Assembly (NCBI GenBank): GCA_964476585.1
Contig: CAYZBF010000002.1
Location: forward strand, 2,354 to 66,353
Length of the DNA: 64,000 nucleotides
Origin: an uncultured bacterium
GTDB lineage: Bacteria > Hydrothermota > UBA3072
Reading direction: 5' to 3'
In this document: piece after piece, positions 1-64,000 of the stretch
Position numbering within the stretch: the stretch's first letter is position 1
Layout of the letters: each line of letters begins with the position of its first letter
The notes under the pieces: model-generated
What the model saw: the letters and a program-made list of their open reading frames with translations, nothing else
What the model was told of the DNA's origin: nothing
Database searches by the model: none
Program-made: the position numbers and the translations under genes

Positions 1-468
1 AATGGGAATGGGTATGCCAAGGGTATTGACTTCTTTATGAAGAAAGACCTTGGAAGGTTATCCGGTAGATTATCCTACTCTTACCTAATAGCAAGAAGAA
101 ACTGGAAGGACTTTCCTTATCTTGCACCTCCAGAGTTCGATATCACTCATAATCTGAATACAATCGTCAATCTAAATCTAACCAGTTACCTCTCAATAGG
201 GACCAGATTTACTTATTCTACTGGAAAACCTTATACTCCAGCAGGTGGCGATTTTCACTCAAAGAGGGTTCCAGATTATTACAAACTCGATTTCAGTCTT
301 TCCTACTTGCACTCATTCTATTCTGGAAATTTTACAGTTTTTTATCTCGCCGTTAATAATTTAACTAATAGAATAAATATTCTTGACTATCACAACGGTG
401 ATGAGAATGAGCCGTTAACCAGTTCATATAAGAGGCTTTATTACTTTGGTGTATCATTTGAAATTTAA
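1..468 (+). CDS. C-terminal fragment of an outer-membrane beta-barrel (TonB-dependent receptor-like) protein; the 5-prime end lies upstream of the window
   Basis: The reading frame is open from the window start. The C-terminus has alternating aromatic/hydrophobic beta-strand character and ends ...YYFGVSFEI, as is typical of OM beta-barrels/TBDRs. Confidence 0.45.
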   Translation, partial: NGNGYAKGIDFFMKKDLGRLSGRLSYSYLIARRNWKDFPYLAPPEFDITHNLNTIVNLNLTSYLSIGTRFTYSTGKPYTPAGGDFHSKRVPDYYKLDFSLSYLHSFYSGNFTVFYLAVNNLTNRINILDYHNGDENEPLTSSYKRLYYFGVSFEI

Positions 469-750
469 AAAAGAAACTCACCACAAAGGCACAGAAGCTT
501 CGCTTCAATTCAAAATGGAAAATGTAAATTGAAAAATGAAAAATATATACACCACTCTACCTGATAATATCTATACCTTAGTGTATTCGTATACTTTGCA
601 ACCTTTGCGTGAAATCGAGGAGTGGTGTGGTAATTTTGCACTTCTTGCCCCATTAGATATGAAATTATCTAACGGGGTGAACATTTTGCAATCTTCATTC
701 TTAAATGTGTATAACACTGTGTCCGTGGCTAATTAAAAATGGAGGTTTAA

Positions 751-1503
751 ATGAAGAAATTCTATTTAATTATAATCTTACTTCTCTTTCCAACCCTTAC
801 AAAGGCAGAGGAAGGAACATCCATTGATTCACTTATCATCTCTCTTAAAGAACAACAGCAGGTGGCTCTGAATGACGCAGATATAGAAAAGTTTAAGCAA
901 GTAGCGGTCAAACTCGAAAGATTATCCACATTTGGAGAAAGAGACTGGCTAATCAATTACTACCTTGCCTATAACTACTACAGGATGAGCACCATTACCC
1001 AGGATAAAGGAGATGCTACGAAATATATCGAAGAAGCTAAGAAGTTGATTCTTAAATCAATAGAGCAAAAGGATGATTTCGTAGAATCTCATGCTCTTTA
1101 TTCATCGATACTGGGACTTGAGATCGGACTTAAGCCCCATCTTGGGATGATAAATGGTGTCAAATCAGGTAAGGAGATAGCAAAAGCTTATAAACTGGAA
1201 GCGAAAAATCCAAGGGTTTATTTAATGGATGGTATAGGTGCTTTAAATACACCTCCTATGTTTGGAGGTGGAATAGATAAGGCAGTCGAAAAACTTACTA
1301 AAGCGAAAGAAATTTTTGAGATTGAAACATCCGATAGGGGAATTTATCCTGACTGGGGAAAGGATGAGGTCTATATCTGGCTAGGGATAACTTTTGAGAA
1401 GAAAGAGGAAGTATCTAAAGCACTGCAATTTTATAAGAAAACATTGGAGGTAAACCCGGATAACGGTTGGGCAAAAAAACTAATTCATAAAATCGAGAAA
1501 TAG
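751..1503 (+). CDS. secreted helical-repeat (TPR-like) protein, function unknown
   Basis: N-terminal signal peptide MKKFYLIIILLLFPTLTKA; alpha-helical repeats containing a YYLAYNYY motif; RBS GGAGG upstream of the ATG. Confidence 0.45.
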   Translation: MKKFYLIIILLLFPTLTKAEEGTSIDSLIISLKEQQQVALNDADIEKFKQVAVKLERLSTFGERDWLINYYLAYNYYRMSTITQDKGDATKYIEEAKKLILKSIEQKDDFVESHALYSSILGLEIGLKPHLGMINGVKSGKEIAKAYKLEAKNPRVYLMDGIGALNTPPMFGGGIDKAVEKLTKAKEIFEIETSDRGIYPDWGKDEVYIWLGITFEKKEEVSKALQFYKKTLEVNPDNGWAKKLIHKIEK

Positions 1504-1524
1504 GAAAAAGTAGGATGGTATCCT

Positions 1525-2280
1525 TTAATCCTTGATTCTCTTCAACACCCCTGTTCCGTTTGAGACCCAGTTGATAGAGAAACATTTCAAACGTTCTAAG
1601 CCCTGTAATCTTCTATTCAGCCCTATCTTCATGGATAGTGTATATATGTTATCAATTGTATAAACACCCCACCTTCCCAGATAATAAGGATTATTACTTT
1701 GAACTGGTATTGAAGTAAAAGCCTTTTCAAAACCTGCTTCCCGTGCCATCTCCCAATGCTCTTCTCTTGCTCTTCCAAAGGGGTAAGAGAAATATTTAAC
1801 CCTTTCCCCTATCTCGTCTGAAATCTTACCATAGGAGTTTTTCAGATCTTTTCTTACCAAATCCTTAGAAACCCTTGTGTAGTCTGGATGTAGATGAGAA
1901 TGTGAGCCAATGGTAACACCATATCTATGCATCTCTCTTATTCTATCCCATGAGAGGTGAACAAATGATTTTCCAAGTGTTACATCCCAATCGTTCTTCC
2001 TGCCCGCATATCCACTTACAACGAATATCAAAGGCGTAGCACCCTCATCCTGAAGAATAGGAAAGGCGTATCTATATAGGTTTTCAAATCCGTCATCGAA
2101 TGTAATAAGAACTCCTGTAGACCTTTTGAAGAATTCTTTCGGTGATAAAATTTTTAATCCTAAATTTTTAATGTACCTAATGTGTTCCCTGAAGGTAGGA
2201 GGCGAAACAACTGAACCATAGGGAGCAAGAGTTGGAGCTATATTATGATAGAGAAGGATTGATTTCATAGTAGAAGTCAA
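1525..2280 (-). CDS. polysaccharide deacetylase (NodB-homology, CE4) family protein
   Basis: TFDDGFENLY...FPIL and HSHLHPDY motifs match the NodB deacetylase signature. Confidence 0.7.
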   Translation of the reverse strand: MTSTMKSILLYHNIAPTLAPYGSVVSPPTFREHIRYIKNLGLKILSPKEFFKRSTGVLITFDDGFENLYRYAFPILQDEGATPLIFVVSGYAGRKNDWDVTLGKSFVHLSWDRIREMHRYGVTIGSHSHLHPDYTRVSKDLVRKDLKNSYGKISDEIGERVKYFSYPFGRAREEHWEMAREAGFEKAFTSIPVQSNNPYYLGRWGVYTIDNIYTLSMKIGLNRRLQGLERLKCFSINWVSNGTGVLKRIKD

Positions 2281-3334
2281 GAACTTCCTTACTTATCTTA
2301 TCCCAGGAATAACATTCAGCACTCTTAAGGCCTCCATTTATCAGGGAAGATTGAAGGGCTTCGTCCTTCATTACACGAATAATTGCTCTTGCAATTCCCT
2401 TAGAATCAGCGGGAGGAACAAGCAAACCATTTTTCTCATCTTCTATAACACATCTGTACCCGGGGATGTCCGAAGCAATGACCGGGACTCCTGAAGCCAT
2501 AGCTTCGATCAGGACGATGCCAAAACTCTCTCCTGTTATTGCAGGAGATATAAAAATAGTGGCTCTCCTGAAAATCTCGGGCAACTCCAGAGGTGCAACA
2601 AATCCTAGAAAGTGAATGGAATCTCCAAACTCTTTGGGAATATTCAATTTCGTTTCTTTATAACTTCCACCCACCACAGTAAGCGTTGCCTCGGGTATCA
2701 CTTTTTTAACTATAGGGAAGGCATGGATAAGAAACTGTAAACCCTTTCGCGGCTCAATCCTTCCAACAAATAAGATCTCTTTTGATGAGTCCTTAATAGA
2801 TTTTCCTGGTTTAAACCTTTCTGTATCCACTCCGTTTGGAATAATACGATAAACCCCAGGTAGATACCTTGCAATGGAATTACGGGCAGTTCGGGAGACT
2901 GCAATCTTTCCATTTATGCGCTTGAAATAGTTCTGCAAATACCCTTTAAATACTTTGAAAGGAACTGAAGACTCAAAGGTTGGATGGAATGTAAATATAT
3001 TTGTTTTTCTGGAAACTCTTAAGGCTAAAATTGGCAGGGTTGGAGCGAGTGTGCCATGGATATGGATGACGTCAAACTTATTCACAATCATAAAAAGTTT
3101 ACTTCCACTCACTCCATATGTAATTCTTGAACAGGATCGATTGGCAGGGATGACTATGGATCTTCCAACCCTTATGACTCTCTCCTCGTCAGGCCGAAGA
3201 TCACCTTCTATATTAGCCGTAAGAATCGAAACCGAGTGACCCTTCCTCTCAAACTGATTTGCAAGATTATATATATGTTCGCTTACACCGCCTACATGTG
3301 GATAATAAATATCGGAAACAAATAAAATCTTCAT
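2243..3334 (-). CDS. GT4-family glycosyltransferase (PimA-like)
   Basis: N-terminal MKILFVSDIYYPHVGGVSEH...; EX7E-type region ESFGIVLIEAMASGVPVIASD; EPRKG motif. Confidence 0.8.
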   Translation of the reverse strand: MKILFVSDIYYPHVGGVSEHIYNLANQFERKGHSVSILTANIEGDLRPDEERVIRVGRSIVIPANRSCSRITYGVSGSKLFMIVNKFDVIHIHGTLAPTLPILALRVSRKTNIFTFHPTFESSVPFKVFKGYLQNYFKRINGKIAVSRTARNSIARYLPGVYRIIPNGVDTERFKPGKSIKDSSKEILFVGRIEPRKGLQFLIHAFPIVKKVIPEATLTVVGGSYKETKLNIPKEFGDSIHFLGFVAPLELPEIFRRATIFISPAITGESFGIVLIEAMASGVPVIASDIPGYRCVIEDEKNGLLVPPADSKGIARAIIRVMKDEALQSSLINGGLKSAECYSWDKISKEVLDFYYEINPSLS

Positions 3335-3548
3335 TTTTCTGTTATGCTCCCGTTAAAAAATTTGATAAAATTGCCAAATCTTATTGTTCTCAAGGATTCA
3401 AGGGGTCGAGGGGTCAAAGACAAATTAGTCATAAGTCATTAGTCTTTAGTCATAAGTAGATAAATCATTTTTCATTTTACATTTTGCCTGTCTGCCGTGG
3501 CAACGGCGCAGGTAAACAATTTTCATTTCTTTGCGGCTCCGCTAGATA

Positions 3549-4391
3549 TTAATCTTTCCAGACCCTCTGAAAGACAAACCATTGATCGGGAAACATTGAT
3601 ATCGCTTTCTCAAGCATCTTAACCATCGCCGAGAGCAACTCATCTTCCGAATCATAATCATCCGGATATATAGGAGTGAAAAATCTTCCTTGATACCGAG
3701 GGGTATCGGGATCCAGGGCCATAAAACCTACAATCAGTGGTGCCCCTGTTCTCTTGGACAGGAGTGCCACTCCTCTCGGGATTGACACAGTTCTCCCGAA
3801 AAACTCATAATCTACTCCTGAGTCTTGAATGTCTCTATCTGCTATTAGAACCACGATTTTATTTTCTTTAAGTAATCTCACCAAGGTAAAGACAAGTCTT
3901 CTTTCCTCCAGGCGTAAAATCTTATTACCTAAATGTTCTCTGTAACGATTGTAAAAACGGAAGAACCTCATACCTGGTCCCTTTGATTCTGCAACAGAAT
4001 ATAGCGGAAAACCAAGGGAAGATAGATAAGGTCCTGCAAGTTCCATTCCACCGAGATGGGAAGCAATGAGTATTAATCCCCTACCTTTCTCCAGTTCCTT
4101 TCTAAGGAGATTAACTCTATAGGACTCAACCATAGAGTTCAAATATGACGGAGTCATATTTGGTATATTCAGAATATCACTATACACCAGTGCAAATTTG
4201 ATAAAGGTTGATTTTACCTCGCTCTCTTTTACTTCTCCCTTTATTGTCTTTATATTATCCCTTACCACTTCCCTTCTACACCTTGCAACTAAATACCATA
4301 ATAGACCAATAATCCTTACTATCCTGTCTCGAAAACCAATTGTGGTAAAACGAGCTATCTGGGTTATGATTAACATCAAAAACTGTTTCAT
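3549..4391 (-). CDS. LpxL/HtrB-family lipid A biosynthesis-type (lysophospholipid) acyltransferase
   Basis: N-terminal TM helix. Acyltransferase family with conserved C-terminal DQWFVFQRVW-type motif and GRG/LIASHLGG regions. Confidence 0.7.
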   Translation of the reverse strand: MKQFLMLIITQIARFTTIGFRDRIVRIIGLLWYLVARCRREVVRDNIKTIKGEVKESEVKSTFIKFALVYSDILNIPNMTPSYLNSMVESYRVNLLRKELEKGRGLILIASHLGGMELAGPYLSSLGFPLYSVAESKGPGMRFFRFYNRYREHLGNKILRLEERRLVFTLVRLLKENKIVVLIADRDIQDSGVDYEFFGRTVSIPRGVALLSKRTGAPLIVGFMALDPDTPRYQGRFFTPIYPDDYDSEDELLSAMVKMLEKAISMFPDQWFVFQRVWKD

Positions 4392-4393
4392 TT

Positions 4394-4828
4394 TTAGTGA
4401 TCCGTAGAGCCAAATCCGGAATTATTTCTGGTTGTTTCCTCTAAACCGTCTGTTTCCTCTAACCCTACCCTCACTATAGAGGTTATAACCAGTTGAGCTA
4501 TTCTATCGCCTTTCTTTATCTTAAAATCCCCACTGCTGAAGTTGAAGAGTATAACCTTTATCTCTCCACGATAATCAGAATCAATTGTTCCAGGAGAATT
4601 AAGAATCCCTATTCCTGAACGTGCGGCAAGTCCGCTCCTCGGGCGCACCTGACCTTCCATGCCAAAAGGGATCTCAACAGCAATTCCTGTTGGAACTACT
4701 TTGAAATCACCTGCCCCGATTACGCATTCTTCTCTTGCATAAAGGTCTAAACCCGAACTCCCCTCTGTCTGATAATTGGGTAACGGGAGTGTTCTATCCA
4801 GACGCTTAACTCTTATTTCTAAAGGCAT
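4394..4828 (-). CDS. dut: dUTP diphosphatase
   Basis: RSGLAARSGIGILNSPGTIDSDYRGEI dUTPase motifs; size 144 aa. Confidence 0.9.
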   Translation of the reverse strand: MPLEIRVKRLDRTLPLPNYQTEGSSGLDLYAREECVIGAGDFKVVPTGIAVEIPFGMEGQVRPRSGLAARSGIGILNSPGTIDSDYRGEIKVILFNFSSGDFKIKKGDRIAQLVITSIVRVGLEETDGLEETTRNNSGFGSTDH

Positions 4829-5999
4829 GAAGACCTTCTTTTAGAATATTCATTGCATCTCGAAGGTCATCCTCCTTCAAAACATACGCTATCCTTGCTT
4901 CATCCTTCCCCTTACCAGGAGTCCTGTAGAAACCAGCAGCAGGAGCAAGCATTACAGTCTTCCCATCCTTTTCAAAATCTGTTAACATCCAGCGAACAAA
5001 CTCCTCACTATCCAGAACAGGCAGTTTCACAACTGTATAGAAAGCTCCCTCAGGTTTTAAAGTAAAGGCTCCTTCTATCGCCTGAATCTCCTCATAGACA
5101 ACGTCACGGCGATGCTCGTATTCCTTCATCATATCCTTCAAAAATTCATGCCTTCGATTAAAACCTGCCGAAGCACCATATTGTTCTATTGTAGGTGGAC
5201 AGAGCCGTGCCATCCCAAATTTCAAGAGAGATTTGTACAATTCTTTATTCTTTGTCACAACAAACCCGATCCTTGCTCCACAGCAACTAAAGCGTTTCGA
5301 TATAGAATCAGCAATAGCAATCCTATCTTGCACAGATTCAAAACTGAGGAAAGAAGAGCACTCTTTTCCATCAAAGACAAACTCTCTGTAAACCTCGTCA
5401 GAAAACAACCAAAGATCATTCCTTAACGCAATATCAACTATCATCTCCATTTCATTACACCGCAACACAGTACCCGTTGGATTGTTAGGTGTACAGACAA
5501 GTATAGCTTTTGTTTTATCGGTAATAAGACTTTCAATCTTCTCCTTAGGCGGAAGGTGGAATCCATCTTCAACAGAAGTAGTGACAGGAACAATATTCAC
5601 TCCAACTATACATGCTATGCTATTATAATTGGCATAGAATGGCTCAGGGATTATTATCCCATCCCCAGGATTGAGGGTTGACAGCATCAGAAAAAGAACA
5701 GCCTCACTCCCCCCTGTGGTTATGAAGACATCTCCGGGTTCAATATTCAAGGAATAGTCCTCATTTAGGTAATGAGCTATAGCCTCTCGTAACATTGGAA
5801 TCCCCTGGGATGGACCATAAGAGAGAACCTTTTGCTCAAAATTTCGAATTGGATCGAATATTAAATCAGGAGTCTTCACATCTGGTTGTCCAATATTCAG
5901 GTGATAGACATGAATACCCCGCGTTTTTGCCTCATCTGCGTAAGGTATGAGTTTCCTGATAGGAGATTGGGGAATAGTTTTCCCTTTATTCGAAATCAT
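4806..5999 (-). CDS. class I/II PLP-dependent aminotransferase (aspartate aminotransferase-like)
   Basis: NPTG motif, DEVY motif and PLP-lysine motif SKRFSCCGARIGF are all present. Confidence 0.85.
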   Translation of the reverse strand: MISNKGKTIPQSPIRKLIPYADEAKTRGIHVYHLNIGQPDVKTPDLIFDPIRNFEQKVLSYGPSQGIPMLREAIAHYLNEDYSLNIEPGDVFITTGGSEAVLFLMLSTLNPGDGIIIPEPFYANYNSIACIVGVNIVPVTTSVEDGFHLPPKEKIESLITDKTKAILVCTPNNPTGTVLRCNEMEMIVDIALRNDLWLFSDEVYREFVFDGKECSSFLSFESVQDRIAIADSISKRFSCCGARIGFVVTKNKELYKSLLKFGMARLCPPTIEQYGASAGFNRRHEFLKDMMKEYEHRRDVVYEEIQAIEGAFTLKPEGAFYTVVKLPVLDSEEFVRWMLTDFEKDGKTVMLAPAAGFYRTPGKGKDEARIAYVLKEDDLRDAMNILKEGLHAFRNKS

Positions 6000-7156
6000 T
6001 AATCCTCCTTTTTTAAGCCAAGATACTGATCAAGGGCGTCTGAAAGTATATCAAGTCCTTCCTCAAGCATTTCAGAGTCAAGAAAGCGGTAATCAATAAG
6101 TACCTCCCCAGTATCCTCATAATCACTTGAATGAAAGTGAGTTGCAGGAGCAACAAATACTGTCTTTTTATCTCGGTTATAACCTGTTAATAACCATTCT
6201 ACAAACGTTTCAGTATTCGGAACTGGAAGCCTGAGAAAAACAGAACCCGTGGCTATGGACACTGAAGCAGAAATATCTTCTCTTTCTTCTACAAAGCTCT
6301 CTATAATCTTCTTTTTGAAATTCATTATATCCTTTCTTTCTTCACGTATTCCTTCACCATTTTTAATAAAATAATCGAGAAAGCTAAGCTGGTAAGGAGA
6401 AACCGGGAATAGATCCGCAGCAATCCTACCAATTCTTTCGGGCAAGGTTTTATGAAAGATAAGGACAGTAACATCATCCATTGAGAAGTCTTTCAGTGGT
6501 GATAAAATCTGTATCACTCGTTCACTCTCTAGGGCAATATTTCGAATTGTTATATACTCCTCTTCATTACTCACAAGGTTAGAGAGCGTTTCATCAACTG
6601 CAATATATAGATAATAGTTTCGACATACAAATAGGATCCTTTCCAATGTTTCTTCGGGGTAGATTATGCTACCTGAAAAACTTGGTGCAGAATAATAAAA
6701 TAACCTGCTTCTTGGTGTTATTTTATTCTCTATCTCTTTACGATATGGTAGATCATAATCATCCTGCATACTTGTTTCTATATAAAGTAGTTTTAAGCCC
6801 AGGGATTCAGAGCACTGTTTCAGAAAATAAGGAATAGGTGCAGGAGTTACTATTTCATCATTCAAATTCAGCACAGAAAAAAAAAGAGTATAATATGCTG
6901 AAAACTGATTTGGTAAAAGTAATATTTTATAAGAGGAATCTACTTCTAAATATTCCTTAAGTTCTTCCACCACAAAACTCAACTGTACTGGGTTGATTTC
7001 TTTCATTATATCTTGTGTAATAGGGCTAATAGTAAAAAGGTTAATTATCTGAACGTCTCTGTCCCTCCAGTACCCATACCTTTCCAAATAAAGATTGAAT
7101 AAAAATGGCTCATAAAGATTTGCTCTCCTCGAACAATATGCATCACCAGGAGACAT
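5999..7156 (-). CDS. divergent aminotransferase-fold paralog (degenerate motifs), function unknown
   Basis: C-terminal homology to the adjacent aminotransferase (TFVEWLLTGYNRDKKTVFVAPA versus EFVRWMLTDFEKDGKTVMLAPA). The SxxK lysine is retained, but NPTG and GxRxG are lost. Confidence 0.55.
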   Translation of the reverse strand: MSPGDAYCSRRANLYEPFLFNLYLERYGYWRDRDVQIINLFTISPITQDIMKEINPVQLSFVVEELKEYLEVDSSYKILLLPNQFSAYYTLFFSVLNLNDEIVTPAPIPYFLKQCSESLGLKLLYIETSMQDDYDLPYRKEIENKITPRSRLFYYSAPSFSGSIIYPEETLERILFVCRNYYLYIAVDETLSNLVSNEEEYITIRNIALESERVIQILSPLKDFSMDDVTVLIFHKTLPERIGRIAADLFPVSPYQLSFLDYFIKNGEGIREERKDIMNFKKKIIESFVEEREDISASVSIATGSVFLRLPVPNTETFVEWLLTGYNRDKKTVFVAPATHFHSSDYEDTGEVLIDYRFLDSEMLEEGLDILSDALDQYLGLKKED

Positions 7157-8378
7157 TTTTACTTTCCCCTAAAAGGGTAATATTGAAGACTTCTGGCTTG
7201 AAGAAGCGTTCCTGTATATCTTTTACCTCTTCAAATTTAACGCTATTGATCCTTTTTAAGAGTTCTGGAATAGAAACTCTTTTCCCAAGATACATTTCCT
7301 CCTTTACATTCCTACCCATCCTGCTAGCATTATCTTCCATAGAAATCACAATATTTCCCCTTATCCTTTCTTTGGCCACTTCGACCTCTTCTCTCGAGAA
7401 TCTGAGAGAATTAAACAAATCTATAATTGCATCCAAAGTCTTTGATAGTTTATCCTTGTCTGTTGATAAATAAATATAAAAGATACCGGTATCGCTGAAA
7501 AATTCAGGGAAAGCTGAGACATAATACACCAAACCCATCTCTTGACGCAATTTCTGGAATAATCTTGAACTCATCCCCATACCTAAAATGGAAAGCCCAA
7601 TAAGAAAAGGAAACCTTTCTTTATTATTATAGGGAAAACACTTTGAAGATAGGGTAACATATTCATGATTTAACTCAGGCTTTGAAACGATATTGACACG
7701 AGTCTGTTTTTCTGGAAGGAATTCTCTCTCAAATCCTTTACCTTTTCTGTCTCCAAGCTTTTCACTAATTTGAACACATAACTCTCTATGATCCACCTTA
7801 CCCACTGATGTAACGAATATCCTATCAGTAGTATAATTTTTTTGCCAGAAATTTCTAATATCACTAAAAGTAATACTTTGAACTGATGCAGGTGTTCCCA
7901 ATATCGGCGAAGATAGAGGATGGTCCTTTCCAAAAGTGGTGCCCATGGCATAAAAGAAAAGAAGACTTTCTGGAGAATCATAGAAACTTTTGATCTCTTC
8001 CTGTATCACCAAACGTTCCATTTCAATCGAATCTTCCCTGAACAAAGGATTCCTTATCAAATCCAAGAGAACATCTACTGCGAGTGGAAGTTCCTCAGGA
8101 AGGATATGAGCATAGAAAGAGGTCCATTCCCTAGATGTTGAAGCATTCACAATTCCACCTCTGGATTCTATCGCGGTTGATATATCTCTCTCGCTTCTTT
8201 CCTTTGTACCCTTAAATACCGCGTGCTCAATGAAATGACATATACCCTCCTCCTTCTTGCTCTCATCCCTTGATCCTATTTTCACATAAAAACCTATAAT
8301 TGTCGAGAGAGCTGCCGGTATAAATTCTGAAACCACCGTTACTCCTGAAGGAAGGATAGTCTTTTTATAATTAATCAT
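7143..8378 (-). CDS. M16-family zinc metallopeptidase (pitrilysin/insulinase-like)
   Basis: Inverted zinc-binding motif HFIEHAVFKGT (HxxEH). Confidence 0.8.
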   Translation of the reverse strand: MINYKKTILPSGVTVVSEFIPAALSTIIGFYVKIGSRDESKKEEGICHFIEHAVFKGTKERSERDISTAIESRGGIVNASTSREWTSFYAHILPEELPLAVDVLLDLIRNPLFREDSIEMERLVIQEEIKSFYDSPESLLFFYAMGTTFGKDHPLSSPILGTPASVQSITFSDIRNFWQKNYTTDRIFVTSVGKVDHRELCVQISEKLGDRKGKGFEREFLPEKQTRVNIVSKPELNHEYVTLSSKCFPYNNKERFPFLIGLSILGMGMSSRLFQKLRQEMGLVYYVSAFPEFFSDTGIFYIYLSTDKDKLSKTLDAIIDLFNSLRFSREEVEVAKERIRGNIVISMEDNASRMGRNVKEEMYLGKRVSIPELLKRINSVKFEEVKDIQERFFKPEVFNITLLGESKNVSW

Positions 8379-8766
8379 TGAGCCTAATCAATTTTGCCCT
8401 GGCTTCCGCATATACTATGTCTTCAGGATCCTTTAAGAGTGACTTTGCTGTTACGACCTTCCCCCTATCTTCGATCACTTCACCTTCTACTATATATTCA
8501 GCACCTATTTTCACAGGTTTTTTGAATCTGACAGTAATTTCTCCTGTTGCATACTTTCCTCCTAGGGATACCCCTGCGTACACAGCAAGCTCATCAAGAA
8601 CTGTAGCTATTAGTCCACCATGGACCACACCACTGTACCCCTGCATATAAGGCGGAAATTTTATTCTTGCGCGTGAACCCTCTTCATGAAGCTCAATATT
8701 AAGTTGTAAGCCATTTTTGTTTTTCTTTCCACATGCAAAACAATAATCATCTAATTGAAATTCCAT
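8371..8766 (-). CDS. PaaI-type hotdog-fold thioesterase with N-terminal Zn-ribbon
   Basis: CFACGKKN zinc-ribbon-like N-terminus; YSGVVHGGLIATVLDE thioesterase motif. Confidence 0.7.
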   Translation of the reverse strand: MEFQLDDYCFACGKKNKNGLQLNIELHEEGSRARIKFPPYMQGYSGVVHGGLIATVLDELAVYAGVSLGGKYATGEITVRFKKPVKIGAEYIVEGEVIEDRGKVVTAKSLLKDPEDIVYAEARAKLIRLND

Positions 8767-8842
8767 AGGAATATGATAAAGAATTCACTTAATATGTCAA
8801 TGGGGATAGCTGCTCAATAGCTCTAAGCAAAACGAAAAAATT

Positions 8843-8862
8843 AGACGCAGATAAACACAGAA
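8843..8862. repeat. left copy of ~20-nt inverted repeat (agacgcagataaacacag) bracketing the ECF sigma operon
   Basis: Its reverse complement ctgtgtttatctgcgtc matches ctgtgtctatctgcgtt at 10407-10423. Confidence 0.55.
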
Positions 8863-8989
8863 AATATTAGAGCACTAGAGCAAAAATAAAAGAGTTTGTC
8901 AGTTGGTAAGTTAGTCAGTTTTTTTATTGATATAAGTGGTTTAATTGATAATACTTCTTCTTTTTTTAACCTTATCTAAGCAATCTCGA

Positions 8990-9030
8990 ATCTTAACCGT
9001 CCAACACACCAATTCACCAATCGTCTAACT
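8990..9030 (+). promoter_or_regulatory. candidate ECF-type promoter (AAC-N16-CGTC) upstream of the ECF sigma gene
   Basis: ccAACacaccaattcaccaatCGTCtaa lies ~100 nt upstream of the 9125 start. It resembles autoregulated ECF promoters (GAAC-N16/17-CGTC). Confidence 0.3.
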
Positions 9031-9124
9031 AAGAAGATACAAGAAAGCTTGTCAAAATGTTATTTATCAATAATATTTATTGTGAATTTCTGAATATAAT
9101 AGAAAGGAAAGGATACTACAGAAA

Positions 9125-9646
9125 ATGGATGATGATATCTTAATTGAAAAGTGTAAGAAGGGTAATATGGAAGCATATGGAGAATTAGTAAAAAGATACA
9201 TGAAAAAGGCTTATAATGTAGCTCTTTATTTCACAAGAGATCCAAATGATGCATGGGATATATCTCAAGAAGGGTTTTTGAATGCATGGAAGGCAATAAG
9301 GCGATTCAATACAAAAAAGGCATTCTTCCCGTGGTTGTACACAATAATAAAGAACGAATCAATGAAGAAATTTAGAAGAGAAAAAAGAAAAAATAGAGGA
9401 AATCCTATTCCAATAACTGTTATTGAATCACCACATAAGAGATTGGAGAAAATTGAAAGTATAGAAAGGCTTAAAAGAGCTATCTCACGGCTTGATAGAA
9501 AAAAGCAGGAAATAATATATATGAGACATTTTGCAAAGATGAGTTATAATGAAATTGCAGAATCACTGAATATTGCAAAAGGCACTGTAATGTCCCGCCT
9601 ATATTATGCAAGAAAAGCGCTTCTAGAGGAATACAGGAATGGCTGA
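9125..9646 (+). CDS. ECF-subfamily RNA polymerase sigma-70 factor
   Basis: Region 2 (YGELVKRYMKKAYNVALYFTRDPNDAWDISQEGFLNAWK) and region 4 HTH (SYNEIAESLNIAKGTVMSRLYYARKAL). Confidence 0.85.
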   Translation: MDDDILIEKCKKGNMEAYGELVKRYMKKAYNVALYFTRDPNDAWDISQEGFLNAWKAIRRFNTKKAFFPWLYTIIKNESMKKFRREKRKNRGNPIPITVIESPHKRLEKIESIERLKRAISRLDRKKQEIIYMRHFAKMSYNEIAESLNIAKGTVMSRLYYARKALLEEYRNG

Positions 9647-10079
9647 TTTAGATACCCTTATAAATAAGTACCTTGATAAAGAATTATCCAAAAAGGAAAA
9701 AGAAGAACTTCAGAATCGTGTCGAAAAAGACAAAAAATTAAAGAAAGAATTAAAGGAATTGGACGAAATGAGGGAGGTGATTTCAATGCTAAAACCAAAG
9801 GATCCGGATAAAGAATGGGAGAGATACTGGAGCAATCTTTATAATCGCCTTGAAAGAGGTATTGGCTGGATAATAACATCAATCGGAGCAATACTCTTGC
9901 TAACATTCGCTGGATTTCAACTAGTGAAGGAACTCATAAAAGACCCGGAACTCGCCCTTTATGCAAAGATTGGTATAATAGCGTTGATGATAGGTTTTGT
10001 AATCCTTTTTGTCTCTGTAGTGCGGGAAAGAATCTTTATGGGAAAATCGGATAAATATTCAAAGGAGGTAAAACGATGA
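9639..10079 (+). CDS. putative membrane-anchored anti-sigma factor
   Basis: Overlaps the sigma gene stop (ATGGCTGA). It has a charged N-terminal coiled region followed by two TM helices, which is the usual arrangement for an ECF partner. Confidence 0.5.
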   Translation: MADLDTLINKYLDKELSKKEKEELQNRVEKDKKLKKELKELDEMREVISMLKPKDPDKEWERYWSNLYNRLERGIGWIITSIGAILLLTFAGFQLVKELIKDPELALYAKIGIIALMIGFVILFVSVVRERIFMGKSDKYSKEVKR

Positions 10080-10390
10080 TACTTTCAACATCTCATACTG
10101 TGCCAGGGAAAGAAATTAAGGAAACTCTTGGCATTGTAAAAGGTAATACGGTTAGAGCGAGACATATAGGTAGAGATATTATGGCTGGTTTAAGAAATAT
10201 AGTGGGTGGAGAGATAACTGAATATACAAAAATGCTTGCTGAATCAAGAGAGCAGTCAATCGATAGAATGATAGAAGAAGCAGAATCACTGGGTGCAGAT
10301 GCTATAGTAGGTATTCGTTTTGTAACCTCATCGGTTATGCAGCGTGCATCTGAATTACTCGCTTACGGAACAGCAATAAAGCTGAAATAG
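10076..10390 (+). CDS. YbjQ/UPF0145 (DUF74) family protein
   Basis: Full-length similarity to the YbjQ family (GEITEYTKMLAESREQSIDRMIEEAESLGADAIVGIRF). Overlaps the upstream gene (ATGA). Confidence 0.8.
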   Translation: MILSTSHTVPGKEIKETLGIVKGNTVRARHIGRDIMAGLRNIVGGEITEYTKMLAESREQSIDRMIEEAESLGADAIVGIRFVTSSVMQRASELLAYGTAIKLK

Positions 10391-10402
10391 TTAAATACAC
10401 TT

Positions 10403-10432
10403 ATCTGTGTCTATCTGCGTTCATCTGCGGCC
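10403..10432. repeat. right copy of inverted repeat, with three tandem ~10-nt ATCTGYG units
   Basis: ttATCTGTGtcTATCTGCGttCATCTGCGg lies immediately after the ybjQ stop. Confidence 0.55.
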
Positions 10433-10445
10433 AAATTTGTTAAAT

Positions 10446-11321
10446 CTATTCAAATAATGCCTGTACAAAATCCTCTGCGTTAAATGGTATCAAATCTTCT
10501 AACTCCTCACCTATACCCAAAAAACGGATTGGTATATCTAATTCTTCTACAATTGCAATTACCATTCCTCCTTTTGCAGTACCATCAAGTTTAGCAAGAG
10601 CAACACCAGTAATCCCAATAGCATCATTAAAATTCTTAGCCTGTTGCAGAGTATTCCCACCTATATTAGCATCAATCACAAGGATTGTTTCATGTGGTAG
10701 ATCCTCTCTCTTTTTTGAAAGAACCCTCTTTATTTTCTTCATTTCCTCCATAAGATTCCTCTTGGTATGGAGTCTTCCCGCTGTATCAATTAAAAGATAA
10801 TCCATACCCCTCGCCATAGCTGCATCAACGGCATCAAATGCAACAGAAGCTGGATCTGCTCCATAATGAGATTCCACAACTTCTACCCCAATCCTTTTCC
10901 CCCATTCTTTCAGTTGTTCTCCTGCTCCTGTTCGATATGTATCCGCACATGCGAAAATAACCTTATTCCCCCCCTCCTTAAGCATATATCCTCTTTTCCC
11001 TATGGTTGTGGTCTTCCCAACGCCATTAACCCCAACATATAGTTCAACAATAGAGGGCTTTCCATCCAGACTTTTATTCGGTTGTTTATTAAGGATATCA
11101 ATCAGTTCTTTTTGAATTCGAGGATAGTACTCTTGAGGCCCTACACTCTCAAGAACATCAATCAACCTTTTCACCGTAAAAAGCCCCAAATCCGCCTGAA
11201 CCAGGAGATCTTCTATATCAAATAAAAGATCCGGATCACGCCTTCCGATTAGATTTCTTATCTTCTTGCTAAAACTACTCCTTGTCTTCTTTAGAGCCTC
11301 GCGAAGCCCCATACTCCGCAA
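10446..11321 (-). CDS. ftsY: signal recognition particle receptor FtsY (NG domain only)
   Basis: GVNGVGKTTTIGK P-loop, DTAGR motif and no M domain. The likely true start is at MGLREALKKTRSS (approx 11312). Confidence 0.85.
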   Translation of the reverse strand: MRSMGLREALKKTRSSFSKKIRNLIGRRDPDLLFDIEDLLVQADLGLFTVKRLIDVLESVGPQEYYPRIQKELIDILNKQPNKSLDGKPSIVELYVGVNGVGKTTTIGKRGYMLKEGGNKVIFACADTYRTGAGEQLKEWGKRIGVEVVESHYGADPASVAFDAVDAAMARGMDYLLIDTAGRLHTKRNLMEEMKKIKRVLSKKREDLPHETILVIDANIGGNTLQQAKNFNDAIGITGVALAKLDGTAKGGMVIAIVEELDIPIRFLGIGEELEDLIPFNAEDFVQALFE

Positions 11322-12228
11322 CCTCCCTTTCTAATCTCCTTATCCTTTCAGAGAGTGCAGTTACAGCTTCTGTTATAAAACCTACTGTGAAGAGTACTAA
11401 GCCTGAGACCACTAATAGGATGACGAGATAGAGGATGGGTCGGTAACCGTGATGATAAACAAACCGCTGAATAATCCCATATACCCCTATAAGGAAACCA
11501 AGTAGGATAAGTACCATCCCTGAAGTCCCAAAGAAAAGTAAAGGTTTTTTCAAAAGAGAAATTTGCAACTTTACTGACAATAGATCCATAACTCCTATCA
11601 CTATCCTGCCTTTACCTTTATATTTGGACTCACCATGTAACCGGGAACGCAATTTAACTTTTACCTCAGAGACGGTAAATCCTTTACTCACTGCAAGGGA
11701 TACGATATAACGGTGCCAGTCTTTCCGGAGGTTTATCTCTTCTAATACTTTACTTCTTAGCGCCTTAATAGCATTCTGGTCATGAATAGGTAGATGAAAT
11801 AGATGACGAGATAACCAATTATAAACCGCCGATACAAACCTTTTCTGGTACTGCCCCTCTTTCCAGCCGGTTACTATATCAAAACCTTTTTCCATTTCAT
11901 CCAAGAGTAATGGAATGTCATGTGCATCAAACTGAAGGTCTGAATCCATAAGGACTAATATTGGAGAATCAGCATTGTGAAAACCTGTAAGTATTGCTTC
12001 GGTTTTACCAAGATTTAATCGATGTCGAACAACCTTTAAATATTTGTATTCCCTGGATAATTTCAGAGCTTCATCATAGGTTCCATCTATGCTTCCATCA
12101 TCCACCAGGACAACCTCATAATCTCTCTCATCCCCATCGACCATATCCTGTATCTCTTTCATAAGTGGGTCGATATTAGCCCCCTCGTTATAGGCGGGGA
12201 TAATTATTGTGATTCTTTGCTTACCCAT
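11275..12228 (-). CDS. GT2-family polyprenyl-phosphate glycosyltransferase (DPM1/GtrB/ArnC-like)
   Basis: IIIPAYNEGANI, VLVDDGSIDGT and MDSDLQ motifs; two C-terminal TM helices. Confidence 0.8.
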   Translation of the reverse strand: MGKQRITIIIPAYNEGANIDPLMKEIQDMVDGDERDYEVVLVDDGSIDGTYDEALKLSREYKYLKVVRHRLNLGKTEAILTGFHNADSPILVLMDSDLQFDAHDIPLLLDEMEKGFDIVTGWKEGQYQKRFVSAVYNWLSRHLFHLPIHDQNAIKALRSKVLEEINLRKDWHRYIVSLAVSKGFTVSEVKVKLRSRLHGESKYKGKGRIVIGVMDLLSVKLQISLLKKPLLFFGTSGMVLILLGFLIGVYGIIQRFVYHHGYRPILYLVILLVVSGLVLFTVGFITEAVTALSERIRRLEREVAEYGASRGSKEDKE

Positions 12229-12318
12229 TCTTTGGTCTTCTCCATTCCTTCTTTCAGTGAAAATCCCATTTCATATCTAATGGAATTATTAATACTTCTA
12301 CAGCGGTCACGCGATATC

Positions 12319-13509
12319 TCACTTAGGTATTAGTTTTAGAAATCTCCTCTTTCCAAGCTTTATGATAGTTTCATCGTCAAAGGAAACATTCAAAGTGGAA
12401 TCACTAATTCTCTCGCCATCAATCCTTAGAGCTCCCTGCTCTATTAATCTCCTTGCCTCGCCTCTGGAACTGACCAGTCCAGCCTTATCAAGTAATTCGA
12501 CTATCCAGATATCTTCTTCCTTTTTAACATAAAATTCATCGATATCCTGGGGCACTTCTTCTCTAGAAAATACCCTAATAAATTCTGTCCTCTCTCTCTT
12601 TGCATCCTCTTTTGAATTATATAGCCTAACAATTCCTTCTGCGAGATCGAGCTTCAGATCCATTGGATTCTCTCCTCTTTTCAATCTCTTCTTCAATTCA
12701 CCAAGGGATTCTTCATCGTAATCCAGACAGAGTGCATAATATCGCAGTATTAATTTATCAGGAATTGACATTACCTTACCAAACTGCTGTTTTGCTGATT
12801 CTTCAATACCTATATAATTATTATAGGATTTGCTCATCTTCCTCACACCATCTAATCCTTCAAGCAGAGGCATCAGTATGACTACCTGAGGTTCCTGCCC
12901 AAAACTCCTCTGAAGATCTCTGCCCATAAGATGGTTCCATCTCTGATCCGTACCGCCCAATTCAATATCTGCCTTGACAGCAACTGAATCATACGCCTGA
13001 AACATCGGGTATAGGAATTCATGTAAAGCAATAGGACTTTCGGCTTTAAATCTTTGATTAAAATCGTCTCTTTCAAGAAGTCTTGCAATAGTAATCTGTG
13101 AGGCAAGTTTCACAATCAGAGAAGAATTGAGTTCTGAGAGCCATTCTGAATTATATCTAAATTCCGTCCTTTTCTTGTCTAAGATCCTGAATATCTGTCT
13201 CTTGTATCCCTTCATATTCTTTTTTATTTGTTTTTCACTAAGTGTCACCCTGGTCTTTGATCTACCAGAAGGATCTCCAATCATTGCTGTAAAATCACCT
13301 ACAATGAGGACAGCGATATGACCAAGATCCTGAAATTGTCTGAGTTTTCGTAGGACTACAGCAAAACCGAGATGGATTTCAGGCGCAGTTGGGTCAATAC
13401 CGAGTTTCACTCTAAGGGGACGAGATTTCCTTAATTTTTTCTCTAATTCCTCCAGAGGTATGACTGTATCTGCGCCCTTTAATAATCTGTCAAAGTCTGA
13501 GCTTATCAT
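12319..13509 (-). CDS. tyrS: tyrosyl-tRNA synthetase
   Basis: HIGH-like PTAPEIHLG and KMSKS motifs; C-terminal S4 domain (SSRGEARRLIEQGALRIDGERI). Confidence 0.85.
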   Translation of the reverse strand: MISSDFDRLLKGADTVIPLEELEKKLRKSRPLRVKLGIDPTAPEIHLGFAVVLRKLRQFQDLGHIAVLIVGDFTAMIGDPSGRSKTRVTLSEKQIKKNMKGYKRQIFRILDKKRTEFRYNSEWLSELNSSLIVKLASQITIARLLERDDFNQRFKAESPIALHEFLYPMFQAYDSVAVKADIELGGTDQRWNHLMGRDLQRSFGQEPQVVILMPLLEGLDGVRKMSKSYNNYIGIEESAKQQFGKVMSIPDKLILRYYALCLDYDEESLGELKKRLKRGENPMDLKLDLAEGIVRLYNSKEDAKRERTEFIRVFSREEVPQDIDEFYVKKEEDIWIVELLDKAGLVSSRGEARRLIEQGALRIDGERISDSTLNVSFDDETIIKLGKRRFLKLIPK

Positions 13510-14417
13510 TTCCCTCCAGACGGTATTTGAAGAAGAGGAGTGAGTTTTTGGTCGAATGGAGCAATTATAACCGTATTATTAGGGGAGTTAACAAGTCTTT
13601 GTAGGGTCTGGATATAGTACCACTGTAGATAACTGTTTGAAAGAGATTTTGATATAATGCGGTTGGCCTCTGCTATTCCCTCTGCTTCAAGCTTTTTCCG
13701 CTCCACTTCTCTGCTCTCTTTCTCGATGACAAACTCCATCCTTTCTGCTTCCTGTTTGGATGCCATCTTTTCGTCTATTTTTCCTTCAACCTTGGCTGGC
13801 AACTTAACATCACGCATTAAAACCTTCTCTATCACAATACTCCTTCCAGTAAGGTTCTCTTTCAAACTCTCTTCAATCGAAAGAGCAATATTTTCTCTGT
13901 TCTCTGTATATATGTCAGCTACTTCATAACCAGCGATAATATTCCTGATAACGGTTTTTATAGCAGGTCGGACAATCTTATCCACAAAATTAGGACCAAT
14001 ATCTCGGTAAACTACTGCGGCACCTTCAGACTTAAGACGATACAATACTGTCACATCCAGTTTAACCATAAGTCCCTCTGAAGTAAGCGCCGAAATAGTA
14101 TCGTCTCCACGAACAACTCCTTCCCCGGCTTTACCGCTCATTGTATAACTCTCTGTTCGAATACTCATCTTTTCGATTGAAGCAAATGGATTAATCAGGT
14201 GGATTCCGCTCTTCAAGGTTCTTTCCTGGACCTTACCAAAGAGAACAACCACTCCGACCTGTCCAGGTCCCACAAGACGAACCATGGAAGCAATCAGAAA
14301 GATAAAGGATAGAGATAAAATACCAACGGGCGCTAGCCTTGTTCGTCTCTTAATTTCCGGGGAAAGTATCATAGTTATTCCAATCACAAGGGTTACAACA
14401 AACAAAAATATTAACAT
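13506..14417 (-). CDS. SPFH/Band-7 (prohibitin/HflC-like) membrane protein
   Basis: N-terminal TM helix, SPFH core and C-terminal coiled coil. A 4-nt overlap with tyrS suggests an operon. Confidence 0.8.
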   Translation of the reverse strand: MLIFLFVVTLVIGITMILSPEIKRRTRLAPVGILSLSFIFLIASMVRLVGPGQVGVVVLFGKVQERTLKSGIHLINPFASIEKMSIRTESYTMSGKAGEGVVRGDDTISALTSEGLMVKLDVTVLYRLKSEGAAVVYRDIGPNFVDKIVRPAIKTVIRNIIAGYEVADIYTENRENIALSIEESLKENLTGRSIVIEKVLMRDVKLPAKVEGKIDEKMASKQEAERMEFVIEKESREVERKKLEAEGIAEANRIISKSLSNSYLQWYYIQTLQRLVNSPNNTVIIAPFDQKLTPLLQIPSGGK

Positions 14418-14436
14418 TTATCCTCCTAAATTGAAG

Positions 14437-14510
14437 TAGCGGCGCAGGGACTCGAACCCCGGACACGTGGATTATGATTCCACTGCTCTAACCAACTGAG
14501 CTACGCCGCC
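14437..14510 (-). tRNA. tRNA-Met (anticodon CAT), elongator-like
   Basis: The reverse complement GGCGGCGTAGCTCAGTTGGTTAGAGCAGTGGAATCATAATCCAC...GGGGTTCGAGTCCCTGCGCCGCTA folds as a cloverleaf. The anticodon loop is AUCAUAA. CCA is not encoded. Confidence 0.85.
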
Positions 14511-14563
14511 ATTTTTAGAAATATATTAAATACCAATGGATTGTCAACCTTTTTGTCTTAACT

Positions 14564-14914
14564 GTGATTACCATAAAGCTACCATATTCTACAGTTGACA
14601 TCTGGTCAGAAGTAAACTATAATAGTTCCATGTTATGGTGTATTACCTTATTACTACTCAGTTTTGAAGGAAAAGAGGGGACTCAACAGGGATATGATAA
14701 TTTTGAGGATGAACAATGGGAAGCACACCAGGAATCCCTCTATGTTGACACCCTTATCCCTGATTCAACTAAAATTATTGATACAGCTCAAAACCAAAAG
14801 GATGTCAAAAAGACTATAACCACGGGGTTTTTCAAATCAGGAATCCAATTAACTGTTATCATAATTCTCCTGGTTGTTGCTTTATTTTACCTCAAAAAAA
14901 GATTCAGAATCTAA
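14564..14914 (+). CDS. hypothetical small protein with C-terminal TM helix
   Basis: ORF only; hydrophobic C-terminal segment; no recognisable motif. Confidence 0.25.
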   Translation: MITIKLPYSTVDIWSEVNYNSSMLWCITLLLLSFEGKEGTQQGYDNFEDEQWEAHQESLYVDTLIPDSTKIIDTAQNQKDVKKTITTGFFKSGIQLTVIIILLVVALFYLKKRFRI

Positions 14915-14976
14915 AGGAACTTTAGACCCTGACACCCAGAAAAGATCGACATATATTCACTTAAGAGAGGAGATAC

Positions 14977-15351
14977 TCATTCTATCCATATCCTAATCTT
15001 TTCATCGTCTTCATTTATATCTACAATAGTAGAAGGGATATCATATAATTCTTCCTCTATTGATTTTAATATCTCCTCTATATCAATGTCATATTCCTCT
15101 AACTTTTCCCTTGTTTCAGGGGAAAACTTTGTTACAAAGTGTCCGCCTATCTTCATCAATTTTGTTGCAATAACTATCGGGATTTTCACATTCACCTTTT
15201 TTTCACCCTCACTCTCAACTTGTATCCTGAAGAATCTCCCCTTCCCTCCTCCCCTTTTCTTCTCAATCCTCTCCAAGAGCCTGTATGCCTCATCCGCATT
15301 AATCTTTCCTTCCTCAAGCATCTTCAGTATACGCTCTTTTTCACTGCTCAC
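14977..15351 (-). CDS. SHOCT-like N-terminal helix plus small beta-rich domain protein (paralog of 15593-16279)
   Basis: N-terminus MSSEKERILKMLEEGKINADEAYRLLERI is ~60% identical to the N-terminus of the 228-aa gene. Confidence 0.5.
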   Translation of the reverse strand: MSSEKERILKMLEEGKINADEAYRLLERIEKKRGGGKGRFFRIQVESEGEKKVNVKIPIVIATKLMKIGGHFVTKFSPETREKLEEYDIDIEEILKSIEEELYDIPSTIVDINEDDEKIRIWIE

Positions 15352-15596
15352 ATTTCCTCCAATTCATCCAATGCTTCCTTAAAATCAACTTCCTTATTCT
15401 CAAGTTTTTTCAATATCTTTTTAACGGTTTTATTCTCTTTCCTTTGCCTCTTTCTCATGTAATCCCAGATTTTATACAATCCGAGCACCAGAAGTAGAAA
15501 AGGCCAGTCTCTACCCCAGTTGAAACCACCACCATATAAGTTAAGCAACCAGATTCCTGCACCTAGTACAAGACAGATTAATCCAAAGACCATCAT
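15348..15596 (-). CDS. small 2-TM membrane protein with C-terminal SHOCT-like motif
   Basis: Two hydrophobic helices, then KEVDFKEALDELEEM. Overlaps both flanking genes by 4 nt. Confidence 0.5.
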   Translation of the reverse strand: MMVFGLICLVLGAGIWLLNLYGGGFNWGRDWPFLLLVLGLYKIWDYMRKRQRKENKTVKKILKKLENKEVDFKEALDELEEM

Positions 15597-16279
15597 TCCT
15601 CCTTTTCTTTTTTCTTTTTTAATTCAATGGAAGATAGTTTTGCATCGATAGTTATGCATCCTTTATCCTTTCCTACAATACCTTGAACACCATCATTAGA
15701 TTCACTCAATCCAAGCTCTTGTGAAATTGACCCCAAAGAATTTATCACATTAAAACGCTGGTTAACCGGTGACAAAAAAGAAAGAGAGAGGCTTCCCATC
15801 CTTACATTTGCATCAATGTCAAGAGACCTCTTTACATAAAGTTCAGTATTACTCATCTTGCTTTCAAGCTTTAGGGGAACCCCTATAGTCCCATTGAGGT
15901 CTCCAGCTTTAAGATTAATTTGGAGTGAGGAATTTTCTGGAACTTCCATAGTCATTGAACCAAAGATCTCCACTTTGGTGCTCTCTGTTTCTTCCTTGAT
16001 AGAAAATCGCCCCTCACCATGGACCCTGAACATCTTATCAGGAGATTCCTTTAGTGTAAGACTTGAGGCATTAAGATTAAGTAAAACTTCATCTGCCTCG
16101 AATTCCTCTGATATTTTACCAATGGTTGCACCTCCGACCGAAATGGCCTGCACGATTCTTTCTACAAATCCAGTTCCTGCCTTATCTTTGGATAAGGCTT
16201 CAAGCAATTTAAGAGCCTCGTCGGCAGAAATTTTACCGTTTTCGAGCATCCTGAGGATCCGCATTCTCTCATCACTCAT
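15593..16279 (-). CDS. SHOCT-like N-terminal domain plus DUF4097/LiaG-like beta-rich (putative adhesin-fold) protein
   Basis: N-terminus MSDERMRILRMLENGKISADEALKLLEAL, followed by repetitive beta-strand segments typical of DUF4097. Confidence 0.55.
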   Translation of the reverse strand: MSDERMRILRMLENGKISADEALKLLEALSKDKAGTGFVERIVQAISVGGATIGKISEEFEADEVLLNLNASSLTLKESPDKMFRVHGEGRFSIKEETESTKVEIFGSMTMEVPENSSLQINLKAGDLNGTIGVPLKLESKMSNTELYVKRSLDIDANVRMGSLSLSFLSPVNQRFNVINSLGSISQELGLSESNDGVQGIVGKDKGCITIDAKLSSIELKKKKEKEE

Positions 16280-16643
16280 CTTCGTAACCCCCTTTCTCTT
16301 CTAACCTTCTTAAAGCCTCCTTAACATCTATATGACCCATCTCTAATTCGGCGATAACGTCGCCTCTTTCACTTTCAGAAGGGGGGAATCCAAGAGCTAA
16401 CCTTACCTCCTCCAGACGGGCTCTGACAGTGGGATAGGAAAGATCAAATATCTCCCCTACTTTTTTAAGATTCCCCCTGACCCTGATAAACAACCGGATA
16501 AACTCCCAATGCTCTTTTGATACAGGAATACCTCCCCCCTCAAAAGAACCACTCACCACAGCATCACATTCACTGCATTTAAATCCTGTTATTTTTATCA
16601 CTCCTCCACAAAAAGGACAACGATCTGGTAGTTTCTTTTCCAT
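16272..16643 (-). CDS. Zn-ribbon plus HTH (DUF2089-like) protein with C-terminal SHOCT-like motif; putative regulator of the cluster
   Basis: CPFCGG...CSEC zinc ribbon; HTH-like VGEIFDLSYPTVRARLEEVRLAL; C-terminal GHIDVKEALRRLEE. Confidence 0.55.
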   Translation of the reverse strand: MEKKLPDRCPFCGGVIKITGFKCSECDAVVSGSFEGGGIPVSKEHWEFIRLFIRVRGNLKKVGEIFDLSYPTVRARLEEVRLALGFPPSESERGDVIAELEMGHIDVKEALRRLEEKGGYEDE

Positions 16644-16880
16644 ATTTACATTTATAACAAAAATATTAAATTTGTCAATCTTAAAATAAAAAAATTTATT
16701 TTTTTATTAAAATTAATAAATTTTATTTAGTATTAACTAAATATTATTAAATTCTAAAGAAAGATTTTTACAACATCAATACTCTATTCCACTGATTGAT
16801 ATTTGACTGCTTGTCTAACTTTTGGGGGGGCATCCTTCTCAACATCTTGACAAAACAATTCCCCTCGCCTACACTTAAGT

Positions 16881-18203
16881 ATGTCAGCAATAATACTTCT
16901 TTTAACCGCAACGCTCTCTGCCTTGCTACCTGATGCAGTTACACTCCATGAGAAAATGATAAGAGAAAAAGAGATTTCTCTTCCTTATGGTGTATTACCT
17001 TTATACAGAGGAAAAGATGGGATTACTGTTTCTCTATATTCTATAGCAGACACTGTAAAATACACTCAACTTAGCTCTATTATGCAATACCAAAAAAATG
17101 GATGGGGGTTTAGTTTTGCCCCACTCCTTCGTAAAGGCTCCGCGCATATCTACCCGACTCGAGAGAAATTCGGAGTCTATCCGGATGTCAGTCGAGGTTC
17201 GGTCTTCTATAAGAACAATAATTTGAACTTCTCCATTGGGAAAGATATCTTCTCCATAGGAGGGTCATTTGAACACAATCCCATCCTATCCCCAAATATC
17301 CCCTTGAATTATGCACGATTCATCTATAGCAATAATAGATTTTCTTTTATGCATCTCATAGCTAGGCTCGGTGACTACACAGGCATAGAAAAGATATGGG
17401 CAGGTGGCTCCACATCTGATACAACTACATTCCAGAGATATCTTGGTATACACCGCCTGGAATTTAAACCAACAAGATGGTTAGGAATTTCCTTTAGTGA
17501 AATTATTTTAATTGGTGGAGAGTCTACAGGATTTCCCTTTGAGCTGTTTTCACCACTCACGATATATTATGTGGAACAATTTAATCAGAAAAGGAACGTA
17601 AATATATTCTGGAATATAGATGCAAAGGCAATCTGGAATGATTTCCTCCTATATTTTGATCTCTTTATAGATGACTTCCAGTATGAAGCAGATCCATGGA
17701 AAGAACCAAACCATATAGGGATCTATCTCGGGATCCAGAGAGTTGACCTTATTAGAGAAGGTTCTATTCTCTTGCTTTCTTACAACCTTATGAGTAGATG
17801 GTCTTACTGTAATCTAATTGTATGGCAGAGATATACCGATAGAGAATTTCCCTTAGGTGCACCCCTTGGAAATGATTATGATCGACTTTACCTGCTAGCG
17901 CTCTACCCTTTATCCCCCTTCAAAACCGGGCTCGAATTCTCCTTTACGCGTAAAGGAGAAAATTCAATAGATGCACCATGGCCGGTAAATTCAACTTATG
18001 GTCCAGCCCCTAATAATCAATTTAATGGTACGAATTTCCTATCAGGAATAGTCGAAAAACGATTCAGTCTTTCTCCAATCTTTAGATATAAGGACATTCT
18101 TAATCTCAAAGCAGGATTCTACTATATTCAAAATTACCAGCACCAAGAAGGCACCACTAAAACCGAACCACTATTAGAGCTTAAAATTAAATACCATATA
18201 TAG
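16881..18203 (+). CDS. hypothetical secreted, aromatic-rich, probable outer-membrane protein
   Basis: N-terminal signal peptide. Frequent Y/F/W and alternating beta-like segments. No defining motif recognised. Confidence 0.4.
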   Translation: MSAIILLLTATLSALLPDAVTLHEKMIREKEISLPYGVLPLYRGKDGITVSLYSIADTVKYTQLSSIMQYQKNGWGFSFAPLLRKGSAHIYPTREKFGVYPDVSRGSVFYKNNNLNFSIGKDIFSIGGSFEHNPILSPNIPLNYARFIYSNNRFSFMHLIARLGDYTGIEKIWAGGSTSDTTTFQRYLGIHRLEFKPTRWLGISFSEIILIGGESTGFPFELFSPLTIYYVEQFNQKRNVNIFWNIDAKAIWNDFLLYFDLFIDDFQYEADPWKEPNHIGIYLGIQRVDLIREGSILLLSYNLMSRWSYCNLIVWQRYTDREFPLGAPLGNDYDRLYLLALYPLSPFKTGLEFSFTRKGENSIDAPWPVNSTYGPAPNNQFNGTNFLSGIVEKRFSLSPIFRYKDILNLKAGFYYIQNYQHQEGTTKTEPLLELKIKYHI

Positions 18204-18204
18204 G

Positions 18205-18295
18205 GATTGGGTCTTAGGTTTTAGGTCTTGGGTTTAAATTCTTATATTGGGAAGGGGGAAACTAATACCCAATGCCTAACACCTAAAACCTAATC
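18205..18295. repeat. 91-nt imperfect palindrome (29-nt arms, 24/29 complementary) that fills the convergent intergenic gap exactly; candidate bidirectional terminator or REP/MITE-like element
   Basis: gattgggtcttaggttttaggtcttgggt pairs with acccaatgcctaacacctaaaacctaatc. There is an inner inverted repeat tattggg/cccaata. Confidence 0.6.
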
Positions 18296-19265
18296 ACCAG
18301 ATTAACAATTTTTCGCAAACATACTTATCCAGAGGTTCGGCTGTTATCACCTTGTAGTCTGGCAACTGAACCTTAGCCGGACCATTTCCTGCATACCTTG
18401 CAAGAATCCTTGAAGCAAGAGAAAAATCATCTTCTTCGGTGATCTCAATCTGTCTTTCAAAATCTTCAGCGCAGGGAAATAGTATACCAGTAGGACCCTT
18501 TTTATCCACCAGTTCAAAAAGATTGGAACCAAACTGCCTTAGTATCTCCCCCTCTTCTTGATTACGGCTTACGATAAAAAGAGACTTATTCAGATGGAAG
18601 TGGCGCCCAATTCTGACAAAATTTATGTGTGCCTCATCAATATCACATTCCTTAATTGCTGTATAGAGACGTTTAGAAAAAACCTCATTAGTCAAAATAC
18701 AGCCTCCTTCAGGTGAACCATATTTGATTATCCCGAATTTCTCTGCTAATTCCATTTGCACTTTCCTACTCCTGCCAGAAATTCCATAGAGTTTTTCCCG
18801 GTTTATTATACCCACTCTTTCCATATGAGTAGGCTTTAGTAATTTTGCTGAAAGGGGTCTGAGAGTAAGGTCGCCGAGTTTTGTCAATTTATTAACGCTC
18901 TGAAGACTCTTTTTTGTCTGAGATTTTGGCCTCTGCCCCAGAACCTCCCCTGTAACCAAAAATAATCCCCCTATCTCTCTCATATACCTGTATGCCTCCT
19001 TTATCATTAAAGCATGGCAATCGATACAGGGGTTCATTCCCCTTCCATATCCATATTCTGGATGTAGTAAAATCTCGAAATGTTTATGAGAGATATCAAT
19101 AGTTATCAGATTTAAGCCGTTTGCCAGAGCATTTTTGGAAGCTTTTTCATTATCAAAGAAATAGCTTACAAATGTAACAGGTATAACTTCTAAACCTTGT
19201 TCCTGAACTATTTTGACAGCGAGTAATGAATCCAGTCCCCCCGAGAAAAGAGCTACTGCCTTCAT
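18294..19265 (-). CDS. PP-loop ATP pyrophosphatase, ThiI/LarE-like adenylyltransferase domain without THUMP
   Basis: SGGLDS PP-loop at residue 8; CIDCH cysteine pair; ThiI-like LFLVTGEVLGQRPKSQT motif; ~180-aa C-terminal extension that I could not assign. Confidence 0.5.
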   Translation of the reverse strand: MKAVALFSGGLDSLLAVKIVQEQGLEVIPVTFVSYFFDNEKASKNALANGLNLITIDISHKHFEILLHPEYGYGRGMNPCIDCHALMIKEAYRYMREIGGLFLVTGEVLGQRPKSQTKKSLQSVNKLTKLGDLTLRPLSAKLLKPTHMERVGIINREKLYGISGRSRKVQMELAEKFGIIKYGSPEGGCILTNEVFSKRLYTAIKECDIDEAHINFVRIGRHFHLNKSLFIVSRNQEEGEILRQFGSNLFELVDKKGPTGILFPCAEDFERQIEITEEDDFSLASRILARYAGNGPAKVQLPDYKVITAEPLDKYVCEKLLIW

Positions 19266-19897
19266 TCGGGCAGGACATCAATTACAATTCGACGGTTTTT
19301 GTCTCTCCCCTCCGCATCTCTATTGGGTGCGATGGGATGGTATTCTCCGTAGGCAACAGCCGCGAGACGTTCGGGATCTATGCCTACTTCGGAAATCAGA
19401 TATTTAACCACATTAACAGCTCTCTTGGCAGAAAGATCCCAGTTCGTGGGATATTCTTTCTTTAAACTGCCGGAGATTTTGGTATTATCAGTATGTCCCT
19501 CTATCAGAACCTTTCTATCTTCGATCTCCTTGAGTATACTAGCAATTTTAAATAACATTTCCCTTCCTTCTCTACTCAGGTCCACGCTACCAGGAGGAAA
19601 CAATTTTTTTCCTGGAAGTGTAATAGAGATTTCTTCTCTCACCTGTTCTACCTCTATTCCCTCAATCATATCCATTATATCCTCTGCGATATAATGCTCT
19701 GTCGGTAGTTTTATACTAATAGAATCCTCCCTGGGTTCTCCCTTCCGCATCTCATCCACCACTGATATAAGCGTTCTGTTTTCCTCTTTATATTCAAGAA
19801 GTTCTGATTTTAGAGGATAATAATCCTTAATATAGAAATAGCCAAAGCCTATGGATAATAAAAATATTATTGCAATATAAGCAACATCCTTCCTCAT
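19262..19897 (-). CDS. OmpA/MotB-family peptidoglycan-binding protein with N-terminal TM anchor
   Basis: OmpA_C motifs (IEGHTDN, LSAKRA...V..YL). Overlaps the downstream gene. Confidence 0.8.
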   Translation of the reverse strand: MRKDVAYIAIIFLLSIGFGYFYIKDYYPLKSELLEYKEENRTLISVVDEMRKGEPREDSISIKLPTEHYIAEDIMDMIEGIEVEQVREEISITLPGKKLFPPGSVDLSREGREMLFKIASILKEIEDRKVLIEGHTDNTKISGSLKKEYPTNWDLSAKRAVNVVKYLISEVGIDPERLAAVAYGEYHPIAPNRDAEGRDKNRRIVIDVLPE

Positions 19898-19905
19898 TTT
19901 TCCTC

Positions 19906-21954
19906 CTAAAAGTCAAACTCGTCTATCATCTCAAGAGACTTGTTTTCCGGTTCAAGTCCTCCTCCATGAAAAGAACATTTCCTTTTGGGGGCACCCCCCT
20001 CAATGAATATCTCCTTTCTCACATTTGGGCACTTAGGAGTAGATAGTTCTCCACTTTCAGTGCACACATATCTATAAACAACACCCCCTGGTTCACGAAA
20101 CTCGTAATCTCGATAATCTTTTGTTGAGTCAACCATCGCCTTCATAAATTCCGTCCAAATCGGCAAAGCAACTCCTGCCCCTGAAGCATGACTCCCTATT
20201 CTCTTTGGGTAATCATATCCGACCCAGACACCGGCAGTAAGGAAAGGAGTAAAACCAATGAACCACCCATCTGTAAAGTTATCGGTAGTACCAGTTTTCC
20301 CTGCAGCAGGAAATTTGAAACCCTGGCGTCTTGCGCCATAGGCTGTCCCTTCGTTAAACACACTCTGCATCATATTAACCATTATATAGGCTATCTGCGG
20401 AGAGAGAACTCTCTCCTTTACTATTCTATTCTCATACACAACATGCCCATATCTATCTTCCACCTTTAAAATAAATATTGGCTTTATCTTTACACCCAGA
20501 TTTGCCAGTGTAGAATAAGCCCTTACCATTTCAAGTAGTGTTACACTAGAAGTTCCGAGTGAAATAGAAAGAACTGGCTCAAGATGACTCGCTATGCCCA
20601 TCAGATGAGCATAATCTACAACTGTGAATGGACCAACCTCCTGGCCAAGTCTTACTGATGCGCTATTACGGGACTTACATAATGCTGTTCTCAATGTAAT
20701 CTTTCCCATAAAGGTGCTATCATAGTTTCCAGGTGCATAGGGTTCTCCCTGAATTTCTTTAATTATTGGAAGGTCAAAGACAAAATCGGAGGGTGAAAAC
20801 CCATTATCAATGGCTGCAGTGTAGAGGAAAGGCTTAAAAGAGGAACCTGCCTGCCTTTTTGCTTGAGTCGCTCTGCTATATTGACTTTGCCGAAAATCTC
20901 TCCCTCCAACCAAACCCAATACATAACCAGTTGAAGGTTCCATCACAACCATTGCCCCCTGTATATAGGGGATATTCCCTGAATGAATCAAAGAATCTGG
21001 TATAGAATCCTTAGGGGTGAGATGCCAGTACTTCTCAACTCGAGAAAGGCCCCATTCCATAAGACTGTCGCATAGCATCTGCACTCCTTTATCCATTGAA
21101 ACATATACCTTATATCCTCCCCAGGTCCTGTATGAACTACCAAATATGGAATTCATTTGCCTTTTCACTTCATTGATATAATAAGGTCCGATTGCATTCT
21201 GATTACTATGATCTACCACAAAAAGAGACTCTGCAAGGGCTGAATCCAACTGCCCCGTACTAATATAACTCTCGGCTTTCAACTCTCTCAGGACTAAGTT
21301 TCTTCTTTCTATAAATTTTTCGTAGCTATTATAGGGAGAGTAGCGTCCAGGCGACCGTATAAGGCCTATTAATGCGGCTGATTCAGAGAGAGAAAGAGAA
21401 TCCGGTGTCTTATCAAAATAATATTCAGATGCAGCACCAATACCATAATTGCCATATCCAACGTATACCTCATTTAGATACATCTCCAGTATCTTATCCT
21501 TAGTGTAATGACGCTCTATAAATAAAGCAAGGTATATCTCCTTCACTTTTCGAATAATAGTCTTCTTCAAATGAAGGAAAATGCTCCTCGAAAGTTGCTG
21601 AGTAATGGTACTTGCACCCTGAGCATAACTGCGCCTTATTAAATCCACCCATGCCACTTTTAAGATTCTCCTTAGGTTTATTCCCCTATGGCTATAAAAT
21701 TCCTTATCCTCCACTGCAATAGCCGCATTTACTGCATAATCAGGGATAGAATCCAGTTTGACAGGTATACGTCGCTGCTGATATACTTCATCAATCAACT
21801 CCCCATTTATATCATATATCCGTGTAGTAAGTAGTGGTTCGTAATATTCTACACTCTCCACGTCGGGTAGGTCATTGATAATCCAAACATTTATTCCAAT
21901 TAAAGAACCAAGAATAACAAAGATTATAGATAAAATGATTGAATTTCGGATCAT
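19906..21954 (-). CDS. mrcA: class A penicillin-binding protein (transglycosylase/transpeptidase, PBP1A family)
   Basis: GT51 motifs (EDKEFYSHRGINLRRI), transpeptidase SSFKP and KTGT motifs, N-terminal TM helix. Confidence 0.9.
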   Translation of the reverse strand: MIRNSIILSIIFVILGSLIGINVWIINDLPDVESVEYYEPLLTTRIYDINGELIDEVYQQRRIPVKLDSIPDYAVNAAIAVEDKEFYSHRGINLRRILKVAWVDLIRRSYAQGASTITQQLSRSIFLHLKKTIIRKVKEIYLALFIERHYTKDKILEMYLNEVYVGYGNYGIGAASEYYFDKTPDSLSLSESAALIGLIRSPGRYSPYNSYEKFIERRNLVLRELKAESYISTGQLDSALAESLFVVDHSNQNAIGPYYINEVKRQMNSIFGSSYRTWGGYKVYVSMDKGVQMLCDSLMEWGLSRVEKYWHLTPKDSIPDSLIHSGNIPYIQGAMVVMEPSTGYVLGLVGGRDFRQSQYSRATQAKRQAGSSFKPFLYTAAIDNGFSPSDFVFDLPIIKEIQGEPYAPGNYDSTFMGKITLRTALCKSRNSASVRLGQEVGPFTVVDYAHLMGIASHLEPVLSISLGTSSVTLLEMVRAYSTLANLGVKIKPIFILKVEDRYGHVVYENRIVKERVLSPQIAYIMVNMMQSVFNEGTAYGARRQGFKFPAAGKTGTTDNFTDGWFIGFTPFLTAGVWVGYDYPKRIGSHASGAGVALPIWTEFMKAMVDSTKDYRDYEFREPGGVVYRYVCTESGELSTPKCPNVRKEIFIEGGAPKRKCSFHGGGLEPENKSLEMIDEFDF

Positions 21955-22253
21955 ATATAGAAATATCGGAAAAGTTCAACGAGAGATGGCGTATTTTCTA
22001 TCTCCCAGAACTCTTTCATTTTTTCTTCAACCCTCTTATCAAGAATCCATTCAAAAAATATGCCATCATTGGTCAGGAATTCTTTATCTATAAAACGGAC
22101 ATCCACTGATTCCAGTAGGCTGTAAGGTAACTGTCTGAATCCTTTTTCATTATTTCTTTTTTTATCTTTAAAAGTCCTCATTCCATCCAAAGAACCATAT
22201 CGGATATCAATAATTTCTATCTTTCTATCAGAAATTACCCTTCTTATATCCAT
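21951..22253 (-). CDS. hypothetical protein translationally coupled to the PBP1A gene
   Basis: ATGA overlap with the mrcA start; no recognisable domain. Confidence 0.35.
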   Translation of the reverse strand: MDIRRVISDRKIEIIDIRYGSLDGMRTFKDKKRNNEKGFRQLPYSLLESVDVRFIDKEFLTNDGIFFEWILDKRVEEKMKEFWEIENTPSLVELFRYFYI

Positions 22254-22307
22254 AATTAACTAATATTAATATTGCTGGCATTAAAGTCAAGGACTTGGGT
22301 TAGAGAG

Positions 22308-22904
22308 CTACTTCTCTCTTCTGTCTTTGGTCTTATCCTTAAATTTCAAGTCTTTTGGACCCAAGTCAAAAGGGAATTCCTCTTCTTCGATCTTTCTACC
22401 TAAAACGATAGTACCGATCCTATTAGTCTTAACCTGTGTCTTCAAAAATGATTCCTGTTCTTTTGCGCGTGTGACAGTTGGCTCCAGTAATATAACAATC
22501 CCACCTTCTTTTAACACTCTTTTCACTTCCTTATAAATCACTAATAACTCTGAACCAAATTGCTGTAACCCGAAGGTAGAATAATGAAATAACACACCAT
22601 CTATTGATTCATCAGGAAAAGGAAGTTTATTCGCATCTGCCTTCATAGGATAAATCCTTTCTGCCTGCTCATTCTCGATCTCTCCTTGTTTTATAGCCTC
22701 CCTTATCTTTTCCTTAAATTCTACCATCCTCTGATATCGGTCTATTACAAAAATAGAGCTTTTCATTGATGCTAAGGTTATAGAAGGCTCAATATTATCC
22801 CATGAACCTACATCAATAACAACACTACCTGGGCCAAATAAATGACAAATAGATAACTCGCCGAACATATCACTGCAGAATAGAATTTTAGTTTTTATTG
22901 TCAA
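22308..22904 (-). CDS. class I SAM-dependent methyltransferase-like protein
   Basis: VIDVGS (motif I-like) and LPFPDESIDGV (motif post-II) are typical of Methyltransf_11. Confidence 0.55.
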   Translation of the reverse strand: MTIKTKILFCSDMFGELSICHLFGPGSVVIDVGSWDNIEPSITLASMKSSIFVIDRYQRMVEFKEKIREAIKQGEIENEQAERIYPMKADANKLPFPDESIDGVLFHYSTFGLQQFGSELLVIYKEVKRVLKEGGIVILLEPTVTRAKEQESFLKTQVKTNRIGTIVLGRKIEEEEFPFDLGPKDLKFKDKTKDRREK

Positions 22905-23112
22905 GGGTTAACATGTTTTATAAGCATAATAAGTTCCTCAACACAAGTAAAAAAATGAGTTAAGTACAAATAATAGCCCCAGAAAGAGAGTTTACAAGGG
23001 AATGAGTGTACAGGTGTATGAGTAGATGAAGATTAGAACAGGATTTTAAAAGTGTAAATTTCCCCTTGACATTTCAATTATTTTCTCTTATTGTCAACTA
23101 AAAGGAGGAAAA

Positions 23113-24291
23113 ATGACTCTGGATTATGTTTGGAAGGATGTCTTCCGGGGAGGCCGTTTAGGTTTTTCCCCAAAAAAGATTTGGGTTGCAGTAAAAGGAC
23201 TTCTCTATGGAATAACAGGTTATGCAGTTCTTACGTACCTCTCATTAATGGTATCAGGATGGCAGATACAGAAAATATGGCAGGAATTCAGGTATATCCC
23301 GTTTCCATTCTTCCAAGGAAACCTTATATGGTATGGGTGGATAATTTGGGCAGTGGCAGGTCTTTGGGCATTATACCACTATTTCGTGACTATGACTGCT
23401 ATCTCTAAAATAACATATGAGCAATTAAAAGGAGATGAATTCTACGAATCTAAAGAAGCCTGGAGATTTGCTCGCAAGAACTGGAAAGGGACCTTCCTTT
23501 CTCCCATATATATGGCTTTGTTTATTGCTGCCCTCATACTAACAGGTTTGATTATTGGTCTGGCGGGAAGAATACCACATGTAGGACAAATACTTATAGG
23601 ATTATCTGCAATTCCAGTTTTTGCCGGTGCATTATTCGTAACATACCTAACAATCGTCCTCGGGATCATCCTCATCAGTGCTCCTGCCATTGTAGCTACC
23701 ACAGAGAGTGATACCTTTGACACTCTATTTGAGGGATTTTCACTGCTTAATGATCAAACCTGGAGATATATACTCTGGGAAGTTATTCTCCTGATTACAG
23801 TTTTCATAGGCGTGTTCATCTTCGCCTGGCTTTTCAAGTATGCATTTTCCTTAACACACCATATACTTGGAGTCTGGGCTGGCCCAAGGGGGTGGTGGAA
23901 TGTAATGTGGCATAATGGTCACTGGTATCTGTATATTCCTTGGCTGCCAATCTGGATTGCAAAATGGTTCCCCACTTTCTTCGCACCGATGCATTTCATA
24001 TCTGCAGGAGCTGAAAGCCTTTCCGCTTATCCAGGGGCTACTACGACGTTCGGTGGCTTCCTTATGGGACTTTCCTTTTATATGGTAACATTCGTAATCC
24101 TCGGGTATGGTATATCCACTCATGCAGCAGGACATACTATAATATACACAATTCTCGTCAAAATAAAAGACGAAAAGGACTTATTGAAAAAAGAAGAAAA
24201 ATTATTTGGAGGTGAACTCGAGGAGGAAGAAGAAGAGGTAGAAAAGAAAGAAAAAGGGGAAGAAAAGGAAGAGAAAGAGAAGAAAAAATAG
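23113..24291 (+). CDS. polytopic (about 8 TM) Trp-rich membrane protein with E/K-rich low-complexity C-terminal tail
   Basis: Multiple hydrophobic helices; tail GELEEEEEEVEKKEKGEEKEEKEKKK; RBS AGGAGG upstream. Confidence 0.5.
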   Translation: MTLDYVWKDVFRGGRLGFSPKKIWVAVKGLLYGITGYAVLTYLSLMVSGWQIQKIWQEFRYIPFPFFQGNLIWYGWIIWAVAGLWALYHYFVTMTAISKITYEQLKGDEFYESKEAWRFARKNWKGTFLSPIYMALFIAALILTGLIIGLAGRIPHVGQILIGLSAIPVFAGALFVTYLTIVLGIILISAPAIVATTESDTFDTLFEGFSLLNDQTWRYILWEVILLITVFIGVFIFAWLFKYAFSLTHHILGVWAGPRGWWNVMWHNGHWYLYIPWLPIWIAKWFPTFFAPMHFISAGAESLSAYPGATTTFGGFLMGLSFYMVTFVILGYGISTHAAGHTIIYTILVKIKDEKDLLKKEEKLFGGELEEEEEEVEKKEKGEEKEEKEKKK

Positions 24292-24329
24292 AAGAATAAA
24301 TAAAAATCAATCATATATAATTTACTGTA

Positions 24330-24360
24330 AAAACGCCCTTTCCAAGAAAGGGCGTTTTTA
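24330..24360 (+). terminator. rho-independent terminator
   Basis: aaaaACGCCCTTTccaagAAAGGGCGTttttta: a 9-bp GC-containing stem followed by a T-run. Confidence 0.75.
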
Positions 24361-24606
24361 CAATAATATACATAGTGTCAATAAAACCTTGACTATTGAA
24401 AAAACTTTTGTAGATTATTACAAATATTAAAAGGGGATAGTTTATTAATTGCCACAAAGGTTTTACTCCAGCGTAAGATAAAGAATGTGATTGAAAGATA
24501 AAATGAATAATTCGGATGATAGATACAGTGTTGCACTTTACATTCTGAAACTTTCGTTCTTCAACACTCTTGACAATATCTCTGTGGCGAAAGAAGGGAG
24601 GTTTTA

Positions 24607-26640
24607 ATGAAGAAGATTGTATTCTTTTTCTTAATAGTAATTCTTCTTACAGAGAGCTGCCAGAGAGCAAAAAAATTCACTTACGAAGGGAGAAAAGGCG
24701 GAACTTTGATTATTTCCCTCTTAAATGAGCCCACTTCCCTTAATCCCCTTTATCCAGCATTTTCAGGTCTTTCACCAGTTATAAAAGAGTTGTTTAGTCC
24801 TCTACATGACTACAGTCCTAATGGCAAAATAAGAACTTGTTTAGCTCAATCATGGGTATATTCAGAGGATCTAAAATCTATCACATATACAATTCGCAAA
24901 GACGCTAAGTGGCATGACGGAATGCCAATAACCTCGGCGGATATTGTCTTTACCGTAAAAAAAATAATGGATCCCAAAAGCAATTCACCACTTTCTCAAA
25001 GATTACGATATATAAAAGATGTAAAAGTAATTGGAGAGAGGGAGGTTCGGTTTGTATTTGATAGAGTATATGCAGATGAATTACTCCATACCAACATATT
25101 AATTATCCCAAAGCACAAAATTGAGAAGGGTATAGAGAATCTACAGATGAGTGACTTTAGTTTCAATCCAATAGGAAATGGTCCATACAAACTTAAAGCA
25201 TGGAAGCAGGGAGAGTGGATCGAGTTAATTGCAAGTAATGACTATTCCCGAGGGCGGCCTCCTCTTGACAGAATAGTTTTCTACTTCCCATCATCAATGG
25301 AAAAATTATTATACGAAATCAACTTGGGAAATATTGACATAGCGTATGATCTACCCCCTGCGCAGTATAATGGTATAAAAGGGTATAAAACCATAGTGTC
25401 TCCAGCTAGAGCTTATACTTATATCGGGTGGAATCTTGAACGTTTTAAAGACAAAAATCTGAGAAAAGCTTTCAGTATGGCCACCGACCGCAGGGGTATT
25501 ATATCCTCAATACTCTTAGGTTATGGTCTCCTATTAAATGGCCCAATAACTCCTGAACACTGGGCATTTAATCCTAACATAAAAGGTATCGATTATAATA
25601 AGCAAAAAGCAAAGGAATTAATAGAGGAACTTGGATATTCAAAGAGAAGCTGGCAACAATATTATCCAGGCTTAAGCATTGAAATACTGGTAGAAAGTGG
25701 GAACCCCATTCGAAGAAAAGTAGCAGATTATGTTATGTCTGATTTAAAATCAATAGGGGTTAATACAACCATCATAGAACTTAGAGGATCACAACTGATA
25801 GATCGCTTATTCAAACACAACTTTGACGCATACATCCTTGGATGGAGTGTTGAGAAAGACTTTAATCCTCTTCCAATCTGGGGTTCTAAAGGAGTGCATA
25901 ATTTTGTAGGTTATAAAAATAAGAAAGCCGACGCTTTAATGCAGGAAGCACTCTTTTCCCTTGACAGAGAAAAGGCTAAAAAAGCTTGGAATGAATTTCA
26001 GGAAATCATCGCAGGAGATCTTCCTTACACTTTCCTTTACGCACCTCAGAAGATAACACTGGTCAAGAAAACTGTAGGAGGCATAAAATCTGATGATAAA
26101 AGACCTGTAATTTCATTCCTGGACGAATTATGGCTTAAGGAACCTAAAGCCACTCCCGTTGAACTAGCGGCACTTGGAAAACACTATGAAAAAACTCAAG
26201 AGAGTAGAGTACGAAGCAGTATAGAGACAACTCCCCCACAACCGCAGACATCGACGGAAGAAATATTAGAAGCAGCAACATCCACTACTGTCTTGGAAGA
26301 AGAGAAACCCTCCGAAGCGGTAACCGAGGAAGAACCTAAGCCTGTCGAAGAAAAAAAGGGTCCTATAATACCACCTATCCTAAGTTATTACCCTCATGAA
26401 AGGGATTATCCTGATAATGCAAAAAAATTGGATATACGTGGGCAGATCTTTATAAAAGTCCACATTACGAAAGAAGGCACTGTTGAAAAAGCGGAAATTG
26501 CAAAAGGACTATTCCCCTCTTGTGACTCCGTAGCTTTGCTGGATGCTTATAAATGTAGATTTGATCCTGCAAAACAGGATGGAGAACCTGTAGAATTCAT
26601 ACTGACCCTTCCCTTCCGTTTCCCGCCTGGAGGGTGGTAG
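24607..26640 (+). CDS. family-5 solute-binding protein (OppA/DppA-like) fused to a Pro/Glu-rich linker and a TonB C-terminal domain
   Basis: Signal peptide with lipobox-like LTESC. SBP_bac_5-type core up to approx residue 520. Linker TTPPQPQTSTEE...EPKPVEEKKGP. C-terminal YPDNAKKLDIRGQIFIKVHITKEGTVEKAEIAKG...LLDAYKCRFDPAKQDGEPV matches the TonB_C signature. Confidence 0.7.
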   Translation: MKKIVFFFLIVILLTESCQRAKKFTYEGRKGGTLIISLLNEPTSLNPLYPAFSGLSPVIKELFSPLHDYSPNGKIRTCLAQSWVYSEDLKSITYTIRKDAKWHDGMPITSADIVFTVKKIMDPKSNSPLSQRLRYIKDVKVIGEREVRFVFDRVYADELLHTNILIIPKHKIEKGIENLQMSDFSFNPIGNGPYKLKAWKQGEWIELIASNDYSRGRPPLDRIVFYFPSSMEKLLYEINLGNIDIAYDLPPAQYNGIKGYKTIVSPARAYTYIGWNLERFKDKNLRKAFSMATDRRGIISSILLGYGLLLNGPITPEHWAFNPNIKGIDYNKQKAKELIEELGYSKRSWQQYYPGLSIEILVESGNPIRRKVADYVMSDLKSIGVNTTIIELRGSQLIDRLFKHNFDAYILGWSVEKDFNPLPIWGSKGVHNFVGYKNKKADALMQEALFSLDREKAKKAWNEFQEIIAGDLPYTFLYAPQKITLVKKTVGGIKSDDKRPVISFLDELWLKEPKATPVELAALGKHYEKTQESRVRSSIETTPPQPQTSTEEILEAATSTTVLEEEKPSEAVTEEEPKPVEEKKGPIIPPILSYYPHERDYPDNAKKLDIRGQIFIKVHITKEGTVEKAEIAKGLFPSCDSVALLDAYKCRFDPAKQDGEPVEFILTLPFRFPPGGW

Positions 26641-26646
26641 ACTTCA

Positions 26647-27210
26647 ATGAATGTAAGGTTTATTGAAAAACGAACTATGATGGATGCGGAAGAGATGCGC
26701 TGGTCTTTACGACGTATTTCACATCAGGTTATTGAAAATAACCCTCGACTTAAAAAAATCTGCATAATTGGGATCCGGAAAAGAGGTGACATATTAGCCA
26801 AAAGAATCGCAATAACATTAGGCGAGCTAACTTCATGGGATATCAAAGTAGGGGTACTTGATATCACTCTTTACCGGGACGACCTCACAACTTACGGACC
26901 CAAACCACTGATTGGGCCCACACACTTCCCCTGCCACATTGATGACTTGCATGTCTTACTTGTTGATGATGTAATACACACAGGGAGAACAATCAGGGCT
27001 GCCCTTGATGAAATTGTGGATTATGGTCGTCCTTCTACAGTAAAACTCGCAGTTATGGTAAACAGGAGCGGCAGAGAATTACCCATAATGCCTGATTACT
27101 CTGGAACGTCAGTAAATCTCGCATCGGGAGAGGAAGTTAAAGTTAATCTTTTGGAAACAGACGGAGAGGACTCAGTCAAGATAGTAGAGGTAAGCATTGA
27201 TAATGAATAG
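26647..27210 (+). CDS. pyrR: pyrimidine operon regulator / uracil phosphoribosyltransferase PyrR
   Basis: PRTase motif LLVDDVIHTGRTIRAALD; size and N-terminal region typical of PyrR. Confidence 0.85.
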   Translation: MNVRFIEKRTMMDAEEMRWSLRRISHQVIENNPRLKKICIIGIRKRGDILAKRIAITLGELTSWDIKVGVLDITLYRDDLTTYGPKPLIGPTHFPCHIDDLHVLLVDDVIHTGRTIRAALDEIVDYGRPSTVKLAVMVNRSGRELPIMPDYSGTSVNLASGEEVKVNLLETDGEDSVKIVEVSIDNE

Positions 27211-28138
27211 GAAAGACCTTTTAGGAATAGAAGATTTAAGTAGAGAAGAAATTGAGGAGATCCTAAGTGTAGCAGAATCCATGGAGGAGATTTTAGAGCG
27301 ACCAATAAAAATTGCCCCTACCCTTCGCGGAATTACTGTAGCAAATCTGTTCTTTGAACCTAGCACCCGAACTCTGAATTCTTTCGCGCTTGCAGAAAAA
27401 AGGCTTTCGGCGGATTATATCAATCTATCAGCGTCTTCTTCAAGCATTCTTAAGGGAGAAACTTTGCTTGACACGGCAAAGAATATACAGGCAATGGAGG
27501 TAGATATAATAGTTATAAGACATTCTATACCTGGGGCTCCTCACTTTCTTGCAGAAAGATTAGATGCTTCAGTGATAAATGCAGGAGATGGTGCACATGA
27601 ACATCCAACGCAGGCCTTACTTGATCTTAATACAATAAGAAAAAAAATGTCAACATTTGACAATTTAAAAGTTGCTATCATAGGTGACATCGAACACTCC
27701 CGAGTTGCCCGCTCACTCATTCTTGGGCTAAACAAAATGGGAGCTAAAGCTCATATATGCGGCCCACCCACTTTAATACCAAAATGGATGGACACATTTG
27801 ATGTCACGATTAACTACAATTTGGAAGAAGTTTTGCCTGACAAGGATATCATATATATATTAAGACTACAGATGGAAAGGCAACATGAAAGTTTTATTCC
27901 ATCAATTAGAGAATACATAAAATACTACAGTCTAACCTACGAAAGGTTGAAGAAATATGCATCTCCAGAAGTTTTAATAATGCATGCAGGTCCTATAAAT
28001 AGAGGAATTGAGATTGAATCTCGGGTGGCAGACTCAGAATATTCACTTATTTTAGATCAAGTAATTTCTGGTGTGGCAGTCAGAATGAGTATTCTCTACC
28101 TCTTAAGCAGGCAAAAGACCAATGAAGATAGCAATTAA
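27197..28138 (+). CDS. pyrB: aspartate carbamoyltransferase catalytic subunit
   Basis: FFEPSTRTLNSF (STRT) and HPTQALLD motifs. Confidence 0.9.
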   Translation: MIMNRKDLLGIEDLSREEIEEILSVAESMEEILERPIKIAPTLRGITVANLFFEPSTRTLNSFALAEKRLSADYINLSASSSSILKGETLLDTAKNIQAMEVDIIVIRHSIPGAPHFLAERLDASVINAGDGAHEHPTQALLDLNTIRKKMSTFDNLKVAIIGDIEHSRVARSLILGLNKMGAKAHICGPPTLIPKWMDTFDVTINYNLEEVLPDKDIIYILRLQMERQHESFIPSIREYIKYYSLTYERLKKYASPEVLIMHAGPINRGIEIESRVADSEYSLILDQVISGVAVRMSILYLLSRQKTNEDSN

Positions 28139-29414
28139 AGAAGCTCATCTTTTTGACCCCAAAAACAATATAGACGAGATTGGCAACATCTACATTGAGA
28201 ATGGCAGAGTAGTAGATGATTCTTCCAGCAAATCTTCAGATATTGAGATTGATGCCAGCAGCCTTCATCTCATACCAGGTCTTGTAGATATCCATTCTCA
28301 CTTTAGGGAACCAGGCAACGAGGATGCTGAGACAATAGAAAGCGGGTCCAGAGCTGCCGTCAAGGGAGGATTCACCTCAGTTTGTGTGATGCCAAACACA
28401 GAGCCCCCTATTGATAATGAGGGTGTGGCAAGATTCATAAAAGAAAAATCCATAAAGAGTAATAAATGTCGCATTTTTCCAATCGGAACTATCACCAAAG
28501 GTAGAGAAGGTAAAGAACTAGCTGAAATGGGACATCTCCATGAGGCAGGCTGTGTAGCTTTCAGTGATGATGGAAACTGTGTCATGGACCCTAACGTGCT
28601 CAGAAGAGCCCTAGAATATTCACTTCTTTTAGATGTCCCAATTATAGAGCACCCCGAAGATATGTCATTATCTAAGGATGGCCAGATAAATGAGGGTGTA
28701 ATATCAACCAGACTCGGATTTAAGGGAATACCCGATATATCCGAGGCCTCCATCGTAGCAAGAGACATACTTCTTGCTAAGTTTACAGGTGGAAAACTTC
28801 ACTTAGCCCATGTGTCGTCGAAGGAGTCAATAGACATTTTAGAATATGGTAAGAATAAGGGGATAAAAGTTACAGCCGAAGTAACACCACATCATCTCCT
28901 TCTAACCGAAGAAGCAGTTTTGAGTTTTGACACCAATACTAAGATGAAACCACCACTTAGAACCAAATCGGATAGAGAAGCCCTTCAGAAAGCATTAAAA
29001 AATGGAATTATAGATGTGGTGGCCACAGACCATGCACCTCATCCTGATTATGCGAAAGAGCTTGAATACTCCCTCGCTCCTTTTGGTGTAATTGGTCTGG
29101 AAACTGCCTTTAGCGTTCTATACACCAAATTAGTTCTCCCGGGCAATCTAAGTTTGAAACAATTAATTCTCAGTATGACTGATAAGCCTGCCAAGATACT
29201 CCGTCTCCCAGTGGGAGAAATAAAGAAGGGAGGGATTGCGGATTTCACCCTAATTGATCTTAATGCCAAGTGGGAGGTAAATCCTGATAATTTTGAATCT
29301 AAATCATCAAATTCTCCTTTCATTGGGTGGAAATTAAAGGGAGTTGTAGATTCAACCATAGTAAATGGTACCGTAACTTTTAGAGGGGGTGAATTCGTAC
29401 AGGAGGGAGAGTGA
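28122..29414 (+). CDS. pyrC: dihydroorotase (amidohydrolase superfamily)
   Basis: VDIHSHFREPG and ATDHAPH metal-binding motifs. Confidence 0.85.
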   Translation: MKIAIKEAHLFDPKNNIDEIGNIYIENGRVVDDSSSKSSDIEIDASSLHLIPGLVDIHSHFREPGNEDAETIESGSRAAVKGGFTSVCVMPNTEPPIDNEGVARFIKEKSIKSNKCRIFPIGTITKGREGKELAEMGHLHEAGCVAFSDDGNCVMDPNVLRRALEYSLLLDVPIIEHPEDMSLSKDGQINEGVISTRLGFKGIPDISEASIVARDILLAKFTGGKLHLAHVSSKESIDILEYGKNKGIKVTAEVTPHHLLLTEEAVLSFDTNTKMKPPLRTKSDREALQKALKNGIIDVVATDHAPHPDYAKELEYSLAPFGVIGLETAFSVLYTKLVLPGNLSLKQLILSMTDKPAKILRLPVGEIKKGGIADFTLIDLNAKWEVNPDNFESKSSNSPFIGWKLKGVVDSTIVNGTVTFRGGEFVQEGE

Positions 29415-31927
29415 CTAATTCATTTGATATATACGATCTTGAGGCAGCTTCCTTACTGGGAAGTAAATTCCTACTATCTTTAGAAGAAGGGGTTGGGAAA
29501 AGAGAAATCTATGAAAAATCCAAACAGACACTTTCTCGTTACTTTGAGTTGAGAGCTTTGGATACAAAAACTCTAGAATTTTTCAGCAGGCATAAAAGCA
29601 AATTTATCGTAGAACTGAATAATAAGGAAAGAGCATACCTGCGAGATATGTTCACACGACTATCAGAGGATAAGGTAAATAGAGAGGATATCCAATTCCT
29701 CAAAACCCTATCAGAAAATGTCATCGACAAGGAAATTCATTATTTCCCCTTACTTTTATCTCTAATACTGAAAACTTACCCCCGGGAATTAACTAAGGGA
29801 ACAAAAGACTCATTTAAGGTAGGTAAAAGGCTATCTAAGTTACTACAGGACATACTGAAGGGTAAAGAACTGGATAACCTCACCAAGGTGTTTCTGAAAG
29901 AACCTATTCCAATCGGCCTTCCACATATTAACACCTCACTAGAAGACTTACACAAATTTCTTACCCCCTATGGTTTTACTCCAGCTCTGTTCTCTAATAT
30001 CCATAGTATACTAATAAAAAACTTTACACAAAGAGAAAGTAGTGATATAGTTTCCCTGCTTAAAAATACAGATATATCGAGTATAGACGATCTGCGCAAC
30101 TTTCCTTTCCATGATTTCTTTAGGCCTGAGGATGAGACACTCGCAAGAATTTCAAGAATAGTTTCTGATAAAGCTTCTAAAGTGAAGCAGATATTAGTCC
30201 AAAAGGATATAGAACTTGACAGAAAGGATTTAAAGGTCCGTGAAGAAACTCACCAGCTCCTGCGGAGAAACGTAGAAAATTTACAATCTCTTATAGATGT
30301 AGCGAAGCGTGACCTTCAGGCAATGTTGAGTAAAACTCAGGAACAATTTACAGCATTGGAGAAAGCCCTGAAACTACATATAAGACATGTTCAAGCTCAT
30401 GAGAACGCTTCCATATCTTTAAAAAAAGCTATTGATGAGAATAAAGCACTACTCAATATAAGTATAGAGGATATAAAGTCATTATTTCCACCTCCTCCTC
30501 TCTGGGATATAGAATGTTTAGTTAAGGAATTCTGGCACGAATTACCTTATATCGAAATCATTGACCCTTCCTGCGAAAAACGAATAATTAAGCTTCTCAA
30601 GAGGGAAGAAAAGATAGCATCTGATAAAAAAGTATTTTTACAACTTTCGAATAGGGAGAAAAGCGGATTCATTCCTGATACAGAAAGAGTAATCTCAAAC
30701 TATTGTAATGTATTTAAAGAAATACTTGAGCCTTTACTCATCCGTGAGGTAATAAATCGTATGATTGAAATCTGGCCGCCCAATGTAGATTTCGAAAATC
30801 CTAAATCAAGAATTATTGCAACCAAAAAGATACACCTTGCAGGACTCAATCTACTACCAAGTGGACATTTTTATAGATTCGGGAGTAGAGGTAAAATAGA
30901 ACCCATTGTTGATAAAAAGCTTCTCAAAAAAAGAGAGCTTATATCAACCGCTCTAAGAAAGCGATTCTCAACCCTTGTTTCGGTGTTAGTCTATGACATT
31001 CGTGGATCAAGCTTTATGGCGCATCGCTTACGGAATGCTAAGAAGGAAAGAGCAATACGCAACAAGTTCCAATCCACCATGCTTGATGCTGCAATGAGAG
31101 GATCATCCTTTATATTAAAGGATACTGGCGATGGAGGAATCTTGTGGTTTGGAGGTAACTCTAAAAAGCACTACAGGAATATGTATAAGTGTCGTGAATG
31201 TAAATCGGGAGGTATCCTTCGTTCCTCCACTGCCTTTGAGGACGAATTCACATTATCCCCCCATCCAAAGAGTGCAGAGATGGCCATTAGAACCGCATTA
31301 AATCTAGTTCAAACTGCAGAGGAATTTGTAAGAGAAAATTATATGAACTACAGGGATTGGTTTGAAGAAATAACAGAGAAAGAAATTTTTCACGATGGAA
31401 TAACTTATGCCTTACTACCCCCAAAGTTCAAATCATTATTCAGACTTGGTATAGGGATAGCAAGCGGACAACCCATCAAGGATATTATATTCTCACCGAA
31501 CGCCTTTGGAGATCCGGATCTTACAGGCATCATCATTGACGAATCTGCTCTGTTTTCATCCGGAAAGAGCCCTGAACGTTCAGTAATATTAATAGACCAC
31601 TGCACACTAATAAATCTGCTTCTCAACTCAGATCAATATTTTTTAACTGAACTTCTAACCAGGGAAGATTCTGACGAGGCAGTTATCAACAAGCTCCTTA
31701 CTATTCTTAAAAGAGAAGAAACTGAACAGGAATTCATATTCGAGGATTTCACTATATCACCAGTGGGGCTCTATTATATCGATCACAAGGATAAAAATAA
31801 GAGGATAGAGTTCAAACTCTGGAAGAATTTAAAATTAGAATTCAATGATAGAGGAGAGTTATCTTGTAAGAGAGGCCGGGTGAAGATACTATATGAGGTC
31901 TCGGGTAAGGAAAAGAATGAAAAATAG
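29411..31927 (+). CDS. large protein with an N-terminal helical region (no homology recognised) and a C-terminal class-III nucleotidyl-cyclase-like (CHD-like) domain
   Basis: GTG start overlapping the pyrC stop (GTGA). VSVLVYDIRGSSF resembles the FxDIxGFT motif, and ILKDTGDGGILWFGG resembles K-x-GD metal-Asp motif 2. Confidence 0.45.
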   Translation: MTNSFDIYDLEAASLLGSKFLLSLEEGVGKREIYEKSKQTLSRYFELRALDTKTLEFFSRHKSKFIVELNNKERAYLRDMFTRLSEDKVNREDIQFLKTLSENVIDKEIHYFPLLLSLILKTYPRELTKGTKDSFKVGKRLSKLLQDILKGKELDNLTKVFLKEPIPIGLPHINTSLEDLHKFLTPYGFTPALFSNIHSILIKNFTQRESSDIVSLLKNTDISSIDDLRNFPFHDFFRPEDETLARISRIVSDKASKVKQILVQKDIELDRKDLKVREETHQLLRRNVENLQSLIDVAKRDLQAMLSKTQEQFTALEKALKLHIRHVQAHENASISLKKAIDENKALLNISIEDIKSLFPPPPLWDIECLVKEFWHELPYIEIIDPSCEKRIIKLLKREEKIASDKKVFLQLSNREKSGFIPDTERVISNYCNVFKEILEPLLIREVINRMIEIWPPNVDFENPKSRIIATKKIHLAGLNLLPSGHFYRFGSRGKIEPIVDKKLLKKRELISTALRKRFSTLVSVLVYDIRGSSFMAHRLRNAKKERAIRNKFQSTMLDAAMRGSSFILKDTGDGGILWFGGNSKKHYRNMYKCRECKSGGILRSSTAFEDEFTLSPHPKSAEMAIRTALNLVQTAEEFVRENYMNYRDWFEEITEKEIFHDGITYALLPPKFKSLFRLGIGIASGQPIKDIIFSPNAFGDPDLTGIIIDESALFSSGKSPERSVILIDHCTLINLLLNSDQYFLTELLTREDSDEAVINKLLTILKREETEQEFIFEDFTISPVGLYYIDHKDKNKRIEFKLWKNLKLEFNDRGELSCKRGRVKILYEVSGKEKNEK

Positions 31928-33464
31928 AATGTACGAATTCGAGGAAACAATAAAAGCAATTAACTCTAAAGAATTAAATATTGGCGAAGTTCTTAGCTTA
32001 ATAATGAAAATCATATCACGCTCGATTAATGCTAAAGCCTGGTCTCTTTTACTGCTGGATGAAAGAAGTAAAGAACTTGTCTTTGAAGAAGTTATTGGAG
32101 AAAAAAGTGAAGAATTAACCGGGAAAAGGATGCCTATGGATAAAGGGATAGTGGGCTGGGCAATAGAAAACGAGAAATCAGTAATTGTCTCGGACCCATA
32201 TAATGATGAGAGATTCTTTAAGGATATTGATAAAGACACAGGCTTTAAGACAGAATGTATTCTGGCAGTTCCTCTAATCAGTAAGGGACGTATTCTTGGA
32301 ATTATTGAGGCAATAAATAAAACAGATGGAACGAGTTTCAATGAGAATGATTTACAATTAGTAAATAATTATGCTGAACATGCAGCTATTGCTCTCGAAA
32401 ATGCAAATCTTGTACAGAGTTTACAAAGCAAAGTGAGATATCTAACACTCATTTCTGATATTAATAAAAATATAACCTCGATACTGGATCTTGAAATGCT
32501 TCTTAAGAAGAGTGCACAATTAATCCAGAAGACATTTGATTACTATTATACCGCTATAGGACTCTTTGAAGATGACAGGATTACACTCAAGGGATTCTCT
32601 TCCTCTGAAAACATTAAACCTGTCCGCACTATTATAAAAAAAGGTGAAGGACTTGTAGGGAAGGTTATAAAGAATAAGGAAAGAATTATAGTACCAGATA
32701 CTGAGAAAGATTCTAATTACTTTGAAGGGATTAAAGGGATAAAAAGCGAAATGGTAATCCCGATTAAAAGAGAGAGCGGTTTCTTAGGAATTATTGATAT
32801 TGGTTCACCGGAGAAATATGTATTCTCAATAGAGGAAGCAAACATCATAAGTGAAGTATCATACCAATTAGCAACTGCTGTGGAGAACGCAAAACTTTAC
32901 CAGGAAATCAGGCTTGCATCAATCACAGATGATATCACAGGTTTATATAATTCAAGGTATTGCAATGAAAAACTCCCTGATATTGTTAACAGATGGCACA
33001 CTGCTGAAAAAGTAGGTTCTTTAATATTCATGGATATTGATCATTTTAAAAATGTTAACGATTCTTACAATCATCTGATTGGAAGCAAATTATTGCATTT
33101 AGTGGGAAGAAGGATAAAGGATATCTTAGATGAAGCTAAAATAGGAATCAGATATGGTGGTGATGAATATATAATTGTTATGGAGGGTCTGGGATTAGAA
33201 GAAGCAATTGCTTTTACTAAAGAAATAAAAAATTTAATTTCGTCAAAGCCATATATAATTAGGGATAATTCTAATAAAATTGAATGTTGGGTTAAAGCCA
33301 GCTTTGGGATAGCGAGTTTCCCAGACGTAACAACTAATTCTCAGGAATTACTCCGTCTTGCCGACCTTGCGATGTACTATGTAAAATCCAATGGAAGGGA
33401 TAATATAGCCTATATGGACAGAAAAGCTGATATTAAGCTACTTAATGAGCAAACAAATTCTTGA
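31893..33464 (+). CDS. GAF-GAF-GGDEF domain protein (GGDEY variant), putative diguanylate cyclase
   Basis: Two GAF-like regions. GGDEF domain with DIDHFKNVND and RYGGDEYIIV. The likely true start is at 31917 or 31929 (MKNRMYEF / MYEF). Confidence 0.8.
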   Translation: MRSRVRKRMKNRMYEFEETIKAINSKELNIGEVLSLIMKIISRSINAKAWSLLLLDERSKELVFEEVIGEKSEELTGKRMPMDKGIVGWAIENEKSVIVSDPYNDERFFKDIDKDTGFKTECILAVPLISKGRILGIIEAINKTDGTSFNENDLQLVNNYAEHAAIALENANLVQSLQSKVRYLTLISDINKNITSILDLEMLLKKSAQLIQKTFDYYYTAIGLFEDDRITLKGFSSSENIKPVRTIIKKGEGLVGKVIKNKERIIVPDTEKDSNYFEGIKGIKSEMVIPIKRESGFLGIIDIGSPEKYVFSIEEANIISEVSYQLATAVENAKLYQEIRLASITDDITGLYNSRYCNEKLPDIVNRWHTAEKVGSLIFMDIDHFKNVNDSYNHLIGSKLLHLVGRRIKDILDEAKIGIRYGGDEYIIVMEGLGLEEAIAFTKEIKNLISSKPYIIRDNSNKIECWVKASFGIASFPDVTTNSQELLRLADLAMYYVKSNGRDNIAYMDRKADIKLLNEQTNS

Positions 33465-35013
33465 AATCTATCCTGACTTAAAATATCCTGTAACACTGGC
33501 AAAGATAGACAATCAATATGCCTCACTGGAAGAAAAAGTCCCCCTCGGTGGAAAGATTGAAATTCTGGATGTCAACAATACAGAGGGTAGAAGAACCTAT
33601 GAAAGAACCCTTGTGTTTCTCCTTGATTATATAGCAAAGAGAAAAGGAGTAACTATTAAGATAGAACATTCTTATGGAGACGCTTTATATTGCAGGTTTT
33701 TGAAGGGTTCATTAAATCTAAATACTACAAAAAAAGAAATAATCGATTTGATCAAGGCAAATAAAAAAATAGAACGCTTAATGTTACCAAAATTAGAGGC
33801 TACACATTTCTTAGAGGAAAGGGAAGACGACCTGAACATTTTAAAACACCTCTCTCGAACTTATATTCCAGTATATAAACTTGACGATTTCGCAGCATAT
33901 TATGCAGGTCCATTATTGCCCAAGACCGGATTCTTATCAATATTTGACCTGATAAAGATTGCGGATGGATTCCTGGTCATCCTTCCAACACAAGAGGATC
34001 CCTCCACTTTAGGCAAAATTGAAGGAGGGGAGCAACTATTTAAAACATATAAAGAAGCAAGGAGGGAAGCGGAGATCCTAAAAGTATGGGATGTAGCACG
34101 TTTGAATGAATATGTCGTCTCTGGTGCAATATCGGAAATAGTAAAGACAGCCGAAGCAATCCACACCGAGAAAATAACGGAGATATGTAAGGAAATATTG
34201 AGTGGTAGAGAAAGAACGAAGATGATACTTATATCGGGTCCTTCATCTTCTGGAAAAACTACATTTTCAAAAAGGTTAGGAGTACATCTCCGCATACACG
34301 GCATTACTCCTCTTTATATATCTCTTGATAATTATTTTCTAGAGAGAAAGAAAACACCATTATACATAGATGGCACTCCCTTTTTTGACACCTTTGAAGC
34401 ACTAGATGTAAAGCTGTTTGGAGAACATATTTCACAGATTCTTTCAGGAAAGGAAGTAAAAGAATTAACCTTCAATTTTAAAAAGGGAAGGAAGGAATGG
34501 TTTGGCAAGACATACAAACTAACGCCTAAAACAATCCCTGTGATTGAAGGAATACATGCTTTTAATCCGGGACTTTTAAAAGATATGGAAATAAGTACTT
34601 TTCTTATCTATGTCAGTGCCCTTACTCAATTAAATATTAATAGGGTGAACCGCATACCTACTCGTGATGTTCGACTTCTCCGTAGAATTTTCAGAGATAC
34701 ACGTTTCAGGGGCCATTCAGCCGATCAGACCCTAAAGCAATGGGCTTCTGTAAAAGAAGGGGAAGAGAAATTTATTTTTCCATATCAGGAAAGAGCAGAT
34801 ATTATGTTTAACTCCTCTCTAGTATATGAACTTGCAGTTTTAAAAAGCTTCCTTGAAACGCCCCTCCGTTGCGTCGACACCACTTCCCCTTATTACTGCG
34901 AAGCACTGCGATTATTGAATTTCCTGGATCATTTTCTCGGTATAAGAGAGGATGAAATTCCCCCAACTTCAATCCTGCGCGAATTTATCGGTGGAAGTAC
35001 CTTTTACTATTGA
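33445..35013 (+). CDS. uridine kinase/phosphoribulokinase-family P-loop nucleoside kinase with a ~230-aa N-terminal extension
   Basis: ISGPSSSGKTTFSKRL Walker A; Udk-like core over residues ~250-480. Overlaps the upstream gene by 20 nt. Confidence 0.65.
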   Translation: MSKQILEIYPDLKYPVTLAKIDNQYASLEEKVPLGGKIEILDVNNTEGRRTYERTLVFLLDYIAKRKGVTIKIEHSYGDALYCRFLKGSLNLNTTKKEIIDLIKANKKIERLMLPKLEATHFLEEREDDLNILKHLSRTYIPVYKLDDFAAYYAGPLLPKTGFLSIFDLIKIADGFLVILPTQEDPSTLGKIEGGEQLFKTYKEARREAEILKVWDVARLNEYVVSGAISEIVKTAEAIHTEKITEICKEILSGRERTKMILISGPSSSGKTTFSKRLGVHLRIHGITPLYISLDNYFLERKKTPLYIDGTPFFDTFEALDVKLFGEHISQILSGKEVKELTFNFKKGRKEWFGKTYKLTPKTIPVIEGIHAFNPGLLKDMEISTFLIYVSALTQLNINRVNRIPTRDVRLLRRIFRDTRFRGHSADQTLKQWASVKEGEEKFIFPYQERADIMFNSSLVYELAVLKSFLETPLRCVDTTSPYYCEALRLLNFLDHFLGIREDEIPPTSILREFIGGSTFYY

Positions 35014-35131
35014 TTTTAGATAATTTGAGAGTTCAATTCAAGCATCACAGAGTCTAAAATAAACCATAATTTTCACTTTTTACTATTGCTTTGCTTTAAT
35101 TAAAGTCTGAATATCAGTTACTTAGATATCA

Positions 35132-36085
35132 TTGAGTCTTGACTTATCCTCTTATATTCATATAATCTATTGCATGATGAGGATTTTAAGAATTTCACTT
35201 AGCTTTTTCATACCATTTTTCTTATTCTCACAAGAGCTGGGTTGGAAGAAGGGAGACATTGCTATTGTTCAGTGGGAAAAAACGCCTTTCCAGGACGGAA
35301 TAAGAGACAGCATAATAGATGTGCTACCTGTAGAGATTGACGAATATCAATTAAAAGGAAAGGTGGAAAAAATATATGGGATCTTTGGCAATATATCTAA
35401 AAAGAATTACCGTCTGGTTGTAATGATTGGAGCCCAGATTGTCACACCAATCCTGCAATATCTACCTGAAACTCCGATAATCATCATAGGTGCATCAATA
35501 GATCTTGATAGGATCCATAAAAAATTCCATAACATTACAGGTATATATTCCTTTACCTCACCAACGGTCCAGCTTTACAATATATTGCAACTGGTAAAGG
35601 ACGTTAAGAAGATAGGGGTAATATACAATCCCCTACACTCAAGTGTAGAAGTAGGAATGCTTGAGAGGGCAATCACTGATACTACCATTAGTCTTATTAA
35701 GAATGGGGTTTCCAATTCAAATGAGATAGCAACAGCATTACATTTTATTAAGGATATTGATCTCTTATGGATACCGACTGATCCTATATATAGAGATAGG
35801 AAAGCAATCAAGAATATGATGGACTATTCCTTAAAAAACAATATCCCGGTATTTTCACCATCAATTGAGTTTGTTCGGAAGGGAGCACTTGCTTCCCAGT
35901 TACCTTCAGACGTTTCACTTGAAATCTTATCCATCATTTCATCTTTAGAAAAAGGCAAAAACATACAAGAAGTACATCCACGATTTCCTTCAGAGAGTCT
36001 TATTCTAAACAAAAAGACGGCTGAGCTTTTAGGTATAGAGATACCTGAGAGACTCCTATTAACTGCTGAAGAAGTGTATGAGTAA
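35132..36085 (+). CDS. orphan periplasmic binding protein of the ABC_sub_bind (PF04392-like) family
   Basis: Signal peptide, then KKIGVIYNP...IDLLWIPTDP...NIPVFSPSIEFVRKGALAS, as is typical of this sensor-associated SBP family. No permease or ATPase gene is adjacent. Confidence 0.6.
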   Translation: MSLDLSSYIHIIYCMMRILRISLSFFIPFFLFSQELGWKKGDIAIVQWEKTPFQDGIRDSIIDVLPVEIDEYQLKGKVEKIYGIFGNISKKNYRLVVMIGAQIVTPILQYLPETPIIIIGASIDLDRIHKKFHNITGIYSFTSPTVQLYNILQLVKDVKKIGVIYNPLHSSVEVGMLERAITDTTISLIKNGVSNSNEIATALHFIKDIDLLWIPTDPIYRDRKAIKNMMDYSLKNNIPVFSPSIEFVRKGALASQLPSDVSLEILSIISSLEKGKNIQEVHPRFPSESLILNKKTAELLGIEIPERLLLTAEEVYE

Positions 36086-36241
36086 ATGAATTGATGGTTT
36101 GTAAGTAAATGAGTATAAGGGTCAAAGGTTAGAAAGTTGTAATTTTTAAGTTGGATTTGGGTTATTGGGTTTCAGGTCTTGAGAGTTTTGAGGATGGGAA
36201 ATGAAGAGAGGAAATCGAATTTCCTTAAAAGGAGGCTCTAA

Positions 36242-37897
36242 ATGATAAAATCAAACACTTTGAAAGGCAGAATATCCATCCTGATGGTAAGCAGCTTAAT
36301 AGGCATAACTGTCCTAATTGGAGTTATATCATTTTTCTCCACACGTTCCAACTTCAGAACGCTCTTGGAAGAAAGAGCAGCTGCTATAATTCAGGCAATA
36401 GGCCCTACACTGGAACTTGGTCTATACGCAGAAAATCTTGCACTCTTAGAACCTCCAATTAAAGGCCTTTTTGGTCAAGAAGATATTATATATAGCTCTG
36501 CATATAACCTTTCGGGAATTAATCTAATTCAAAAGAGTGAAATCGATTTTGATCTTGAATTAAGTAAAGAACTTTTAGAAAGAGTTAAACAGGGAGAATT
36601 TATTAGCCAATTAAGGAAAGTAAAGGGGCAATCATTCCTTGATTGCCTAGGTCCCATCTATCCTCTGGAGATTACAGGCAAAAAACAACCAATTGGAATA
36701 TTAAGAATTGGAATATCTCTAAAGGCCATATCCTCCGCTATGCAAAGATTGACCTTAATTCTGGGCATCTCACTTATTGCTGCATTAGTATTAGCAAGTT
36801 TAGCAACAACCCGATCCCTTATCATACTCTTCAGGCCTCTTTATGATTTAAAGGAAAGATTGAAACAAATATCTGAAGGTACCGTAGACCTCAAGGTCCG
36901 ATTATCTGAAAATACATTGACTACTGAGACCGATGAACTTGCATCCTCGTTTAATAGATTTGTTCAAACCCTACAAAAAAACAAAGAATTTACCCAAGAT
37001 GTCTCAGAACGAATGTCAGCTCAAGCAGAAGAACTATCAGCCTCAGCAGAGCAAATGAGTGCCTCATATGAAGAGATTTCCTCCACTATGCAACAGGTAG
37101 CTCTATCTTCTGACAAACAAGCAGCAGAATCACAAACTGCCTCCGAGATGGCACGGAAAGCGCTCCATGTCGTTCATCAATCATTTGATAGTGCACAGGA
37201 GACACTAAAATCCTCAGATACTATCTCTCTATTATCACAGAAAGGAGGGGAATCAGCAAAAGAAGTGCGATTAGCCATGGATAACGTAACCAACATTATA
37301 TATGAATTAGAGGATGTCACTCAACAAATCCAGAAACGCTCGGAAGAGATATCTGGCATTACAGAAACAGTGGGCGAGATTAGTAAGAGAACCAACGTGC
37401 TATCTCTTAATGCCACAATTGAAGCTTCAAAGGCAGGAGAAACTGGAAAGGGCTTTGCTGTGGTTGCAGAAGAAATCAGAAAACTGGCAACCCAATCTTC
37501 CGAATCAGCTAGAAAGATCTCTGAGATATTGGGTGAGGTCACCGGCGTGATAGATTCGTTAATTATGAAAACAGAGGAAACAATTGAAGAAGTGAAAAAA
37601 GGGAAGGAGATCTCATTAAAGTCAGCAGATTTCTTAAAGAATATTGCAGGCGAGATAAGCCATGTAACAAAGAGAATCAAGGAAATAACAATAATCAACA
37701 AACAAGGAGAAGAAGAGGTCAACACTATAACCGAAGCTATTGAAAATATTGCAGCTATCGCAGAAGAGAATGCTGCTTCATCAGAAGAAATTTCAGCGGC
37801 AATCCAGCAATTGTCAGCTTCTATTCAAGAATTATCAGCAACCTCCCAAGAGACTGCTCAGATAGCTGAAAAACTTTATAAATTGACAAGCAACTAA
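36242..37897 (+). CDS. methyl-accepting chemotaxis protein (2 TM, periplasmic sensor, HAMP, MCP signalling domain)
   Basis: Highly conserved MCP signalling core ATIEASKAGETGKGFAVVAEEIRKLA. Confidence 0.85.
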   Translation: MIKSNTLKGRISILMVSSLIGITVLIGVISFFSTRSNFRTLLEERAAAIIQAIGPTLELGLYAENLALLEPPIKGLFGQEDIIYSSAYNLSGINLIQKSEIDFDLELSKELLERVKQGEFISQLRKVKGQSFLDCLGPIYPLEITGKKQPIGILRIGISLKAISSAMQRLTLILGISLIAALVLASLATTRSLIILFRPLYDLKERLKQISEGTVDLKVRLSENTLTTETDELASSFNRFVQTLQKNKEFTQDVSERMSAQAEELSASAEQMSASYEEISSTMQQVALSSDKQAAESQTASEMARKALHVVHQSFDSAQETLKSSDTISLLSQKGGESAKEVRLAMDNVTNIIYELEDVTQQIQKRSEEISGITETVGEISKRTNVLSLNATIEASKAGETGKGFAVVAEEIRKLATQSSESARKISEILGEVTGVIDSLIMKTEETIEEVKKGKEISLKSADFLKNIAGEISHVTKRIKEITIINKQGEEEVNTITEAIENIAAIAEENAASSEEISAAIQQLSASIQELSATSQETAQIAEKLYKLTSN

Positions 37898-39090
37898 TGA
37901 ATAACTTAATTGGTCTAGTATATGTTTTACTTTCAAGCCTCACTCTCTACCTAATATCCTTACCATTACTAAAACGGCTAAAAGGGGGAAGGCGAGAAAT
38001 AATAAAATATTCACTATTCCCACTCTTTGTCATTTTGTTCAGTTACCTATTCAGTAATTTAGGATTATTCAACCCTGCCTATAGAGGAGTCCTTGCCTTT
38101 TTCTCTTCATATTTATTCATCTTTCTTTTTCTGCTCTCGATAATGATCAACATTCGGGGAGGAAAAATTACCTGGTTAAATATCCTTGTTATTGGATCTC
38201 TCATCCTCATCATTGCTCTCCTGCATAAACTCGGGGTAATTACACCAGTATTTCTTTTCCTTAAAAAGCCAATAGTAAGTATTGGAAGCACTCAAATAAG
38301 TTTAATAGATATATTTCTCGCAACTATAATATTCTACTTATCGATTAGATACTCCCAGAATGTAAGAGAGTTGCTGGAGAAAAGATTAAGGAGATTTCCG
38401 GCTATGGACTTAGGAAGAATCCATATCTTTTCTATGATAGTTAGATATGGAATTATTGTTGTTGGAATATTCATAGCATTATCCATTGTCGGTATAGACC
38501 TTACCACCCTTAAGGTTTTAATAGGTGCGCTCGGAGTTGGTATAGGATTTGGATTACAGCACATGGTAAACAACCTGCTAAGCGGTTTTATCATCCTCTC
38601 CGATAAATCCATAGTGGTGAATGATTTGATAGAGGTGGATGGGTTACTCGGATGGGTTGAGGCTGTAGGGCTCCGAGCAACTATAATAAGAACCTTCAAC
38701 AATGTAGAAGTAATAGTTCCAAATGCAGAGCTTGTTTATAATAAAGTAACCAATTACACCCATTCAGATAATCTAATTAGAATTGATATTCCTGTTGGTG
38801 TTTCCTACACTTCTGACCCAAACAGAGTAAAAGAAGTGCTGATTGAAGCACTTTCTCCATTAAAAGAAAGAGTGGAAAAATCTTCCATTGACGTTTATTT
38901 CAATGATTTTGGAGAGAGTTCACTTGACTTCATCGCGTTTATATGGACTGACCAACCTCTTAAGAAAAAGAAGATTGAGAGTGATGCCCGATTTGCTATA
39001 TGGAAGGCATTAAAGGAAAACAACGTTGAAATCCCATTTCCTCAACAGGATATTCATATCAGAGATAGTAAATCAGAAATTAATTCATAA
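37897..39090 (+). CDS. MscS-family mechanosensitive channel
   Basis: Multiple N-terminal TM helices; conserved MscS beta-domain region GLRATIIRTFNNVEVIVPNAEL. 1-nt TAATG overlap with the MCP gene. Confidence 0.85.
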   Translation: MNNLIGLVYVLLSSLTLYLISLPLLKRLKGGRREIIKYSLFPLFVILFSYLFSNLGLFNPAYRGVLAFFSSYLFIFLFLLSIMINIRGGKITWLNILVIGSLILIIALLHKLGVITPVFLFLKKPIVSIGSTQISLIDIFLATIIFYLSIRYSQNVRELLEKRLRRFPAMDLGRIHIFSMIVRYGIIVVGIFIALSIVGIDLTTLKVLIGALGVGIGFGLQHMVNNLLSGFIILSDKSIVVNDLIEVDGLLGWVEAVGLRATIIRTFNNVEVIVPNAELVYNKVTNYTHSDNLIRIDIPVGVSYTSDPNRVKEVLIEALSPLKERVEKSSIDVYFNDFGESSLDFIAFIWTDQPLKKKKIESDARFAIWKALKENNVEIPFPQQDIHIRDSKSEINS

Positions 39091-39135
39091 ATGGTTTTTC
39101 TCCATAAAGCCTTAGGGAAATTTGAAATTGTAATC

Positions 39136-39717
39136 TCATCCTTTTTCTTCTAATATCTTCTCCCATACCCTTCGTGCCGATTTTCTTAGTTCTTTAACGC
39201 TTCCATTATTTTCAACTATGAAATCTGCGTATTTCCTCGCTTTTCTTAGATTCATCTGGGAGTTTAATCTCCCTTTAATGATTTCATCAGAGATTCCAAG
39301 TCTTTTCAGCCTGGCTCGTAGGACTTTCGGTTTTGAATCCACCAAGATGATATAATCAAACCAATCCTCTATCCCCCATTCAAAAATCAGGGCCGCATCA
39401 ATAACGACTATATTATGTGCACTTTTATCAATGGCTTCTTTTAGCATTCCGAGTAAAATAGGATGAACTATCTTGTTTAGTTCCTCTAACTTTTCACTGT
39501 CTTTAAATACAATCTCTCCCAACCTCTTTCTATCTACCTCTCCACCACTTATTATTTCTTCTCCGAAGGTTTCTTTGAGTTTTTTTACTACGTATTGATT
39601 TTGAAGTACTTCCCATCCAATACAGTCAGCAGCTATTACAAATCCATCCCACTCCTCAAAGAATCCGGCAACAAGACTCTTCCCTGCACCGGTATTTCCA
39701 GTAATACCTATAACCAT
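39136..39717 (-). CDS. coaE: dephospho-CoA kinase
   Basis: MVIGITGNTGAGKS P-loop; CoaE-size (193 aa). Confidence 0.85.
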   Translation of the reverse strand: MVIGITGNTGAGKSLVAGFFEEWDGFVIAADCIGWEVLQNQYVVKKLKETFGEEIISGGEVDRKRLGEIVFKDSEKLEELNKIVHPILLGMLKEAIDKSAHNIVVIDAALIFEWGIEDWFDYIILVDSKPKVLRARLKRLGISDEIIKGRLNSQMNLRKARKYADFIVENNGSVKELRKSARRVWEKILEEKG

Positions 39718-39876
39718 AGTTTATTATATGTATCAAACTCAATTATCGCAAGATTTTTCTATTGACTCACGACACACAACTGATGACTTCCGACTATTTC
39801 ATCCTTAATTTACTCACTAACCCGTTCATCCACTTGACTTTTATACCTTTAATATCTAACTTTAAATGGTGACAAG

Positions 39877-42800
39877 ATGCGAAAATTTATAATGTTCATC
39901 CTTTTTATAGGTTCTTTACTCCTTTCTGGAGAATCTCTTATTATAAATATTTTCTCTCCGGATTACAGAATTAAAACGATTGGAGAATATGAATATATAT
40001 TCACCAGGGATGGAGATCATATACTAAAATTAGGGGCTCCAGAATTACCGGTCTGCAGAGAAAAAATATTGCTTCCTTCGAATGCAAAAAATATTGAACT
40101 TAATATAAAGAGTATAGAACAGGAAATTCTTTCTGATTCTTATTACCTACCTCCTGTTCAGAAACCTGCAATTCTCTCAAATATCAATTTCAAAGTTCCT
40201 GAAAGAGTAGATGAAGATCCGATTGTTTATAACTCGAGTGGACCATTCCCTGAAAAAATTGTAGAGTTAAAAGGGGTTGGTAATCTCAGGGGAATGCAAA
40301 GCTGTGATATCATATACCATCCCTTTCAGTGGATACCAAACAAAAGAAAACTCATCTATAATAAATCAATTGAGTTGGAAATAAACTACTCATTAGAGGG
40401 CTCTCTATCTCAAAGAAAACCTTCCAGAATTGAATCACGGATAAAGAGAACAATCTTTTTAAATAGTCAGGGAAGTAAAGAATATTTAGAAGATGATACA
40501 GTGGGTATCGATTATATAATCATAACAGATTCATCATTTGTGGATGAATTCAAGGCTCTACTTAGATGGAAAAGAGAGAAGGGTCTTCGCTCTCGCATAG
40601 TCACCACCGACAGTATCTATAATAATTACCTTGGCCTTGATCACCAGGAAAGGATAAGAAATTTCATAAAGGATATGTACCAGAACCATAATCTCTTATG
40701 GGTTCTGCTTGGAGGAGACACAGATATCGTACCCTCCAGGATTGCCTATGCTATGAATTCAGAAGCAGGATTTGCTTTGGACGAGGATGACTTACATGCA
40801 GACCTGTACTACTCTGACCTTGATGGGAATTGGAATGAAAATGGACATGTACCATGGGGAGAGATATCTGATTCTGTCGACCTCTATCCAGACGTATTTG
40901 TTGGACGAGCGCCGGTTGATACTGAAGAAGAGGTGAATACTTTCGCAGTCAAAGTAATACGTTACGAAAAAAATCCACCCACAGATTATCTAAATAAAGC
41001 ACTATTTCTTGGAGAAATACTATGGGATGATCCATATACAGACGCTGGAGTTGGAAAGGACAAAATTGACAGTTTATATATTCCCAATTGGATAAACCTC
41101 ACCAAACTCTACGAATCGCTTAATAACGAGCGTTCTGAGGAAGTGGCAAATTCAATTAATGATGGACAAAACCTTATCAATCATGATGGACACGCATGGT
41201 ATAACTGTATGGGAATGGGCGAGGATTATTTCTACCGTTCTGACATGGACGCCCTTGGAAATGGGGACAGTCTTTCCATCCTCTATTCCATCGGGTGCTG
41301 GGCAGGAGCCTTTGACTATGACGCAATATCTGAACACTTCATTAACAATCCAAATGGTGGAGGTGTAGCTTTCATCGGTAACTCCCGATATGGATGGGGG
41401 TCTCCTGGGTATCCTGGATTCGGATATTCAGACCGTTTCGATGCCTCTTTCTTTTCAAATCTATTCGATAAAAAATACACAAATATAGGTCTTGCTCTTG
41501 CCATGACAAAGGCCGATTACATTCCAAGGAGTCGTGAAGAGAACGTATACCGAGTGCATCAATACCAACTCAATCTCCTGGGTGATCCAGAAATGCCCGT
41601 ATGGTTGAACAAACCTTCAAAAATGTTTATAGTAGCACCTGAGGCAATACAGGATAGCATTCCATTCCAAGTAAGGGTTACCGACACCTTGAATGTCCCT
41701 TTAGGAGATGTCCGAATCTGCATTACAAATTTTGATGGAGATTCCAATGGAGTTTCTATCTTAAAACGTTCCTACACAGATGAACTCGGGGACGTCTTAT
41801 TTTCCATTAATTGTCAATATCCCTGTTCCTTACTCATTACTGCAACACTGGATGGATATATACCTGCCCAGAGAACTATAACCCTCACTGCAGATGGATC
41901 TTATCTTTCTTGCATCCAGAAAGATATAAATGAAATATCAGGTAACAATGACGGAATCATAAACCCTGGAGAAGAGATTGATATTGCGTTAGATATGAAA
42001 AATACTGGCAATGAAATCATTGATAGTTTAGACTTACTACTAAATTCAAAAAATTCATCCATTAAGATTACTGACAGTTTGTTCACCTATCCACATTCTC
42101 TTAAACCCGATAGTACTTTCCAGTGCACTTTTTCTTTCAATGTAGATTCCAACCTCACTGCTCAATCTCCTGTCAATTTCGAATTAATTGGAACCTCAGG
42201 GTCTCATTCCTGGATGAATATTTTCTCAGAGATGATAGGCATTCCCAATTTACATATCGTGCTCAGGGGAATATCACTTTATGGAGATGACAGCATACCA
42301 AATGGTAGCGATTATTTAGTATATCATTACAGATTAAAAAATGACGGATATGAAAATGGATTTGGTATACGGGTTATATTCTCCTCACATAATCCATATA
42401 TTACCCTCATAGACTCATTCTCCTATATTGATACTCTTCTCTCTGGAAATGAAATAGCGGAATCGCTTTCTGTATATATCTCCCCTGATATAGTTGAACC
42501 TTATTTAGCCTTCATTCATTCAGATATAACCACACAGGATAATTTTACTTTCAATGATTCCTTTTTGCTAAAAATAGGAGAAACAGGATTTTTTGATAAT
42601 CTTGAATCAGGGACATCGAAGTGGGAACACTATGGAACAAATGATTGTTGGCATTTGAGTGATTACAGAAGTCATTCTGGGGATTCTGCTTTTTACTGTG
42701 GGATTGAATCTAGCCATCAATATATTAATTCAATGGAAGCAGTCCTTAGAACTAAAGCCCTAACAATCTTTCCTCCCTGCACTCTCTCCTTCTATCACTA

Positions 42801-43350
42801 CTATGAATACCCAAACTATGGTAACGATGGTCTCTTTGTGATAATAGAACATGATTTTACTATGGACACGCTTGATTATATTGGGAGTGGTGGAGCACTG
42901 GACTCAACTTACAACATTGGTAATTCCTGGCTTGTTGATAAATACGATTTATCCTATATCAACACATGTGATCCGATTCGACTCTATTTCGTATTTACAT
43001 CCGATAATGATGACCATGCTGAAGGAATGTACATTGATGATATTCGAGTAACGGGTAGTTCTCCTCCCTCAAGTGGTATTCCTACAGAAGAAAGGTGCGC
43101 ATTACAACTCTCCTCCAGTATAATCTATTGCCCTGGATGGGCCTTTATCACCCTGGATGAACCCACTAACATCTCCTTAAAACTATATGACAGAACTGGA
43201 AGATTAATAAAGAAATTAATTGATAATGAATTATACCAGAGAGGAACTCATCCTGTAAAAATACTGAGGAATCTACCTTCAGGAATATATTTCCTTAATC
43301 TTTCAGGGAATAACTTACGAGAAACTCGGAAAATAGTAATATTTCGTTAG
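39877..43350 (+). CDS. secreted C25-family (gingipain-like) cysteine peptidase with T9SS-type C-terminal sorting domain
   Basis: Signal peptide. IDYIIITDSSFVDEFKALLRWKREKGLRSRIVTTDSI matches the C25 N-terminal region, NHDGHAWYN the His region and SIGCWAGAFD the Cys region. The C-terminal ~80 aa (LYDRTGRLIKKL...SGIYFLNL...RKIVIFR) matches the Por/T9SS CTD pattern. Confidence 0.65.
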   Translation: MRKFIMFILFIGSLLLSGESLIINIFSPDYRIKTIGEYEYIFTRDGDHILKLGAPELPVCREKILLPSNAKNIELNIKSIEQEILSDSYYLPPVQKPAILSNINFKVPERVDEDPIVYNSSGPFPEKIVELKGVGNLRGMQSCDIIYHPFQWIPNKRKLIYNKSIELEINYSLEGSLSQRKPSRIESRIKRTIFLNSQGSKEYLEDDTVGIDYIIITDSSFVDEFKALLRWKREKGLRSRIVTTDSIYNNYLGLDHQERIRNFIKDMYQNHNLLWVLLGGDTDIVPSRIAYAMNSEAGFALDEDDLHADLYYSDLDGNWNENGHVPWGEISDSVDLYPDVFVGRAPVDTEEEVNTFAVKVIRYEKNPPTDYLNKALFLGEILWDDPYTDAGVGKDKIDSLYIPNWINLTKLYESLNNERSEEVANSINDGQNLINHDGHAWYNCMGMGEDYFYRSDMDALGNGDSLSILYSIGCWAGAFDYDAISEHFINNPNGGGVAFIGNSRYGWGSPGYPGFGYSDRFDASFFSNLFDKKYTNIGLALAMTKADYIPRSREENVYRVHQYQLNLLGDPEMPVWLNKPSKMFIVAPEAIQDSIPFQVRVTDTLNVPLGDVRICITNFDGDSNGVSILKRSYTDELGDVLFSINCQYPCSLLITATLDGYIPAQRTITLTADGSYLSCIQKDINEISGNNDGIINPGEEIDIALDMKNTGNEIIDSLDLLLNSKNSSIKITDSLFTYPHSLKPDSTFQCTFSFNVDSNLTAQSPVNFELIGTSGSHSWMNIFSEMIGIPNLHIVLRGISLYGDDSIPNGSDYLVYHYRLKNDGYENGFGIRVIFSSHNPYITLIDSFSYIDTLLSGNEIAESLSVYISPDIVEPYLAFIHSDITTQDNFTFNDSFLLKIGETGFFDNLESGTSKWEHYGTNDCWHLSDYRSHSGDSAFYCGIESSHQYINSMEAVLRTKALTIFPPCTLSFYHYYEYPNYGNDGLFVIIEHDFTMDTLDYIGSGGALDSTYNIGNSWLVDKYDLSYINTCDPIRLYFVFTSDNDDHAEGMYIDDIRVTGSSPPSSGIPTEERCALQLSSSIIYCPGWAFITLDEPTNISLKLYDRTGRLIKKLIDNELYQRGTHPVKILRNLPSGIYFLNLSGNNLRETRKIVIFR

Positions 43351-43406
43351 TTTACCAAGAAAAATTCTACGGGAAGAGACGAACAAAGTGAGCCGAGAAA
43401 GCCCAT

Positions 43407-44387
43407 TCACTGCTCAAGTATAAAATCCAGTGCTTTCCCAATCTCCTTCTCAGGATCGCCAGGGAAGGCATGTCCCACATTTGGAAAGACCTTAAGGTGA
43501 ACCTTAATCCCATAATCCTCCAATAATTCCTTTGCTCGTTGGTTCCCTTTGAGTCTTTCTTCTCTTTCCTTACCACCAATCATTATATAAAATCTCAATT
43601 TCTCACCTTTTAGTTTATCAAAGTGTTCTTTTAATCCTTCCTCATCAAAACCTCCAGCAATTGGGATTGCTCCCTTAAATAGTGCTGGATTCCTGATTGC
43701 AATGGAAAAGGTCCGGCTTCCACCCTGTGAATAACCGGCAAGGATAACATTTGAGATGTCAACAGAATATTTTCTAATTATATTCAGAGTCTCTCTTATT
43801 ATCTTTTTTTCCACCTTCAAGACATCCCCCCATCCAAAACTACTTAAGCCAAAAACCTCTGTTCCGTAAGGAACTATATAAATAAATCCGTTTTCAGTGA
43901 AGAACTCGGCAAGGTCACCGATAAAACTACGAGGCGAAGCCCCGTAGCCATGAAGCATTGTGAGAACCGGATAGCTTTTAGTTGAATCGTAATCCGGGGG
44001 AATAAAAATATATGATGGCCACTCTTTACTCCTTGCCCCTTTTAGAAGAGACTCCGCCTTTATTTCAAGTTCCTTAAACTTTTCTGTTTCTCTTATATTA
44101 TCAAAGTCACGATCTCCTGAAAAACTATATGTCCCGAGTTCAATGGTTTTTTCAATCCAAGTTATTGCAGAATCTTTCATATCCAAAAGAGAATAACAAC
44201 ATGCAATATTATATGCTACTGGAGCATCGGTGGTGTCAAGGGCTAACGCCTTTTTAAAGTCTATTATAGCCTCTCCGTAATTACCCTCAGTATAGGCAGT
44301 CATACCATTTCTAACATATTCGCGCCTGAGTTCCATAACATCGGGCTCTCCTGCCATAGAGAAAAGTAAAAAAGCAAGTACAATCAT
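43407..44387 (-). CDS. secreted TPR-repeat plus alpha/beta-hydrolase (carboxylesterase/dienelactone-hydrolase-like) protein
   Basis: Signal peptide, TPR-like N-terminal region, GYSQGG nucleophile elbow. Confidence 0.6.
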   Translation of the reverse strand: MIVLAFLLFSMAGEPDVMELRREYVRNGMTAYTEGNYGEAIIDFKKALALDTTDAPVAYNIACCYSLLDMKDSAITWIEKTIELGTYSFSGDRDFDNIRETEKFKELEIKAESLLKGARSKEWPSYIFIPPDYDSTKSYPVLTMLHGYGASPRSFIGDLAEFFTENGFIYIVPYGTEVFGLSSFGWGDVLKVEKKIIRETLNIIRKYSVDISNVILAGYSQGGSRTFSIAIRNPALFKGAIPIAGGFDEEGLKEHFDKLKGEKLRFYIMIGGKEREERLKGNQRAKELLEDYGIKVHLKVFPNVGHAFPGDPEKEIGKALDFILEQ

Positions 44388-44458
44388 TTATTCCCTCCTT
44401 TTATACTCTCTAAGATGAAATTTATTCTGCTCACCAACTCACTAACTGTCCAACTATT

Positions 44459-45433
44459 TTATGCAAATCGTATTTTAAGGACATCTCCGTCCTTTACAAT
44501 ATAATCCTTACCAACAAGATGAACGAGACCTTTATCCTTTGCTTCCTTCTCACCCCCAACATCTATAAGTTTATCCACTGATACTACTTCGGCTTTAATA
44601 AAACCTTTCTCCATATCAGAGTGTATCTTCCCTGCTGCCGCTAATGCACTTTCTCCCTCTTCTAATCTCCATCCCCTGACTTCCTTTTCCCCTATAGTGA
44701 AGAAAGTAATCAATCCAATTTCAGAATAGAGAGCCTTGACCACTCGATCTATGGCACTTTCTTCCATTCCATATAAATCCATATACTCCTTTCTCTCATC
44801 CGCATCCAACTCCTGTAGGTCAGCTTCCAGCTTGCCTTTGAAAACCAGGGATGGGATTCCAATATCATCTATAGAAAAGACGAAGTCTTTTTCTTCCTGT
44901 TTTTCTGATATATTAATAACAGCAAACATTGGTGCGAAAGTAAATAGACTATAACTCTTAAGAACCTTTTCTTCCATAAGTGGAGAATCTATAAGCCGAA
45001 TTCCCTCCTTAAGGAAATTTAACCCCTTCTCCAAGAGTTTCTCTTCCCTCTCATGTTCCTTTTTATGTTCTTTTTTTATTGCCTTCAATCGTTTCTCGAT
45101 CACATCCTGATCAGATATAATCATATCTGCTTCAATATTAGCACAGACTCGGACAGGCTCTTCTCCAAAGAATGCACCGATTACAAGTAAATATGCGTCA
45201 GAAGTCCTAATCAATTCATTCTTTGGATCAAACATCCCGGCGTCCAATATATCCAACCTCGATGATATCTTTTTCTTCTCGGGGTAAAGTGAATGCAGTC
45301 TATCCAGTCGAGGATCCGAAACCTCAACCACACCGACACCAACAGCTTCTCTATGCCCTTCCTCTATTCCCGTAAGGCTCTTAAATATAACACTCTTTCC
45401 ACTACCGCGATTACCTATTATTCCAACCTTCAT
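44459..45433 (-). CDS. YchF/OLA1-like NTPase paralog with degenerate P-loop and C-terminal TGS domain
   Basis: VSDPRLDRL, KIHSDMEKGFIKAEV and GKDYIVKDGDVLKIRF match YchF. The P-loop is GNRGSGKS instead of GxPNVGKST. Confidence 0.7.
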   Translation of the reverse strand: MKVGIIGNRGSGKSVIFKSLTGIEEGHREAVGVGVVEVSDPRLDRLHSLYPEKKKISSRLDILDAGMFDPKNELIRTSDAYLLVIGAFFGEEPVRVCANIEADMIISDQDVIEKRLKAIKKEHKKEHEREEKLLEKGLNFLKEGIRLIDSPLMEEKVLKSYSLFTFAPMFAVINISEKQEEKDFVFSIDDIGIPSLVFKGKLEADLQELDADERKEYMDLYGMEESAIDRVVKALYSEIGLITFFTIGEKEVRGWRLEEGESALAAAGKIHSDMEKGFIKAEVVSVDKLIDVGGEKEAKDKGLVHLVGKDYIVKDGDVLKIRFA

Positions 45434-46211
45434 ACTTATCCTCTCTCCTATCCTGGAAAAGATCGTTAAATTCCGTTACCTTCTTATCCCGAGCTTCTTC
45501 CGGGTCAATGCTAATCGAAAAAAGGCCTTCCTCTTTCCTGCCTACCTTCAAGACTACCTCGCCCTTTGGATTAATAACTTCACTTCCCCCGGTGAACTCA
45601 TTCCTCATACCCTCTCTCTCTTCAACACCTGTCCTATTGGCAAGGACAATAAACACTTTATTCTCGATTGCCCTTGTTCTTGCGGCCTCTTGATAATAGG
45701 GGAGTATGAGATTTGTTGAATGAAGTATGAGGAGCGCCCCTTTTAGTGCAAGGGTTCTCATAGCCTCCGGGAAAATCCAGTCAAAACAAACAAGAAGCCC
45801 TACTCTTAAGCCATCAACCTCAAATATTGGAAAACCCTTATCGCCCTCTTTGAACACCTCTTTCTCCTTATAAAAAAGGTGAACCTTTCTGTATACACCT
45901 ATGACACCTTCTCCAGAGAGAAGGACACTGGAATTATAAATATTTTTCCATTCCCTCTCAAGGAAACCCACAGCCATTGTTGTGTTAAACTCCCCGGCTA
46001 TATCAATGAGATTTTTTATAAGTACTCCTCCAATCTCCTCACTATAGGGATATGCCTCTTCATAGCTTTTAAAGGTGTATCCGGTTAAAGCAAGTTCTGG
46101 AAGAACCACAATATGGGGTGGCTTTGACATTCTAATAATTTCCTTAATCCGCGCTAAATTTGAATCCGGATCTGCAAAGACTGGAGAAAACTGCAAAAAC
46201 CCCACATCCAT
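45411..46211 (-). CDS. carbon-nitrogen hydrolase (nitrilase superfamily) amidase
   Basis: Glu (LPEL), Lys (RKVHLF) and Cys (LLVCFDWIFPE) catalytic-triad regions. Confidence 0.8.
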   Translation of the reverse strand: MDVGFLQFSPVFADPDSNLARIKEIIRMSKPPHIVVLPELALTGYTFKSYEEAYPYSEEIGGVLIKNLIDIAGEFNTTMAVGFLEREWKNIYNSSVLLSGEGVIGVYRKVHLFYKEKEVFKEGDKGFPIFEVDGLRVGLLVCFDWIFPEAMRTLALKGALLILHSTNLILPYYQEAARTRAIENKVFIVLANRTGVEEREGMRNEFTGGSEVINPKGEVVLKVGRKEEGLFSISIDPEEARDKKVTEFNDLFQDRREDKYEGWNNR

Positions 46212-47326
46212 CAGATAACCTCCTTTGCAGTTTTGAAGAATTCTCGTAATTCCTCTCCTTTTATTATATAAGGGGGTAAGAGGCGAACTGTATTCTCTTG
46301 AATAATATTTACAAGATAACCCTTATCCCTCATTATATGAGCAAATTCCTCACCATTTTCAACATCAAAAGCTAAGAATAAACCTCTTCCCCTTATTCTT
46401 AAATCACTCCTAAATTCAGAGATTACTTCCTTTTCGATATCCCTGATATGTTTCATAAGGTAATTCTGGAGTTTTTGAAGCACTACCCGGGCTAATTGTA
46501 ATGCCTTGAGATTCCCACCCATTGTAGTCCCATGGTCACCAATACATACCATAGAAGCTATCTTTTCTTTCATACAAACCGCACCAAGAGGAAGACCTCC
46601 ACCAAGTCCTTTTGCAAGGGTTACTATGTCAGGATGAAAATCTTCATGGAAAGAAACAAGGAATTCCCCCGTTCTCCCCAACCCAGATTGAATTTCATCC
46701 GCTATAACAACCGCCCTCTGTAATTGAAGTTTTTTCAAAACTTCGAAGCATTCCTTATTCATCACCCTAACCCCTCCTGCACCCTGAATCGGTTCAAATA
46801 TAACGATAGATGCATCTTCTCCTTTTTGCCAGAGATCTTCTGGATCATTCCAGCGAACAAACTCAACTGGAGCATCTATTCGCGGAAAATCCTGATGTAT
46901 AAATAAATGAGAAAGGGAAAATGCCCCTAAACTTCTTCCGTGAAATGAGCCTTCAAAAGCAATTATCTTTCCTGAATTTGCCTTCCATGCAAATTTTAAA
47001 GCAGCTTCATTGGATTCAGTACCCGAATTAGTAAAAAAAACCTTCCCTGTCCCACATAACTCATTTAGAATCGTGGCAATATCATTCTTAAGAGAATGCA
47101 CATATAGATTTGAAAGATGCGGAGTTATATCGGTCTCCCCAAGAATAGCATCACAGTCTGGATTGTGATAGCCTAAAATATTAACCCCAATCCCACCTAT
47201 GAGGTCAAGATATTTCTTATTGGAACTGCTAAATAGATAAACCCCTTCACCTCTCTCAATCTGAATCGGAATGTTTCGATAGATATTAAGATAACCCATT
47301 CCCCTGACAGAATTGGGGATTTTCAC
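46211..47326 (-). CDS. class III PLP-dependent aminotransferase (acetylornithine/omega-aminotransferase-like)
   Basis: IADEIQSGLGRTGE and TLAKGLGGGLP motifs. Confidence 0.8.
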   Translation of the reverse strand: MKIPNSVRGMGYLNIYRNIPIQIERGEGVYLFSSSNKKYLDLIGGIGVNILGYHNPDCDAILGETDITPHLSNLYVHSLKNDIATILNELCGTGKVFFTNSGTESNEAALKFAWKANSGKIIAFEGSFHGRSLGAFSLSHLFIHQDFPRIDAPVEFVRWNDPEDLWQKGEDASIVIFEPIQGAGGVRVMNKECFEVLKKLQLQRAVVIADEIQSGLGRTGEFLVSFHEDFHPDIVTLAKGLGGGLPLGAVCMKEKIASMVCIGDHGTTMGGNLKALQLARVVLQKLQNYLMKHIRDIEKEVISEFRSDLRIRGRGLFLAFDVENGEEFAHIMRDKGYLVNIIQENTVRLLPPYIIKGEELREFFKTAKEVI

Positions 47327-47586
47327 CTTCTAGGATTCGCCCTAACTTTTTCTATTGCTTCTATCACGATAGAGGTAATCTTTGAACGGAATCCAGAATT
47401 AACCATCTTGGTTTCTATGACCGCATGGCCGAGGTTACTTGTACCATACAATGGTTCAGCTTTATTTAGAGAAAGTGCAACAACTTCCTTCTTAAATGGC
47501 TCAATGTCTCTATACTGGGGATAATTCTTTATCAAACCATCCAGGGTACCCTCTATCATCCTTTCCATATAATTCTGCATAGTCAT
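47323..47586 (-). CDS. ComFB-family small protein
   Basis: VALSLNKAEPLYGT...VIEAIEKVRANPRR matches the ComFB pattern (ALNKLPPRY...NPRH). Overlaps the aminotransferase start. Confidence 0.5.
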   Translation of the reverse strand: MTMQNYMERMIEGTLDGLIKNYPQYRDIEPFKKEVVALSLNKAEPLYGTSNLGHAVIETKMVNSGFRSKITSIVIEAIEKVRANPRR

Positions 47587-47657
47587 AGAGAATTATATAT
47601 AATATAAAATATTTTTCAAGAGCTTTTTCAATCCCTAACAAATCCCGTGAATAACGG

Positions 47658-47690
47658 TTGACAATTCTCTATGCCTTGTTAATATTATAA
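47658..47690 (+). promoter_or_regulatory. candidate sigma-70 promoter for tRNA-Val/thrS
   Basis: TTGACA, then a 17-nt spacer, then AATATT, positioned so that +1 lies near the tRNA 5-prime end (47696). Confidence 0.35.
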
Positions 47691-47695
47691 CAGTT

Positions 47696-47768
47696 GGGCG
47701 ATTAGCTCAGGGGATAGAGCGTTTGCTTGACATGCAAAAGGTCAGTGGTTCAAATCCACTATCGCCCA
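47696..47768 (+). tRNA. tRNA-Val (anticodon GAC)
   Basis: GGGCGATTAGCTCAGGGGATAGAGCGTTTGCTTGACATGCAAAAGGTCAGTGGTTCAAATCCACTATCGCCCA folds as a perfect cloverleaf. The anticodon loop is UUGACAU. Confidence 0.9.
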
Positions 47769-47808
47769 TTAGTATGTAAAATAAATGGAATTATAATAAA
47801 TTTGATAA

Positions 47809-49731
47809 ATGAAAATAAAAATAAAACTTTTTATAAATGAGAAATCTTATATTGTAGAGGCAGAAGAAGTAATTACTCTAAAAGAAATACTTAAGAATCA
47901 AGATTTGTCACTTCTTGAAAAATACGCAGGAGCTTGGAGTAATAATAATTTTATAGATTTTCATACCCCTATAAAAGAAGGAGCTGAATATTGTCTCCTC
48001 TCTTTTGGTGACCCCCGAATATTCCCAGCCATGTGGCATACTACATCTCATATAATGGCACAATCAATAAAACGCCTCTACAATGTGAATCTTGCAATAG
48101 GACCCGCAATTGAAGAAGGATTTTATTATGATATGGAGAAGGATGTGCCATTCACTGACGAGGACATAGATGCGATTTCAAAAGAGATGAAGAAGGTAAT
48201 AGAAAGCGACTTTCCTATTGAGCACTCTATAATTTCAAAGGAAGAGGCGCGAGAACTTTTCAAAGACAACAAGTTCAAGTTAGAATTGATTCACGAGATT
48301 GAGGGGAATTCTGTTTCAATTTATAAGCAACACGAATTCGTTGACCTCTGCAGGGGTCCTCATTTACTTTCTACCGGAAAGATAAAAAACTTCAGATTGT
48401 TATCCGTTTCTGGTTCATATTGGCGTGGAGATGAAACCAGGGAATCGCTTCAGCGCATATATGGTATATCATATCCAAATAAAAAGGCTCTTGATGATTT
48501 CCTTTACCGATATGAGGAAGCAAAGAAAAGGGATCATAGAAAACTTGGTAAGAAGTTAAAACTTTTCAACATTTACGAGGAGTCAGGTCCAGGACTTGTA
48601 CTCTGGCACCCAAAAGGAGCAATAATAAGGGAAATAATAGAAGAGTATTGGAAGAAAGAACATATTAAGCGTGGTTATCAGATAGTTAGAACACCACATA
48701 TCGCAAGGGCTGAACTCTGGAAAAAAACTGGACATTTTGACTATTACTTTGAGAATATGTTCACCTTTGAAATCGATAACGCGGAATATGTAGTTAAGCC
48801 AATGAATTGTCCCTATCATATCCTCATTTATAACAGTGAAATCAGGAGTTACCGTGACCTTCCAATCCGCTTTGCAGAGCTTGGAGCTGTATATCGAAAT
48901 GAACGATCTGGTGTCTTACATGGGATGCTACGAGTCCGTGGCTTTACTATAGACGACGGTCATATATTCTGCAGGGAGGATCAGGTGAAATCCGAGATAG
49001 GGAATGCAGTGGACTTCGCATTTGACATAATAAAAACCTTTGGTTATGAGGACTTCGTAGTGCAACTCTCGGTTAGAGACCCCAAGCATAAAGAGGACTA
49101 TGCAGGAAGCGATGAAGAATGGGAAAGGGCAGAATCCGCGTTAACATCTGCTCTAGATGAGCGAGAAATAGAATATGTAAGTATGGCGGGAGAAGCTGTC
49201 TTCTACGGGCCAAAGATCGATATATCGATGAAGGATGTCTTGGGCAGGAAATGGCAGGGTCCGACCATTCAGTTCGACTTCAACCTCCCTGGAAGACTTG
49301 GAATGACTTATATTGGTGAAGACGGAAAAGAGCAAACTGTATATATGATTCACCGTGCTCTCCTCGGATCGCTTGAACGGTTCGTTGGAGGTCTTATCGA
49401 ACATTACAACGGAAATTTCCCCACCTGGCTTGCACCAACTCAGATCAAAATACTAACTGTAACCGATAAAGGTAACGAATTTGCTCTAAAAATACATGAA
49501 AAATTAATTGAAGAGAATTTACGGGTTGAGCTTGATCTTAGAAACGAACAATTATCAAAGAAAATCAGAGATGCAGAAACAGAGAAAATCCCCTATATGT
49601 TTATCATAGGAAGTAGAGAAGTAAAATTAGGAACTGTCTCAGTTAGGCATCACAGGGGGGGAAATATTGGTAGTTTTGGATTAGATGAAATTATCTCTCA
49701 AATAAAAGAGGAAATAAAACAAAGGAGGTAA
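47809..49731 (+). CDS. thrS: threonyl-tRNA synthetase
   Basis: N-terminal TGS domain, class II core motifs, C-terminal anticodon-binding domain; 640 aa. Confidence 0.9.
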   Translation: MKIKIKLFINEKSYIVEAEEVITLKEILKNQDLSLLEKYAGAWSNNNFIDFHTPIKEGAEYCLLSFGDPRIFPAMWHTTSHIMAQSIKRLYNVNLAIGPAIEEGFYYDMEKDVPFTDEDIDAISKEMKKVIESDFPIEHSIISKEEARELFKDNKFKLELIHEIEGNSVSIYKQHEFVDLCRGPHLLSTGKIKNFRLLSVSGSYWRGDETRESLQRIYGISYPNKKALDDFLYRYEEAKKRDHRKLGKKLKLFNIYEESGPGLVLWHPKGAIIREIIEEYWKKEHIKRGYQIVRTPHIARAELWKKTGHFDYYFENMFTFEIDNAEYVVKPMNCPYHILIYNSEIRSYRDLPIRFAELGAVYRNERSGVLHGMLRVRGFTIDDGHIFCREDQVKSEIGNAVDFAFDIIKTFGYEDFVVQLSVRDPKHKEDYAGSDEEWERAESALTSALDEREIEYVSMAGEAVFYGPKIDISMKDVLGRKWQGPTIQFDFNLPGRLGMTYIGEDGKEQTVYMIHRALLGSLERFVGGLIEHYNGNFPTWLAPTQIKILTVTDKGNEFALKIHEKLIEENLRVELDLRNEQLSKKIRDAETEKIPYMFIIGSREVKLGTVSVRHHRGGNIGSFGLDEIISQIKEEIKQRR

Positions 49732-49734
49732 CTT

Positions 49735-50265
49735 ATACCAAAAAAAGTAGAACGTAGAGTAAATGAACAAATAAAAGCTGAGAAAGTACTACTGATCGAC
49801 AACACAGGTGATAATAAGGGGATAACTACGAAAGAAAAAGCACTAACGGAAGCAAGAGAAAAGGGCTTGGATCTAGTTATGATGACAGCAGATGCGGATC
49901 TGCCTGTCTGTAAGTTGATGGATTATGGAAAATATTTGTATCGTGAGAAAAAGAAGAATAAGAAAGAACGAAAGAAGCAAAAACAAACACTAAAAGAAAT
50001 GAAATTCTATCCAAAGATAGATGATCATGATTATAAAACAAAACTCAGGCATATAAGAAGGTTCTTGAAAGAAAACAATCCTGTCCGTATTCAAATATGG
50101 ATGCGTGGTAGGGAAAAGTTGCATCCAGAATTAGCTGAAGAATTAGTCCAACGAATCATTGGGGATACTCTGGATATAGCAAAGATACAAGGAGAACCAG
50201 AACCTTCAACACACCGATATCAGTTTCAACTAATGCCTGTAGGAGGTATTGATGCCCAAACTTAA
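49735..50265 (+). CDS. infC: translation initiation factor IF-3, probable non-AUG (ATA) start
   Basis: The IF3-like sequence (PKKVERRVNEQIKAEKVLLIDNTGDNKG...) starts directly after the thrS stop in the same frame. AGGAGG lies 6 nt upstream of ATA at 49735. The first ATG is internal (49867). Confidence 0.8.
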   Translation: MPKKVERRVNEQIKAEKVLLIDNTGDNKGITTKEKALTEAREKGLDLVMMTADADLPVCKLMDYGKYLYREKKKNKKERKKQKQTLKEMKFYPKIDDHDYKTKLRHIRRFLKENNPVRIQIWMRGREKLHPELAEELVQRIIGDTLDIAKIQGEPEPSTHRYQFQLMPVGGIDAQT

Positions 50266-50443
50266 AACTAAAGGAGCGATTAAAAAGCGTTTTAGGCGTA
50301 CGAAAACTGGAAAGATAAAGTTTAAAAGAGCAAGGGATAATCATCTTCAGATAAAACACTCTAATAAGAACAAGAACCGAAGAAAGAAAGACAAAATGGT
50401 ATCAAAATCAGACAGAAAAAGGGTAAAAAGACTCATGCACTAA
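50249..50443 (+). CDS. rpmI: 50S ribosomal protein L35
   Basis: MPKLKTKGAIKKRFRRTKTGKIKFKRA is typical of L35. Confidence 0.85.
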   Translation: MMPKLKTKGAIKKRFRRTKTGKIKFKRARDNHLQIKHSNKNKNRRKKDKMVSKSDRKRVKRLMH

Positions 50444-50452
50444 GGAGGAGAT

Positions 50453-50815
50453 GTGGCAAGACATAAGAATGCAGTCCAGCAGAGAAAAAGACATAAAAAG
50501 ATATTAAAGAGAGCCAAGGGGTTTTTTGGAAAGAGGAAAAACTGTTACCGTATAGCAAAAGAAGCTGTAATGAAGGCACTTGCTTATGCATACCGTGATA
50601 GACGAAGAAGAAAGAGGGACTTCAGACGACTCTGGATTACAAGGATTTCCGCAGCTTCAAAGCAAAACGGACTTTCTTATAGCAAGTTTATGTATGGCCT
50701 AAAGAAGGCCAAGATTACACTAAATAGAAAGATACTCGCTGATATCGCTGTAAGGGAGCCAACAACATTCTCCCAAATTATAGTGATAGCCAAAGAGAGT
50801 TTGAATGAAACTTGA
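50453..50815 (+). CDS. rplT: 50S ribosomal protein L20
   Basis: [26 protein letters not shown]...[20 protein letters not shown]. Confidence 0.9.
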
Positions 50816-51812
50816 TTTACTAAAAGAGAATGTAGAGAAAGAGATTAAAGAGGCTACTACTGCCGAAGAATTAGAAAAAATCCGCATAAAATACCTGGGG
50901 CGAAAGGGTGAATTAACTAAAATTCTACATTCTATTGGAGATTTACCCAAGGGTGAAAGGCCTGCAATCGGCAAAGCAGCTAATCGGTTAAATGCTAAAC
51001 TCAGCGGTCTAATCTTTGGCAAGAAAAGAAGCTTTGAAGAATCCAAGACTTTACAATGGAAGGACCTGAGTCTTCCCGGGAGAAAACCCTATATCGGAAC
51101 TCTTCACCCACTTTCTATCCTCTACCAGGAAACCATCGATATATTCATCGAAATGGGTTTCTCGATAGTGCTGGGACCGCAGATTGAAACAGAGTATTAT
51201 AACTTTACTGCTTTAAATACCCCTGCTGATCATCCTGCAAGAGACCTTCAAGATACCTTCTACCTTAAGGATGGAAGATTACTCAGGACTCAGACCTCTC
51301 CTGTTCAGATAAGAACACTTGAAAAACATACACCTCCAATTCGAGTCATATCACCAGGAAGATGTTACCGTGTGGACACCTTTGACCCTTTACACTCACC
51401 CGCTTTCATGCAAATAGAAGGTCTATGGGTTGACAGAAATGTTTCTATGGCTGATCTCTTTGGAACACTTAAGATATTCGCCAGAAAGATCTTTGGAGAA
51501 GACAGAAAAATAGAGTTCCTCCCATCCTATTTCCCATTCACAGAACCATCCGCTGACTTATGGATCCAATGCTCGTTATGTGGGGGAAAAGGATGTTCTG
51601 TATGTAAGAACAAAGGTAGAATAGAGACACTTGGTTGTGGCATGGTCCACCCAAATATCCTCAAGAATATGGGTTATCCCGAATTTACTGGATTTGCATT
51701 TGGAATAGGGTTAGAAAGGATAGCTATGATAAAATATAATATAAACGACATGAGATTGTTCTATCAGAACGATCTTCAATTTTTAAGTCAGTTCAATGAA
51801 AGTAAATTATAA
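50805..51812 (+). CDS. pheS: phenylalanyl-tRNA synthetase alpha subunit
   Basis: Class II aaRS motifs; position in the infC-rpmI-rplT-pheST cluster. Confidence 0.9.
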
Positions 51813-53796
51813 TTGGCTATCCGAATGGGTAGACATTGATTTAGAACCGCATGATCTTGCAGATATACTTGATCATCTTGGAATAGAGGTCGAAGAGCTT
51901 GATCTAACTGGAAGTGATGCAATCTTCACACTTGAAATTACCCCGAATAGACCAGACTTACTCAGTATCCAGGGTTTATCAAGAGAGATTGCAGCAAAGA
52001 CGGATAAAAGATTAAAAAAAGTAATCGATTACCCACTCACAGTAGAAAAGAAGCAAAACAAAGAATTTGAGCTAACCGTTAAGATTGAATCCAAAGAAGA
52101 CTGCGCAAGATACGTAGCTTCTATAATTGACGAAATTGAAATTTGCCCCTCCCCACCAATAATCTCGGGGAGACTTGAAAAGTGTGGCATTCGTTCTCGA
52201 AACAACGTGATAGATATAACCAATTATGTTCAGATAGAAATTGGGCACCCACTGCATGCCTTTGACTATGACAGAATAGGTAATGAGATTATAGTCCGCC
52301 GCGCAAAAAATGGTGAAACTATAATAACCTTAGAGGGGGAGGAAAAGGCATTAACTAACTCAGATCTCGTTATAGCAGATAATAGAAAACCCATTGCAAT
52401 TGCCGGAATAATGGGTGGTGAAGCATCCGGAATTTGTGAATCAACACGAACTATAGTCCTCGAATCAGCATTCTTCAACCCAACACTAATCAGAAAGACC
52501 TCAAAGAGATTAAAATTATCTACTGAATCTTCATATCGCTTTGAAAGAAAAGCTGATATAGGTATACTCAAAAATGATTCGGCATATGCAATATATCTTT
52601 TAAAGAAATATGCGAACGGGAGATTGGTAAGTCCAATCATTGACACCAATCCAGATCCTGAACTCCACAGAGAAGTTTTGTTCTCTTATGAAAAAGCGAA
52701 CAAGTTATTAGGAAAGAATGTAAAAAAAGAAGAAGTTGACCAGATATTTAGTAAATTAGCCTTACAGAAAAGAGGAAATGATAATCATCCAAAAATACTA
52801 ATCCCTTCTTTTAGACGGGATATTGAGATTGAAGAAGATTTAACAGAAGAGATTGGAAGATTCATCGGTTATGATAATATTCAAACAAAATTTGGCTACA
52901 AGAATGAAAGCCCTATCTTTTTAGAAGGAAAGGAATTATTAGCAATTAAAAAAATTATGCCGTCTCTTGGTTTCTCTGAAGCAATAAATATACCCTTCAT
53001 TGAACCCTCATGGGCGGAAATCCAGGGTAAAAATCCAGTAGAACTCAAGAATCCGTTATGGAGTGATAAAAGTATTTTACGAACAACGCTCCTGCCCGGT
53101 TTACTCCTTAGCTTAAAAAGGAATTTAAACAGAGGAAAAGAAAGGGTGGATATCTTTGAAATAGGAAGGGTATTTACGTTGGATAGTGAAGAAGAAGAGA
53201 TGATCGCTGCGGTAGTGGCAGGCGAAATACCAGCAAGCTGGTATAAAGAACGGCACCCTGTTGATTTCTATGATTTAAAGGGTGTTGTGGAAACTCTCCT
53301 TGAAAAACTTAATATCCAGCAATATAAATTTTCGGAATGTAAAGATAACTTATATAAAAAGGAAAGAACCCTATCACTAGTAATTAATAACGAACCAATA
53401 GGTTGTTTTGGCCTCCTTTCGCAGGACATATGTAAGGTAGATACTTTCGGGTTTGAATTCAACCTCTATAAATTGTTATCGGGTTTAGAAGAAAAGATAA
53501 GATACAGTGGAATTTATAGGTATCCACCAATAAAAAGGGACCTTTCTATTGTAATAGACGAAAGAAAACCTTATGTAAATCTTGAAAACATCATAAAAGA
53601 AGCAATCAATAATGACGTCCAGATAGAACTGATAGATGTATATAGAGATGCCACTATAGGTAAAGATAAGAAATCCATCACAGTTAGATTAGAATTGTAT
53701 CACCCAGAGAAGACTCTGACTGATGAAGAAGTGGAAAATGATATTAAAAATGTAATAAAAAAACTCTCAGAGTTAGGAGCTCACCTTAGAAAATGA
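51796..53796 (+). CDS. pheT: phenylalanyl-tRNA synthetase beta subunit (short form lacking the N-terminal OB-fold tRNA-binding domain)
   Basis: B3/B4, B5 and FDX-ACB-like regions; 666 aa versus about 800 aa for typical bacterial PheT. Confidence 0.85.
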   Translation: MKVNYNWLSEWVDIDLEPHDLADILDHLGIEVEELDLTGSDAIFTLEITPNRPDLLSIQGLSREIAAKTDKRLKKVIDYPLTVEKKQNKEFELTVKIESKEDCARYVASIIDEIEICPSPPIISGRLEKCGIRSRNNVIDITNYVQIEIGHPLHAFDYDRIGNEIIVRRAKNGETIITLEGEEKALTNSDLVIADNRKPIAIAGIMGGEASGICESTRTIVLESAFFNPTLIRKTSKRLKLSTESSYRFERKADIGILKNDSAYAIYLLKKYANGRLVSPIIDTNPDPELHREVLFSYEKANKLLGKNVKKEEVDQIFSKLALQKRGNDNHPKILIPSFRRDIEIEEDLTEEIGRFIGYDNIQTKFGYKNESPIFLEGKELLAIKKIMPSLGFSEAINIPFIEPSWAEIQGKNPVELKNPLWSDKSILRTTLLPGLLLSLKRNLNRGKERVDIFEIGRVFTLDSEEEEMIAAVVAGEIPASWYKERHPVDFYDLKGVVETLLEKLNIQQYKFSECKDNLYKKERTLSLVINNEPIGCFGLLSQDICKVDTFGFEFNLYKLLSGLEEKIRYSGIYRYPPIKRDLSIVIDERKPYVNLENIIKEAINNDVQIELIDVYRDATIGKDKKSITVRLELYHPEKTLTDEEVENDIKNVIKKLSELGAHLRK

Positions 53797-53972
53797 AAGA
53801 AATGGAAATTGATTATATACGGAAGATTATAAAAAAAAGCATCCAGAGGATAAAGGAACAGCAGAGTGAAAACAATAGGCTCCGTTTGGAGCTAGAAAAA
53901 GAAAAGAGGAAAACAAAAAAAGCAATAGAAGAAATAAACAAATTGGAAAACGAAATAAAAGAGAGGATTTGA
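53793..53972 (+). CDS. small (59 aa) coiled-coil protein translationally coupled between pheT and zapA (ZapB-like?)
   Basis: ATGA overlap with the pheT stop; TGAGTG junction with the zapA GTG start. K/E-rich heptad sequence. It falls below the ORF-track size cut-off. Confidence 0.35.
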   Translation: MKEMEIDYIRKIIKKSIQRIKEQQSENNRLRLELEKEKRKTKKAIEEINKLENEIKERI

Positions 53973-54209
53973 GTGGGAAAAGAAGTGGAAGTAAAAATCT
54001 TAGGTAATAAATATTCCTTTCTTACAGATAGGGACACTAATGAGGCAATAAGAATTGCTATGCTTGTGGACGAAGAGGCAATGAGAATAAAAGAGGACGA
54101 GCCGTACTCTTCGGATAGCACTATTGCAATACTTACTGCCTTAAACATAGCAGATAAACTCTTCACTATTGTTTCTGATTTAGAAGAACTAGAACGCTAT
54201 GTAGAATAA
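53973..54209 (+). CDS. zapA: cell division protein ZapA-like
   Basis: VKILGNKYSF...ALNIADKL pattern and 78 aa size. Its position after pheT matches B. subtilis yshA/zapA. Confidence 0.6.
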   Translation: MGKEVEVKILGNKYSFLTDRDTNEAIRIAMLVDEEAMRIKEDEPYSSDSTIAILTALNIADKLFTIVSDLEELERYVE

Positions 54210-54263
54210 GGATCTTTAGGATTTTTCCCACTGCCTCTCATAACTTAGAAAGAGAGGGAAAAC

Positions 54264-55826
54264 ATGAGCGCGATAGTAACAATACTGATTTCTGTTATAG
54301 TAGCAATAATCTTCTTCGTAATTGGCTACTTCACTCAAAAGATAACAAGGAATAGAAAAATATTAACAGCTGAGCGAAAGGCCGAGAAGATATTACAAAG
54401 TTCTCGGGGAAAAAGTAAGGAGATAGAGCAGCAAACCAGAGAAAAAATAGAGCAACTAAAAAAAGTACAGAAAAGGCAACTAATCGAGGAAACAAAGGCT
54501 CAGAAAAGGCATCTCGAACTATGGGAAAAGGAACTTGAAAAAAAGGATGAAGAGCAAAAGAAAACCAAGGATTTCCTTTCCCAGCGAGAGAAAAACTTAA
54601 TGGTTCGCGAGAAAGAAGTCCAGCAGCAAAAGGAAGAGGTGGGTATCAAAAGAAGACGACTAACTCAACTAATTGAGGAAAATAATAAAAAATTGGAAGA
54701 TATATCTCGCCTGACCAGAGATGAAGCAAGAAAAATGATTCTCGAGAAAGCAAAGGAAGAAGCCGAGAATAAGGCAATCCAGATTGAAAACGAGATAATT
54801 AGCGAATCCAATAGAAAAGCAAACCGTAAAGCAAAAGAGATAATAACCGGGGCCATTCAGAGGTGCGCTTCGGATCTTGTATCTGATGCTACTGTCTCAG
54901 CGGTCTCGCTACCTTCTGAAAGTATGAAGGGCCGTATAATAGGGCGAGAAGGTAGAAATATTAGAGCATTTGAAAATGTGACAGGGATTGATGTGATTAT
55001 TGACGATACTCCGGAGACTATAACGCTATCTGCATTTGATCCGATAAAAAGGGAGATTGCCAGAATCTCTATGGAAAAGTTGATCAAGGACGGCCGAATT
55101 CATCCTGCCCGTATTGAAGAAATAGTGGAAAAAACAGAAAAAGAATTTGAAGAAAGAATTGTTGAGATAGGCGAAAATACAATGTTTGAACTTGGAATAT
55201 CCAAGATGCACGATGACCTTATCAAAATGGTTGCAAGACTAAACTTCAGGATGAGTTACGGGCAAAACGTACTTCAGCACTCAAAGGAAGTAGCATATCT
55301 TATGGGTTTAATGGCAGGAGAACTCCAGTTAGATATTGACATTGCCAAGAGAGCCGGGATCCTTCATGATATAGGTAAGGGTATAAGCCAGGAATATTCA
55401 GGCAGTCATGCAGAGATCGGTGCTACAGCTGCCAGAAAATATGGAGAAGATCCCATAATTGTCAACGCAATAGCTGCACACCATGAAGAGGTTGAACCCG
55501 CATCCCCCTACGCTGTCCTCCTTCAAGCCGCCGATGCAATATCAGGAGCAAGACCCGGTGCACGGCGGGAAACCCTGGCGGCCTATATAAGGAGGGTTGA
55601 AGACCTAGAAAACATTGCCGCTTCCTTTGAAGGGGTAAAAAAGGCATACTCCATGCAAGCCGGTCGCGAAGTCAGAATTATTGTAGAACCTGAGATTATA
55701 TCAGATAACGGAACAAGAAAACTATCCGCCAAGATTGCCCAAAGTATCGAGAAAAATCTAAAATATCCAGGAGAGATAAAGGTAACCGTAATACGGGAAA
55801 CACGATCAGTAGCCAACGCTAAATGA
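54264..55826 (+). CDS. rny: ribonuclease Y
   Basis: N-terminal TM helix, K/E coiled coil, KH domain (GRIIGREGRNIRAFE), HD domain (LHDIGK). Confidence 0.9.
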   Translation: MSAIVTILISVIVAIIFFVIGYFTQKITRNRKILTAERKAEKILQSSRGKSKEIEQQTREKIEQLKKVQKRQLIEETKAQKRHLELWEKELEKKDEEQKKTKDFLSQREKNLMVREKEVQQQKEEVGIKRRRLTQLIEENNKKLEDISRLTRDEARKMILEKAKEEAENKAIQIENEIISESNRKANRKAKEIITGAIQRCASDLVSDATVSAVSLPSESMKGRIIGREGRNIRAFENVTGIDVIIDDTPETITLSAFDPIKREIARISMEKLIKDGRIHPARIEEIVEKTEKEFEERIVEIGENTMFELGISKMHDDLIKMVARLNFRMSYGQNVLQHSKEVAYLMGLMAGELQLDIDIAKRAGILHDIGKGISQEYSGSHAEIGATAARKYGEDPIIVNAIAAHHEEVEPASPYAVLLQAADAISGARPGARRETLAAYIRRVEDLENIAASFEGVKKAYSMQAGREVRIIVEPEIISDNGTRKLSAKIAQSIEKNLKYPGEIKVTVIRETRSVANAK

Positions 55827-55879
55827 GTATTGAACAGACGGATTAGGAAATTTCACGAACTTAGAGAAAGAAGATTACG

Positions 55880-56671
55880 TTGAAAGTTCTATTTATCGGA
55901 GATGTTATAGGTAAACCTGGTATGAGACTGCTTTCTAAGTTGATTCCCAAATTCAAAAAAGATACTGAGTACGATCTAATCTGCATCAATGGAGAAAATT
56001 CAGCTGGGGGATTCGGTATAACAAAGAACGGCGCATTAAAATTAAAAAAGTACGGCTGCGATGTGATTACTACTGGTAATCACATAATAGACAGAGAAGA
56101 TGAGCTCGCGGAGGTATTTTGCCTACCGAATGTGATCCGACCATTAAATTACGAATCATCATTCCCCGGTAAGGGCTGGACAGTTTTTGAGAAAAATGGT
56201 ACAAAATGTGTAATTGTTAACCTTCAGGGAACGGTCTTTATGCCCGAGAAGCCAAAAGCAATTTCTCCATTCATCGTAATAAAGAAACACCTTAATAAAA
56301 TTCGTGAAATTGCACCCATAATCATTGTAGATTTGCATGCGGAAGCCACGGCTGAGAAAATTGCTATGAGACATTTTTTAAATGGAAAGGTTTCAGCTCT
56401 CATAGGCACCCACACTCATGTCCAAACGGCGGACGAGATCATCACAGAAAAAGGAACTGCCTATATTACTGACATAGGTATGACAGGACCCTTCGATTCC
56501 GTAATAGGAATGCAAAAGGACCCGATTATAAGAAAATTCCTTGGAAATAAGGATGAACAATTCAAGCTTGCAAAGGGGGATGTAAGAATGAATGCGGTTG
56601 CAATTGAAATTGACAATGAAAATGGTAAGGCCTACTCAATAAGGAGAATTCAAATTGCAGAAGATACTTAA
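55880..56671 (+). CDS. ymdB: YmdB-family metallophosphoesterase (2',3'-cyclic-nucleotide phosphodiesterase)
   Basis: MKVLFIGDVIGKPG N-terminus and GNHIID motifs. Synteny after rny matches B. subtilis. Confidence 0.8.
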   Translation: MKVLFIGDVIGKPGMRLLSKLIPKFKKDTEYDLICINGENSAGGFGITKNGALKLKKYGCDVITTGNHIIDREDELAEVFCLPNVIRPLNYESSFPGKGWTVFEKNGTKCVIVNLQGTVFMPEKPKAISPFIVIKKHLNKIREIAPIIIVDLHAEATAEKIAMRHFLNGKVSALIGTHTHVQTADEIITEKGTAYITDIGMTGPFDSVIGMQKDPIIRKFLGNKDEQFKLAKGDVRMNAVAIEIDNENGKAYSIRRIQIAEDT

Positions 56672-57473
56672 TGGAAAAGTTGTTGCAAATAAAATAATCA
56701 ATAAGATAAAAGGACTCACTCCTAAACGCAGCCTAGGAATAATAAAGGTGGGCTCTAATCCAAGAAGTTCTTCTTACCTTAGGGGAGTCAGAAAGACAGC
56801 CGAAAAAGCAGAAGTGACATTGAAATTAACTGAGTTACAGGAAGATGCCTCAGAGGAAGAAGTCATAGAATCAGTGAGAAAAATGAGCGAATCCAGAGAG
56901 GTAAACGGAATCCTTTTAATGGAACCGTTCCCGAAAGAAATTTCCGTAGAGAAATTAATAGAAATCGTTGGTCCTGGGTTGGATGTAGAGGGAATCCATC
57001 CTTACAATATAGGAAAGTTGCTGTTAAGTGAATCTGAAATAATGCCCTCTACCCCAGGAGCAGTGCTTGAATTGATGGACTTCTATGGAATAAAGCCAAA
57101 GGGGATGCACACAGTAATTCTTGGCAGAAGTCAGGTGGTTGGCAAACCCCTTGCCAATCTACTTCTTAGAAAGGGACGATTGGGCAATGCTACTGTAACT
57201 GTATGTCACTCAAAGACAAAAAATCTCAAGAGTTTGACAAAAACCGCAGATATACTTATAGTAGCAATAGGGAAGGCAGAGTTTGTGGATGTCAAATTTG
57301 TCCGTGAGGGAGCAATCGTAATTGATGTAGGCATAAATATGAAAAACAACCGCCTAGTAGGTGATGTTGACTTTGAATCTGTCAAAGAGAAAGCCCTTGC
57401 AATAACACCTGTGCCTGGTGGGATTGGTAGTATCACTACTGCAGTTCTTCTCTCCAATTTATACAAACTATGA
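56655..57473 (+). CDS. folD: bifunctional methylene-THF dehydrogenase/methenyl-THF cyclohydrolase
   Basis: VILGRSQVVGKPLANLLL Rossmann region; PVPGGIGSITTA C-terminal motif. Confidence 0.85.
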   Translation: MQKILNGKVVANKIINKIKGLTPKRSLGIIKVGSNPRSSSYLRGVRKTAEKAEVTLKLTELQEDASEEEVIESVRKMSESREVNGILLMEPFPKEISVEKLIEIVGPGLDVEGIHPYNIGKLLLSESEIMPSTPGAVLELMDFYGIKPKGMHTVILGRSQVVGKPLANLLLRKGRLGNATVTVCHSKTKNLKSLTKTADILIVAIGKAEFVDVKFVREGAIVIDVGINMKNNRLVGDVDFESVKEKALAITPVPGGIGSITTAVLLSNLYKL

Positions 57474-58771
57474 TAATCTATTCAGTATCAGAGATAACAC
57501 AAAAGCTAAAGAAACAGATCAGTTCCATTGGATGGGTTTGGGTGAAGGGAGAGGTAAGTAATCTCACATATCACTCTTCAGGGCATATATATTTTTCCTT
57601 AAAAGACGAAGAATCAGTCCTCAAAGCGGTAATCTTCCAATGGGCAGCAGAGTATCTTGAATATAAACTGATTGAAGGTCGTGTATTTCAAATATACGGT
57701 AAGATTGACATATGGCAAAGAGGTAGTCAATACCAGATTATAGCAGAACAAGTAATACCAGGTGAAATCGGAACATTTTATCTTCGGTTTCAAGAGATAA
57801 AAGAGAGATTAGAAAAAGAAGGACTTTTTGATAAAAAATACAAAAGGGAACTTCCAAAATTCCCTGAAAAGATAGGAATTATAACTTCTACAGAGGGAGC
57901 CGCAATTCATGATGTCTTAAAAATAATTAAGAAGCGCTCCCCCTATACCACCGTAATAGTTAGACCTACCCTTGTGCAGGGTGATGGAGCAGCTTTCGAT
58001 ATAGTATCTGCGACAAGAGAACTCAATGAATATAAAGATGTGGATTTGATAATTCTGACAAGAGGCGGCGGCTCCATTGAGGATCTCTGGGTATTTAATG
58101 AAGTAGAAGTCGCCTATGCGATTTTTGACTCAACGATACCAATAATCTCCGCGGTAGGTCATGAGAATGACTTTTCTATATCAGATTTTGTTGCAGACAA
58201 AAGAGCTGCAACTCCAACAGAAGCTGCAGAAATTGCAGTTCCATCAAGGGACCAGTTAATGGATAACATCAACCATATTTCCTTGGGTCTCAAGAGACTG
58301 ATCTCAAATAAGATGAATATGTATATCACAAAGTTAGAATCCCTTTCGAAAAGCTATGCTATCAGGAGGCCTCTTTCATTAGTTGAAATGAAACAGCAAA
58401 ACCTTGATTATCTTCAGGATTTACTTATTCAATATGGAAAGACAACCGTGCAATCTTTAAACGATAAATTGAAAAGCCTCACTCCGAGACTGCCAGAACT
58501 ATCAACTTTAATGATAGAGATTTATAACTTAGAGGGCGGACTTAAAAATTCAATCAGTCAATTGATAAAGGATAAAAAACAGGAAATTAGAAGCCTGGGA
58601 AGCATTCTACAGGCTACATCTTCGGAAAGAATCCTCGGAAGGGGTTACTCAATTGTTAAAAAAGGTGAAAAAATAATAAGAGATTCAAGTATACTTAAAA
58701 GAGGAGACTCACTCCACATTCAATTCTATACGGGAACTAGTTCTGCAAAAGTAGAGGAAACAAAGCCGTGA
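57470..58771 (+). CDS. xseA: exodeoxyribonuclease VII large subunit
   Basis: N-terminal OB-fold YSVSEITQKLKKQIS...VWVKGEVSN; folD-xseA synteny. No xseB of at least 60 aa follows. Confidence 0.85.
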   Translation: MIIYSVSEITQKLKKQISSIGWVWVKGEVSNLTYHSSGHIYFSLKDEESVLKAVIFQWAAEYLEYKLIEGRVFQIYGKIDIWQRGSQYQIIAEQVIPGEIGTFYLRFQEIKERLEKEGLFDKKYKRELPKFPEKIGIITSTEGAAIHDVLKIIKKRSPYTTVIVRPTLVQGDGAAFDIVSATRELNEYKDVDLIILTRGGGSIEDLWVFNEVEVAYAIFDSTIPIISAVGHENDFSISDFVADKRAATPTEAAEIAVPSRDQLMDNINHISLGLKRLISNKMNMYITKLESLSKSYAIRRPLSLVEMKQQNLDYLQDLLIQYGKTTVQSLNDKLKSLTPRLPELSTLMIEIYNLEGGLKNSISQLIKDKKQEIRSLGSILQATSSERILGRGYSIVKKGEKIIRDSSILKRGDSLHIQFYTGTSSAKVEETKP

Positions 58772-58896
58772 TACTCTGTTGTCACAGAGGAATTGGTTAA
58801 ATAGTTAAGTAGTCAAATAGTTAAATAAAACAACTGACAGTTATTTAAAACAATTCAACTATTCAACAATTTAACTACTAAACTTTATGCATTCTC

Positions 58897-59325
58897 TCAT
58901 TCACATCTTTTAATTAAATTAAGTGTCGTATCTTTATCCATTTCACGTATTAGTTTCCCCTCAAGAGGGAATATAAATATCTCAGCAGTTACCGAAACTG
59001 TTCCCTTGAATAGATGGCCACCGATTAGATTGTAATCTACTCCACCAAGGGCAACATGAGGATGGAATATTAAACTTTTGTCTTTAACGGAAATGTTTCC
59101 GCTTAAATTTACCAGCTCATATGAATTATCAAGTTTTTTCTTCTTATATTCCTTTTTAAGAATGTCAAAATACCCAAGTGTTACTTTGAAAATCGCACCT
59201 ATACCATTTACAAAAGCCGCCTTAATCCCATTTTCATTACAGAAATCGATAACTGATTCTACTACCTCTTCTCCTCTATCGAGTATAAGGATATGAACAT
59301 CGTCTTTCTTAAAAGTAATCACCAA
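58897..59325 (-). CDS. PPC/DUF296-domain protein
   Basis: LVNLSGNIS...HPHVALGG...GGHL pattern of PF03479. Confidence 0.55.
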   Translation of the reverse strand: MVITFKKDDVHILILDRGEEVVESVIDFCNENGIKAAFVNGIGAIFKVTLGYFDILKKEYKKKKLDNSYELVNLSGNISVKDKSLIFHPHVALGGVDYNLIGGHLFKGTVSVTAEIFIFPLEGKLIREMDKDTTLNLIKRCE

Positions 59326-59593
59326 ACCTCCTTTTTGATAACCCTATCTGAACCATCCCAGTTGTCAAGGGGCAAACACAGTGAATGTGTAAATGAGTAG
59401 ATGAGTGGAATGGTATATGGGTGGATGAGATAAACGACCGGGGACGGAAGACGGAGGCATAGTTAATTTGTTAATTGGTAAATTGTTGATTAGTTATGCC
59501 CTCAAATCTTCCCTAATTAACTATTTGACTATTTTACTAATTAACTTTGCGTTAGAAAAAAATAAGATTATTTACAAGATTTACAGTTTGGGG

Positions 59594-59622
59594 TTGACAT
59601 AAAAAAAGTTCTTTGTAAATTA
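59594..59622 (+). promoter_or_regulatory. candidate sigma-70 promoter of grpE-dnaK-dnaJ
   Basis: TTGACA, then a 16-17-nt spacer, then TAAATT/AAATTA. SD GGAGG and the second ATG (59640) are probably the true grpE start. Confidence 0.3.
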
Positions 59623-59627
59623 AAATA

Positions 59628-60230
59628 ATGGAGGAAGGGATGAACAAAAATAATAAAATAAATGAAAACAAGGCCAAAACTCCTGAAGAAGATGTAGAAA
59701 AAGAGAAGCCCATCACAGAGAGAGAAAAACTTGAAGATCCCTTAGGGAAACTTAAAGAAGAACGCGATGAGTTAATGGATAAATACCTTCGTGCTTTGGC
59801 AAGTTATGAAAACTTAAGAAAAAGGACTCAGCAGGAAAAAGAGAATATATATAAATTTGGCATAGAGGGGGTCATTCGTGAAATTCTTCCAGTTGTAGAT
59901 GACTTTGGCAGAGCATTCAACTCGCTAAAAAAAGAAAATGATGAGAATAAACAGGACGGGTTCATAAAAGGTACCCGTATCATCTATTCAAAACTGCTGA
60001 ATATTCTAAAAAACTACTACGTTGAACCTTTTGATTCCAAGGGAGAAAAATTTGATCCTTCAAGACACGAAGCGGTTCATGTAGTAGAGAGTGATGAGGA
60101 GGAAGGGATAATAATAGAAGAGGTAGAAAAAGGATATTTGATAAAAGATAAAGTTCTTCGCCCAGCAAGGGTCATCGTTACAAAGGAAAAAGAAGAAATT
60201 AAAGAATATAAAGAGAAAAAGAAGAAATAA
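59628..60230 (+). CDS. grpE: nucleotide exchange factor GrpE
   Basis: GrpE C-terminal beta-domain motifs (FDPSRHEAV, VLRPARVIV). Likely start at 59640. Confidence 0.85.
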   Translation: MEEGMNKNNKINENKAKTPEEDVEKEKPITEREKLEDPLGKLKEERDELMDKYLRALASYENLRKRTQQEKENIYKFGIEGVIREILPVVDDFGRAFNSLKKENDENKQDGFIKGTRIIYSKLLNILKNYYVEPFDSKGEKFDPSRHEAVHVVESDEEEGIIIEEVEKGYLIKDKVLRPARVIVTKEKEEIKEYKEKKKK

Positions 60231-60272
60231 ATCAAGAAAATTAATGACAATTACAATAGGAGGTAGGGAAGA

Positions 60273-62219
60273 ATGAAAGAACCAGTAATAGGGATTGACC
60301 TTGGAACAACTAATTCGGTTGTCGCTACAGTAGAACAATCCGAACCTGACGTAATTACAAATACCGAAGGAGAGAGAACCACTCCATCCGTAGTTGCATT
60401 TAAGGGTAAAGAAAAATTAGTAGGGCTGCAGGCAAAAAGGCAACAATTGACCAATCCACAGAAAACAGTCTATTCCGTAAAACGTTTTATGGGAAGAAGA
60501 TTCAATGAAGTAGCAAATGAAATAGAAGAGGTTCCATTCGAGGTTATTGCAGGGCCTCACAAGGATGCGAGACTAAAAATTGGCGATCAAGTGTATTCTC
60601 CCCCTGAAATTTCTGCCTTGATTTTACAGTATCTTAAAAAAGCTGCGGAAGCTCATTTAGGAAAGAAGGTAAAGAAGGCTGTAATCACAGTTCCTGCTTA
60701 TTTCAATGATTCCCAGCGAAAAGCAACAAAGGATGCGGGTGAGATTGCTGGACTTGAAGTCTTAAGAATAATTAACGAACCAACAGCTGCATCACTAGCA
60801 TATGGTCTTGGTAAAGACAAAAATGAAAAAGTAGCAGTATTTGACCTTGGTGGAGGAACCTTTGATATATCTATTCTCGAAATTAGTGAAGGTGTATTTG
60901 AGGTCCTATCCACAAATGGTAACACACATCTGGGTGGTGACGATTTTGACCACCTGATAATGAAGTGGTTAATTGGTGAATTCAAAAAGGAAACAGGCAT
61001 TGACCTCTCTGGGGACAGAAACGCTGTTCAGAGGGTAAGGGATGCAGCCGAAAAGGCAAAATGTGAACTTTCTTCAATGAAAGAGACGACTATCAATCTT
61101 CCATATATAACAGCTGATGAATCCGGGGCAAAGCATCTGGAAAAGAATTTCACCAGAGCTAAACTTGAATCCCTGACAAAAGAATTACTGGACAAGATTG
61201 ATGAACCAGTAAAACGGGCATTCGAAGATGCTAAATTAACTCCAATTGATATTGATGAGGTAATCCTTGTTGGTGGTATGACAAGAATGCCAGCGGTGCA
61301 GGAGAAAGTTAAGGGCCTATTCAAGAAGGAACCACACAAGGGCATTAATCCAGATGAAGTGGTGGCAATCGGAGCAGCTATCCAGGGAGCAGTCTTAGTA
61401 GGTGATGTTAAAGATGTTCTGTTACTTGATGTAACACCCCTTTCCCTCGGAATCGAAACCCTTGGTGGCAGGATGACTACAATTATAGATAGAAATACTA
61501 CAATACCCACCCAGAAGGGTAAGATATTTACAACTGCAGATGATAATCAACCAGCCGTTTCCATCCACGTACTCCAGGGCGAAAGACCAATGGCTCTTGA
61601 TAACAGGACCCTTGGAAATTTTGAGTTAGCAGGAATTCCACCTTCTCCTCGAGGCGTTCCACAGATAGAAGTAAGATTTGATATAGATGCTGATGGTATA
61701 CTCCATGTCTCTGCTAAGGATCTTGGTACAAATAAAGAACAATCAATAAGGATTGAATCCTCCAGCGGACTCACAGAACAGGAGATAGAGAAAATGAAAA
61801 AAGACGCCGAAATTCATATAGAGGAGGATAAAAAGAAAGAAGAACTCATCGACACAAAAAACCAGGCAGATACACTTATATATTCGACGGAAAAAGTATT
61901 AGAAGAGCAAGGAGATAGTGTCTCTAAGGATGAAAAGGAAAATATTGAGAAAGCAATAAATGAACTTAAAGAAGCAATGAAAGGTGACGACATAATGACA
62001 ATCAGGCACAAAATTGAGATTTTACAAAAGGCCTCTCACGCGGTAACAGAAAAATTGTACAAAAAAGCAGCAGAGCAGGCACAAACTCAAGCTACAGAAA
62101 AAGAAAGCTCAACAGAAAAAGAAAAAAAGGAAACCGCAAAAGAAGAGGAGGAAGAGGTAGAGGCAGATTACGAAGTAATTGACGAAGAAGAAAAGGAGAA
62201 GGAAGACGAAGAAAGTTAG
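60273..62219 (+). CDS. dnaK: molecular chaperone DnaK (Hsp70)
   Basis: [18 protein letters not shown] and other Hsp70 signatures; acidic C-terminal tail. Confidence 0.95.
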
Positions 62220-62228
62220 TTCTAACAA

Positions 62229-63347
62229 ATGATGGCAACAGACAGGGATTACTATGAAATTCTGGGAGTCTCCCGAGAGGCAACCCAAGAAGAAATTAAA
62301 AAATCATATAGACGATTAGCCAGGAAACATCATCCTGACGTTAGCAAGGAAAACAAAAAGGAAGCAGAGAAAAAATTCAAAGAAGTATCCGAAGCATATG
62401 AAGTCTTAATGGACCCCGAAAAAAGGGCACGATATGATCGATTCGGAAAAGAGGGAGTTCAATTTGAAGGTGAACATTTTACATGGGGAGATTTTACTCA
62501 TCAAGCAGATATTGAAGATATATTCAGAGACTTCTTTGGAGATTTTGGAGAAAGTGATTTCCTCAGCAGAATATTTGGAGGAGTAAGTAGAAGAGAAGCA
62601 CGAACTTATAGCCACAGAGGGGAGAATCTCCGTGTAAGACTTAATCTCACTCTCAAGGAAGCAGCAGAAGGAGTCACTAAAAAGATAAAAGTCCGCTTAT
62701 TGGAAAAGTGTGATCATTGCCAAGGGAAAGGCGGGAAAACTACTACCTGCCCCAGTTGTAATGGAAGAGGTGAGGTTAAGAGTGTCAGATCAAGCCTCTT
62801 TGGTCAATTTGTTTCTGTTTCAACCTGTCCCACATGTAGAGGAACAGGAAAAATTGTAAAAGAAGCCTGTCCCTTCTGCCATGGTGAAGGGCGAATTAGA
62901 ACAGAGAAACAAATGTCGGTCCAGATTCCTGCAGGAGTAGATACAGGTAATTATATAACTATACGAGGAGAAGGAAATGTAGGGAGAAGGGGTGGAGTAA
63001 AAGGAGACATTATCGTTGAGATAAGGATCAAGGAAGACAGTCGTTTCAGACGAGAAGGAAACAACCTCATAATCAGGGCTCCGATAAGTTATAAAACTGC
63101 GATAGAAGGCGGAAAGATAAAAATCCCAAGCTTGGACGGCAGATTAAAACTTACAATACCCCCTGGAACGAAATCAGGAAGGATTTTTTTACTTAAGGGA
63201 AAAGGAATGGGTAGTCTATACGGCGGAAGGAGGGGAGATATATTAGTGGAAACATATATATGGACACCCGATAAGGTGTCAAAAAGGGCAAGGCAGTTAC
63301 TGAAAGAACTTGATGATGAATTTGGATCTCCACCAGAGATAAAATAA
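62229..63347 (+). CDS. dnaJ: molecular chaperone DnaJ
   Basis: J-domain HPD motif; four CxxCxGxG zinc-finger repeats. Confidence 0.9.
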
Positions 63348-63375
63348 ATCTAATAATTCTTCACTCCTAATCATT

Positions 63376-64000
63376 TTACTCGATCATCCGGATAAACTCT
63401 TCTTCGTTAATTGTTTTTATCATTAATTTCTTAGCCTTATCAAATTTAGAACCTGGATTCTTACCTACTACAACAAAATTTGTTTTTTTGCTTACGGAAC
63501 CTGTTACCCTCCCCCCCAAACTCTCGATCATCTCTTTTATCTCTTCCCTGGTAAATCTGTCTAAAACGCCTGTTAACACAAAGCGCTTTCTTTTAAATGG
63601 AAGAGGCTTCTTTTGCCCCTGTTTCTGCTCCATTCTGACACCTGCTTTTCCTAATTTTTTAATAACATCGAGATTCCTTTTACTTCTGAAGAAAGCCATA
63701 ATAGAAGATACCGTCTTTTCTCCTACGCCCTCTATAAAAAGTAATTCCTCTCTGCTTGCAATCCTCAATGTATCAATGGATCTAAAATTGTACGATAATA
63801 ATTTTGCATTATAGGTACCTACAAGGGGTATTCCAAGAGCGTAAATCAAACGATCTAACGAACGTTCCTTACTTTTCTCTATTGCAGAAAGTAAATTCAG
63901 AGCTGATTTTTCACCCATTCTAGGAAGACGAGCGACTTCGGTTTTCTTCAATAAATATAGATCTGCATAATCGGATAGAAGTTTTTTTGAAACCAATTGG
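63376..64000 (-). CDS. ligA: NAD-dependent DNA ligase, C-terminal part (HhH plus BRCT); continues beyond the window end
   Basis: HhH motifs (GIPLVGTYNAKLL, IEGVGEKTVSSI) and BRCT (FVLTGVLDRFTREEIKEMIESLGGRVTGSVSKKTNFVVVG). The frame is open to the window edge. Confidence 0.8.
   Translation of the reverse strand, partial: QLVSKKLLSDYADLYLLKKTEVARLPRMGEKSALNLLSAIEKSKERSLDRLIYALGIPLVGTYNAKLLSYNFRSIDTLRIASREELLFIEGVGEKTVSSIMAFFRSKRNLDVIKKLGKAGVRMEQKQGQKKPLPFKRKRFVLTGVLDRFTREEIKEMIESLGGRVTGSVSKKTNFVVVGKNPGSKFDKAKKLMIKTINEEEFIRMIE

Follow-up and report, generated by a model that had tools for sequence, protein, structure and literature searches.

Few pseudoenzymes derived from PLP-dependent enzymes have been described, and the known cases of fold type I, SPT1 and Ser4, are silent halves of heteromers. 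SPT1 (LCB1), a fold-type-I paralog in which the PLP-binding Lys is missing along with further catalytic residues, is nonetheless conserved and required together with its Lys-bearing paralog SPT2 (LCB2) (PMC6148460). SerTA of Serratia sp. ATCC 39006, comprising Ser4 and Ser5, is hetero-oligomeric, and its inactive subunit is needed for the activity of the complex (PMC11726168). Two further duplicates are yeast ScAlt2, for which loss of alanine transaminase activity was reported (PMC5960717), and a trypanosomatid DHS paralog, which is catalytically impaired and activates its active partner (PMC3663545).

Here we describe a degenerate aminotransferase, psiAT, which is encoded directly upstream of an intact paralog, canAT, in a window of 64,000 nucleotides from an uncultured bacterium. 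psiAT represents a full-length and, as judged from its residues, dead class I aminotransferase that is found across a mostly uncultured phylum, WOR-3 (Stahlbacteria), which includes the cultured strain sy37 (PMC12285271); purifying selection acts on it no less strongly than on the adjacent genes. Its persistence after deletion of canAT points to a role for the aminotransferase fold in which PLP and the parent enzyme are both dispensable. A literature search on the psiAT family found nothing, and aminotransferases and peptidases go unmentioned in the WOR-3 genome paper.

The psiAT-canAT gene pair

Both genes are located on the minus strand, between the genes of an M16 peptidase and a dUTPase (Table 1). 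The two open reading frames and their 1-nt overlap had been recognized in the initial annotation, and the stop codon of psiAT indeed shares one nucleotide with the start codon of canAT in the sequence TAATG, with the preceding Shine-Dalgarno sequence embedded in the final psiAT codons (K-K-E-D). Overlaps occur between almost all adjacent genes on the same strand in this block, and a search for minus-strand terminators inside the stretch from the thioesterase to the acyltransferase gene yielded no convincing one. The best sigma-70-like promoter match, which is a consensus match only, with promoter-like matches in total not above the shuffled expectation, is a possible start of a thioesterase-M16-psiAT-canAT-dut-acyltransferase transcription unit.

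Table 1. Features of the psiAT-canAT locus, with positions given for the window.
Feature	Position	Strand	Description
dUTPase gene	4394–4828	−	23-nt overlap with canAT 3′ end; conserved downstream neighbour of the psiAT-canAT pair
canAT ORF	4806–5999	−	397 aa; PRK07568-type PLP aminotransferase, catalytic positions intact
canAT K235 codon	5297–5295	−	
psiAT/canAT junction	5997–6010	−	Shine-Dalgarno AAGGAGG (6010–6004), then TAATG
psiAT ORF	5999–7156	−	385 aa; degenerate class I aminotransferase paralog; putative pseudoenzyme
psiAT K222 codon	6491–6493	−	Aligned with Schiff-base Lys
psiAT D188 codon	6593–6595	−	Asp222 equivalent
psiAT F160 codon	6677–6679	−	In place of Asn of NPTG (Asn194 equivalent)
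M16B (pitrilysin-family) zinc peptidase gene	7143–8378	−	HFIEH motif intact; final 14 nt shared with psiAT start (7143–7156)
Best sigma-70-like promoter match	8773–8800	−	TTGACA-16-TATCAT, 11/12; upstream of thioesterase gene

The motifs TPNNPTG, SDEVY and SISKRFSCCGARIGF are all present in canAT, and psiAT carries APSFSGS, VDETL, SPLKDFSMDDVTV and TFVEWLLTGYNRDKKTVFVAPA, in agreement with the motifs quoted in the initial annotation, which had also proposed that the two proteins are homologous. In line with this, psiAT and canAT share 25% identity over 328 aa in BLASTP (E 3e-20), far beyond chance, and comparison of the two family profiles with hhalign gave a probability of 99.6% (E 7e-25), confirming that they are paralogous class I aminotransferases. 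canAT clearly passes the gathering threshold of Pfam PF00155 (187.9 bits; cutoff 19.7) and is a member of the PRK07568 subfamily (NCBIfam NF005744, 576.5 bits; cutoff 389), whereas psiAT remains below both cutoffs, with 15.1 and 112.6 bits, respectively. NF005744 is nevertheless the best family match of psiAT; a precomputed Pfam match is missing from most psiAT clusters.

The AF2 monomer model of psiAT (pLDDT 75, pTM 0.75) has PDB entry 2gb3 as its top Foldseek match (TM 0.78, E 9e-25); next in rank are T. thermophilus AspAT, KAT-I and others. In this model, psiAT thus retains the fold-type-I architecture, with a large alpha/beta/alpha domain and a small domain formed by the N- and C-termini. 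Its N-terminus aligns with the N-terminal arm of canonical aminotransferases (S-x-R motif), and a family-specific C-terminal motif, F-x-x-W-(M/L)-L-x-(D/E)-(F/Y)...K-T-x-x-x-A-P, is found in psiAT, canAT and PRK07568-type enzymes. A MocR/GabR-type regulator was considered and rejected, since the 385-aa psiAT has no N-terminal GntR winged-helix DNA-binding domain, the sub-threshold PF00155 match being its only Pfam match at E≤1. psiATs are more acidic than canATs (median pI 4.8 vs 5.75), a property that does not tell the hypotheses discussed below apart.

Loss of active-site residues in psiAT

Each of the 12 canAT orthologs has the full set of 18 examined cofactor and substrate positions intact. 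For psiAT, we compared catalytic positions in 22 locus-derived sequences, comprising six of the window clade, 11 of its main sister clade (hereafter the 389-aa clade) and five of distant lineages. The sole checked active-site position kept in all 22 is the Asp222 equivalent (D188), the partner of the pyridine N1, which is also near-invariant (≥90%) in an alignment of 52 psiAT clusters and is Asp in all canATs. The initial annotation had noted that the Schiff-base Lys is kept, which is correct for the window psiAT (K222) but does not extend to its orthologs: the Lys258 equivalent is Lys in 6/6 sequences of the window clade, Arg in 11/11 of the 389-aa clade, and S, R, D, E or L in the five distant lineages. 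This variability indicates that Schiff-base chemistry is not under selection, and K222 appears to be a leftover specific to the window clade.

The remaining contacts are replaced or deleted. The Asn194 equivalent is F, I, H or P depending on the lineage, that of Tyr225 is L or F (Tyr survives in one distant lineage only), and that of Arg386, the anchor of the substrate alpha-carboxylate, is L, V or M. In the main family, the Arg266 equivalent is a non-basic residue (Thr230 according to hhalign, Asp228 according to MAFFT L-INS-i), the Ser255 equivalent is N/S219 and the stacking aromatic is P109; the GGS phosphate loop reads (Q/R)F-SAYY. When mapped onto 2gb3, the PLP ring, O3′ and phosphate contacts of main-family psiATs are all replaced (F160, L191, N/S219, T230 or D228, (Q/R)F-SAYY, P109). 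Moreover, the 11-residue trans-acting Tyr70 loop (SYGPSQGIP) is deleted in 22/22 psiATs, and the IGQPD substrate loop is gone. The loss of PLP-phosphate and substrate-carboxylate contacts suspected in the initial annotation is borne out by the replaced Asn194, Tyr225, Arg266 and Arg386 equivalents; psiAT, the alignment of which to its relatives shows a related fold in which not all PLP-binding residues are kept, would consequently be catalytically dead. Weak residual PLP binding is conceivable for the window psiAT, whose clade keeps Lys222 and Ser219. A MalY-type moonlighting enzyme was rejected as a model, as MalY retains its catalytic apparatus.

Alternatively, psiAT could be a neofunctionalised enzyme with a new substrate or chemistry, using a non-covalently bound or another cofactor, as fold-type-I enzymes that lack the Lys and depend on PMP are known (ColD, E1). 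The universally kept Asp188 and the (near-)invariant main-family pocket residues Y88, Y89, P109, F111, F160, L191, T230 and H235 would be in line with such an enzyme. However, no alternative catalytic constellation is common to the psiAT lineages, in which even the Lys position varies, and the pocket residues of the main family differ from those of the distant orthologs P0053–P0056, where H235, H342, Y88 and F160 are not retained, which speaks against conservation of a new site for a ligand or cofactor. Phosphate and carboxylate anchors as well as the IGQPD loop are all gone, and the replacements are mainly bulky hydrophobics, as in a filled pocket. We thus regard a new enzymatic function as very improbable, and the enzyme with a new substrate considered in the initial annotation as unlikely given that the Schiff-base Lys is not under selection.

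Conservation of psiAT and loss of canAT in WOR-3

The gene order M16 peptidase-psiAT-canAT-dUTPase recurs throughout the sampled WOR-3, even where psiAT identity is down to 26–30%. canAT adjoins psiAT in the window and in all distant lineages, as it does in seven non-redundant main-family ortholog loci, and a stop-start overlap of 1–4 nt is kept across deeply diverged lineages. The genes are a tandem paralog pair as initially proposed, but the family is ancient, spanning the sampled WOR-3 lineages, and the duplication is neither local nor recent.

The dN/dS of psiAT (0.05–0.13) equals that of the neighbouring M16 gene in lineages with and without canAT, indicating that psiAT is not decaying. 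Its ORF is intact in 22/22 loci examined (366–394 aa), and an alignment of 52 ortholog clusters (≥51% identity) contains 62 invariant columns. A non-functional remnant carried along in the operon, as might be suspected from the sub-threshold family scores and from psiAT evolving faster than any other gene of the block on long time scales (26–30% identity vs 59–63% for canAT), is already refuted by this selection analysis and has a vanishingly small probability. Such fast long-term evolution would equally be compatible with a structural role under loose constraint. Conservation is high in the N-terminal 50 residues (0.81–0.91), yet their pLDDT is only 25–51 in the monomer model, and it is also high in residues 311–380 (0.86–0.95), a pattern that would be expected of partner-dependent surfaces.

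One potential partner is the M16 peptidase, for which psiAT could serve as an adaptor, chaperone or regulator, with its link to canAT being merely historical. The M16 and psiAT genes overlap in every locus with both genes on the contig, including canAT-less and distant lineages (mostly by 14 nt; 32 nt in locus L027), and their identities drop in step across lineages (M16/psiAT 80/77, 74/71, 68/65, 55–58/51–53 and 37–39/26–30%). In addition, an alanine-aminotransferase-like or alanine dehydrogenase gene follows the orthologous M16 gene in two other phyla. The parallel divergence may, however, merely reflect two faster-evolving genes on one tree, and overlaps are pervasive in the block. Thermodesulfobacteriota carry the order rpsO-pnp-M16-dut, in which M16 and dut overlap by 4 nt, indicating that the M16 overlap reflects a compact housekeeping operon and not a complex; we have downgraded it as a sign of a specific complex. 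M16B peptidases act as homo- or heterodimers of M16 subunits, and we know of no aminotransferase-fold partner for them. Overall, we consider an accessory role for the peptidase improbable. The best NCBIfam matches of the M16 protein itself are the "EF-P 5-aminopentanol modification-associated" families YfmH and YfmF, with 106 and 72 bits (cutoffs 250 and 285), which reflects generic M16B similarity and was rejected as a functional clue.

Twelve loci lack canAT; they form one clade with at least nine species-level lineages. GCA_964525555.1 (contig CAZGHN010000001.1) is an example of a canAT-less genome. Stubs of the canAT 5′ and 3′ ends persist in the spacers of canAT-less loci, and one locus (L014) carries an intact relic of 73 codons. 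The pN/pS of this relic relative to the canAT of locus L011 is 0.118, resembling the 0.132 of an intact-gene comparison, which indicates that the loss in L014 is recent and independent of older losses; canAT has probably been deleted more than once in this clade. Since a metagenome pattern scan with the L011 canAT used over-specific patterns and matched the identical contig alone, we relied on cluster counts instead. An identity of ≥73% to the L011 canAT is reached by only four canAT clusters, compared to dozens of psiAT clusters in this clade, arguing against a relocated canAT ortholog; the contig of each of the four matches a psiAT-bearing contig in length (3424 vs 3423 bp for one of them). 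psiAT is intact in the canAT-less clade with unchanged dN/dS, and the branch leading to this clade shows no burst of psiAT change.

These observations bear on the possibility that psiAT is the obligate non-catalytic subunit of a canAT:psiAT heterodimer, following the SPT1/SPT2 or Ser4/Ser5 model, in which psiAT would set the openness, specificity or stability of one working active site and another aminotransferase would take over as partner in the canAT-less clade. In class I aminotransferases, which dimerise obligatorily, the active sites lie between the two subunits, and the N-terminal arm, which is highly conserved in psiAT, packs on the other subunit. The deeply conserved tandem order with its stop-start overlap also favours a heterodimer, and dead fold-type-I PLP paralogs are known to work in this way (PMC11726168; PMC6148460). 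In contrast, psiAT persists under unchanged selection in the at least nine lineages that deleted canAT, apparently without any relocated ortholog, and no burst of change marks their origin. Furthermore, the deleted Tyr70 loop is the one that would enter the active site of the partner, so that psiAT cannot provide the trans contact from Tyr70 to the PLP phosphate. We therefore judge an obligate heterodimer to be unlikely. Thus, while the variability of the Lys position strengthens the pseudo-enzyme reading of the initial annotation, pairing with the adjacent paralog is probably not the whole story, because a clade deleted canAT and kept psiAT. In canAT-less genomes, psiAT may pair with a non-orthologous aminotransferase.

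Proposed role of psiAT and comparison with known systems

With moderate confidence, we favour psiAT as a catalytically dead but maintained pseudo-aminotransferase that serves as a non-catalytic dimeric scaffold or regulator and whose function is independent of canAT. According to this model, a PRK07568-type aminotransferase gene would have taken its place between the genes for the M16 peptidase and the dUTPase in an early lineage of WOR-3, where a tandem duplication followed. The upstream copy would then have lost its PLP chemistry, with almost every cofactor and substrate contact replaced or deleted and the Tyr70 loop lost, while the fold-type-I scaffold stayed. psiAT would most likely have a scaffolding or regulatory role that requires no catalysis, acting as a dimer; likely interaction surfaces are its regions of highest conservation, namely the N-terminal arm and the C-terminal small domain. 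In window-like genomes, it is presumably co-translated with canAT and probably still enters mixed dimers. Its survival, unchanged, of the canAT deletion indicates that its selected function is independent of canAT, and the strong selection in canAT-less lineages points to a non-enzymatic job of its own. More tentatively, psiAT could be the indispensable copy throughout WOR-3, a free-standing non-enzyme rather than just a silent heterodimer half, with an autonomous PLP-independent function (e.g., protein binding or regulation via the N-terminal arm and small domain) that outlasts repeated deletion of its parent gene.

psiAT genes are currently annotated as "aspartate aminotransferase" or "PLP-dependent enzyme", so that transaminases are over-counted in metabolic reconstructions of WOR-3/Stahlbacteria. 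For the canAT-less clade, reconstructions may credit an aminotransferase activity that is absent.

The nearest relatives of psiAT and canAT in sequence and structure are PRK07568-type enzymes such as Thermotoga maritima TM1698 (PDB 2gb3), of which canAT alone is a member, as psiAT lacks the PLP and substrate contacts. ScAlt2 and the DHS paralog resemble psiAT as enzyme duplicates kept after loss of catalysis, but belong to other families or hosts; the DHS paralog is no PLP enzyme. SerTA shares with psiAT/canAT the tandem arrangement of bacterial aminotransferase genes, one without the catalytic Lys. However, Ser4/Ser5 are of the sugar-aminotransferase (DegT) type and encoded in a secondary-metabolite cluster, and Ser4 is truncated at both ends and gives helix residues to the active site, whereas psiAT is a full-length, phylum-wide class I protein (AAT_like) from a housekeeping operon that has lost its trans-acting loop. 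Like SPT1, psiAT is a Lys-less or catalytically degenerate fold-type-I paralog beside a Lys-bearing one, although SPT is eukaryotic, belongs to another PLP subfamily, the alpha-oxoamine synthase family, and is encoded by two non-adjacent genes. SPT1 is not known to persist in the absence of SPT2. In contrast to SPT1, psiAT has outlasted its active paralog in an entire clade, and for psiAT a heteromer is putative.

The gene pair and its operon

The degenerate upstream aminotransferase gene (psiAT) and its canonical downstream copy (canAT) meet in a TAATG junction, which bears out the 1-nt overlap reported in the initial annotation; every motif quoted there was found in the two ORFs. Pairwise and profile alignments agree with the homology it proposed: BLASTP aligns 328 residues of the two proteins at 25% identity (E 3e-20) and hhalign matches their family profiles with 99.6% probability (E 7e-25), a similarity far beyond chance that marks them as homologs at the sequence level. 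By its profile scores, canAT clearly belongs to Pfam PF00155 (188 bits) and, within NCBIfam, to the subfamily PRK07568 (576 bits vs a cutoff of 389). The best subfamily match of psiAT is also PRK07568, at 112.6 bits far under that cutoff, and on PF00155 it falls below the threshold (15.1 vs 19.7 bits). The ribosome-binding site of canAT, AAGGAGG, is contained in the codons for the psiAT C-terminus (..GLKKED, window 6002-6016), which is conserved in the tandem clade; psiATs of the canAT-less clade end in a different, longer sequence (..GLQSVKEVEQ).

Features of the window around the aminotransferase pair
Feature	Position	Strand	Remark
Polysaccharide deacetylase	1525-2280	minus	downstream of dut
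GT4 glycosyltransferase	2243-3334	minus	downstream of dut
LpxL/PIM-type lipid acyltransferase	3549-4391	minus	downstream of dut
dUTPase gene (dut)	4394-4828		downstream of canAT
canAT	4806-5999	minus	397-aa ORF
Shine-Dalgarno AAGGAGG, strong	6010-6004	minus	within final psiAT codons
psiAT	5999-7156	minus	385-aa ORF, adjoins canAT
M16B peptidase gene (M16)	7143-8378		upstream of psiAT
ECF sigma factor, putative membrane anti-sigma protein, YbjQ-family gene	9125-10390	plus	divergent from block

The acyltransferase-GT4-deacetylase trio (window 1525-4391), which resembles a module for a glycolipid (GlcN-lipid or PIM-like), is conserved and syntenic in most WOR-3 loci extending that far. Ahead of the GT4 gene, 214 nt are free of genes and contain a promoter-like site (3503-3474). 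In L032, a locus from a close relative, a PDDEXK_3 nuclease-family gene (8795-9172) lies between the acyltransferase and GT4 genes, and the ECF sigma/anti-sigma/YbjQ-family trio flanks the block as well.

Outside WOR-3, four M16-ortholog neighbourhoods were sampled. The gene order is rpsO-pnp-M16-dut in Thermodesulfobacteriota (M16/dut overlap of 4 nt) and pnp-M16-alanine dehydrogenase-polysaccharide deacetylase in Calditrichaeota; a 482-aa alanine-aminotransferase-like gene directly follows M16 in Ignavibacteria, and the acidobacterial ortholog lies in an unrelated context. The pairs of M16 with the alanine-aminotransferase-like and alanine dehydrogenase genes are found at L033:5001-7699 and L034:943-3292. 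Judged from these four loci, M16 may be recurrently tied to amino-group metabolism. The aminotransferase pair lies within an apparently old housekeeping operon, and in this setting the conserved M16 overlap speaks only weakly for a physical complex of M16 and psiAT; we consider a psiAT role linked to M16 improbable. In the window, the 14-nt overlap (7143-7156) is dual-coding, with M16 C-terminal ..N-V-S-W-stop over psiAT M-S-P-G-D, and Gly4, conserved specifically in psiAT, may be due to the M16 TGG-TGA that overlaps it. Database gene calls for the peptidase (P0222 and P0223, 7146-8378) are 397 aa long and start 14 codons into the 411-aa ORF, the form that ortholog sequences support.

A word-indexed search with psiAT yielded 52 clusters (51-100% identity), the majority without any Pfam hit; all named ones belong to candidate division WOR-3. 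A scan of GTDB representatives placed psiAT in Ca. Stahlbacteria, WOR-3 and TA06 MAGs. Database labels read "aspartate aminotransferase", "PLP-dependent enzyme" or "hypothetical protein", and a literature search found no description of the family. When 1.84 billion representatives were searched exhaustively with a profile, only five clusters came out at E<1e-30: one was the psiAT family, the others four distant groups (P0053-P0056) that share about 24-30% identity with psiAT of the window. Ordinary aminotransferases follow from 116 bits downwards. The Lys, Arg266, Arg386 and Tyr70 loop are missing from the distant groups too, which show the window's order of M16 peptidase, psiAT, canAT and dUTPase, with M16 overlapping the psiAT start by 14-32 nt. 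Since they share both gene order and residue losses, duplication and degeneration are ancient and common to the sampled WOR-3 lineages. The same order surrounds canAT orthologs just 57-61% identical to that of the tandem-bearing locus L011. One distant locus, L027, carries a third PF00155 aminotransferase gene directly upstream of M16 (4399-5640) and an N6-methyltransferase fragment between canAT and dut (9491-9703).

Fold and active-site positions of psiAT

The AlphaFold2 model of psiAT (alignment of 52 orthologs; pLDDT 75, pTM 0.75) predicts an intact fold. Its top PDB matches are class I aminotransferases, led by T. maritima TM1698 (2gb3, TM 0.78) and followed by T. thermophilus AspAT, KAT-I and others. 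For 22 psiATs and 12 canATs from genomic loci, 18 cofactor and substrate positions were located in an alignment and cross-checked with the 2gb3 alignment and hhalign. All 18 are kept in 12/12 canATs; in psiAT only the Asp222 equivalent is (D188, 22/22). Asn194, the Asn of NPTG, is F160 in the main family and I/H/P/F in distant lineages, Tyr225 is Leu (mostly Phe in distant lineages, one of which has Tyr), the stacking aromatic is Pro, and the IGQPD substrate loop is lost. The predicted loss of PLP-phosphate and substrate-carboxylate contacts is borne out: a non-basic residue stands for Arg266 in the main family (aligned as Thr230 or as Asp228 by different aligners), Leu, Val or Met for Arg386, and (Q/R)F-SAYY for the GGS phosphate loop. 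Thus, neither retention of all PLP-binding residues nor an unrelated fold was found. The 11-residue Tyr70 loop, which in dimeric aminotransferases reaches into the active site of the partner subunit, is deleted in every psiAT.

The initial annotation had the Schiff-base Lys258 as kept, which holds for the window's own clade (K in 6/6); elsewhere it is R (11/11 in the sister clade of ~389-aa psiATs) or S/R/D/E/L (five distant lineages). With the Lys confined to one clade, selection evidently does not act to keep Schiff-base chemistry. Comparison of the psiAT lineages revealed no substitute polar constellation common to all, which argues against a new enzymatic activity and makes a neo-enzyme very improbable.

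Selection on psiAT and loss of canAT

Over 13 ortholog pairs (Nei-Gojobori), dN/dS of psiAT (0.05-0.13) is indistinguishable from that of the adjacent M16 (0.07-0.15), and the ORF is intact in 22/22 loci (366-394 aa). psiAT is therefore not decaying, and on these values a functionless remnant is barely conceivable. Over deep time, psiAT evolves fastest of the block (26-30% identity vs 37-39% for M16 and 59-63% for canAT). Conservation in the main family is highest over the first 50 residues and over residues 311-380 (per-block mean majority-residue frequency 0.81-0.91 and 0.86-0.95), that is, the N-terminal arm and small domain and not the former PLP-binding core. The arm is poorly modelled as a monomer (pLDDT 25-51), and poor modelling together with high conservation is what a segment that becomes ordered upon a partner would be expected to show.

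canAT is missing from 12 loci (L001/L017, which are one locus on the same contig, L002, L009, L010, L012, L013, L015, L016, L018, L019, L020 and L021), where psiAT is directly followed by dut. In the psiAT tree these form a single clade, sister to L011. Most psiAT-dut spacers are still legible as canAT remnants, with the first ~10 codons on the 5' side (..SKKGKNTPKSS..) and the final few on the 3' side (..KEGL), which bear the dut ribosome-binding site; with a spacer of just 16-17 nt, L010 and L019 show nothing recognisable of canAT. Because both stubs persist, canAT was evidently lost through internal deletions. In L014 a 73-codon ORF is still intact between psiAT and dut (L014:11167-11387; MISEKGKNTPKSS...GIPELRMV*), the N-terminal part of the deleted canAT, 63% identical to the window copy. 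Its pN/pS against L011 canAT (0.118) resembles that of intact genes (L011 vs L003, 0.132), incompatible with neutral drift since the clade base (psiAT dS about 1), so that the deletion is recent. Only about 12 canAT codons are left in its near-identical sister locus L018; the two loci capture the deletion in progress. On this one relic of ~71-73 codons, canAT was apparently lost at least twice, the L014 event being independent of older, more decayed ones.

A search with L011 canAT of the database holding the same MAGs revealed no relocated ortholog: only four clusters reach ≥73% identity, each on a contig that matches a psiAT-bearing contig in length (one pair 3424 vs 3423 bp), compared with dozens of psiAT clusters of the canAT-less clade. 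In the canAT-less clade dN/dS of psiAT is unchanged, and no long stem branch leads to it in the psiAT tree. Unexpectedly, it is thus the active copy that can be dispensed with, and psiAT persists independently of its adjacent active paralog. This evolutionary pattern is striking; the host organisms are largely uncultured.

Proposed role and known dead paralogs

Taken together, the sequence comparisons demonstrate a selected, catalytically dead protein of the aminotransferase fold, and we lean towards an autonomous pseudoenzyme. psiAT would act without catalysis through its conserved small-domain and N-arm surfaces, presumably as a dimer because all class I aminotransferases are dimers. In tandem genomes such as that of the window, it would be co-translated with canAT and the two may form mixed dimers. 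An obligate dead subunit, by analogy to the classical precedents SPT1/SPT2 (PMC6148460) and Ser4/Ser5 (PMC11726168), seems doubtful to us: canAT is lost while psiAT stays, the trans-acting loop is deleted in psiAT, and a substitute partner would be needed in the canAT-less clade.

As a dead paralog within the fold-type-I PLP enzymes, psiAT has precedents in SPT1, Ser4 and yeast ScAlt2 (PMC5960717). In contrast to these three, it is of the AAT_like class I type at full length, is bacterial, occurs across the sampled WOR-3 lineages within a housekeeping operon, carries no loop reaching into a partner's active site, and outlives its active paralog.

Follow-up and report, generated by a model that had tools for sequence, protein, structure and literature searches.

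A three-gene operon encoding an ECF sigma factor, an anti-sigma-like protein and YbjQ is flanked by short inverted repeats, which raises the question of whether the repeats delimit a mobile unit. A preliminary description of the locus offered three origins for them: the footprint of a mobilised cassette, two sites for one DNA-binding protein that loop the locus, or a terminator-associated repeat. We followed these possibilities in the window (the whole stretch of DNA analysed, 64 kb) and at related loci. The features concerned are listed here.

8371..8766, minus strand: 4HBT thioesterase gene, first in a leftward operon (gene call and Pfam)
8773..8800, minus strand: thioesterase-operon promoter, sigma-70-type, TTGACA-N16-TATCAT (11/12 match)
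8843..8864, minus strand: left array, two decamer units, reading TTTTCTGTGTT TATCTGCGTC T on that strand
9003..9030, plus strand: tentative CA-rich stretch, ...CCAACACACCAATTCACCAATCGTCTAAC (weak alignment)
9049..9077, plus strand: probable sigma-operon promoter, sigma-70-type, TTGTCA-N16/17-TAATAT (promoter scan)
9125..10390, plus strand: three-gene operon of ECF sigma factor, anti-sigma-like protein and YbjQ (Pfam)
9125-9646, plus strand: ECF sigma factor gene (Pfam)
9639-10079, plus strand: membrane anti-sigma-like protein gene (Pfam)
10076-10390, plus strand: YbjQ gene (Pfam)
10402..10436, plus strand: right array, three decamer units, TATCTGTGTC TATCTGCGTT CATCTGCGGC, with the conserved outer flank CAAAT
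10446..11321, minus strand: ftsY, convergent with ybjQ (gene call and Pfam)

The inverted repeats flanking the sigma-factor operon were confirmed as a real, non-random pair. The left repeat, agacgcagataaacacag, lies at 8843-8860 exactly as first described; the right repeat, ctgtgtctatctgcgtt, has the sequence reported for it, but its position is 10405-10421 rather than 10407-10423, a shift of 2 nt, and it starts 14 nt past the ybjQ stop (at 10390). A repeat search recovered the inverted complementarity as 20-nt arms at 8845-8864 and 10401-10420, complementary at 18 of 20 positions (90%) and 1,536 nt apart. When the intergenic regions on either side (358 and 55 nt) were shuffled with dinucleotide composition preserved, 0 of 1,000 trials reached this value, and the best shuffled pair scored 17/20. 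The three tandem 10-nt units noticed in the right arm (tATCTGtGtc / tATCTGcGtt / cATCTGcGgc) are present at 10402-10431, and the left arm is likewise tandem, with two units, ACGCAGATAA ACACAGAAAA. The right array occupies most of the 55-nt convergent spacer between ybjQ and ftsY; the left array is positioned upstream of the thioesterase-operon promoter, 43 nt from its -35 hexamer, and its minus strand is the sense strand of the thioesterase gene. With up to three mismatches allowed, the window contains the 16-mer four times, where 0.49 occurrences are expected. A weight matrix trained solely on units from other loci and scanned over both strands of the whole 64 kb ranked the right array first (26.1 bits) and the left array second (24.9 bits), with the next-best scores at 18.5 (in coding sequence) and then 12.9. 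The copy number in the window is two arrays only, and the dispersal of the family is known from other loci. Separately, the window contains 7-8-nt tandem arrays able to form long hairpins.

The unit of the repeat family is a decamer comprising a near-invariant 7-bp core (ATCTGYG, or CRCAGAT on the opposite strand) and a 3-nt variable spacer, with the consensus NRACRCAGAT / ATCTGYGTYN over 43 units. Decamers run head to tail, two to four per array, with a period of 10 bp, or 9 bp in one subclade of WOR-3. Arrays take two forms, either solitary or a compact palindrome in which a CRCAGAT array is followed after 0-250 nt by an ATCTGYG array; the palindromes end on the outside in (G)GCC, next to runs rich in T and in A, and the inverted arms of canonical members measure 27-35 nt. 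We counted 42 neighbouring pairs in the order CRCAGAT then ATCTGYG with a gap below 250 nt and four wider ones (273 nt, 574 nt and, twice, ~3.5 kb), and no pair in the reverse order was closer than 400 nt. Tandem CRCAGA pairs were ~34-fold enriched in intergenic DNA (47 in 24.9 kb vs 11 in 196 kb) when the window was taken together with 23 WOR-3 loci. Turnover was visible between relatives: an array-bearing block of 310-360 nt in L079, L082 and L083 corresponds to 6-8 nt in L080 and L071, and L090 and L087 differ by an array-bearing segment despite flanks that are 98% identical. Contig L081 starts with an 86-nt inverted repeat, which may be an assembly artefact and was left unused.

By sequence matching, the family is dispersed across several phyla. 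Carriers include WOR-3, a Verrucomicrobia MAG, Alpha- and Gammaproteobacteria (among them a Wenzhouxiangellaceae chromosome, OZ244963.1, whose array is a perfect 35-nt inverted pair), plasmids of Nostocales and many phage contigs. Arrays were found on plasmids of Skermanella, Thiodictyon, Anabaena, Dolichospermum and Sphaerospermopsis, and the right arm of the window is identical at 32 of 36 positions to arrays of Skermanella mucosa pSM-2 (70% GC) and Anabaena cylindrica pANACY.02. Phage loci with an exact 17-mer numbered 63, with GC contents of 38-68%, and a contig often had several copies. E. coli genomes totalling 28 Gb contained no match, nor did 170 kb of unrelated ECF-sigma loci or a cultured phage collection. 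No Rfam family matched, the hits being generic hairpins well under the threshold. The literature, searched both by topic and with sequence strings, gave no description of the array family. A search of GTDB representatives with FtsY gave a best match of 49% identity and was therefore of no use for synteny comparison, although it yielded two loci (L054 and L056), both array-bearing.

Orthologous loci gave the two arms separate histories. The sigma, anti-sigma and ybjQ genes occur together in every ortholog, and the sigma-operon promoter, which sits within the bracketed segment, is kept at all orthologous loci. In six WOR-3 lineages (L057, L060/61, L073, L125, L075 and L069) the operon stands in the identical position between the thioesterase gene and ftsY with the right array absent; in L075 and L069 the left array is absent too, with the operon still in place. 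In a further lineage (L122-124) ftsY adjoins the thioesterase gene and the cassette is absent, but the left array is kept upstream of the thioesterase promoter. That promoter is mostly invariant in an alignment of six lineages, its -35 hexamer fully so. The left array aligns upstream of it in five lineages, L057, L063, L060 and L066 among them, and the upstream-of-promoter position of the left arm is kept in six, whereas the right arm in the convergent spacer is not conserved. In L066 the left array is present although a peptidase gene stands between the thioesterase gene and the cassette, and in L060 it has its own partner only 70 nt away, inside one spacer. A partner array, ATCAGTGTCT, lies 27-33 nt upstream of the sigma -35 hexamer in L060, L073 and L125; its counterpart in the window, by weak alignment, is the stretch at 9003-9030. 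We rejected ATCGTCTAAC at 9019-9028 as a decayed partner of the left arm because the alignment was too weak. Judged from these comparisons, the left array is apparently tied to the thioesterase promoter region in relatives, whether or not the cassette is adjacent, and the right array, whose spacer differs in every close relative, is evidently a lineage-specific half element.

We hold with about even confidence that both arms are independent copies of the dispersed family rather than the ends of an operon unit, and that the arrays are putative phased protein-binding sites. The inverted relation of the arms would then follow from two family members lying in opposite orientations in neighbouring intergenic regions. 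The pair does have the polarity of a canonical palindrome, so that, on this genome alone, the arms may also be parts of a single split element. The arrays would act on DNA as helically phased, head-to-tail sites for a putative sequence-specific protein, which could be a regulator or a recombinase belonging to the repeat family itself; the arrays would be quickly gained and lost in intergenic DNA and horizontally shared among bacteria, plasmids and phages. Of the proposal that the repeats are two sites for one DNA-binding protein, the general part fits the phased direct repeats and conserved cores; the evolutionary histories of the two arms, however, differ.

Tandem decamer or 11-bp operator boxes are used by OmpR/PhoB-family response regulators, as in the tor boxes of TorR (CTGTTCATAT, four times) and in Pho boxes, and the arrays show the direct repeats at a 10-11-bp period with a conserved core that characterise such operators. 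Like those boxes, they are head-to-tail repeats of a 7-bp core and a short spacer, one helical turn long and present in two to four copies, and some lie just upstream of a -35 hexamer, both at the thioesterase promoter and on cyanobacterial plasmids. In keeping with sequence-specific recognition on DNA, the array at two homologous cyanobacterial plasmid promoters stands 11 nt upstream of TTGAYA-N17-TATTAA, and 6 of 6 differences between these arrays fall at Y or spacer positions, leaving the core untouched. Unlike tor or Pho boxes, however, the arrays have no known cognate regulator, occur also as inverted pairs, in convergent spacers and between phage cistrons, and share their sequence among several phyla, which is atypical of one regulon. 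Protein clustering of the array-bearing phage loci found nothing in common beyond portal/terminase-type families in 6 of 63 loci and gave no candidate for a cognate DNA-binding protein. Convergent spacers should hold no promoter, and 4 of 18 WOR-3 clusters of known context, the right arm of the window included, lie in such spacers, which counts against the binding-site reading. Orientation relative to genes is also inconsistent: in WOR-3 and on cyanobacterial plasmids the arrays read ATCTGYG in the direction of promoters, and most lone phage arrays read CRCAGAT on the sense strand, just ahead of the ribosome-binding site (28 vs 9). As a more tentative extension, which we regard as possible, the ATCTGYG decamer array may be an undescribed cis-element, common at the nucleotide level to bacteria of at least four phyla, their plasmids and many phages. 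A single DNA- or RNA-binding protein, itself spread horizontally, would read it, and its use would be modular: solitary copies would precede promoters or cistrons, and inverted pairs would sit between genes.

The arrays could instead be the ends of a small non-autonomous, intergenic mobile element of the palindromic MITE or REP type, with no host role, and the two arms in the window decayed or half copies. We consider this selfish origin possible but unlikely. It would account for the fixed polarity and conserved termini of the compact inverted pairs, for arms that agree better within elements than between them (perfectly in L056 and L161, nearly so in L191), for presence and absence that vary between close relatives, for the occurrence of arrays in all types of intergenic region, and for a sporadic cross-phylum distribution that includes phages and plasmids but not E. 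coli. The arrays resemble REP/BIME sequences and MITEs such as Correia elements in being short, non-coding, intergenic-only and palindromic with conserved termini, in reaching many copies in some genomes and in their rapid gain and loss between relatives. They differ in that their arms are made of phased decamers, in their nucleotide conservation across phyla and phages, in the orientation bias of lone arrays and in the lack of target-site duplications, RAYT genes and transposases: no excess of duplications appeared at any offset or length in 28 elements, and searches within and next to the array copies found neither a transposase nor a RAYT gene. Moreover, single arms of the window form no hairpin, as REP/BIME sequences do, and only paired arrays elsewhere would. 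The internal sequences, a few to ~250 nt long, are unconserved; phages L141 and L163 have lone arrays in one orientation before nearly every gene, with a 3:1 orientation bias of phage arrays overall; the left array is maintained upstream of one promoter across lineages; and conservation between two cyanobacterial plasmids is limited to the core positions, all of which count against a purely selfish repeat. The STRR heptamers of cyanobacteria are likewise short tandem intergenic repeats, but their period is 7 rather than 10 and the arrays have a defined polarity, termini and cross-phylum sequence identity.

A single regulator bound to both arrays might loop or insulate the sigma operon, for instance as a block to transcription reading through from ftsY and from the thioesterase side. 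Both arms are the top two matches of one matrix in the window, the convergent ybjQ/ftsY spacer lacks an intrinsic terminator, and several lineages have cassette-flanking arrays. The right site, however, is lost in the closest relatives, the compact L069 locus has neither site, and the left site tracks the thioesterase gene rather than the cassette; spacers adjoining the cassette are just modestly enriched for arrays (11 of 30 intergenic regions vs 17 of 83). These distributions make looping or insulation improbable.

Mobilisation of the operon, with the arrays serving as terminal inverted repeats or integrase arm-type sites and the sigma, anti-sigma and ybjQ genes as cargo, is very improbable. 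Several observations are those expected of such a cassette: as in a transposon or MITE, terminal inverted repeats bound the bracketed segment, and they have the canonical polarity of a CRCAGAT array followed by an ATCTGYG array; the operon occupies at least three genomic contexts among WOR-3; an empty site between ftsY and the thioesterase gene exists; L066, L079 and L082 also have arrays on either side of the operon; and a 5-nt AAATT lies on each outer flank. This AAATT, the only candidate for the target-site duplication that the preliminary description proposed seeking, is AT-only with fuzzy boundaries, and the family-wide duplication test was negative. The same description held that orthologous loci containing the operon without the repeats would refute mobility, and the six syntenic lineages lacking the right arm, two of them lacking both, therefore count against it on its own terms, as does retention of the left array at the empty site. 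In L060, moreover, the left array is paired within its own spacer, and the arrangement is identical in two independent assemblies. Searches for transposase or recombinase genes at 0-24 kb of the window and for recombinase genes within ~9 kb on either side found none, and no CRCAGAT/ATCTGYG pair, whether one of the 42 compact or the four wider ones, encloses a recognisable recombinase; an ORF within the 574-nt element of L175 had no Pfam or PHROG match. To our knowledge, the only architecture that would make the bracketed operon cargo is that of multi-site ends or arm-type arrays, as in Mu (L1-L3/R1-R3), Tn7 (TnsB sites) and lambda (P'1-P'3). The arrays share with these two to four tandem repeats per side in inverted arrangement, but their units are 10 bp instead of ~20 bp, their sides are typically 0-250 nt apart and gene-free, many occur per phage genome with no nearby recombinase, and the left site persists at the empty site. 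An inverton was rejected on the single orientation in all lineages and both assemblies and the absence of a recombinase; inversion would, moreover, leave the sigma promoter unswitched, since the segment encloses it.

We give equally little credence to a role at the RNA level, as sites for an RNA-binding protein, a processing hairpin or 5'/3' pairing of the operon mRNA. Phage arrays do lie between cistrons, on the sense strand directly before the ribosome-binding site, and paired arrays would give ~30-bp stems, but the window arms fold no better than shuffled sequence (z -0.14 to 0.53, not significant), palindrome-arm mismatches show no sense-strand G-U bias (41 GT vs 60 AC) and Rfam holds no such family; the left arm, upstream of the conserved sigma promoter, is unlikely to be part of the operon transcript. 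The suggestion of a terminator-associated repeat fails on the absence from either arm, by scan, of a GC-rich hairpin with a U tract and of any significant fold. As an ECF promoter (AAC at -35 and a CGT-type -10, 16-17 nt apart), the left arm lacks an AAC properly spaced from CGTC and the right arm is directed into ftsY from its 3' end; sigma-54 spacings misfit, one sigma-54-like match in L081 not being general; DnaA, IHF, Fur, LexA, CsrA and consensus pause motifs gave partial or trivial matches only; and a mini-ORF in the array (MNADERR*) is not conserved among WOR-3 copies.

At the level of the locus, the outcome is negative for mobility: the genes for the ECF sigma factor and its partners form an ordinary chromosomal operon, and the flanking repeats are uninformative on its mobility. 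The wider interest lies in the array family, a 30-36-nt module of phased decamers that is nearly unchanged between a WOR-3 genome of 38% GC, an alphaproteobacterial plasmid of 70% GC, plasmids of cyanobacteria and a variety of phages. Such conservation is usually a sign of a mobile element with a broad host range or of a specific partner protein, and because the carriers include cultured organisms (Anabaena cylindrica PCC 7122 and Skermanella), the function of the arrays is directly testable.

The inverted repeats lie on either side of a three-gene operon, hereafter the cassette, between a thioesterase gene and ftsY (protein assignments from Pfam):

8371-8766, reverse strand: 4HBT thioesterase
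8843-8864, reverse strand: left array
9125-9646, forward strand: ECF sigma factor
9639-10079, forward strand: membrane protein in anti-sigma position
10076-10390, forward strand: YbjQ
10402-10436, forward strand: right array
10446-11321, reverse strand: FtsY

The left string named in the preliminary description was found at its position, 8843-8860. The right string, ctgtgtctatctgcgtt, is present but lies at 10405-10421, 2 nt from where it had been placed, and its three 10-nt units were confirmed at 10402-10431. A repeat search delimited arms at 8845-8864 and 10401-10420 (18/20 complementary, 1,536 nt apart), the left arm consisting of two decamer units oriented opposite to the right arm. The complementarity of the arms is not due to chance: in 1,000 dinucleotide-preserving shuffles of both flanking spacers no inverted match exceeded 17/20, a score reached twice, and the 16-mer, allowing up to 3 mismatches, occurred 4 times versus 0.49 expected. 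With a matrix trained without the window, the arms ranked first and second across all 64 kb, indicating that the motif is rare in this genome stretch and not a generic, frequent repeat.

Homologues of the sigma factor bear candidate division WOR-3 names. Exact-protein look-ups and one metagenome scan yielded around 30 orthologous loci (sigma identity 56-78%), all of which keep the three cassette genes together. The window and relatives L060, L066 (with an extra peptidase gene inserted), L069 and L125 share the order thioesterase, cassette, ftsY; contig ends leave only the thioesterase flank visible in L057 and L063 and only the ftsY flank in L073. The left neighbour is an alcohol-dehydrogenase-like gene in L065 and L075, and in L071 and L077-L082 the cassette lies between a Trm112-like gene (left) and a GGDEF gene (right).

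These loci contradict the proposal that the repeats are the footprint of a mobilised cassette. The ybjQ/ftsY spacer lacks the right array in L057, L060/61, L073, L125, L075 and L069 and varies by lineage in content and in length (5 nt to >300 nt), which marks the right arm as recent and lineage-specific. The left array is likewise absent in L069 and L075, which thus carry the operon with neither repeat. In the window, L057, L063, L060 and L066, alignment places it upstream of the thioesterase promoter (CCATTGACA...TATCAT) amid surroundings that cannot be aligned, and it is retained in L066, where the thioesterase lies 2.5 kb from the cassette. In L122-L124, recovered by a thioesterase search, tyrS, epimerase, glycosyltransferase, ftsY and the thioesterase operon are consecutive on one strand; the 252-nt ftsY-thioesterase spacer has no cassette and contains the ftsY terminator hairpin, a three-unit array (AACAGTGTCT ATCTGTGTTA ATCAATGTCT) and the thioesterase promoter, in that order. 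The left arm is thus a feature of the thioesterase promoter region. No target-site duplication was found around the arms beyond an AT-only AAATT with uncertain boundaries, no transposase or recombinase was found in 0-24 kb of the window, and an independent assembly was identical. The inverted repeat is real but consists of two members of an array family lying in opposite orientation in adjacent spacers, not a mobile-cassette boundary.

The thioesterase promoter (8766-8800, reverse strand) is largely invariant in six lineages, fully so in its -35 hexamer. With 6 nt between the end of its -10 hexamer and the annotated ATG, the gene has either a leaderless mRNA or a wrongly assigned start codon. 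Upstream of the sigma operon's sigma-70-type promoter, CCAAC-N16-CGTCTAA (9003-9028, forward strand) looks like an ECF-type promoter; it aligns gap-free to CCAAT-N16-CGTATAA in L057 and is missing in L063 and L060. Every orthologue has a box, TTGAATAAA (TGAATATAA in the window, 9084-9100), between the sigma promoter -10 and the ribosome-binding site.

The arrays comprise two to four head-to-tail decamers with the core ATCTGYG (CRCAGAT on the other strand) and the unit consensus WWATCTGYGTYY (n = 43 units), the last unit often ending GG or GTCC before an A or T run. Tandem CRCAGA pairs (≤1 mismatch, spacing 9-10) numbered 47 in 24.9 kb of intergenic versus 11 in 196 kb of coding sequence in the window and 23 WOR-3 loci, where clusters occupied divergent (8), co-directional (6) and convergent (4) spacers. 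Three units were present in 122/232 arrays. A CRCAGAT array preceded an ATCTGYG array in 42 pairs with a gap <250 nt (19 of these <20 nt); the reverse order never came closer than 400 nt. Arms within one element are around 84% complementary overall, perfectly or nearly so in several (for example, L056, L161 and L191), and complementarity extends only 2-3 nt past the outer unit (GC, AAC or ATC), after which come T-rich and A-rich runs. No flanking-sequence duplication was seen at family elements. Arm mismatches had no G-U bias relative to flanking gene direction (41 GT, 60 AC), a result that speaks against selection for an RNA hairpin, and no Rfam family matched the array. An A run and G-rich block (GGGAGGAGGGG or GTGGGGTGGTGGGG) follow the array in L066 (1500-1560, 3660-3715), L082 (3715-3756) and L122 (3880-3905); on Skermanella pSM-2 the array is followed by CCCTTCCTCCC, complementary to this block.

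Between the Trm112-like and sigma promoters, L079, L082 and L083 carry a 310-360-nt array-bearing block whose place is taken by 6-8 nt in L080 and L071, and L090 and L087 differ by an array-bearing segment between 98% identical flanks. Such presence and absence indicates that arrays are gained and lost quickly and that the sigma promoter works without them. Other repeats occur as well. Long imperfect intergenic hairpins of degenerate 7-8-nt tandem units, a GT-rich arm opposite a CA-rich arm (window 18203-18298, 58794-58878, 59457-59550, 3424-3485 and 8893-8920; fold z -3.6 to -5.7), are reminiscent of the STRR repeats of cyanobacteria and could act as terminators; similar hairpins occur in L073 and L125 (ybjQ-ftsY) and L090 (upstream of sigma). 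A 77-nt insertion with hairpin ends ACCCCATGAAATA ... TATTTCACGGGGT adjoins the left array in L063 (3330-3430) and L064 and is missing from their close relative L057. A separate REP-like hairpin family ending CCCCTAC (for example, GTAGAGGCAATTCATGAATTGCCTCTAC) has several copies in spacers around the cassette in L066-L068. The L081 contig begins with an inverted copy of the region upstream of sigma (86 nt, 97%; 1-102/4308-4408), possibly an assembly artefact.

The family extends beyond WOR-3. Scanning IMG/VR with CGCAGATRAACRCAGAT returned 63 loci (GC 38-68%, many multi-copy), identified as phages by their capsid, Mu-type portal and tape-measure genes. Two loci originally fetched for other purposes also carry arrays: L054, a Verrucomicrobia MAG, has six within 8 kb, and L056, a Wenzhouxiangellaceae chromosome, has a perfect 35-nt inverted pair around 195 nt. 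BLAST matched plasmids of two Skermanella species, Ca. Thiodictyon syntrophicum (an ATTTGCG variant in six places), Anabaena cylindrica, Dolichospermum and Sphaerospermopsis. Taken together with the adjoining CAAAT (10401-10436), the right arm matches both the Skermanella mucosa (local GC 70%) and the Anabaena copies at 32/36 positions. Searches of 28 Gb of E. coli genomes and of 50,697 records of cultured phages gave no match. We consider a purely selfish MITE/REP-like repeat, the leading rival account of the arrays, rather unlikely.

The settings of the arrays hint at function. On two homologous conjugative Nostocales plasmids, TTGAYA-N17-TATTAA has a three-unit array 11 nt upstream of it; the two arrays have six differences, all at Y or spacer positions, leaving the core ATCTG-G intact, a pattern that would be expected of a protein-binding site. 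In A. cylindrica pANACY.02 (L195, 2665-4029), array and promoter lie around 640 nt from the divergent rppA/rppB two-component system, whose OmpR-type regulator is a candidate array binder, although this proximity may be coincidental. WOR-3 arrays precede thioesterase, GGDEF and sigma promoters and read ATCTGYG along the sense strand, whereas lone phage arrays near gene starts favour CRCAGAT on that strand (28 versus 9). Almost every gene of phages L141 and L163 is preceded by four GAACGCRGAT units, then CGGAAGGA and a start codon, and the units with CGGAAGGA fill nearly all intercistronic gaps (L141 2000-8400, L163 4780-8175); read in frame, this array gives the mini-ORF ATG AAC GCA GAT GAA CGC AGA TGA. 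The conflicting orientations in WOR-3 and plasmid versus phage settings mean that no single simple model yet fits all. The reading we favour, to which we give an even chance, is that the arrays are phased putative protein-binding sites carried on fast-evolving, horizontally shared repeats.

Follow-up and report, generated by a model that had tools for sequence, protein, structure and literature searches.

A pyrimidine-biosynthesis gene cluster adjoining a divergent class III cyclase-like gene and a GAF-GAF-GGDEF gene with a Hypr signature

We found that, in a 64,000-nucleotide stretch of DNA from an uncultured bacterium (hereafter referred to as the window), the pyrimidine-biosynthesis genes pyrR, pyrB and pyrC run directly into a gene encoding an 838-aa protein with a divergent class III cyclase domain, followed by genes for a GAF-GAF-GGDEF protein and a nucleoside kinase. 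Our preferred reading, to which we assign a probability of about 0.5 as a whole, is that these genes and the one preceding pyrR form a single operon on a chromosome of Ca. Stahlbacteria (WOR-3 lineage), in which translation of pyrR-pyrB-pyrC would be coupled to that of a two-gene second-messenger module with a housekeeping nucleoside kinase behind it. The cyclase-like protein would produce a cyclic mononucleotide, with cAMP favoured, which would bind the first GAF domain (GAF-A) of the adjoining enzyme and so switch on its production of a cyclic dinucleotide (cGAMP, c-di-GMP or both). Carried on the pyrRBC transcript, the module would have a dosage that tracks whatever controls pyrimidine synthesis, and cyclic-dinucleotide output would thereby be tied to nucleotide supply; control of the unit by pyrimidines is assumed. 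If this reading is true, nucleotide supply and second-messenger signalling are wired together.

The seven genes occupy positions 24607-35013 on the plus strand, with junction gaps of +6 to -35 nt in the list of open reading frames (ORFs). All seven gene calls and their coordinates in the original prediction were reproduced by the ORF list, Pfam and NCBIfam. The features of the unit and its boundaries are as follows:

24322..24366, no strand assigned: intrinsic-terminator-like hairpin, palindromic and GC-rich, with A/T runs on both sides and a 20-bp stem containing 7 GC pairs
24367..24606, plus strand: leader/promoter region of 240 nt, with weak sigma-70-like matches only (for example, 24389-24418)
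24607..26640, plus strand: gene 1, SBP_bac_5 and TonB_C domains (Pfam E=9e-73 and 1.6e-12)
26647..27210, plus strand: gene 2, pyrR, bifunctional pyr regulator/uracil phosphoribosyltransferase (NCBIfam NF003549, 195.9 bits, cut-off 138)
27197..28138, plus strand: gene 3, pyrB, catalytic subunit of aspartate carbamoyltransferase (NCBIfam NF002032, 382 bits, cut-off 263)
28122..29414, plus strand: gene 4, pyrC, dihydroorotase (TIGR00857, 421 bits, cut-off 279)
29411..31927, plus strand: gene 5, 838-aa protein (ORF list)
30932..31927, plus strand: cryptic class III cyclase-homology domain, residues 508-838 of gene 5 (profile and fold comparison)
31893..33464, plus strand: gene 6, GAF-GAF-GGDEF protein (Pfam, two GAF domains and GGDEF)
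33445..35013, plus strand: gene 7, 522-aa kinase (Pfam PRK, E 6e-18)
35139..35166, plus strand: strong sigma-70-like promoter match, TTGACT-16-TATAAT, after a 118-nt gap

The hairpin appears to close an upstream 392-aa gene and to mark the 5' boundary of the unit. It was the sole strong terminator-like site, as the original prediction had proposed, and no plus-strand terminator was found inside 24607-35013. At the other end, the strong promoter match likely starts a separate unit (ABC_sub_bind, MCP, MscS) and so gives the 3' boundary. Overlaps measured 14 nt for pyrR/pyrB, 17 nt for pyrB/pyrC and 20 nt for gene 6/gene 7. At the pyrC/gene 5 junction, the sequence GTGA places the GTG start of the 838-aa ORF over the pyrC TGA, with GGAGG located 5-6 nt upstream of the GTG. 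Gene 6 has alternative in-frame ATGs at 31917 and 31929, giving a gene 5/gene 6 junction of -35 to +1 nt. With frames that overlap or abut and no internal terminator, the layout suits the co-transcription suggested earlier, which this geometry makes plausible.

Gene 1 encodes a predicted secreted solute-binding protein, with SBP_bac_5 at residues 75-416 and a C-terminal TonB_C domain at residues 599-672 (Pfam). The next three genes resemble the start of a Bacillus-type pyr operon with PyrR attenuation: they are the same first genes, in the same order and with overlapping frames, and the PyrR protein likewise scores above the NCBIfam equivalog cut-off. By contrast with that operon, pyrR lies 6 nt behind the SBP-TonB_C gene, and signalling genes, not carAB/pyrKDFE, come after pyrC. 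Nor did we detect a PyrR-binding RNA element: Rfam gave no match in the leader at the gathering threshold or at E<=5, and a search with the PyrR-box consensus returned zero sites in 24367-24606.

We compared the gene order among relatives. Some 20 related loci, with identities of 37-78% for the 838-aa protein, had the same order and the same tight junctions. In 29 out of 31 WOR-3/TA06/Stahlbacteria loci, the 838-aa gene began between -62 and +9 nt relative to the stop codon of pyrC, and this tight junction persisted while identity dropped to 41% for PyrC and 27% for the 838-aa protein. In 24 loci, distributed over Stahlbacteria/WOR-3, Cloacimonadota and Edwardsbacteria, a GAF-GGDEF gene followed the 838-aa gene at -92 to +7 nt, and the genes flanking this pair varied among the three groups. 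The pairing is frequent, not obligatory: the GAF-GGDEF gene did not adjoin the 838-aa gene at loci L003 and L006, nor in a deep WOR-3 branch (L026-L037). Across the pyr-linked loci, the neighbours on both sides varied, with the SBP-TonB_C, GGDEF and kinase genes each present or absent. Among the related loci compared, the SBP-TonB_C gene was kept directly 5' of pyrR only in L001-L006, L014 and L017, and the kinase gene followed the 838-aa/GAF-GGDEF pair only in the Stahlbacteria-like subgroup. Two adjacencies are conserved: pyrC to the 838-aa gene, across WOR-3, and the 838-aa gene to the GAF-GGDEF gene, in three candidate phyla. The arrangement is thus no chance juxtaposition, although the cyclase/GGDEF/Udk trio that had been proposed is not a conserved unit.

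These patterns bear on whether the signalling genes might be co-transcribed passengers behind pyrRBC, kept there by lineage inertia with no physiological tie to pyrimidines. Such historical hitch-hiking would fit the fact that Cloacimonadota and Edwardsbacteria have the pair without pyr genes, the restriction of all pyr-linked loci to one phylum-level lineage, the generic housekeeping nature of the kinase and the failure to find a PyrR-binding element in the leader. However, gene order is seldom kept at such divergence in the absence of selection, and the pyrC/838-aa junction remains overlapping or within a few nucleotides while neighbours on both sides change. We consider hitch-hiking possible but not likely, and favour the relay from cyclic mononucleotide to cyclic dinucleotide.

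The relay depends on the 838-aa protein being a cyclase. Library searches for the domains named in the original prediction recovered SBP_bac_5, TonB_C, PyrR, PyrB, PyrC, two GAF domains, GGDEF and PRK/Udk, but not Guanylate_cyc: library HMMs (Pfam Guanylate_cyc and NCBIfam) gave zero match at E<=0.01 for the 838-aa protein or any of 35 family members, and cyclases in the PDB were reached from the family by custom profiles only. Sequence profiles of the family matched CyaB at E 8.5e-6 and 4e-7, as well as over 20 further class III cyclases. The model of residues 508-838 (pLDDT 86.3) has a palm-type fold with class III topology, and all matches listed by Foldseek for this model were class III cyclases, at a probability of 1.00. 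The cyclase-like motifs first noted by eye thus belong to a class III fold that the Pfam and NCBIfam models had missed. The domain contains two family-specific insertions of about 35-40 residues each, at about residues 582-620 and 643-675, with the conserved family motifs YRDWF and YALLPP, and ends in a helix plus a beta-hairpin.

The N-terminal region of about 507 residues (29411..30931, plus strand) consists entirely of helices, including a long coiled coil at about residues 241-348, and is the fastest-diverging part of the protein among relatives. It showed no detectable homology, PDB profile searches giving generic coiled-coil matches only; the full-length model was poor, with the N-terminal part showing helices only. 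This region presumably acts in dimerisation and sensing. The family is small, at 49 clusters among 1.8 billion proteins. These results show that the 838-aa protein is a member of a small, unannotated family with a divergent class III cyclase domain on a helical N-terminus.

Class III cyclases carry metal-binding Asp residues on beta1 and the beta2-beta3 turn, and transition-state Asn and Arg residues on helix alpha4; their purine-specifying pair is Lys/Asp for ATP and Glu/Cys for GTP. In alignments to CyaB, the metal-binding residues correspond to Asp529 and Asp574, each kept in 40 out of 41 family sequences. The base-specifying positions hold Lys570 (kept in 40/41) and Asp703 (41/41), and Arg678 lies on beta4. 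In the alignments, the position of the family Lys is Glu in the guanylyl cyclase Cya2 and Lys in the engineered adenylyl form of Cya2, and specificity-converted RhGC (5oyh) has K and D at the positions of the family Lys and Asp. On this residue pattern, the cyclic mononucleotide that the protein would make is most probably cAMP. The canonical alpha4 Asn is Asp710 here, and this position is variable in the family (R16, N14, D5, S4, H1 and A1; n=41); the canonical alpha4 Arg is Leu714 here and is Arg in none of the 41 members. Because these alpha4 residues are missing, catalysis is uncertain, and any activity may be low or may draw on residues within the two insertions peculiar to the family. 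Compared with class III adenylyl cyclases such as CyaB of P. aeruginosa (3r5g) and CyaC of Spirulina (1wc0), gene 5 therefore differs in lacking a Pfam Guanylate_cyc match and the alpha4 Asn/Arg, and in having two insertions and an unrelated helical N-terminus of about 500 residues.

The alpha4 changes and the large insertions would also be expected if the domain bound NTP (ATP, by the Lys/Asp pair) without cyclising it. The 838-aa protein would then report NTP level or another N-terminal cue, and would control the GAF-GGDEF protein or other targets through protein-protein contact; the persistence of the family without an adjoining GAF-GGDEF gene in many WOR-3 genomes agrees with such a role. 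Retention of both metal-binding Asp residues and the base-specifying pair is, by contrast, the pattern expected of a working active site, and the cyclic-nucleotide-binding type of GAF in the conserved neighbour fits a diffusible cyclic mononucleotide better than direct contact. We therefore judge a pseudo-cyclase sensor unlikely.

The original prediction had raised a cyclic pyrimidine as the product, and we found no positive support for it. As a housekeeping signal linked to the pyr operon, such an enzyme would convert UTP or CTP to cUMP or cCMP; the position of the gene between pyrimidine synthesis and salvage genes suits this idea, and altered chemistry could be accommodated by the unusual alpha4 together with the insertions. 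Pycsar PycC enzymes share the class III-like fold and the metal-binding Asp dyad with gene 5 (PMC11224242), but they scored below adenylyl and guanylyl cyclases in comparison with the domain, and PADLOC gave zero PycC match at E<=0.1 beyond noise for the 838-aa protein. The specificity residues also differ, Lys/Asp being as in ATP-specific enzymes, with no match to the Y50/D94/R97 or F100/R142/Q144 sets of BcPycC and EaPycC (PMC11224242). Furthermore, the partner sensor is a GAF domain nearest to cAMP/cGMP binders, no gene for a CNBD-TIR or CNBD-TM effector adjoins gene 5, and its setting is chromosomal and housekeeping, as opposed to the defence island of Pycsar. Cyclic-pyrimidine synthesis is thus very improbable, and cAMP remains our favoured product.

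The gene 6 protein comprises GAF-A (residues 28-169), GAF-B (about residues 200-335) and GGDEF (residues 344-503). The best PDB match of GAF-A was the Lcd1 GAF 5W10 (E 4.7e-26), followed by GAFs of PDE2A, PDE5, PDE6, PDE10 and CyaB2, whereas GAF-B matched GAFs that do not bind cyclic mononucleotides; by these matches, GAF-A is assigned to the cAMP/cGMP-binding type. The best PDB match of the GGDEF domain was the Hypr enzyme GacA (6d9m, E 2.6e-25). At the base-reading position (GacA 348), Ser398 ("IGS") aligns with "VGS" of GacA, where canonical enzymes have "IGD". The signature motif is GGDEY (422-426) in this protein and in 24/24 orthologues, and the cross-dimer Arg is replaced by Ser354 ("NSRY", against "NYRY" in GacA), with S, A or Y in 24/24 orthologues. 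The domain has no RxxD I-site. Natural enzymes with Ser or Thr at 348 have GGDE[F/Y] without exception, with a central Asp in the motif and never GGEEF (PMC6456294). Motif comparison thus shows the signature of Hypr, the rare cGAMP-making type, and this signature, together with GacA as the best solved relative, predicts 3',3'-cGAMP or mixed cyclic dinucleotides as the product, not simply the c-di-GMP of the original prediction. The Hypr assignment is limited to the Stahlbacteria-like subgroup, in which 16 orthologues carry the Ser, since those of L016, Cloacimonadota and Edwardsbacteria have Gly at this position.

The proposed relay has precedents: activation by binding of a cyclic mononucleotide to a GAF domain has been demonstrated for GacB of Myxococcus and Lcd1 of Leptospira. 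cAMP activates the GAF-Hypr-GGDEF protein GacB with an EC50 of about 79 nM (bioRxiv 10.1101/600031), and also activates Lcd1 (PMC8846402). GacB of Myxococcus xanthus, a cAMP-activated GMP-AMP cyclase, resembles gene 6 in its GAF-GGDEF architecture, base-reading Ser with GGDE[F/Y], non-Arg cross-dimer residue and upstream GAF of the cyclic-mononucleotide type. Gene 6, the activity of which is predicted, differs in having two GAFs and GGDEY rather than GGDEF, and it lacks an RxxD motif, whereas GacB is inhibited by c-di-GMP. Its source is also a candidate phylum, not the Deltaproteobacteria, and its gene lies in a putative operon with a dedicated cyclase-like gene and pyrRBC. Lcd1 of Leptospira interrogans, the closest solved relative of GAF-A by whole-domain sequence match, shares the logic of a GAF controlling a GGDEF domain; it is described as a cAMP-dependent diguanylate cyclase, whereas gene 6 has the Hypr Ser.

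A link between pyrimidine status and cyclic-dinucleotide synthesis has a parallel in E. coli, one of whose diguanylate cyclases is modulated by intermediates of the pyrimidine pathway (Rossi 2017, cited in PMC8956108). As presented in that citation, DgcQ is modulated by N-carbamoyl-aspartate through metabolite sensing with no genetic linkage, whereas the coupling proposed here would be genomic, through a shared operon. With a cyclase fold present, the arrangement recurring among relatives and no terminator found between the genes, the observation behind the original prediction is confirmed, and its interpretation is partly supported.

Finally, the gene 7 product has a PRK domain at residues 261-457, with the P-loop GPSSSGKTT at 265-273, and an N-terminal stretch of about 240 residues that carries no domain assignment. 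It had been taken for a pyrimidine salvage kinase; membership of the PRK/Udk family held, and it matched uridine kinases in the PDB at E about 1e-6, but its score against NCBIfam udk was 83 bits, below the cut-off of 220. At least 8000 homologues were found, including full-length "nucleoside kinase" proteins of Clostridia at 40-43% identity. Its sequence therefore points to a long-form "nucleoside kinase" of the uridine kinase/PRK family, a widespread housekeeping enzyme.

The seven plus-strand genes that the original prediction had grouped as a pyrimidine-biosynthesis operon joined to a signalling module agreed exactly with our ORF table and with the Pfam and NCBIfam domains (SBP_bac_5 with TonB_C, PyrR, PyrB, PyrC, GAF-GAF-GGDEF and PRK/uridine kinase). 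The PyrR score was above the NCBIfam equivalog cut-off.

Genes of the block, from the ORF table, with the junction to the previous gene
24607-26640, plus strand: SBP/TonB_C, first gene of the block
26647-27210, plus strand: pyrR, +6 nt
27197-28138, plus strand: pyrB, -14 nt
28122-29414, plus strand: pyrC, -17 nt
29411-31927, plus strand: ORF of 838 aa, -4 nt
31893-33464, plus strand: GAF-GAF-GGDEF gene, -35 to +1 nt
33445-35013, plus strand: kinase of 522 aa, -20 nt

The 838-aa ORF begins with a GTG that overlaps the pyrC TGA as GTGA, with GGAGG just 5' of it. The GGDEF gene has three start options (31893, 31917 and 31929), and its junction stays at -35 to +1 nt with any of them. The only obvious terminator had been placed upstream; indeed, the single strong terminator-like hairpin (24322-24366) lies 5' of the block, and we found no plus-strand terminator-like hairpins inside it. 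Downstream of the kinase, a gap of 118 nt is followed by an 11/12 promoter match at 35139-35166. In a check for internal promoters, consensus matches numbered 69 (55.6 +/- 8.2 expected), a count that is uninformative in such AT-rich DNA. A search for a PyrR attenuator gave no Rfam match at gathering or E-value thresholds, and a PyrR-box consensus search gave 22 matches (13.9 expected). The sole exact match to the PyrR-binding box (ATCCAGAGAGGT, 56891-56902) lay inside a coding ORF (56655-57473), not in a leader, and we judged it to be due to chance.

The 838-aa protein had no match in Pfam, NCBIfam or PADLOC, and searching 35 diverse members of its family against Pfam produced no cyclase-model match and nothing else of relevance. 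Among 5.8 billion proteins, word-seeded searching returned only nine relatives with 55% identity or higher; when 1.84 billion cluster representatives were searched exhaustively by HMM, the family came to 49 clusters, with a conserved core at residues ~517-745. The full-length AlphaFold model, built on a shallow alignment of nine close homologues, was unusable (pLDDT 44). Residues 508-838, modelled from an alignment of 41 sequences (A2), reached a pLDDT of 86.3 and a pTM of 0.87. Compared with the PDB, the A2 profile matched Pseudomonas aeruginosa CyaB (E 8.5e-6). Removing two family-specific insertions from A2 gave a profile (A4) that matched CyaB at E 4e-7 and more than 20 other class III cyclases, aligned over almost the whole domain. 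Each insertion spans ~35-40 residues, and they bear the family-specific motifs YRDWF and YALLPP and include the conserved Arg604 and Arg648. Among the Foldseek matches listed, all were class III adenylyl or guanylyl cyclases, with a probability of 1.00. The profiles and the model show that the C-terminal part of the protein adopts a cryptic class III fold with a predicted ATP-type pocket, bearing out the cyclase-like motifs noticed earlier. The library-HMM search that had been proposed as a check returned no match, a misleading outcome for a true cyclase fold. Helices or coiled coil make up the N-terminal ~500 residues, for which no homology was detectable; full-length profiles compared with the PDB gave coiled-coil noise only there.

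We compared the block with 38 related loci by tblastn and ORF geometry. Looking up the exact protein gave three of these loci, and a single scan of species-representative genomes gave the other 35. The 838-aa homologue followed pyrR-pyrB-pyrC in 31 loci (WOR-3/TA06/Stahlbacteria), and in 29 of them the distance between the pyrC stop and its start was -62 to +9 nt. This tight junction extends to a deep branch (L026-L037) in which the homologue shares 27-41% identity and PyrC ~41%. The exceptions were L012, with an apparent frameshift, and L017, in which a PmbA/TldD-like gene is inserted with overlapping frames. A GAF(-GAF)-GGDEF gene came directly after the 838-aa gene in 24 loci, at -92 to +7 nt, including six Cloacimonadota loci and one Edwardsbacteria locus. 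These last have no pyr genes nearby, and are flanked by PmbA/TldD or creatininase upstream and by a Ser/Thr kinase or DUF2007 downstream. The GGDEF gene was missing beside the 838-aa gene in L003/L006 and L026-L037. From these adjacency counts, the conserved units are therefore pyrRBC with the 838-aa gene (phylum-wide) and the 838-aa gene with GAF-GGDEF (cross-phylum), and both adjacencies, pyrC to 838-aa and 838-aa to GAF-GGDEF, are translationally coupled.

Synteny thus upheld these two pairings but not the cyclase-like/GGDEF/Udk trio as a conserved unit, as the kinase followed only in the Stahlbacteria-like subgroup and in L017. The kinase (522 aa) contains a P-loop-bearing PRK domain, does not reach the udk equivalog cut-off and belongs to a family with at least 8000 matches, and its full-length relatives in Clostridia (40-43% identity) are named "nucleoside kinase" by NCBI. 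It is plausibly a pyrimidine-salvage enzyme, which fits the pyr theme. We rejected, as a default, the reading of the kinase as a specific signalling component, given its very large housekeeping family and inconsistent linkage.

The metal-binding residues Asp529 and Asp574 of the cyclase-like domain were each kept in 40/41 sequences. At the purine-specifying positions we found Lys570 (40/41) and Asp703 (41/41), which align with Glu of the guanylyl cyclase Cya2 and with K and D of specificity-converted RhGC; judged from this alignment, they are an ATP pair. On beta4, the position of Arg678 is filled by R, Q or K across the family. The position of the alpha4 transition-state Asn holds Asp710 in the window protein, with Asn in only 14/41 sequences, and the alpha4 Arg position is hydrophobic throughout the family (Leu714 in the window protein). 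Because this Asn/Arg pair is missing, a pseudo-cyclase or NTP sensor, that is, a cyclase-like domain without cyclase activity, is a serious rival to an active enzyme.

GAF-A, the first GAF domain of the neighbouring enzyme, had its best PDB match in 5W10 (E 4.7e-26), the GAF domain of Lcd1 (PMC11800159), a cAMP-dependent diguanylate cyclase of Leptospira (PMC8846402). Its next matches were the cGMP/cAMP-binding GAFs of PDE2, PDE5, PDE6, PDE10 and Anabaena CyaB2, and GAF-B, the second domain, matched non-cNMP GAFs. The Edwardsbacteria orthologue has a single GAF, which aligns to GAF-A at 42% identity. By sequence, then, GAF-A is of the cNMP type. In the GAF-Hypr-GGDEF enzyme GacB, cAMP binds the GAF and activates the enzyme with an EC50 of ~79 nM (Wright et al., bioRxiv 10.1101/600031). 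A cyclic pyrimidine had been suggested as a possible product of the cyclase-like protein. We found no positive sequence support for it: there was no PADLOC match, the purine-specifying pair is of the ATP type, and GAF-A is nearest to cAMP/cGMP binders.

The best solved relative of the GGDEF domain was the Geobacter Hypr enzyme GacA (6d9m, E 2.6e-25), Hypr enzymes being GGDEF proteins of the GMP-AMP (cGAMP) cyclase type. Ser398 ("IGS") falls on GacA Ser348 ("VGS"), where canonical enzymes in the same output read "IGD"; the signature motif is GGDEY; and Ser takes the place of the cross-dimer Arg in the "NRR" motif ("NSRY", compared with "NYRY" in GacA). According to Hallberg et al. (PMC6456294), the signature that sets Hypr GGDEFs apart is Ser348, natural Ser/Thr-348 enzymes have GGDE[F/Y] exclusively, and Hypr enzymes have another residue instead of the conserved cross-dimer Arg; the window domain carries all three features. 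An RxxD I-site was absent from it. GGDEY and a non-Arg cross-dimer residue occurred in 24/24 orthologues, and Ser at the base-reading position in the 16 Stahlbacteria-like ones. The partner therefore has a Hypr-type signature and, from its sequence, does not appear to be a standard diguanylate cyclase. The original prediction of c-di-GMP synthesis was right that a GGDEF domain is present, but the signature points to cGAMP and/or c-di-GMP as the likely product.

Gly ("IGG") together with GGDEY was seen at this position in L016 and in Cloacimonadota and Edwardsbacteria loci (L016, L021-L025, L030 and L038), unlike the Asp of canonical diguanylate cyclases and the Ser of Hypr enzymes. We found no description of a Gly-348 GGDEY specificity variant in the Hypr GGDEF papers that we consulted.

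The finding is real, and its original reading was partly right. In the relay that we propose, the 838-aa protein would make cAMP or another cNMP, GAF-A of the neighbouring enzyme would read it, and the GGDEF domain would then make cGAMP and/or c-di-GMP, with expression of the relay tracking that of pyrRBC. Class III cyclases and a cAMP-GAF-Hypr-GGDEF relay are known kinds. What is new is the unannotated cyclase family, its phylum-wide coupling to pyrC and its cross-phylum pairing with non-canonical GGDEY enzymes. The module would be a natural writer-reader pair, with a cAMP-type cyclase beside a cNMP-GAF Hypr-type GGDEF. To our knowledge, the evidence that cAMP activates a Hypr GGDEF has so far been biochemical and from Myxococcus GacB, for which no cognate cyclase has been identified. 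With this pair, GGDEF-based cGAMP signalling would reach into the WOR-3/Stahlbacteria lineage as well. The family also shows a gap in annotation: Pfam, NCBIfam and PADLOC all miss its class III cyclase-type domain, and signalling censuses built on such HMM libraries would overlook it in its candidate phyla.

The conserved coupling to pyrC makes it possible to ask, in a defined and testable system, how nucleotide metabolism reaches second messengers. Our literature search turned up no cyclase with a described link to a pyr operon; pyrimidine intermediates modulate an E. coli diguanylate cyclase (Rossi 2017, as cited in PMC8956108). One bold reading, to which we assign a probability of only about 0.15, is that members of this WOR-3-wide family transmit nucleotide status. 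Pyrimidine-pathway metabolites would be sensed by the helical N-terminus or by the altered active site, and the product, which could be unusual given the missing Asn/Arg pair and the conserved insertions, would drive the Ser/Gly GGDEFs to cGAMP or another non-c-di-GMP dinucleotide. If true, this would be a housekeeping, non-defence relay in candidate phyla that links pyrimidine supply to a cyclic dinucleotide by way of a cNMP. We rejected a defence-system reading (Pycsar or CBASS-like), as there were no PADLOC matches and the flanks are housekeeping (PBP1, CoaE, MscS and YchF among them).

Several further observations concern the related loci. In four Cloacimonadota loci (L021, 8142-9488; L022-L024), the gene directly 5' of the 838-aa homologue encodes a PmbA/TldD-family metallopeptidase; in the WOR-3 locus L017 (8674-10002), such a gene separates pyrC from the 838-aa gene, and its junctions overlap. 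It is therefore a third recurrent neighbour of the family. L017 also has a second, partial family copy at the contig edge (25-930; 37% identity, residues 423-748), and the L012 homologue (5581-8075) is in two pieces, apparently through a frameshift or an error of assembly.

The window is ordinary chromosome (GC ~38%), with flanks that include PBP1, OmpA-like, CoaE, MscS, YchF and C25 peptidase genes, and among public genomes the nearest are MAGs of Candidatus Stahlbacteria, WOR-3 and TA06. A 392-aa ORF at 23113-24291, with a Lys/Glu-rich C-terminus and no Pfam or NCBIfam match, is conserved upstream of the block in L001, L004, L005 and L014 as well, where it occupies the same place and shares 76-82% identity. 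The first gene of the block (24607-26640) encodes a secreted SBP_bac_5 solute-binding protein with a C-terminal TonB_C, a fusion that looked unusual to us. It ends 6 nt before pyrR and is kept there only in L001-L006, L014 and L017, not in other pyrR-containing loci. The next plus-strand block (35132-39090), preceded by the near-consensus promoter match at 35139-35166, comprises an ABC_sub_bind periplasmic binding protein, a HAMP-MCP chemoreceptor and an MscS-family channel; the first two genes are also downstream in L003, L004 and L006. Farther downstream, and unrelated to the finding, 39877-43350 encodes a gingipain-like Peptidase_C25 protein of 1157 aa with a propeptide domain.

Follow-up and report, generated by a model that had tools for sequence, protein, structure and literature searches.

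A lipoprotein family of the WOR-3 phylum fuses a family-5 solute-binding protein to a TonB C-terminal domain

Does a single bacterial gene really join a periplasmic solute-binding protein (SBP) to the C-terminal domain of TonB, and what could such a protein do? This question is raised by an open reading frame (ORF) in a 64,000-nucleotide stretch of DNA from an uncultured bacterium, hereafter the window, in which the original prediction had recognised an OppA/DppA-type SBP, a spacer and a TonB_C-like domain. The gene and its parts are arranged as follows.

24597-24602, + strand: ribosome-binding site GGGAGG, read from the sequence, 4 nt 5' of the ATG at 24607
24607-26640, + strand: fusion ORF (SBP plus TonB_C), 677 aa
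24607-24660, + strand: signal peptide (aa 1-17), then the lipid-attachment Cys18 (codon 24658-24660), from Cys18 invariance and lipoboxes
24694-26151, + strand: family-5 (cluster C, Opp/Dpp/Nik type) solute-binding domain, aa ~30-515, from Pfam, PDB profile and Foldseek
26164-26400, + strand: disordered acidic Glu/Pro/Thr/Lys-rich linker, aa 520-598, from composition and AlphaFold2 pLDDT
26245-26286, + strand: linker motif [VI][VP]x[PA]-E-x-[LI]-L-[EQ]-A-x-A, from column frequencies of the family alignment
26401-26622, + strand: TonB C-terminal domain, aa 599-672, from Pfam TonB_C, TIGR01352 and the E. coli TonB alignment

Both domains lie in one ORF, at scores that are far above chance level. 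Pfam SBP_bac_5 (PF00496) covers aa 75-416 (E=9e-73, 245.9 bits for a cut-off of 32.4) and Pfam TonB_C (PF03544) aa 599-672 (E=1.6e-12, 48.1 bits for a cut-off of 24.6), while NCBIfam tonB_Cterm (TIGR01352) reaches 30.9 bits against a cut-off of 27.1. The same pair is conserved in homologues, which bears out the predicted fusion. The possibility that a sequencing or assembly frameshift had merged two separate genes was raised together with that prediction. It finds some support in one metagenome-assembled genome of low coverage (L078, 3.8x), where the SBP and TonB_C parts are two overlapping ORFs. This split is however a lone exception, most simply explained as an error of that MAG, since a single ORF is found in all 120 of the database homologues listed and in about 70 independently assembled species-representative genomes. 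The conserved length and motif of the linker also speak against a frameshift joining. With a single reading frame reproduced in more than 100 independent assemblies, an artefact is excluded; the frameshift explanation, whose probability is now close to nil, is effectively refuted by the conservation data. The gene encodes a real, conserved fusion of a family-5 SBP and TonB_C behind a lipoprotein signal.

The signal itself has a hydrophobic core of only about 11 residues and ends at Cys18, which is invariant in 82 aligned homologues, many of them with classical LSGC or LAGC lipoboxes. The proposal of a signal peptide with a lipobox-like Cys is thereby confirmed; LPAM_1 also gives a weak match at the N-terminus in the Pfam scan. 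A short hydrophobic core followed by an invariant Cys is what is expected of the export signal of a family-5 SBP. No 19-residue window of the fusion reaches transmembrane-level hydrophobicity, the maximum Kyte-Doolittle 19-residue mean beyond residue 25 being 1.41. In place of the TonB-type N-terminal transmembrane signal-anchor for ExbB/ExbD, the fusion carries a cleavable lipoprotein signal. Having no transmembrane helix, it cannot couple to ExbB/ExbD, and is therefore no energy transducer.

The solute-binding domain is modelled by AlphaFold2 with pLDDT >90 as a bilobed periplasmic-binding-protein fold that can be superposed on solved members of the family. Comparison with PDB profiles retrieves AppA (1xoc) at E=8.7e-113, and Foldseek retrieves AppA, NikZ and CtaP at E-values of 1e-41 to 1e-46 (AppA 1xoc, E=6e-46; NikZ 4oet, target-normalised TM-score 0.87), with MppA as a weaker match than AppA or NikZ. 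In fold and sequence family, the domain thus belongs with B. subtilis AppA/OppA/DppA/NikA/NikZ/CtaP (family 5, cluster C), and the N-terminal lipoprotein anchor is shared with Gram-positive family-5 SBPs. What sets the fusion apart from AppA-type proteins is an extra segment of about 160 aa, made of the linker and TonB_C. The domain comes closest to Opp4A and to the peptide binder AppA. Among the NCBIfam equivalogs, Opp4A comes top at 197.6 bits, for a cut-off of 650, and the fusion falls far below every cut-off for Opp4A, Opp5A_nikA, nickel_nikA, DppA and OppA.

The linker (79 aa) contains 16 Glu, 10 Pro and 9 Thr and has a net charge of -8, in agreement with the Pro/Glu/Thr-rich spacer originally described. 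Across the family it varies from 72 to 121 aa (median 95) and is rich in E, P, T, A, V and K (Pro 14%), without the (EP)n/(KP)n repeats of enterobacterial TonB. Its mean conservation (0.31-0.46) is much lower than that of TonB_C (0.57-0.62), which is similar to that of the SBP. The structural modelling that had been suggested for the linker and TonB_C returns a disordered linker, with pLDDT <50 at residues 537-542 and 562-586. The linker motif stands out, with E551 conserved at 91% and L554 at 97%, and is modelled as an isolated helix (aa 550-560, pLDDT about 61-72). This motif, PE-x-LL-E-A, loosely resembles the PEIVVTA TonB box of a TonB-dependent transporter (TBDT). The idea that it acts as a pseudo-TonB box was set aside, because AlphaFold2 gives a helix and no added beta strand; it remains speculation.

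The TonB C-terminal domain retains the YP motif (Y601, P602), A605, G612, G624 and the final long beta strand. AlphaFold2 models it with pLDDT 77-91 as a helix (603-607), two strands (612-620 and 625-633), a second helix (637-649) and the last strand (655-672). Over the YP..A...G motif, it can be aligned with the C-terminal part of E. coli TonB (2gsk_B, 1u07). In E. coli TonB, the final long C-terminal beta strand is the one that pairs with the TonB box. The resemblance extends to the beta-beta-alpha-beta fold and perhaps to its position after a Pro/Glu/Lys-rich spacer, and the overall layout echoes that of TonB, with a membrane anchor, a spacer of 72-121 aa and then the C-terminal domain. Unlike TonB, the fusion inserts a 490-aa binding domain between anchor and spacer and starts with a signal that is cleavable. 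Since the transmembrane anchor and ExbB/ExbD segment of TonB are missing, no TonB-style transduction of the proton-motive force is expected.

TonB_C is by no means restricted to TonB. A search with this domain only, against 1.84 billion representatives, matched 8,646 representative proteins, among them many with a BlaR1-like N-terminus or with TonB_C repeated 2-7 times in tandem. Such proteins fill most of the ranking, which is therefore uninformative on other SBP fusions. In Bacteroides, TonB_C occurs with Peptidase_M56, CarbopepD_reg_2, DUF4488 or as tandem TonB_C (PMC10350073), and is thus similarly appended to non-TonB proteins of FCB-type diderms; it is also an appended module at the N-terminus of MxcH-type TBDTs (NF038079). 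None of the partners listed for these Bacteroides and MxcH proteins is an SBP, and the WOR-3 fusion is lipid-anchored, where they are TM-anchored. TonB_C being a promiscuous module, its presence alone is no proof of TonB-box docking.

More than 115 full-length homologues with the same architecture were found, down to 31% identity, and the gene is present in five of five complete WOR-3 chromosomes with a hit (CP070664, CP070686, CP070795, CP070802 and CP070834). The fusion is a phylum-wide WOR-3 family. The view that the architecture had not been described holds in so far as a literature search found no paper on an SBP combined with TonB_C. The protein is however not a singleton, and databases already list members of the family, labelled 'TonB family protein' or 'peptide/nickel transport system substrate-binding protein'. 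A cultured WOR-3 member, strain sy37, has been reported as a true diderm with LPS genes, and few ABC transporters were reported in that strain (PMC12285271). The fusion appears as a conserved envelope component of a phylum that has had a cultured member only recently, and whose transport physiology is essentially uncharted.

In the window, the gene stands between the following features.

23113-24291, + strand: polytopic membrane protein, 392 aa, WOR-3-wide, with no Pfam or NCBIfam family
24322-24366, no strand assigned: perfect G+C-rich hairpin, stem of 20 pairs, A/T runs on its flanks, then a T run
26647-27210, + strand: pyrR, from the ORF list and Pfam of orthologous genes in L001 and L002
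27197-28138, + strand: pyrB, from the same evidence
28122-29414, + strand: pyrC, from the same evidence

As read from the sequence, the hairpin is a putative intrinsic terminator at which transcription of the membrane-protein gene before it would end, and the fusion gene would then open a new transcription unit. At the other end, 6 nt separate its stop codon from pyrR, with no terminator between them, and co-transcription with pyrR-pyrB-pyrC is therefore predicted. The corresponding gaps in six relatives (43-74% identity) are 6, 6, 12, 6, -4 and -1 nt, and the fusion-pyr arrangement is conserved in clades A and C. In the clade of the window, the fusion is thus probably translationally coupled to pyrR-pyrB-pyrC. 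The terminator, the short gap and the close spacing in relatives agree with the earlier proposal that this is the first gene of the pyr operon. No PyrR RNA element or riboswitch was found upstream of or within the operon, where Rfam gave only sub-threshold chance matches on the terminator hairpin.

The rest of the window holds no recognisable TBDT, further TonB or second TonB_C, ExbBD or Opp permease. A TonB-dependent receptor fragment had been placed at 1-468; this was not confirmed, as neither Pfam (at E<=0.1) nor WOR-3 TBDTs gave a match to the stretch. It encodes the C-terminal 155 aa of a protein that runs off the window. Four minus-strand ORFs at 43.4-47.3 kb, taken from their sizes as candidates for oppBCDF, really encode an esterase, YchF, a CN-hydrolase and an aminotransferase. 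Other products of the window are a lipid A acyltransferase, OmpA, Wzi and a T9SS cargo protein, with PBP1A and OmpA near the fusion.

Broader context was taken from the loci of homologues, namely 71 fusion loci with 10 kb on either side (927 ORFs). No OppB/C-like permease gene occurs in any of these 71 loci. Non-fused relatives from other phyla lie in canonical oppABCDF operons, and all six plain-SBP loci examined (Acidobacteriota, Pirellulaceae) have OppB/C/D/F-like genes directly downstream. The fusion has thus departed from the classical operon context. Its own neighbours differ from clade to clade and may be the pyr operon, NikR/LarBCE, or MscS and polysaccharide genes.

Linkage to the Ton system is observed in two clades. 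In clade B, a small TonB-like gene (200 aa; TM helix, Pro-rich segment, TonB_C) lies directly upstream of the fusion in 10 of 10 loci. The fusion C-terminal domain is 56-70% identical to that of this neighbour (74% over 95 aa in L003) and only 28-36% identical to those of the other fusion clades, although clades A and B share 60% identity in their SBP parts. Since the clade B domain is near to that of its neighbour and far from those of the other clades, it has been exchanged with that of the TonB-like protein, and the two domains are presumably interchangeable. This swap in one lineage argues that the fusion has the same partner as TonB. The TonB-like gene of clade B has an ECF-type promoter; the fusion follows it, and the gene for the regulator NikR comes next. 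No NikR-type palindrome is conserved upstream of the clade B genes, and the ECF-type promoter motif is absent from the window. In clade D, a BtuB-like TBDT gene with a canonical TonB box (LPEIVVTAKR, as in L008) is head-to-head with the fusion in 4 of 7 loci. Clade E, the largest (41 loci), has no Ton-related neighbour, but polysaccharide genes and MscS. The suggestion that the protein could tether its ligand to TonB-box receptors thus gains indirect support from the Ton genes adjacent in two clades and the near-identical C-terminal domain in one of them, and none from the window, which lacks a Ton neighbour.

To our knowledge, the hand-over of substrates from TBDTs to periplasmic binding proteins, and the organising part of TonB in it, are still unsettled. 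Our best reading, a tentative one somewhat short of probable, is that the fusion is a lipid-anchored SBP recruited through its TonB_C to TonB-box transporters or to TonB for substrate hand-off. An exported Opp/App/Nik-family SBP, N-terminally anchored by lipid in whichever membrane holds it, would carry on its flexible acidic linker a TonB-type domain that docks either on the periplasmic TonB box of an outer-membrane TBDT or on TonB. Placed at the transporter exit, the Venus-flytrap domain would take the imported substrate, perhaps a short peptide or something like a metal chelate, and would pass it on to an importer of the inner membrane whose genes would lie elsewhere. The diderm envelope of the cultured WOR-3 member and the envelope proteins encoded in the window are in keeping with this reading. 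It is weakened by the fact that TonB_C, once docked, would vie with the real TonB for one and the same box, by the lack of Ton-related neighbours in the window and in clade E, and by the few ABC transporters reported for the cultured strain. [quoted passage not shown] 2006; James et al. 2009; both cited in PMC3813593) offer a precedent, in which a binding protein is brought to TonB or a TBDT for direct hand-over. The association in the fusion would on the contrary be covalent, within one polypeptide, its SBP belongs to cluster C and not to cluster A as FhuD and BtuF do, and its own interaction is putative. Such a phylum-wide covalent fusion is 'Rosetta-stone' evidence that both functions act at the same place. 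It suggests periplasmic nutrient capture physically tied to outer-membrane TonB-dependent import, and offers a simple soluble two-domain protein for testing the hand-off idea in vitro.

The same elements could be assembled otherwise. The fusion might be a ligand-dependent brake or sensor, whose TonB_C blocks TonB boxes or pairs with TonB, so that import is gated by SBP loading. A TonB-equivalent domain without a TM or ExbBD-coupling segment fits this role, as any occupancy of a TonB box would be non-productive; the lack of linked ABC permease genes, the flanking of clade B fusions by the TonB-like gene with its ECF-type promoter and by NikR, and the conserved linker helix as a possible regulatory element go in the same direction. 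Signalling partners are however not in evidence, a full SBP fold conserved throughout the phylum is more simply explained by substrate capture, and constitutive expression with pyr genes in the clade of the window would seem wasteful, so that a brake looks unlikely. TonB_C and TolA domain III are related folds, and MppA binds cell-wall peptide. The fusion could accordingly be pictured as an envelope-tethering lipoprotein whose TonB_C binds peptidoglycan or a TolB/Pal-like box, while its SBP binds cell-wall peptide or chaperones. The status of core gene (5/5 complete chromosomes hit), the non-transport neighbours of most clades (PBP1A and OmpA in the window, polysaccharide genes and MscS in clade E) and the presence of MppA among the structural matches are compatible with this, as are the match of one fusion homologue to TonB_2 (PF13103) and the weak match of one C-terminal domain to an AgmX/PglI tail. 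Against it, Pfam TonB_C clearly outscores the TolA-type match, AppA and NikZ match better than MppA does, and the domain exchange with an adjoining TonB-like protein and the TBDT adjacency favour the Ton system. Tethering is quite unlikely in our opinion, and just as unlikely is the role that would go with it, which would lie in recycling murein peptides or organising the envelope and not in TBDT-coupled import. Should regulation or tethering be true instead, the TonB_C module would even so have been put to a new use.

A different alternative concerns the ligand, the SBP domain being regarded family-wide as a NikA/NikZ-like binder of nickel or metal chelates in TonB-dependent nickel uptake. 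NikR is directly downstream of the fusion in 11 loci of clade B, with LarC/LarB/LarE (nickel-pincer cofactor synthesis) adjoining; the TBDT next to the clade D fusion is BtuB-like, and NikA, Opp5A_nikA, CntA and NikZ are among the NCBIfam/PDB matches, all equivalogs staying below cut-off. NikZ-type nickel binders are marked by two adjacent His residues, the 'HH-prong' (GHHG), close to the C-terminal end of their SBP domain (bioRxiv 10.1101/2022.10.03.510666). In the corresponding region HH is found in 0 of 115 fusion members, so that a NikZ-type site is absent, and H170 is the sole near-invariant His of the family. As AppA, a peptide binder, and Opp4A come out on top, as all equivalog scores stay far under their cut-offs, and as the NikR linkage is limited to one clade and missing from the window, family-wide nickel binding seems improbable.

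Within the preferred docking and hand-off reading, a bolder and very doubtful variant can be imagined, in which a step known from E. coli as a debated, transient contact would have become a hard-wired ABC-independent trans-envelope relay, where the fusion docks on a loaded TBDT and delivers its cargo to a non-ABC inner-membrane carrier, the linker helix serving perhaps as an intramolecular switch. This carrier might be the CTL/CysZ-like neighbour, the 392-aa membrane protein encoded upstream, whose predicted fold resembles choline-transporter-like PNS1/CTL1 and CysZ. It is not an obligate partner, since the complete genome CP070664 has the two genes 2 Mb apart; it is kept as a lead, and adjoins the fusion in nine loci, in three different arrangements.

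The open reading frame at 24607-26640 (+ strand), with a GGGAGG ribosome-binding site 5' of its ATG, encodes 677 aa. Both predicted domains score above their Pfam cut-offs, namely SBP_bac_5 at aa 75-416 (E=9e-73, 245.9 bits vs cut-off 32.4) and TonB_C at aa 599-672 (E=1.6e-12, 48.1 bits vs cut-off 24.6), which confirms the originally predicted fusion of a solute-binding protein (SBP) with a TonB C-terminal domain. The NCBIfam tonB_Cterm model also exceeds its cut-off; Opp4A, Opp5A_nikA and NikA score highest for the SBP part, each far under its equivalog cut-off. The AlphaFold2 model (82-sequence alignment, mean pLDDT 87.5) reaches values >90 in the SBP domain and 77-91 in TonB_C, which shows the expected strand-strand-helix-strand order; the linker is predicted to be disordered (<50 at 537-542 and 562-586) apart from a single short helix (550-560). 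The YP...A...G.V.V.F motif spans the alignment of the TonB_C segment with the E. coli TonB C-terminal domain (2gsk_B, 1u07). The hydrophobic core of the N-terminus, MKKIVFFFLIVILLTESC, has only about 11 residues, and no 19-residue window across the whole protein reaches transmembrane hydrophobicity. The fusion shares its TonB_C domain with TonB but, since it has no transmembrane anchor, it is not a TonB.

Searching 5.8 billion proteins with the fusion gave 500 matches. All 120 listed matches contain both PF00496 and PF03544 in a single ORF, with lengths of about 675-720 aa and identities down to 31%. Scanning 185,579 species-representative genomes yielded 289 relatives, and the fusion is complete in about 70 of the best 79 loci. 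The genomes bearing it go under the labels WOR-3, Stahlbacteria, 'TA06' or Hydrothermus, a few bins being probably mislabelled, and each of the five complete WOR-3 chromosomes among the listed relatives carries it. Matches from Acidobacteriota and Pirellulaceae end near residue 494 and are plain SBPs. The gene is split in one metagenome-assembled genome only (locus L078, 3.8x coverage, 8409-10398), into overlapping ORFs for the SBP part and the linker-plus-TonB_C part, most likely through a frameshift error of that low-coverage assembly. Because the architecture recurs across homologues and only L078 is split, the fusion is genuine and ancient within the WOR-3 phylum; an assembly artefact joining two genes, the objection anticipated in the original prediction, is ruled out for all practical purposes.

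The SBP and TonB_C domains are conserved alike, and the linker is not. Its length varies from 72 to 121 aa (median 95), with abundant Glu, Pro, Thr, Ala, Val and Lys, around one motif, [VI][VP]x[PA]-E-x-[LI]-L-[EQ]-A-x-A (E551 91%, L554 97%), that is sharply conserved and whose position matches the predicted helix. The (near-)invariant TonB_C residues are Y601, P602, A605, G612, G624, V626, A643, A647, P654, P661 and F672. The family members are lipoproteins, given an invariant Cys18 and, in many of them, a classical LSGC or LAGC lipobox.

The neighbours of the fusion differ clade by clade; the identities given are to the window protein.

Genomic neighbourhoods of the fusion
Clade A (the window's, Stahlbacteria-like), 62-74% identity: ~400-aa membrane protein, fusion and pyrR-pyrB-pyrC, in this order
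Clade B, 48-52%: 200-aa TonB-like gene upstream in 10/10 loci; NikR and LarC/LarB/LarE downstream
Clade C, 43-44%: pyrR-pyrB-pyrC downstream in 2/3 loci
Clade D, 36-38%: BtuB-like 654-aa TonB-dependent transporter (TBDT) head-to-head in 4/7 loci
Clade E, 31-35%, 41 loci: glycosyltransferase, UDP-glucose dehydrogenase, epimerase and MscS upstream; PglZ response regulator and kinase downstream

The clade A membrane protein is found in three of the four relatives' loci, as well as in the window. There it has 392 aa and belongs to a WOR-3-wide family without Pfam or NCBIfam model, which adjoins the fusion in 9 loci, in three arrangements, and lies 2 Mb apart in one complete genome. A bidirectional intrinsic-terminator-like hairpin (24322-24366), with a perfect 20-bp G+C-rich stem between an A-run and a T-run, divides the fusion from the upstream gene within the 315-nt gap 5' of it; sub-threshold Rfam hits on this hairpin (BTnc231, mir-722) are chance matches. 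The fusion heads the pyr operon, as originally proposed, because this strong terminator lies upstream, no terminator separates the fusion from pyrR in the window, and the fusion-to-pyrR gaps in clades A and C are short (6, 6, 12, 6, -4 and -1 nt). No PyrR RNA element was found.

Window genes following pyrC
29411-31927 (+): 838-aa protein, no Pfam family, directly after pyrC (order kept in relatives' loci L001 and L002)
31893-33464: GAF-GAF-GGDEF cyclase
33445-35013: 522-aa PRK/uridine-kinase-like protein
35132-36085: ABC_sub_bind protein
36242-37897: chemoreceptor
37897-39090: MscS channel

In plain-SBP loci from other phyla, OppB/C/D/F-like genes lie directly downstream in 6/6 cases; no OppB/C-like gene occurs in the 71 fusion loci (927 ORFs) or in the 64-kb window. 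Sequence and fold place the fusion in SBP family 5; its operon context does not. The TBDT adjoining clade D fusions has the TonB box LPEIVVTAKR. The 64-kb window contains no recognisable TBDT, second TonB_C or ExbBD. The TonB-dependent receptor fragment proposed at 1-468 gained no profile support (nothing in Pfam at E<=0.1), nor does it resemble the WOR-3 TBDT of locus L008; this stretch (+) encodes the C-terminal 155 aa, ending ...YYFGVSFEI, of a protein running off the window start.

In the small protein neighbouring the clade B fusion, a clear transmembrane helix and a Pro-rich stretch accompany a TonB_C domain. The C-terminal domains of this protein and of the fusion beside it share 56-70% identity (BLAST at locus L003: 74% over 95 aa). 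That of the clade B fusion is only 28-36% identical to its counterparts in other fusion clades, yet between clades A and B the SBP parts are 60% identical. The two halves of the clade B fusion thus have discordant histories, its C-terminal domain having been exchanged, at the base of the clade, with that of a neighbouring TonB-like protein. Since this domain is 85% identical among clade B fusion orthologues, the exchange was a single old event rather than ongoing conversion. Such an exchange argues that the fusion's C-terminal domain performs the job of that of TonB. Just 5' of the small TonB-like gene, an ECF/sigma-E-type motif, GGGAACTTT-N~15-ATCTAAAT, is conserved in clade B and absent from the window.

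ECF/sigma-E-type promoter motif in clade B loci
L003: 4513-4539
L012: 3770-3796
L014: 324-350
L015: 9633-9659
L016: 299-325
L020: 2229-2256
L026: 6614-6640
L013, L017, L031: by eye

The closest solved structure is the B. subtilis peptide binder AppA (profile E=8.7e-113; Foldseek E=6e-46), with NikZ, CtaP and CcNikZ-II coming next. NikZ-type nickel binders are marked by a double-His 'HH-prong' (bioRxiv 10.1101/2022.10.03.510666), which none of the 115 full-length fusion members has, H170 being their sole near-invariant histidine; a NikZ-type binder is thereby ruled out. The ligand would by default be a short peptide, a metal-chelate being possible. A 1157-aa gingipain-like C25 peptidase with propeptide and type IX secretion C-terminal sorting domain, encoded at 39877-43350 (+), points to proteolysis by T9SS-exported enzymes in this WOR-3 organism, a possible source of peptide substrates.

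The fusion is an exported lipoprotein with an intact SBP fold, a flexible spacer and a TonB-equivalent C-terminal domain; it has no transmembrane or ExbBD-coupling element and no linked ABC permease, and shows Ton-system links in two clades. The WOR-3 host is diderm (PMC12285271), as further evidenced by lipid A acyltransferase, OmpA, Wzi and T9SS cargo genes in the window. We tentatively propose, at somewhat less than even odds, that the C-terminal domain would dock on the TonB boxes of TBDTs, or on TonB, thereby placing the binding domain where the imported substrate would be captured, then passed inward. In the fusion, the FhuD-TonB and BtuF-TonB contacts, which PMC3813593 cites as reported for E. 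coli, would have a covalent counterpart. With an inner-membrane anchor, the 79-121-aa linker, fully extended, could be long enough to span the periplasm; with an outer-membrane anchor, the fusion would sit beneath the transporters.

The same docking might be non-productive, making the fusion a competitor or regulator of TonB-box occupancy, which we consider unlikely. A nickel-specific version of the hand-off seems equally improbable, being weakened by the missing HH-prong and by a NikR link limited to one clade, and an envelope-tethering or murein-peptide role slightly more so. TonB_C is a promiscuous module, which calls for caution about the docking model and every rival: 8,646 representative proteins matched it, of which many have it in 2-7 tandem copies or together with a BlaR1-like N-terminus, and the function of the Bacteroides TonB_C proteins that bear extra domains is uncharacterised (PMC10350073). 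Tandem copies (2-7), or TonB_C after BlaR1-like multi-pass N-termini, are seen in many of the matches P0121-P0269, a promiscuity beyond what the domain name suggests.

Full-text literature searches found no paper naming both Pfam domains together or describing such a fusion; two recent WOR-3 genome papers mention neither TonB nor peptide transport. Hundreds of fusion sequences are already in databases under generic names, so the novelty lies in recognising and interpreting the architecture and not in the sequence itself.

Two other gene pairs were observed in the window. An ECF sigma factor gene (9125-9646) overlaps that of a 146-aa protein with a weak DUF2207_C match, possibly its anti-sigma partner (9125-10079, +, for the pair). 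Directly downstream of an M16 peptidase gene (7143-8378), and overlapping it, lies the gene of a 385-aa protein without Pfam match (6002-7156, -), possibly an inactive, divergent partner subunit of the M16 type.
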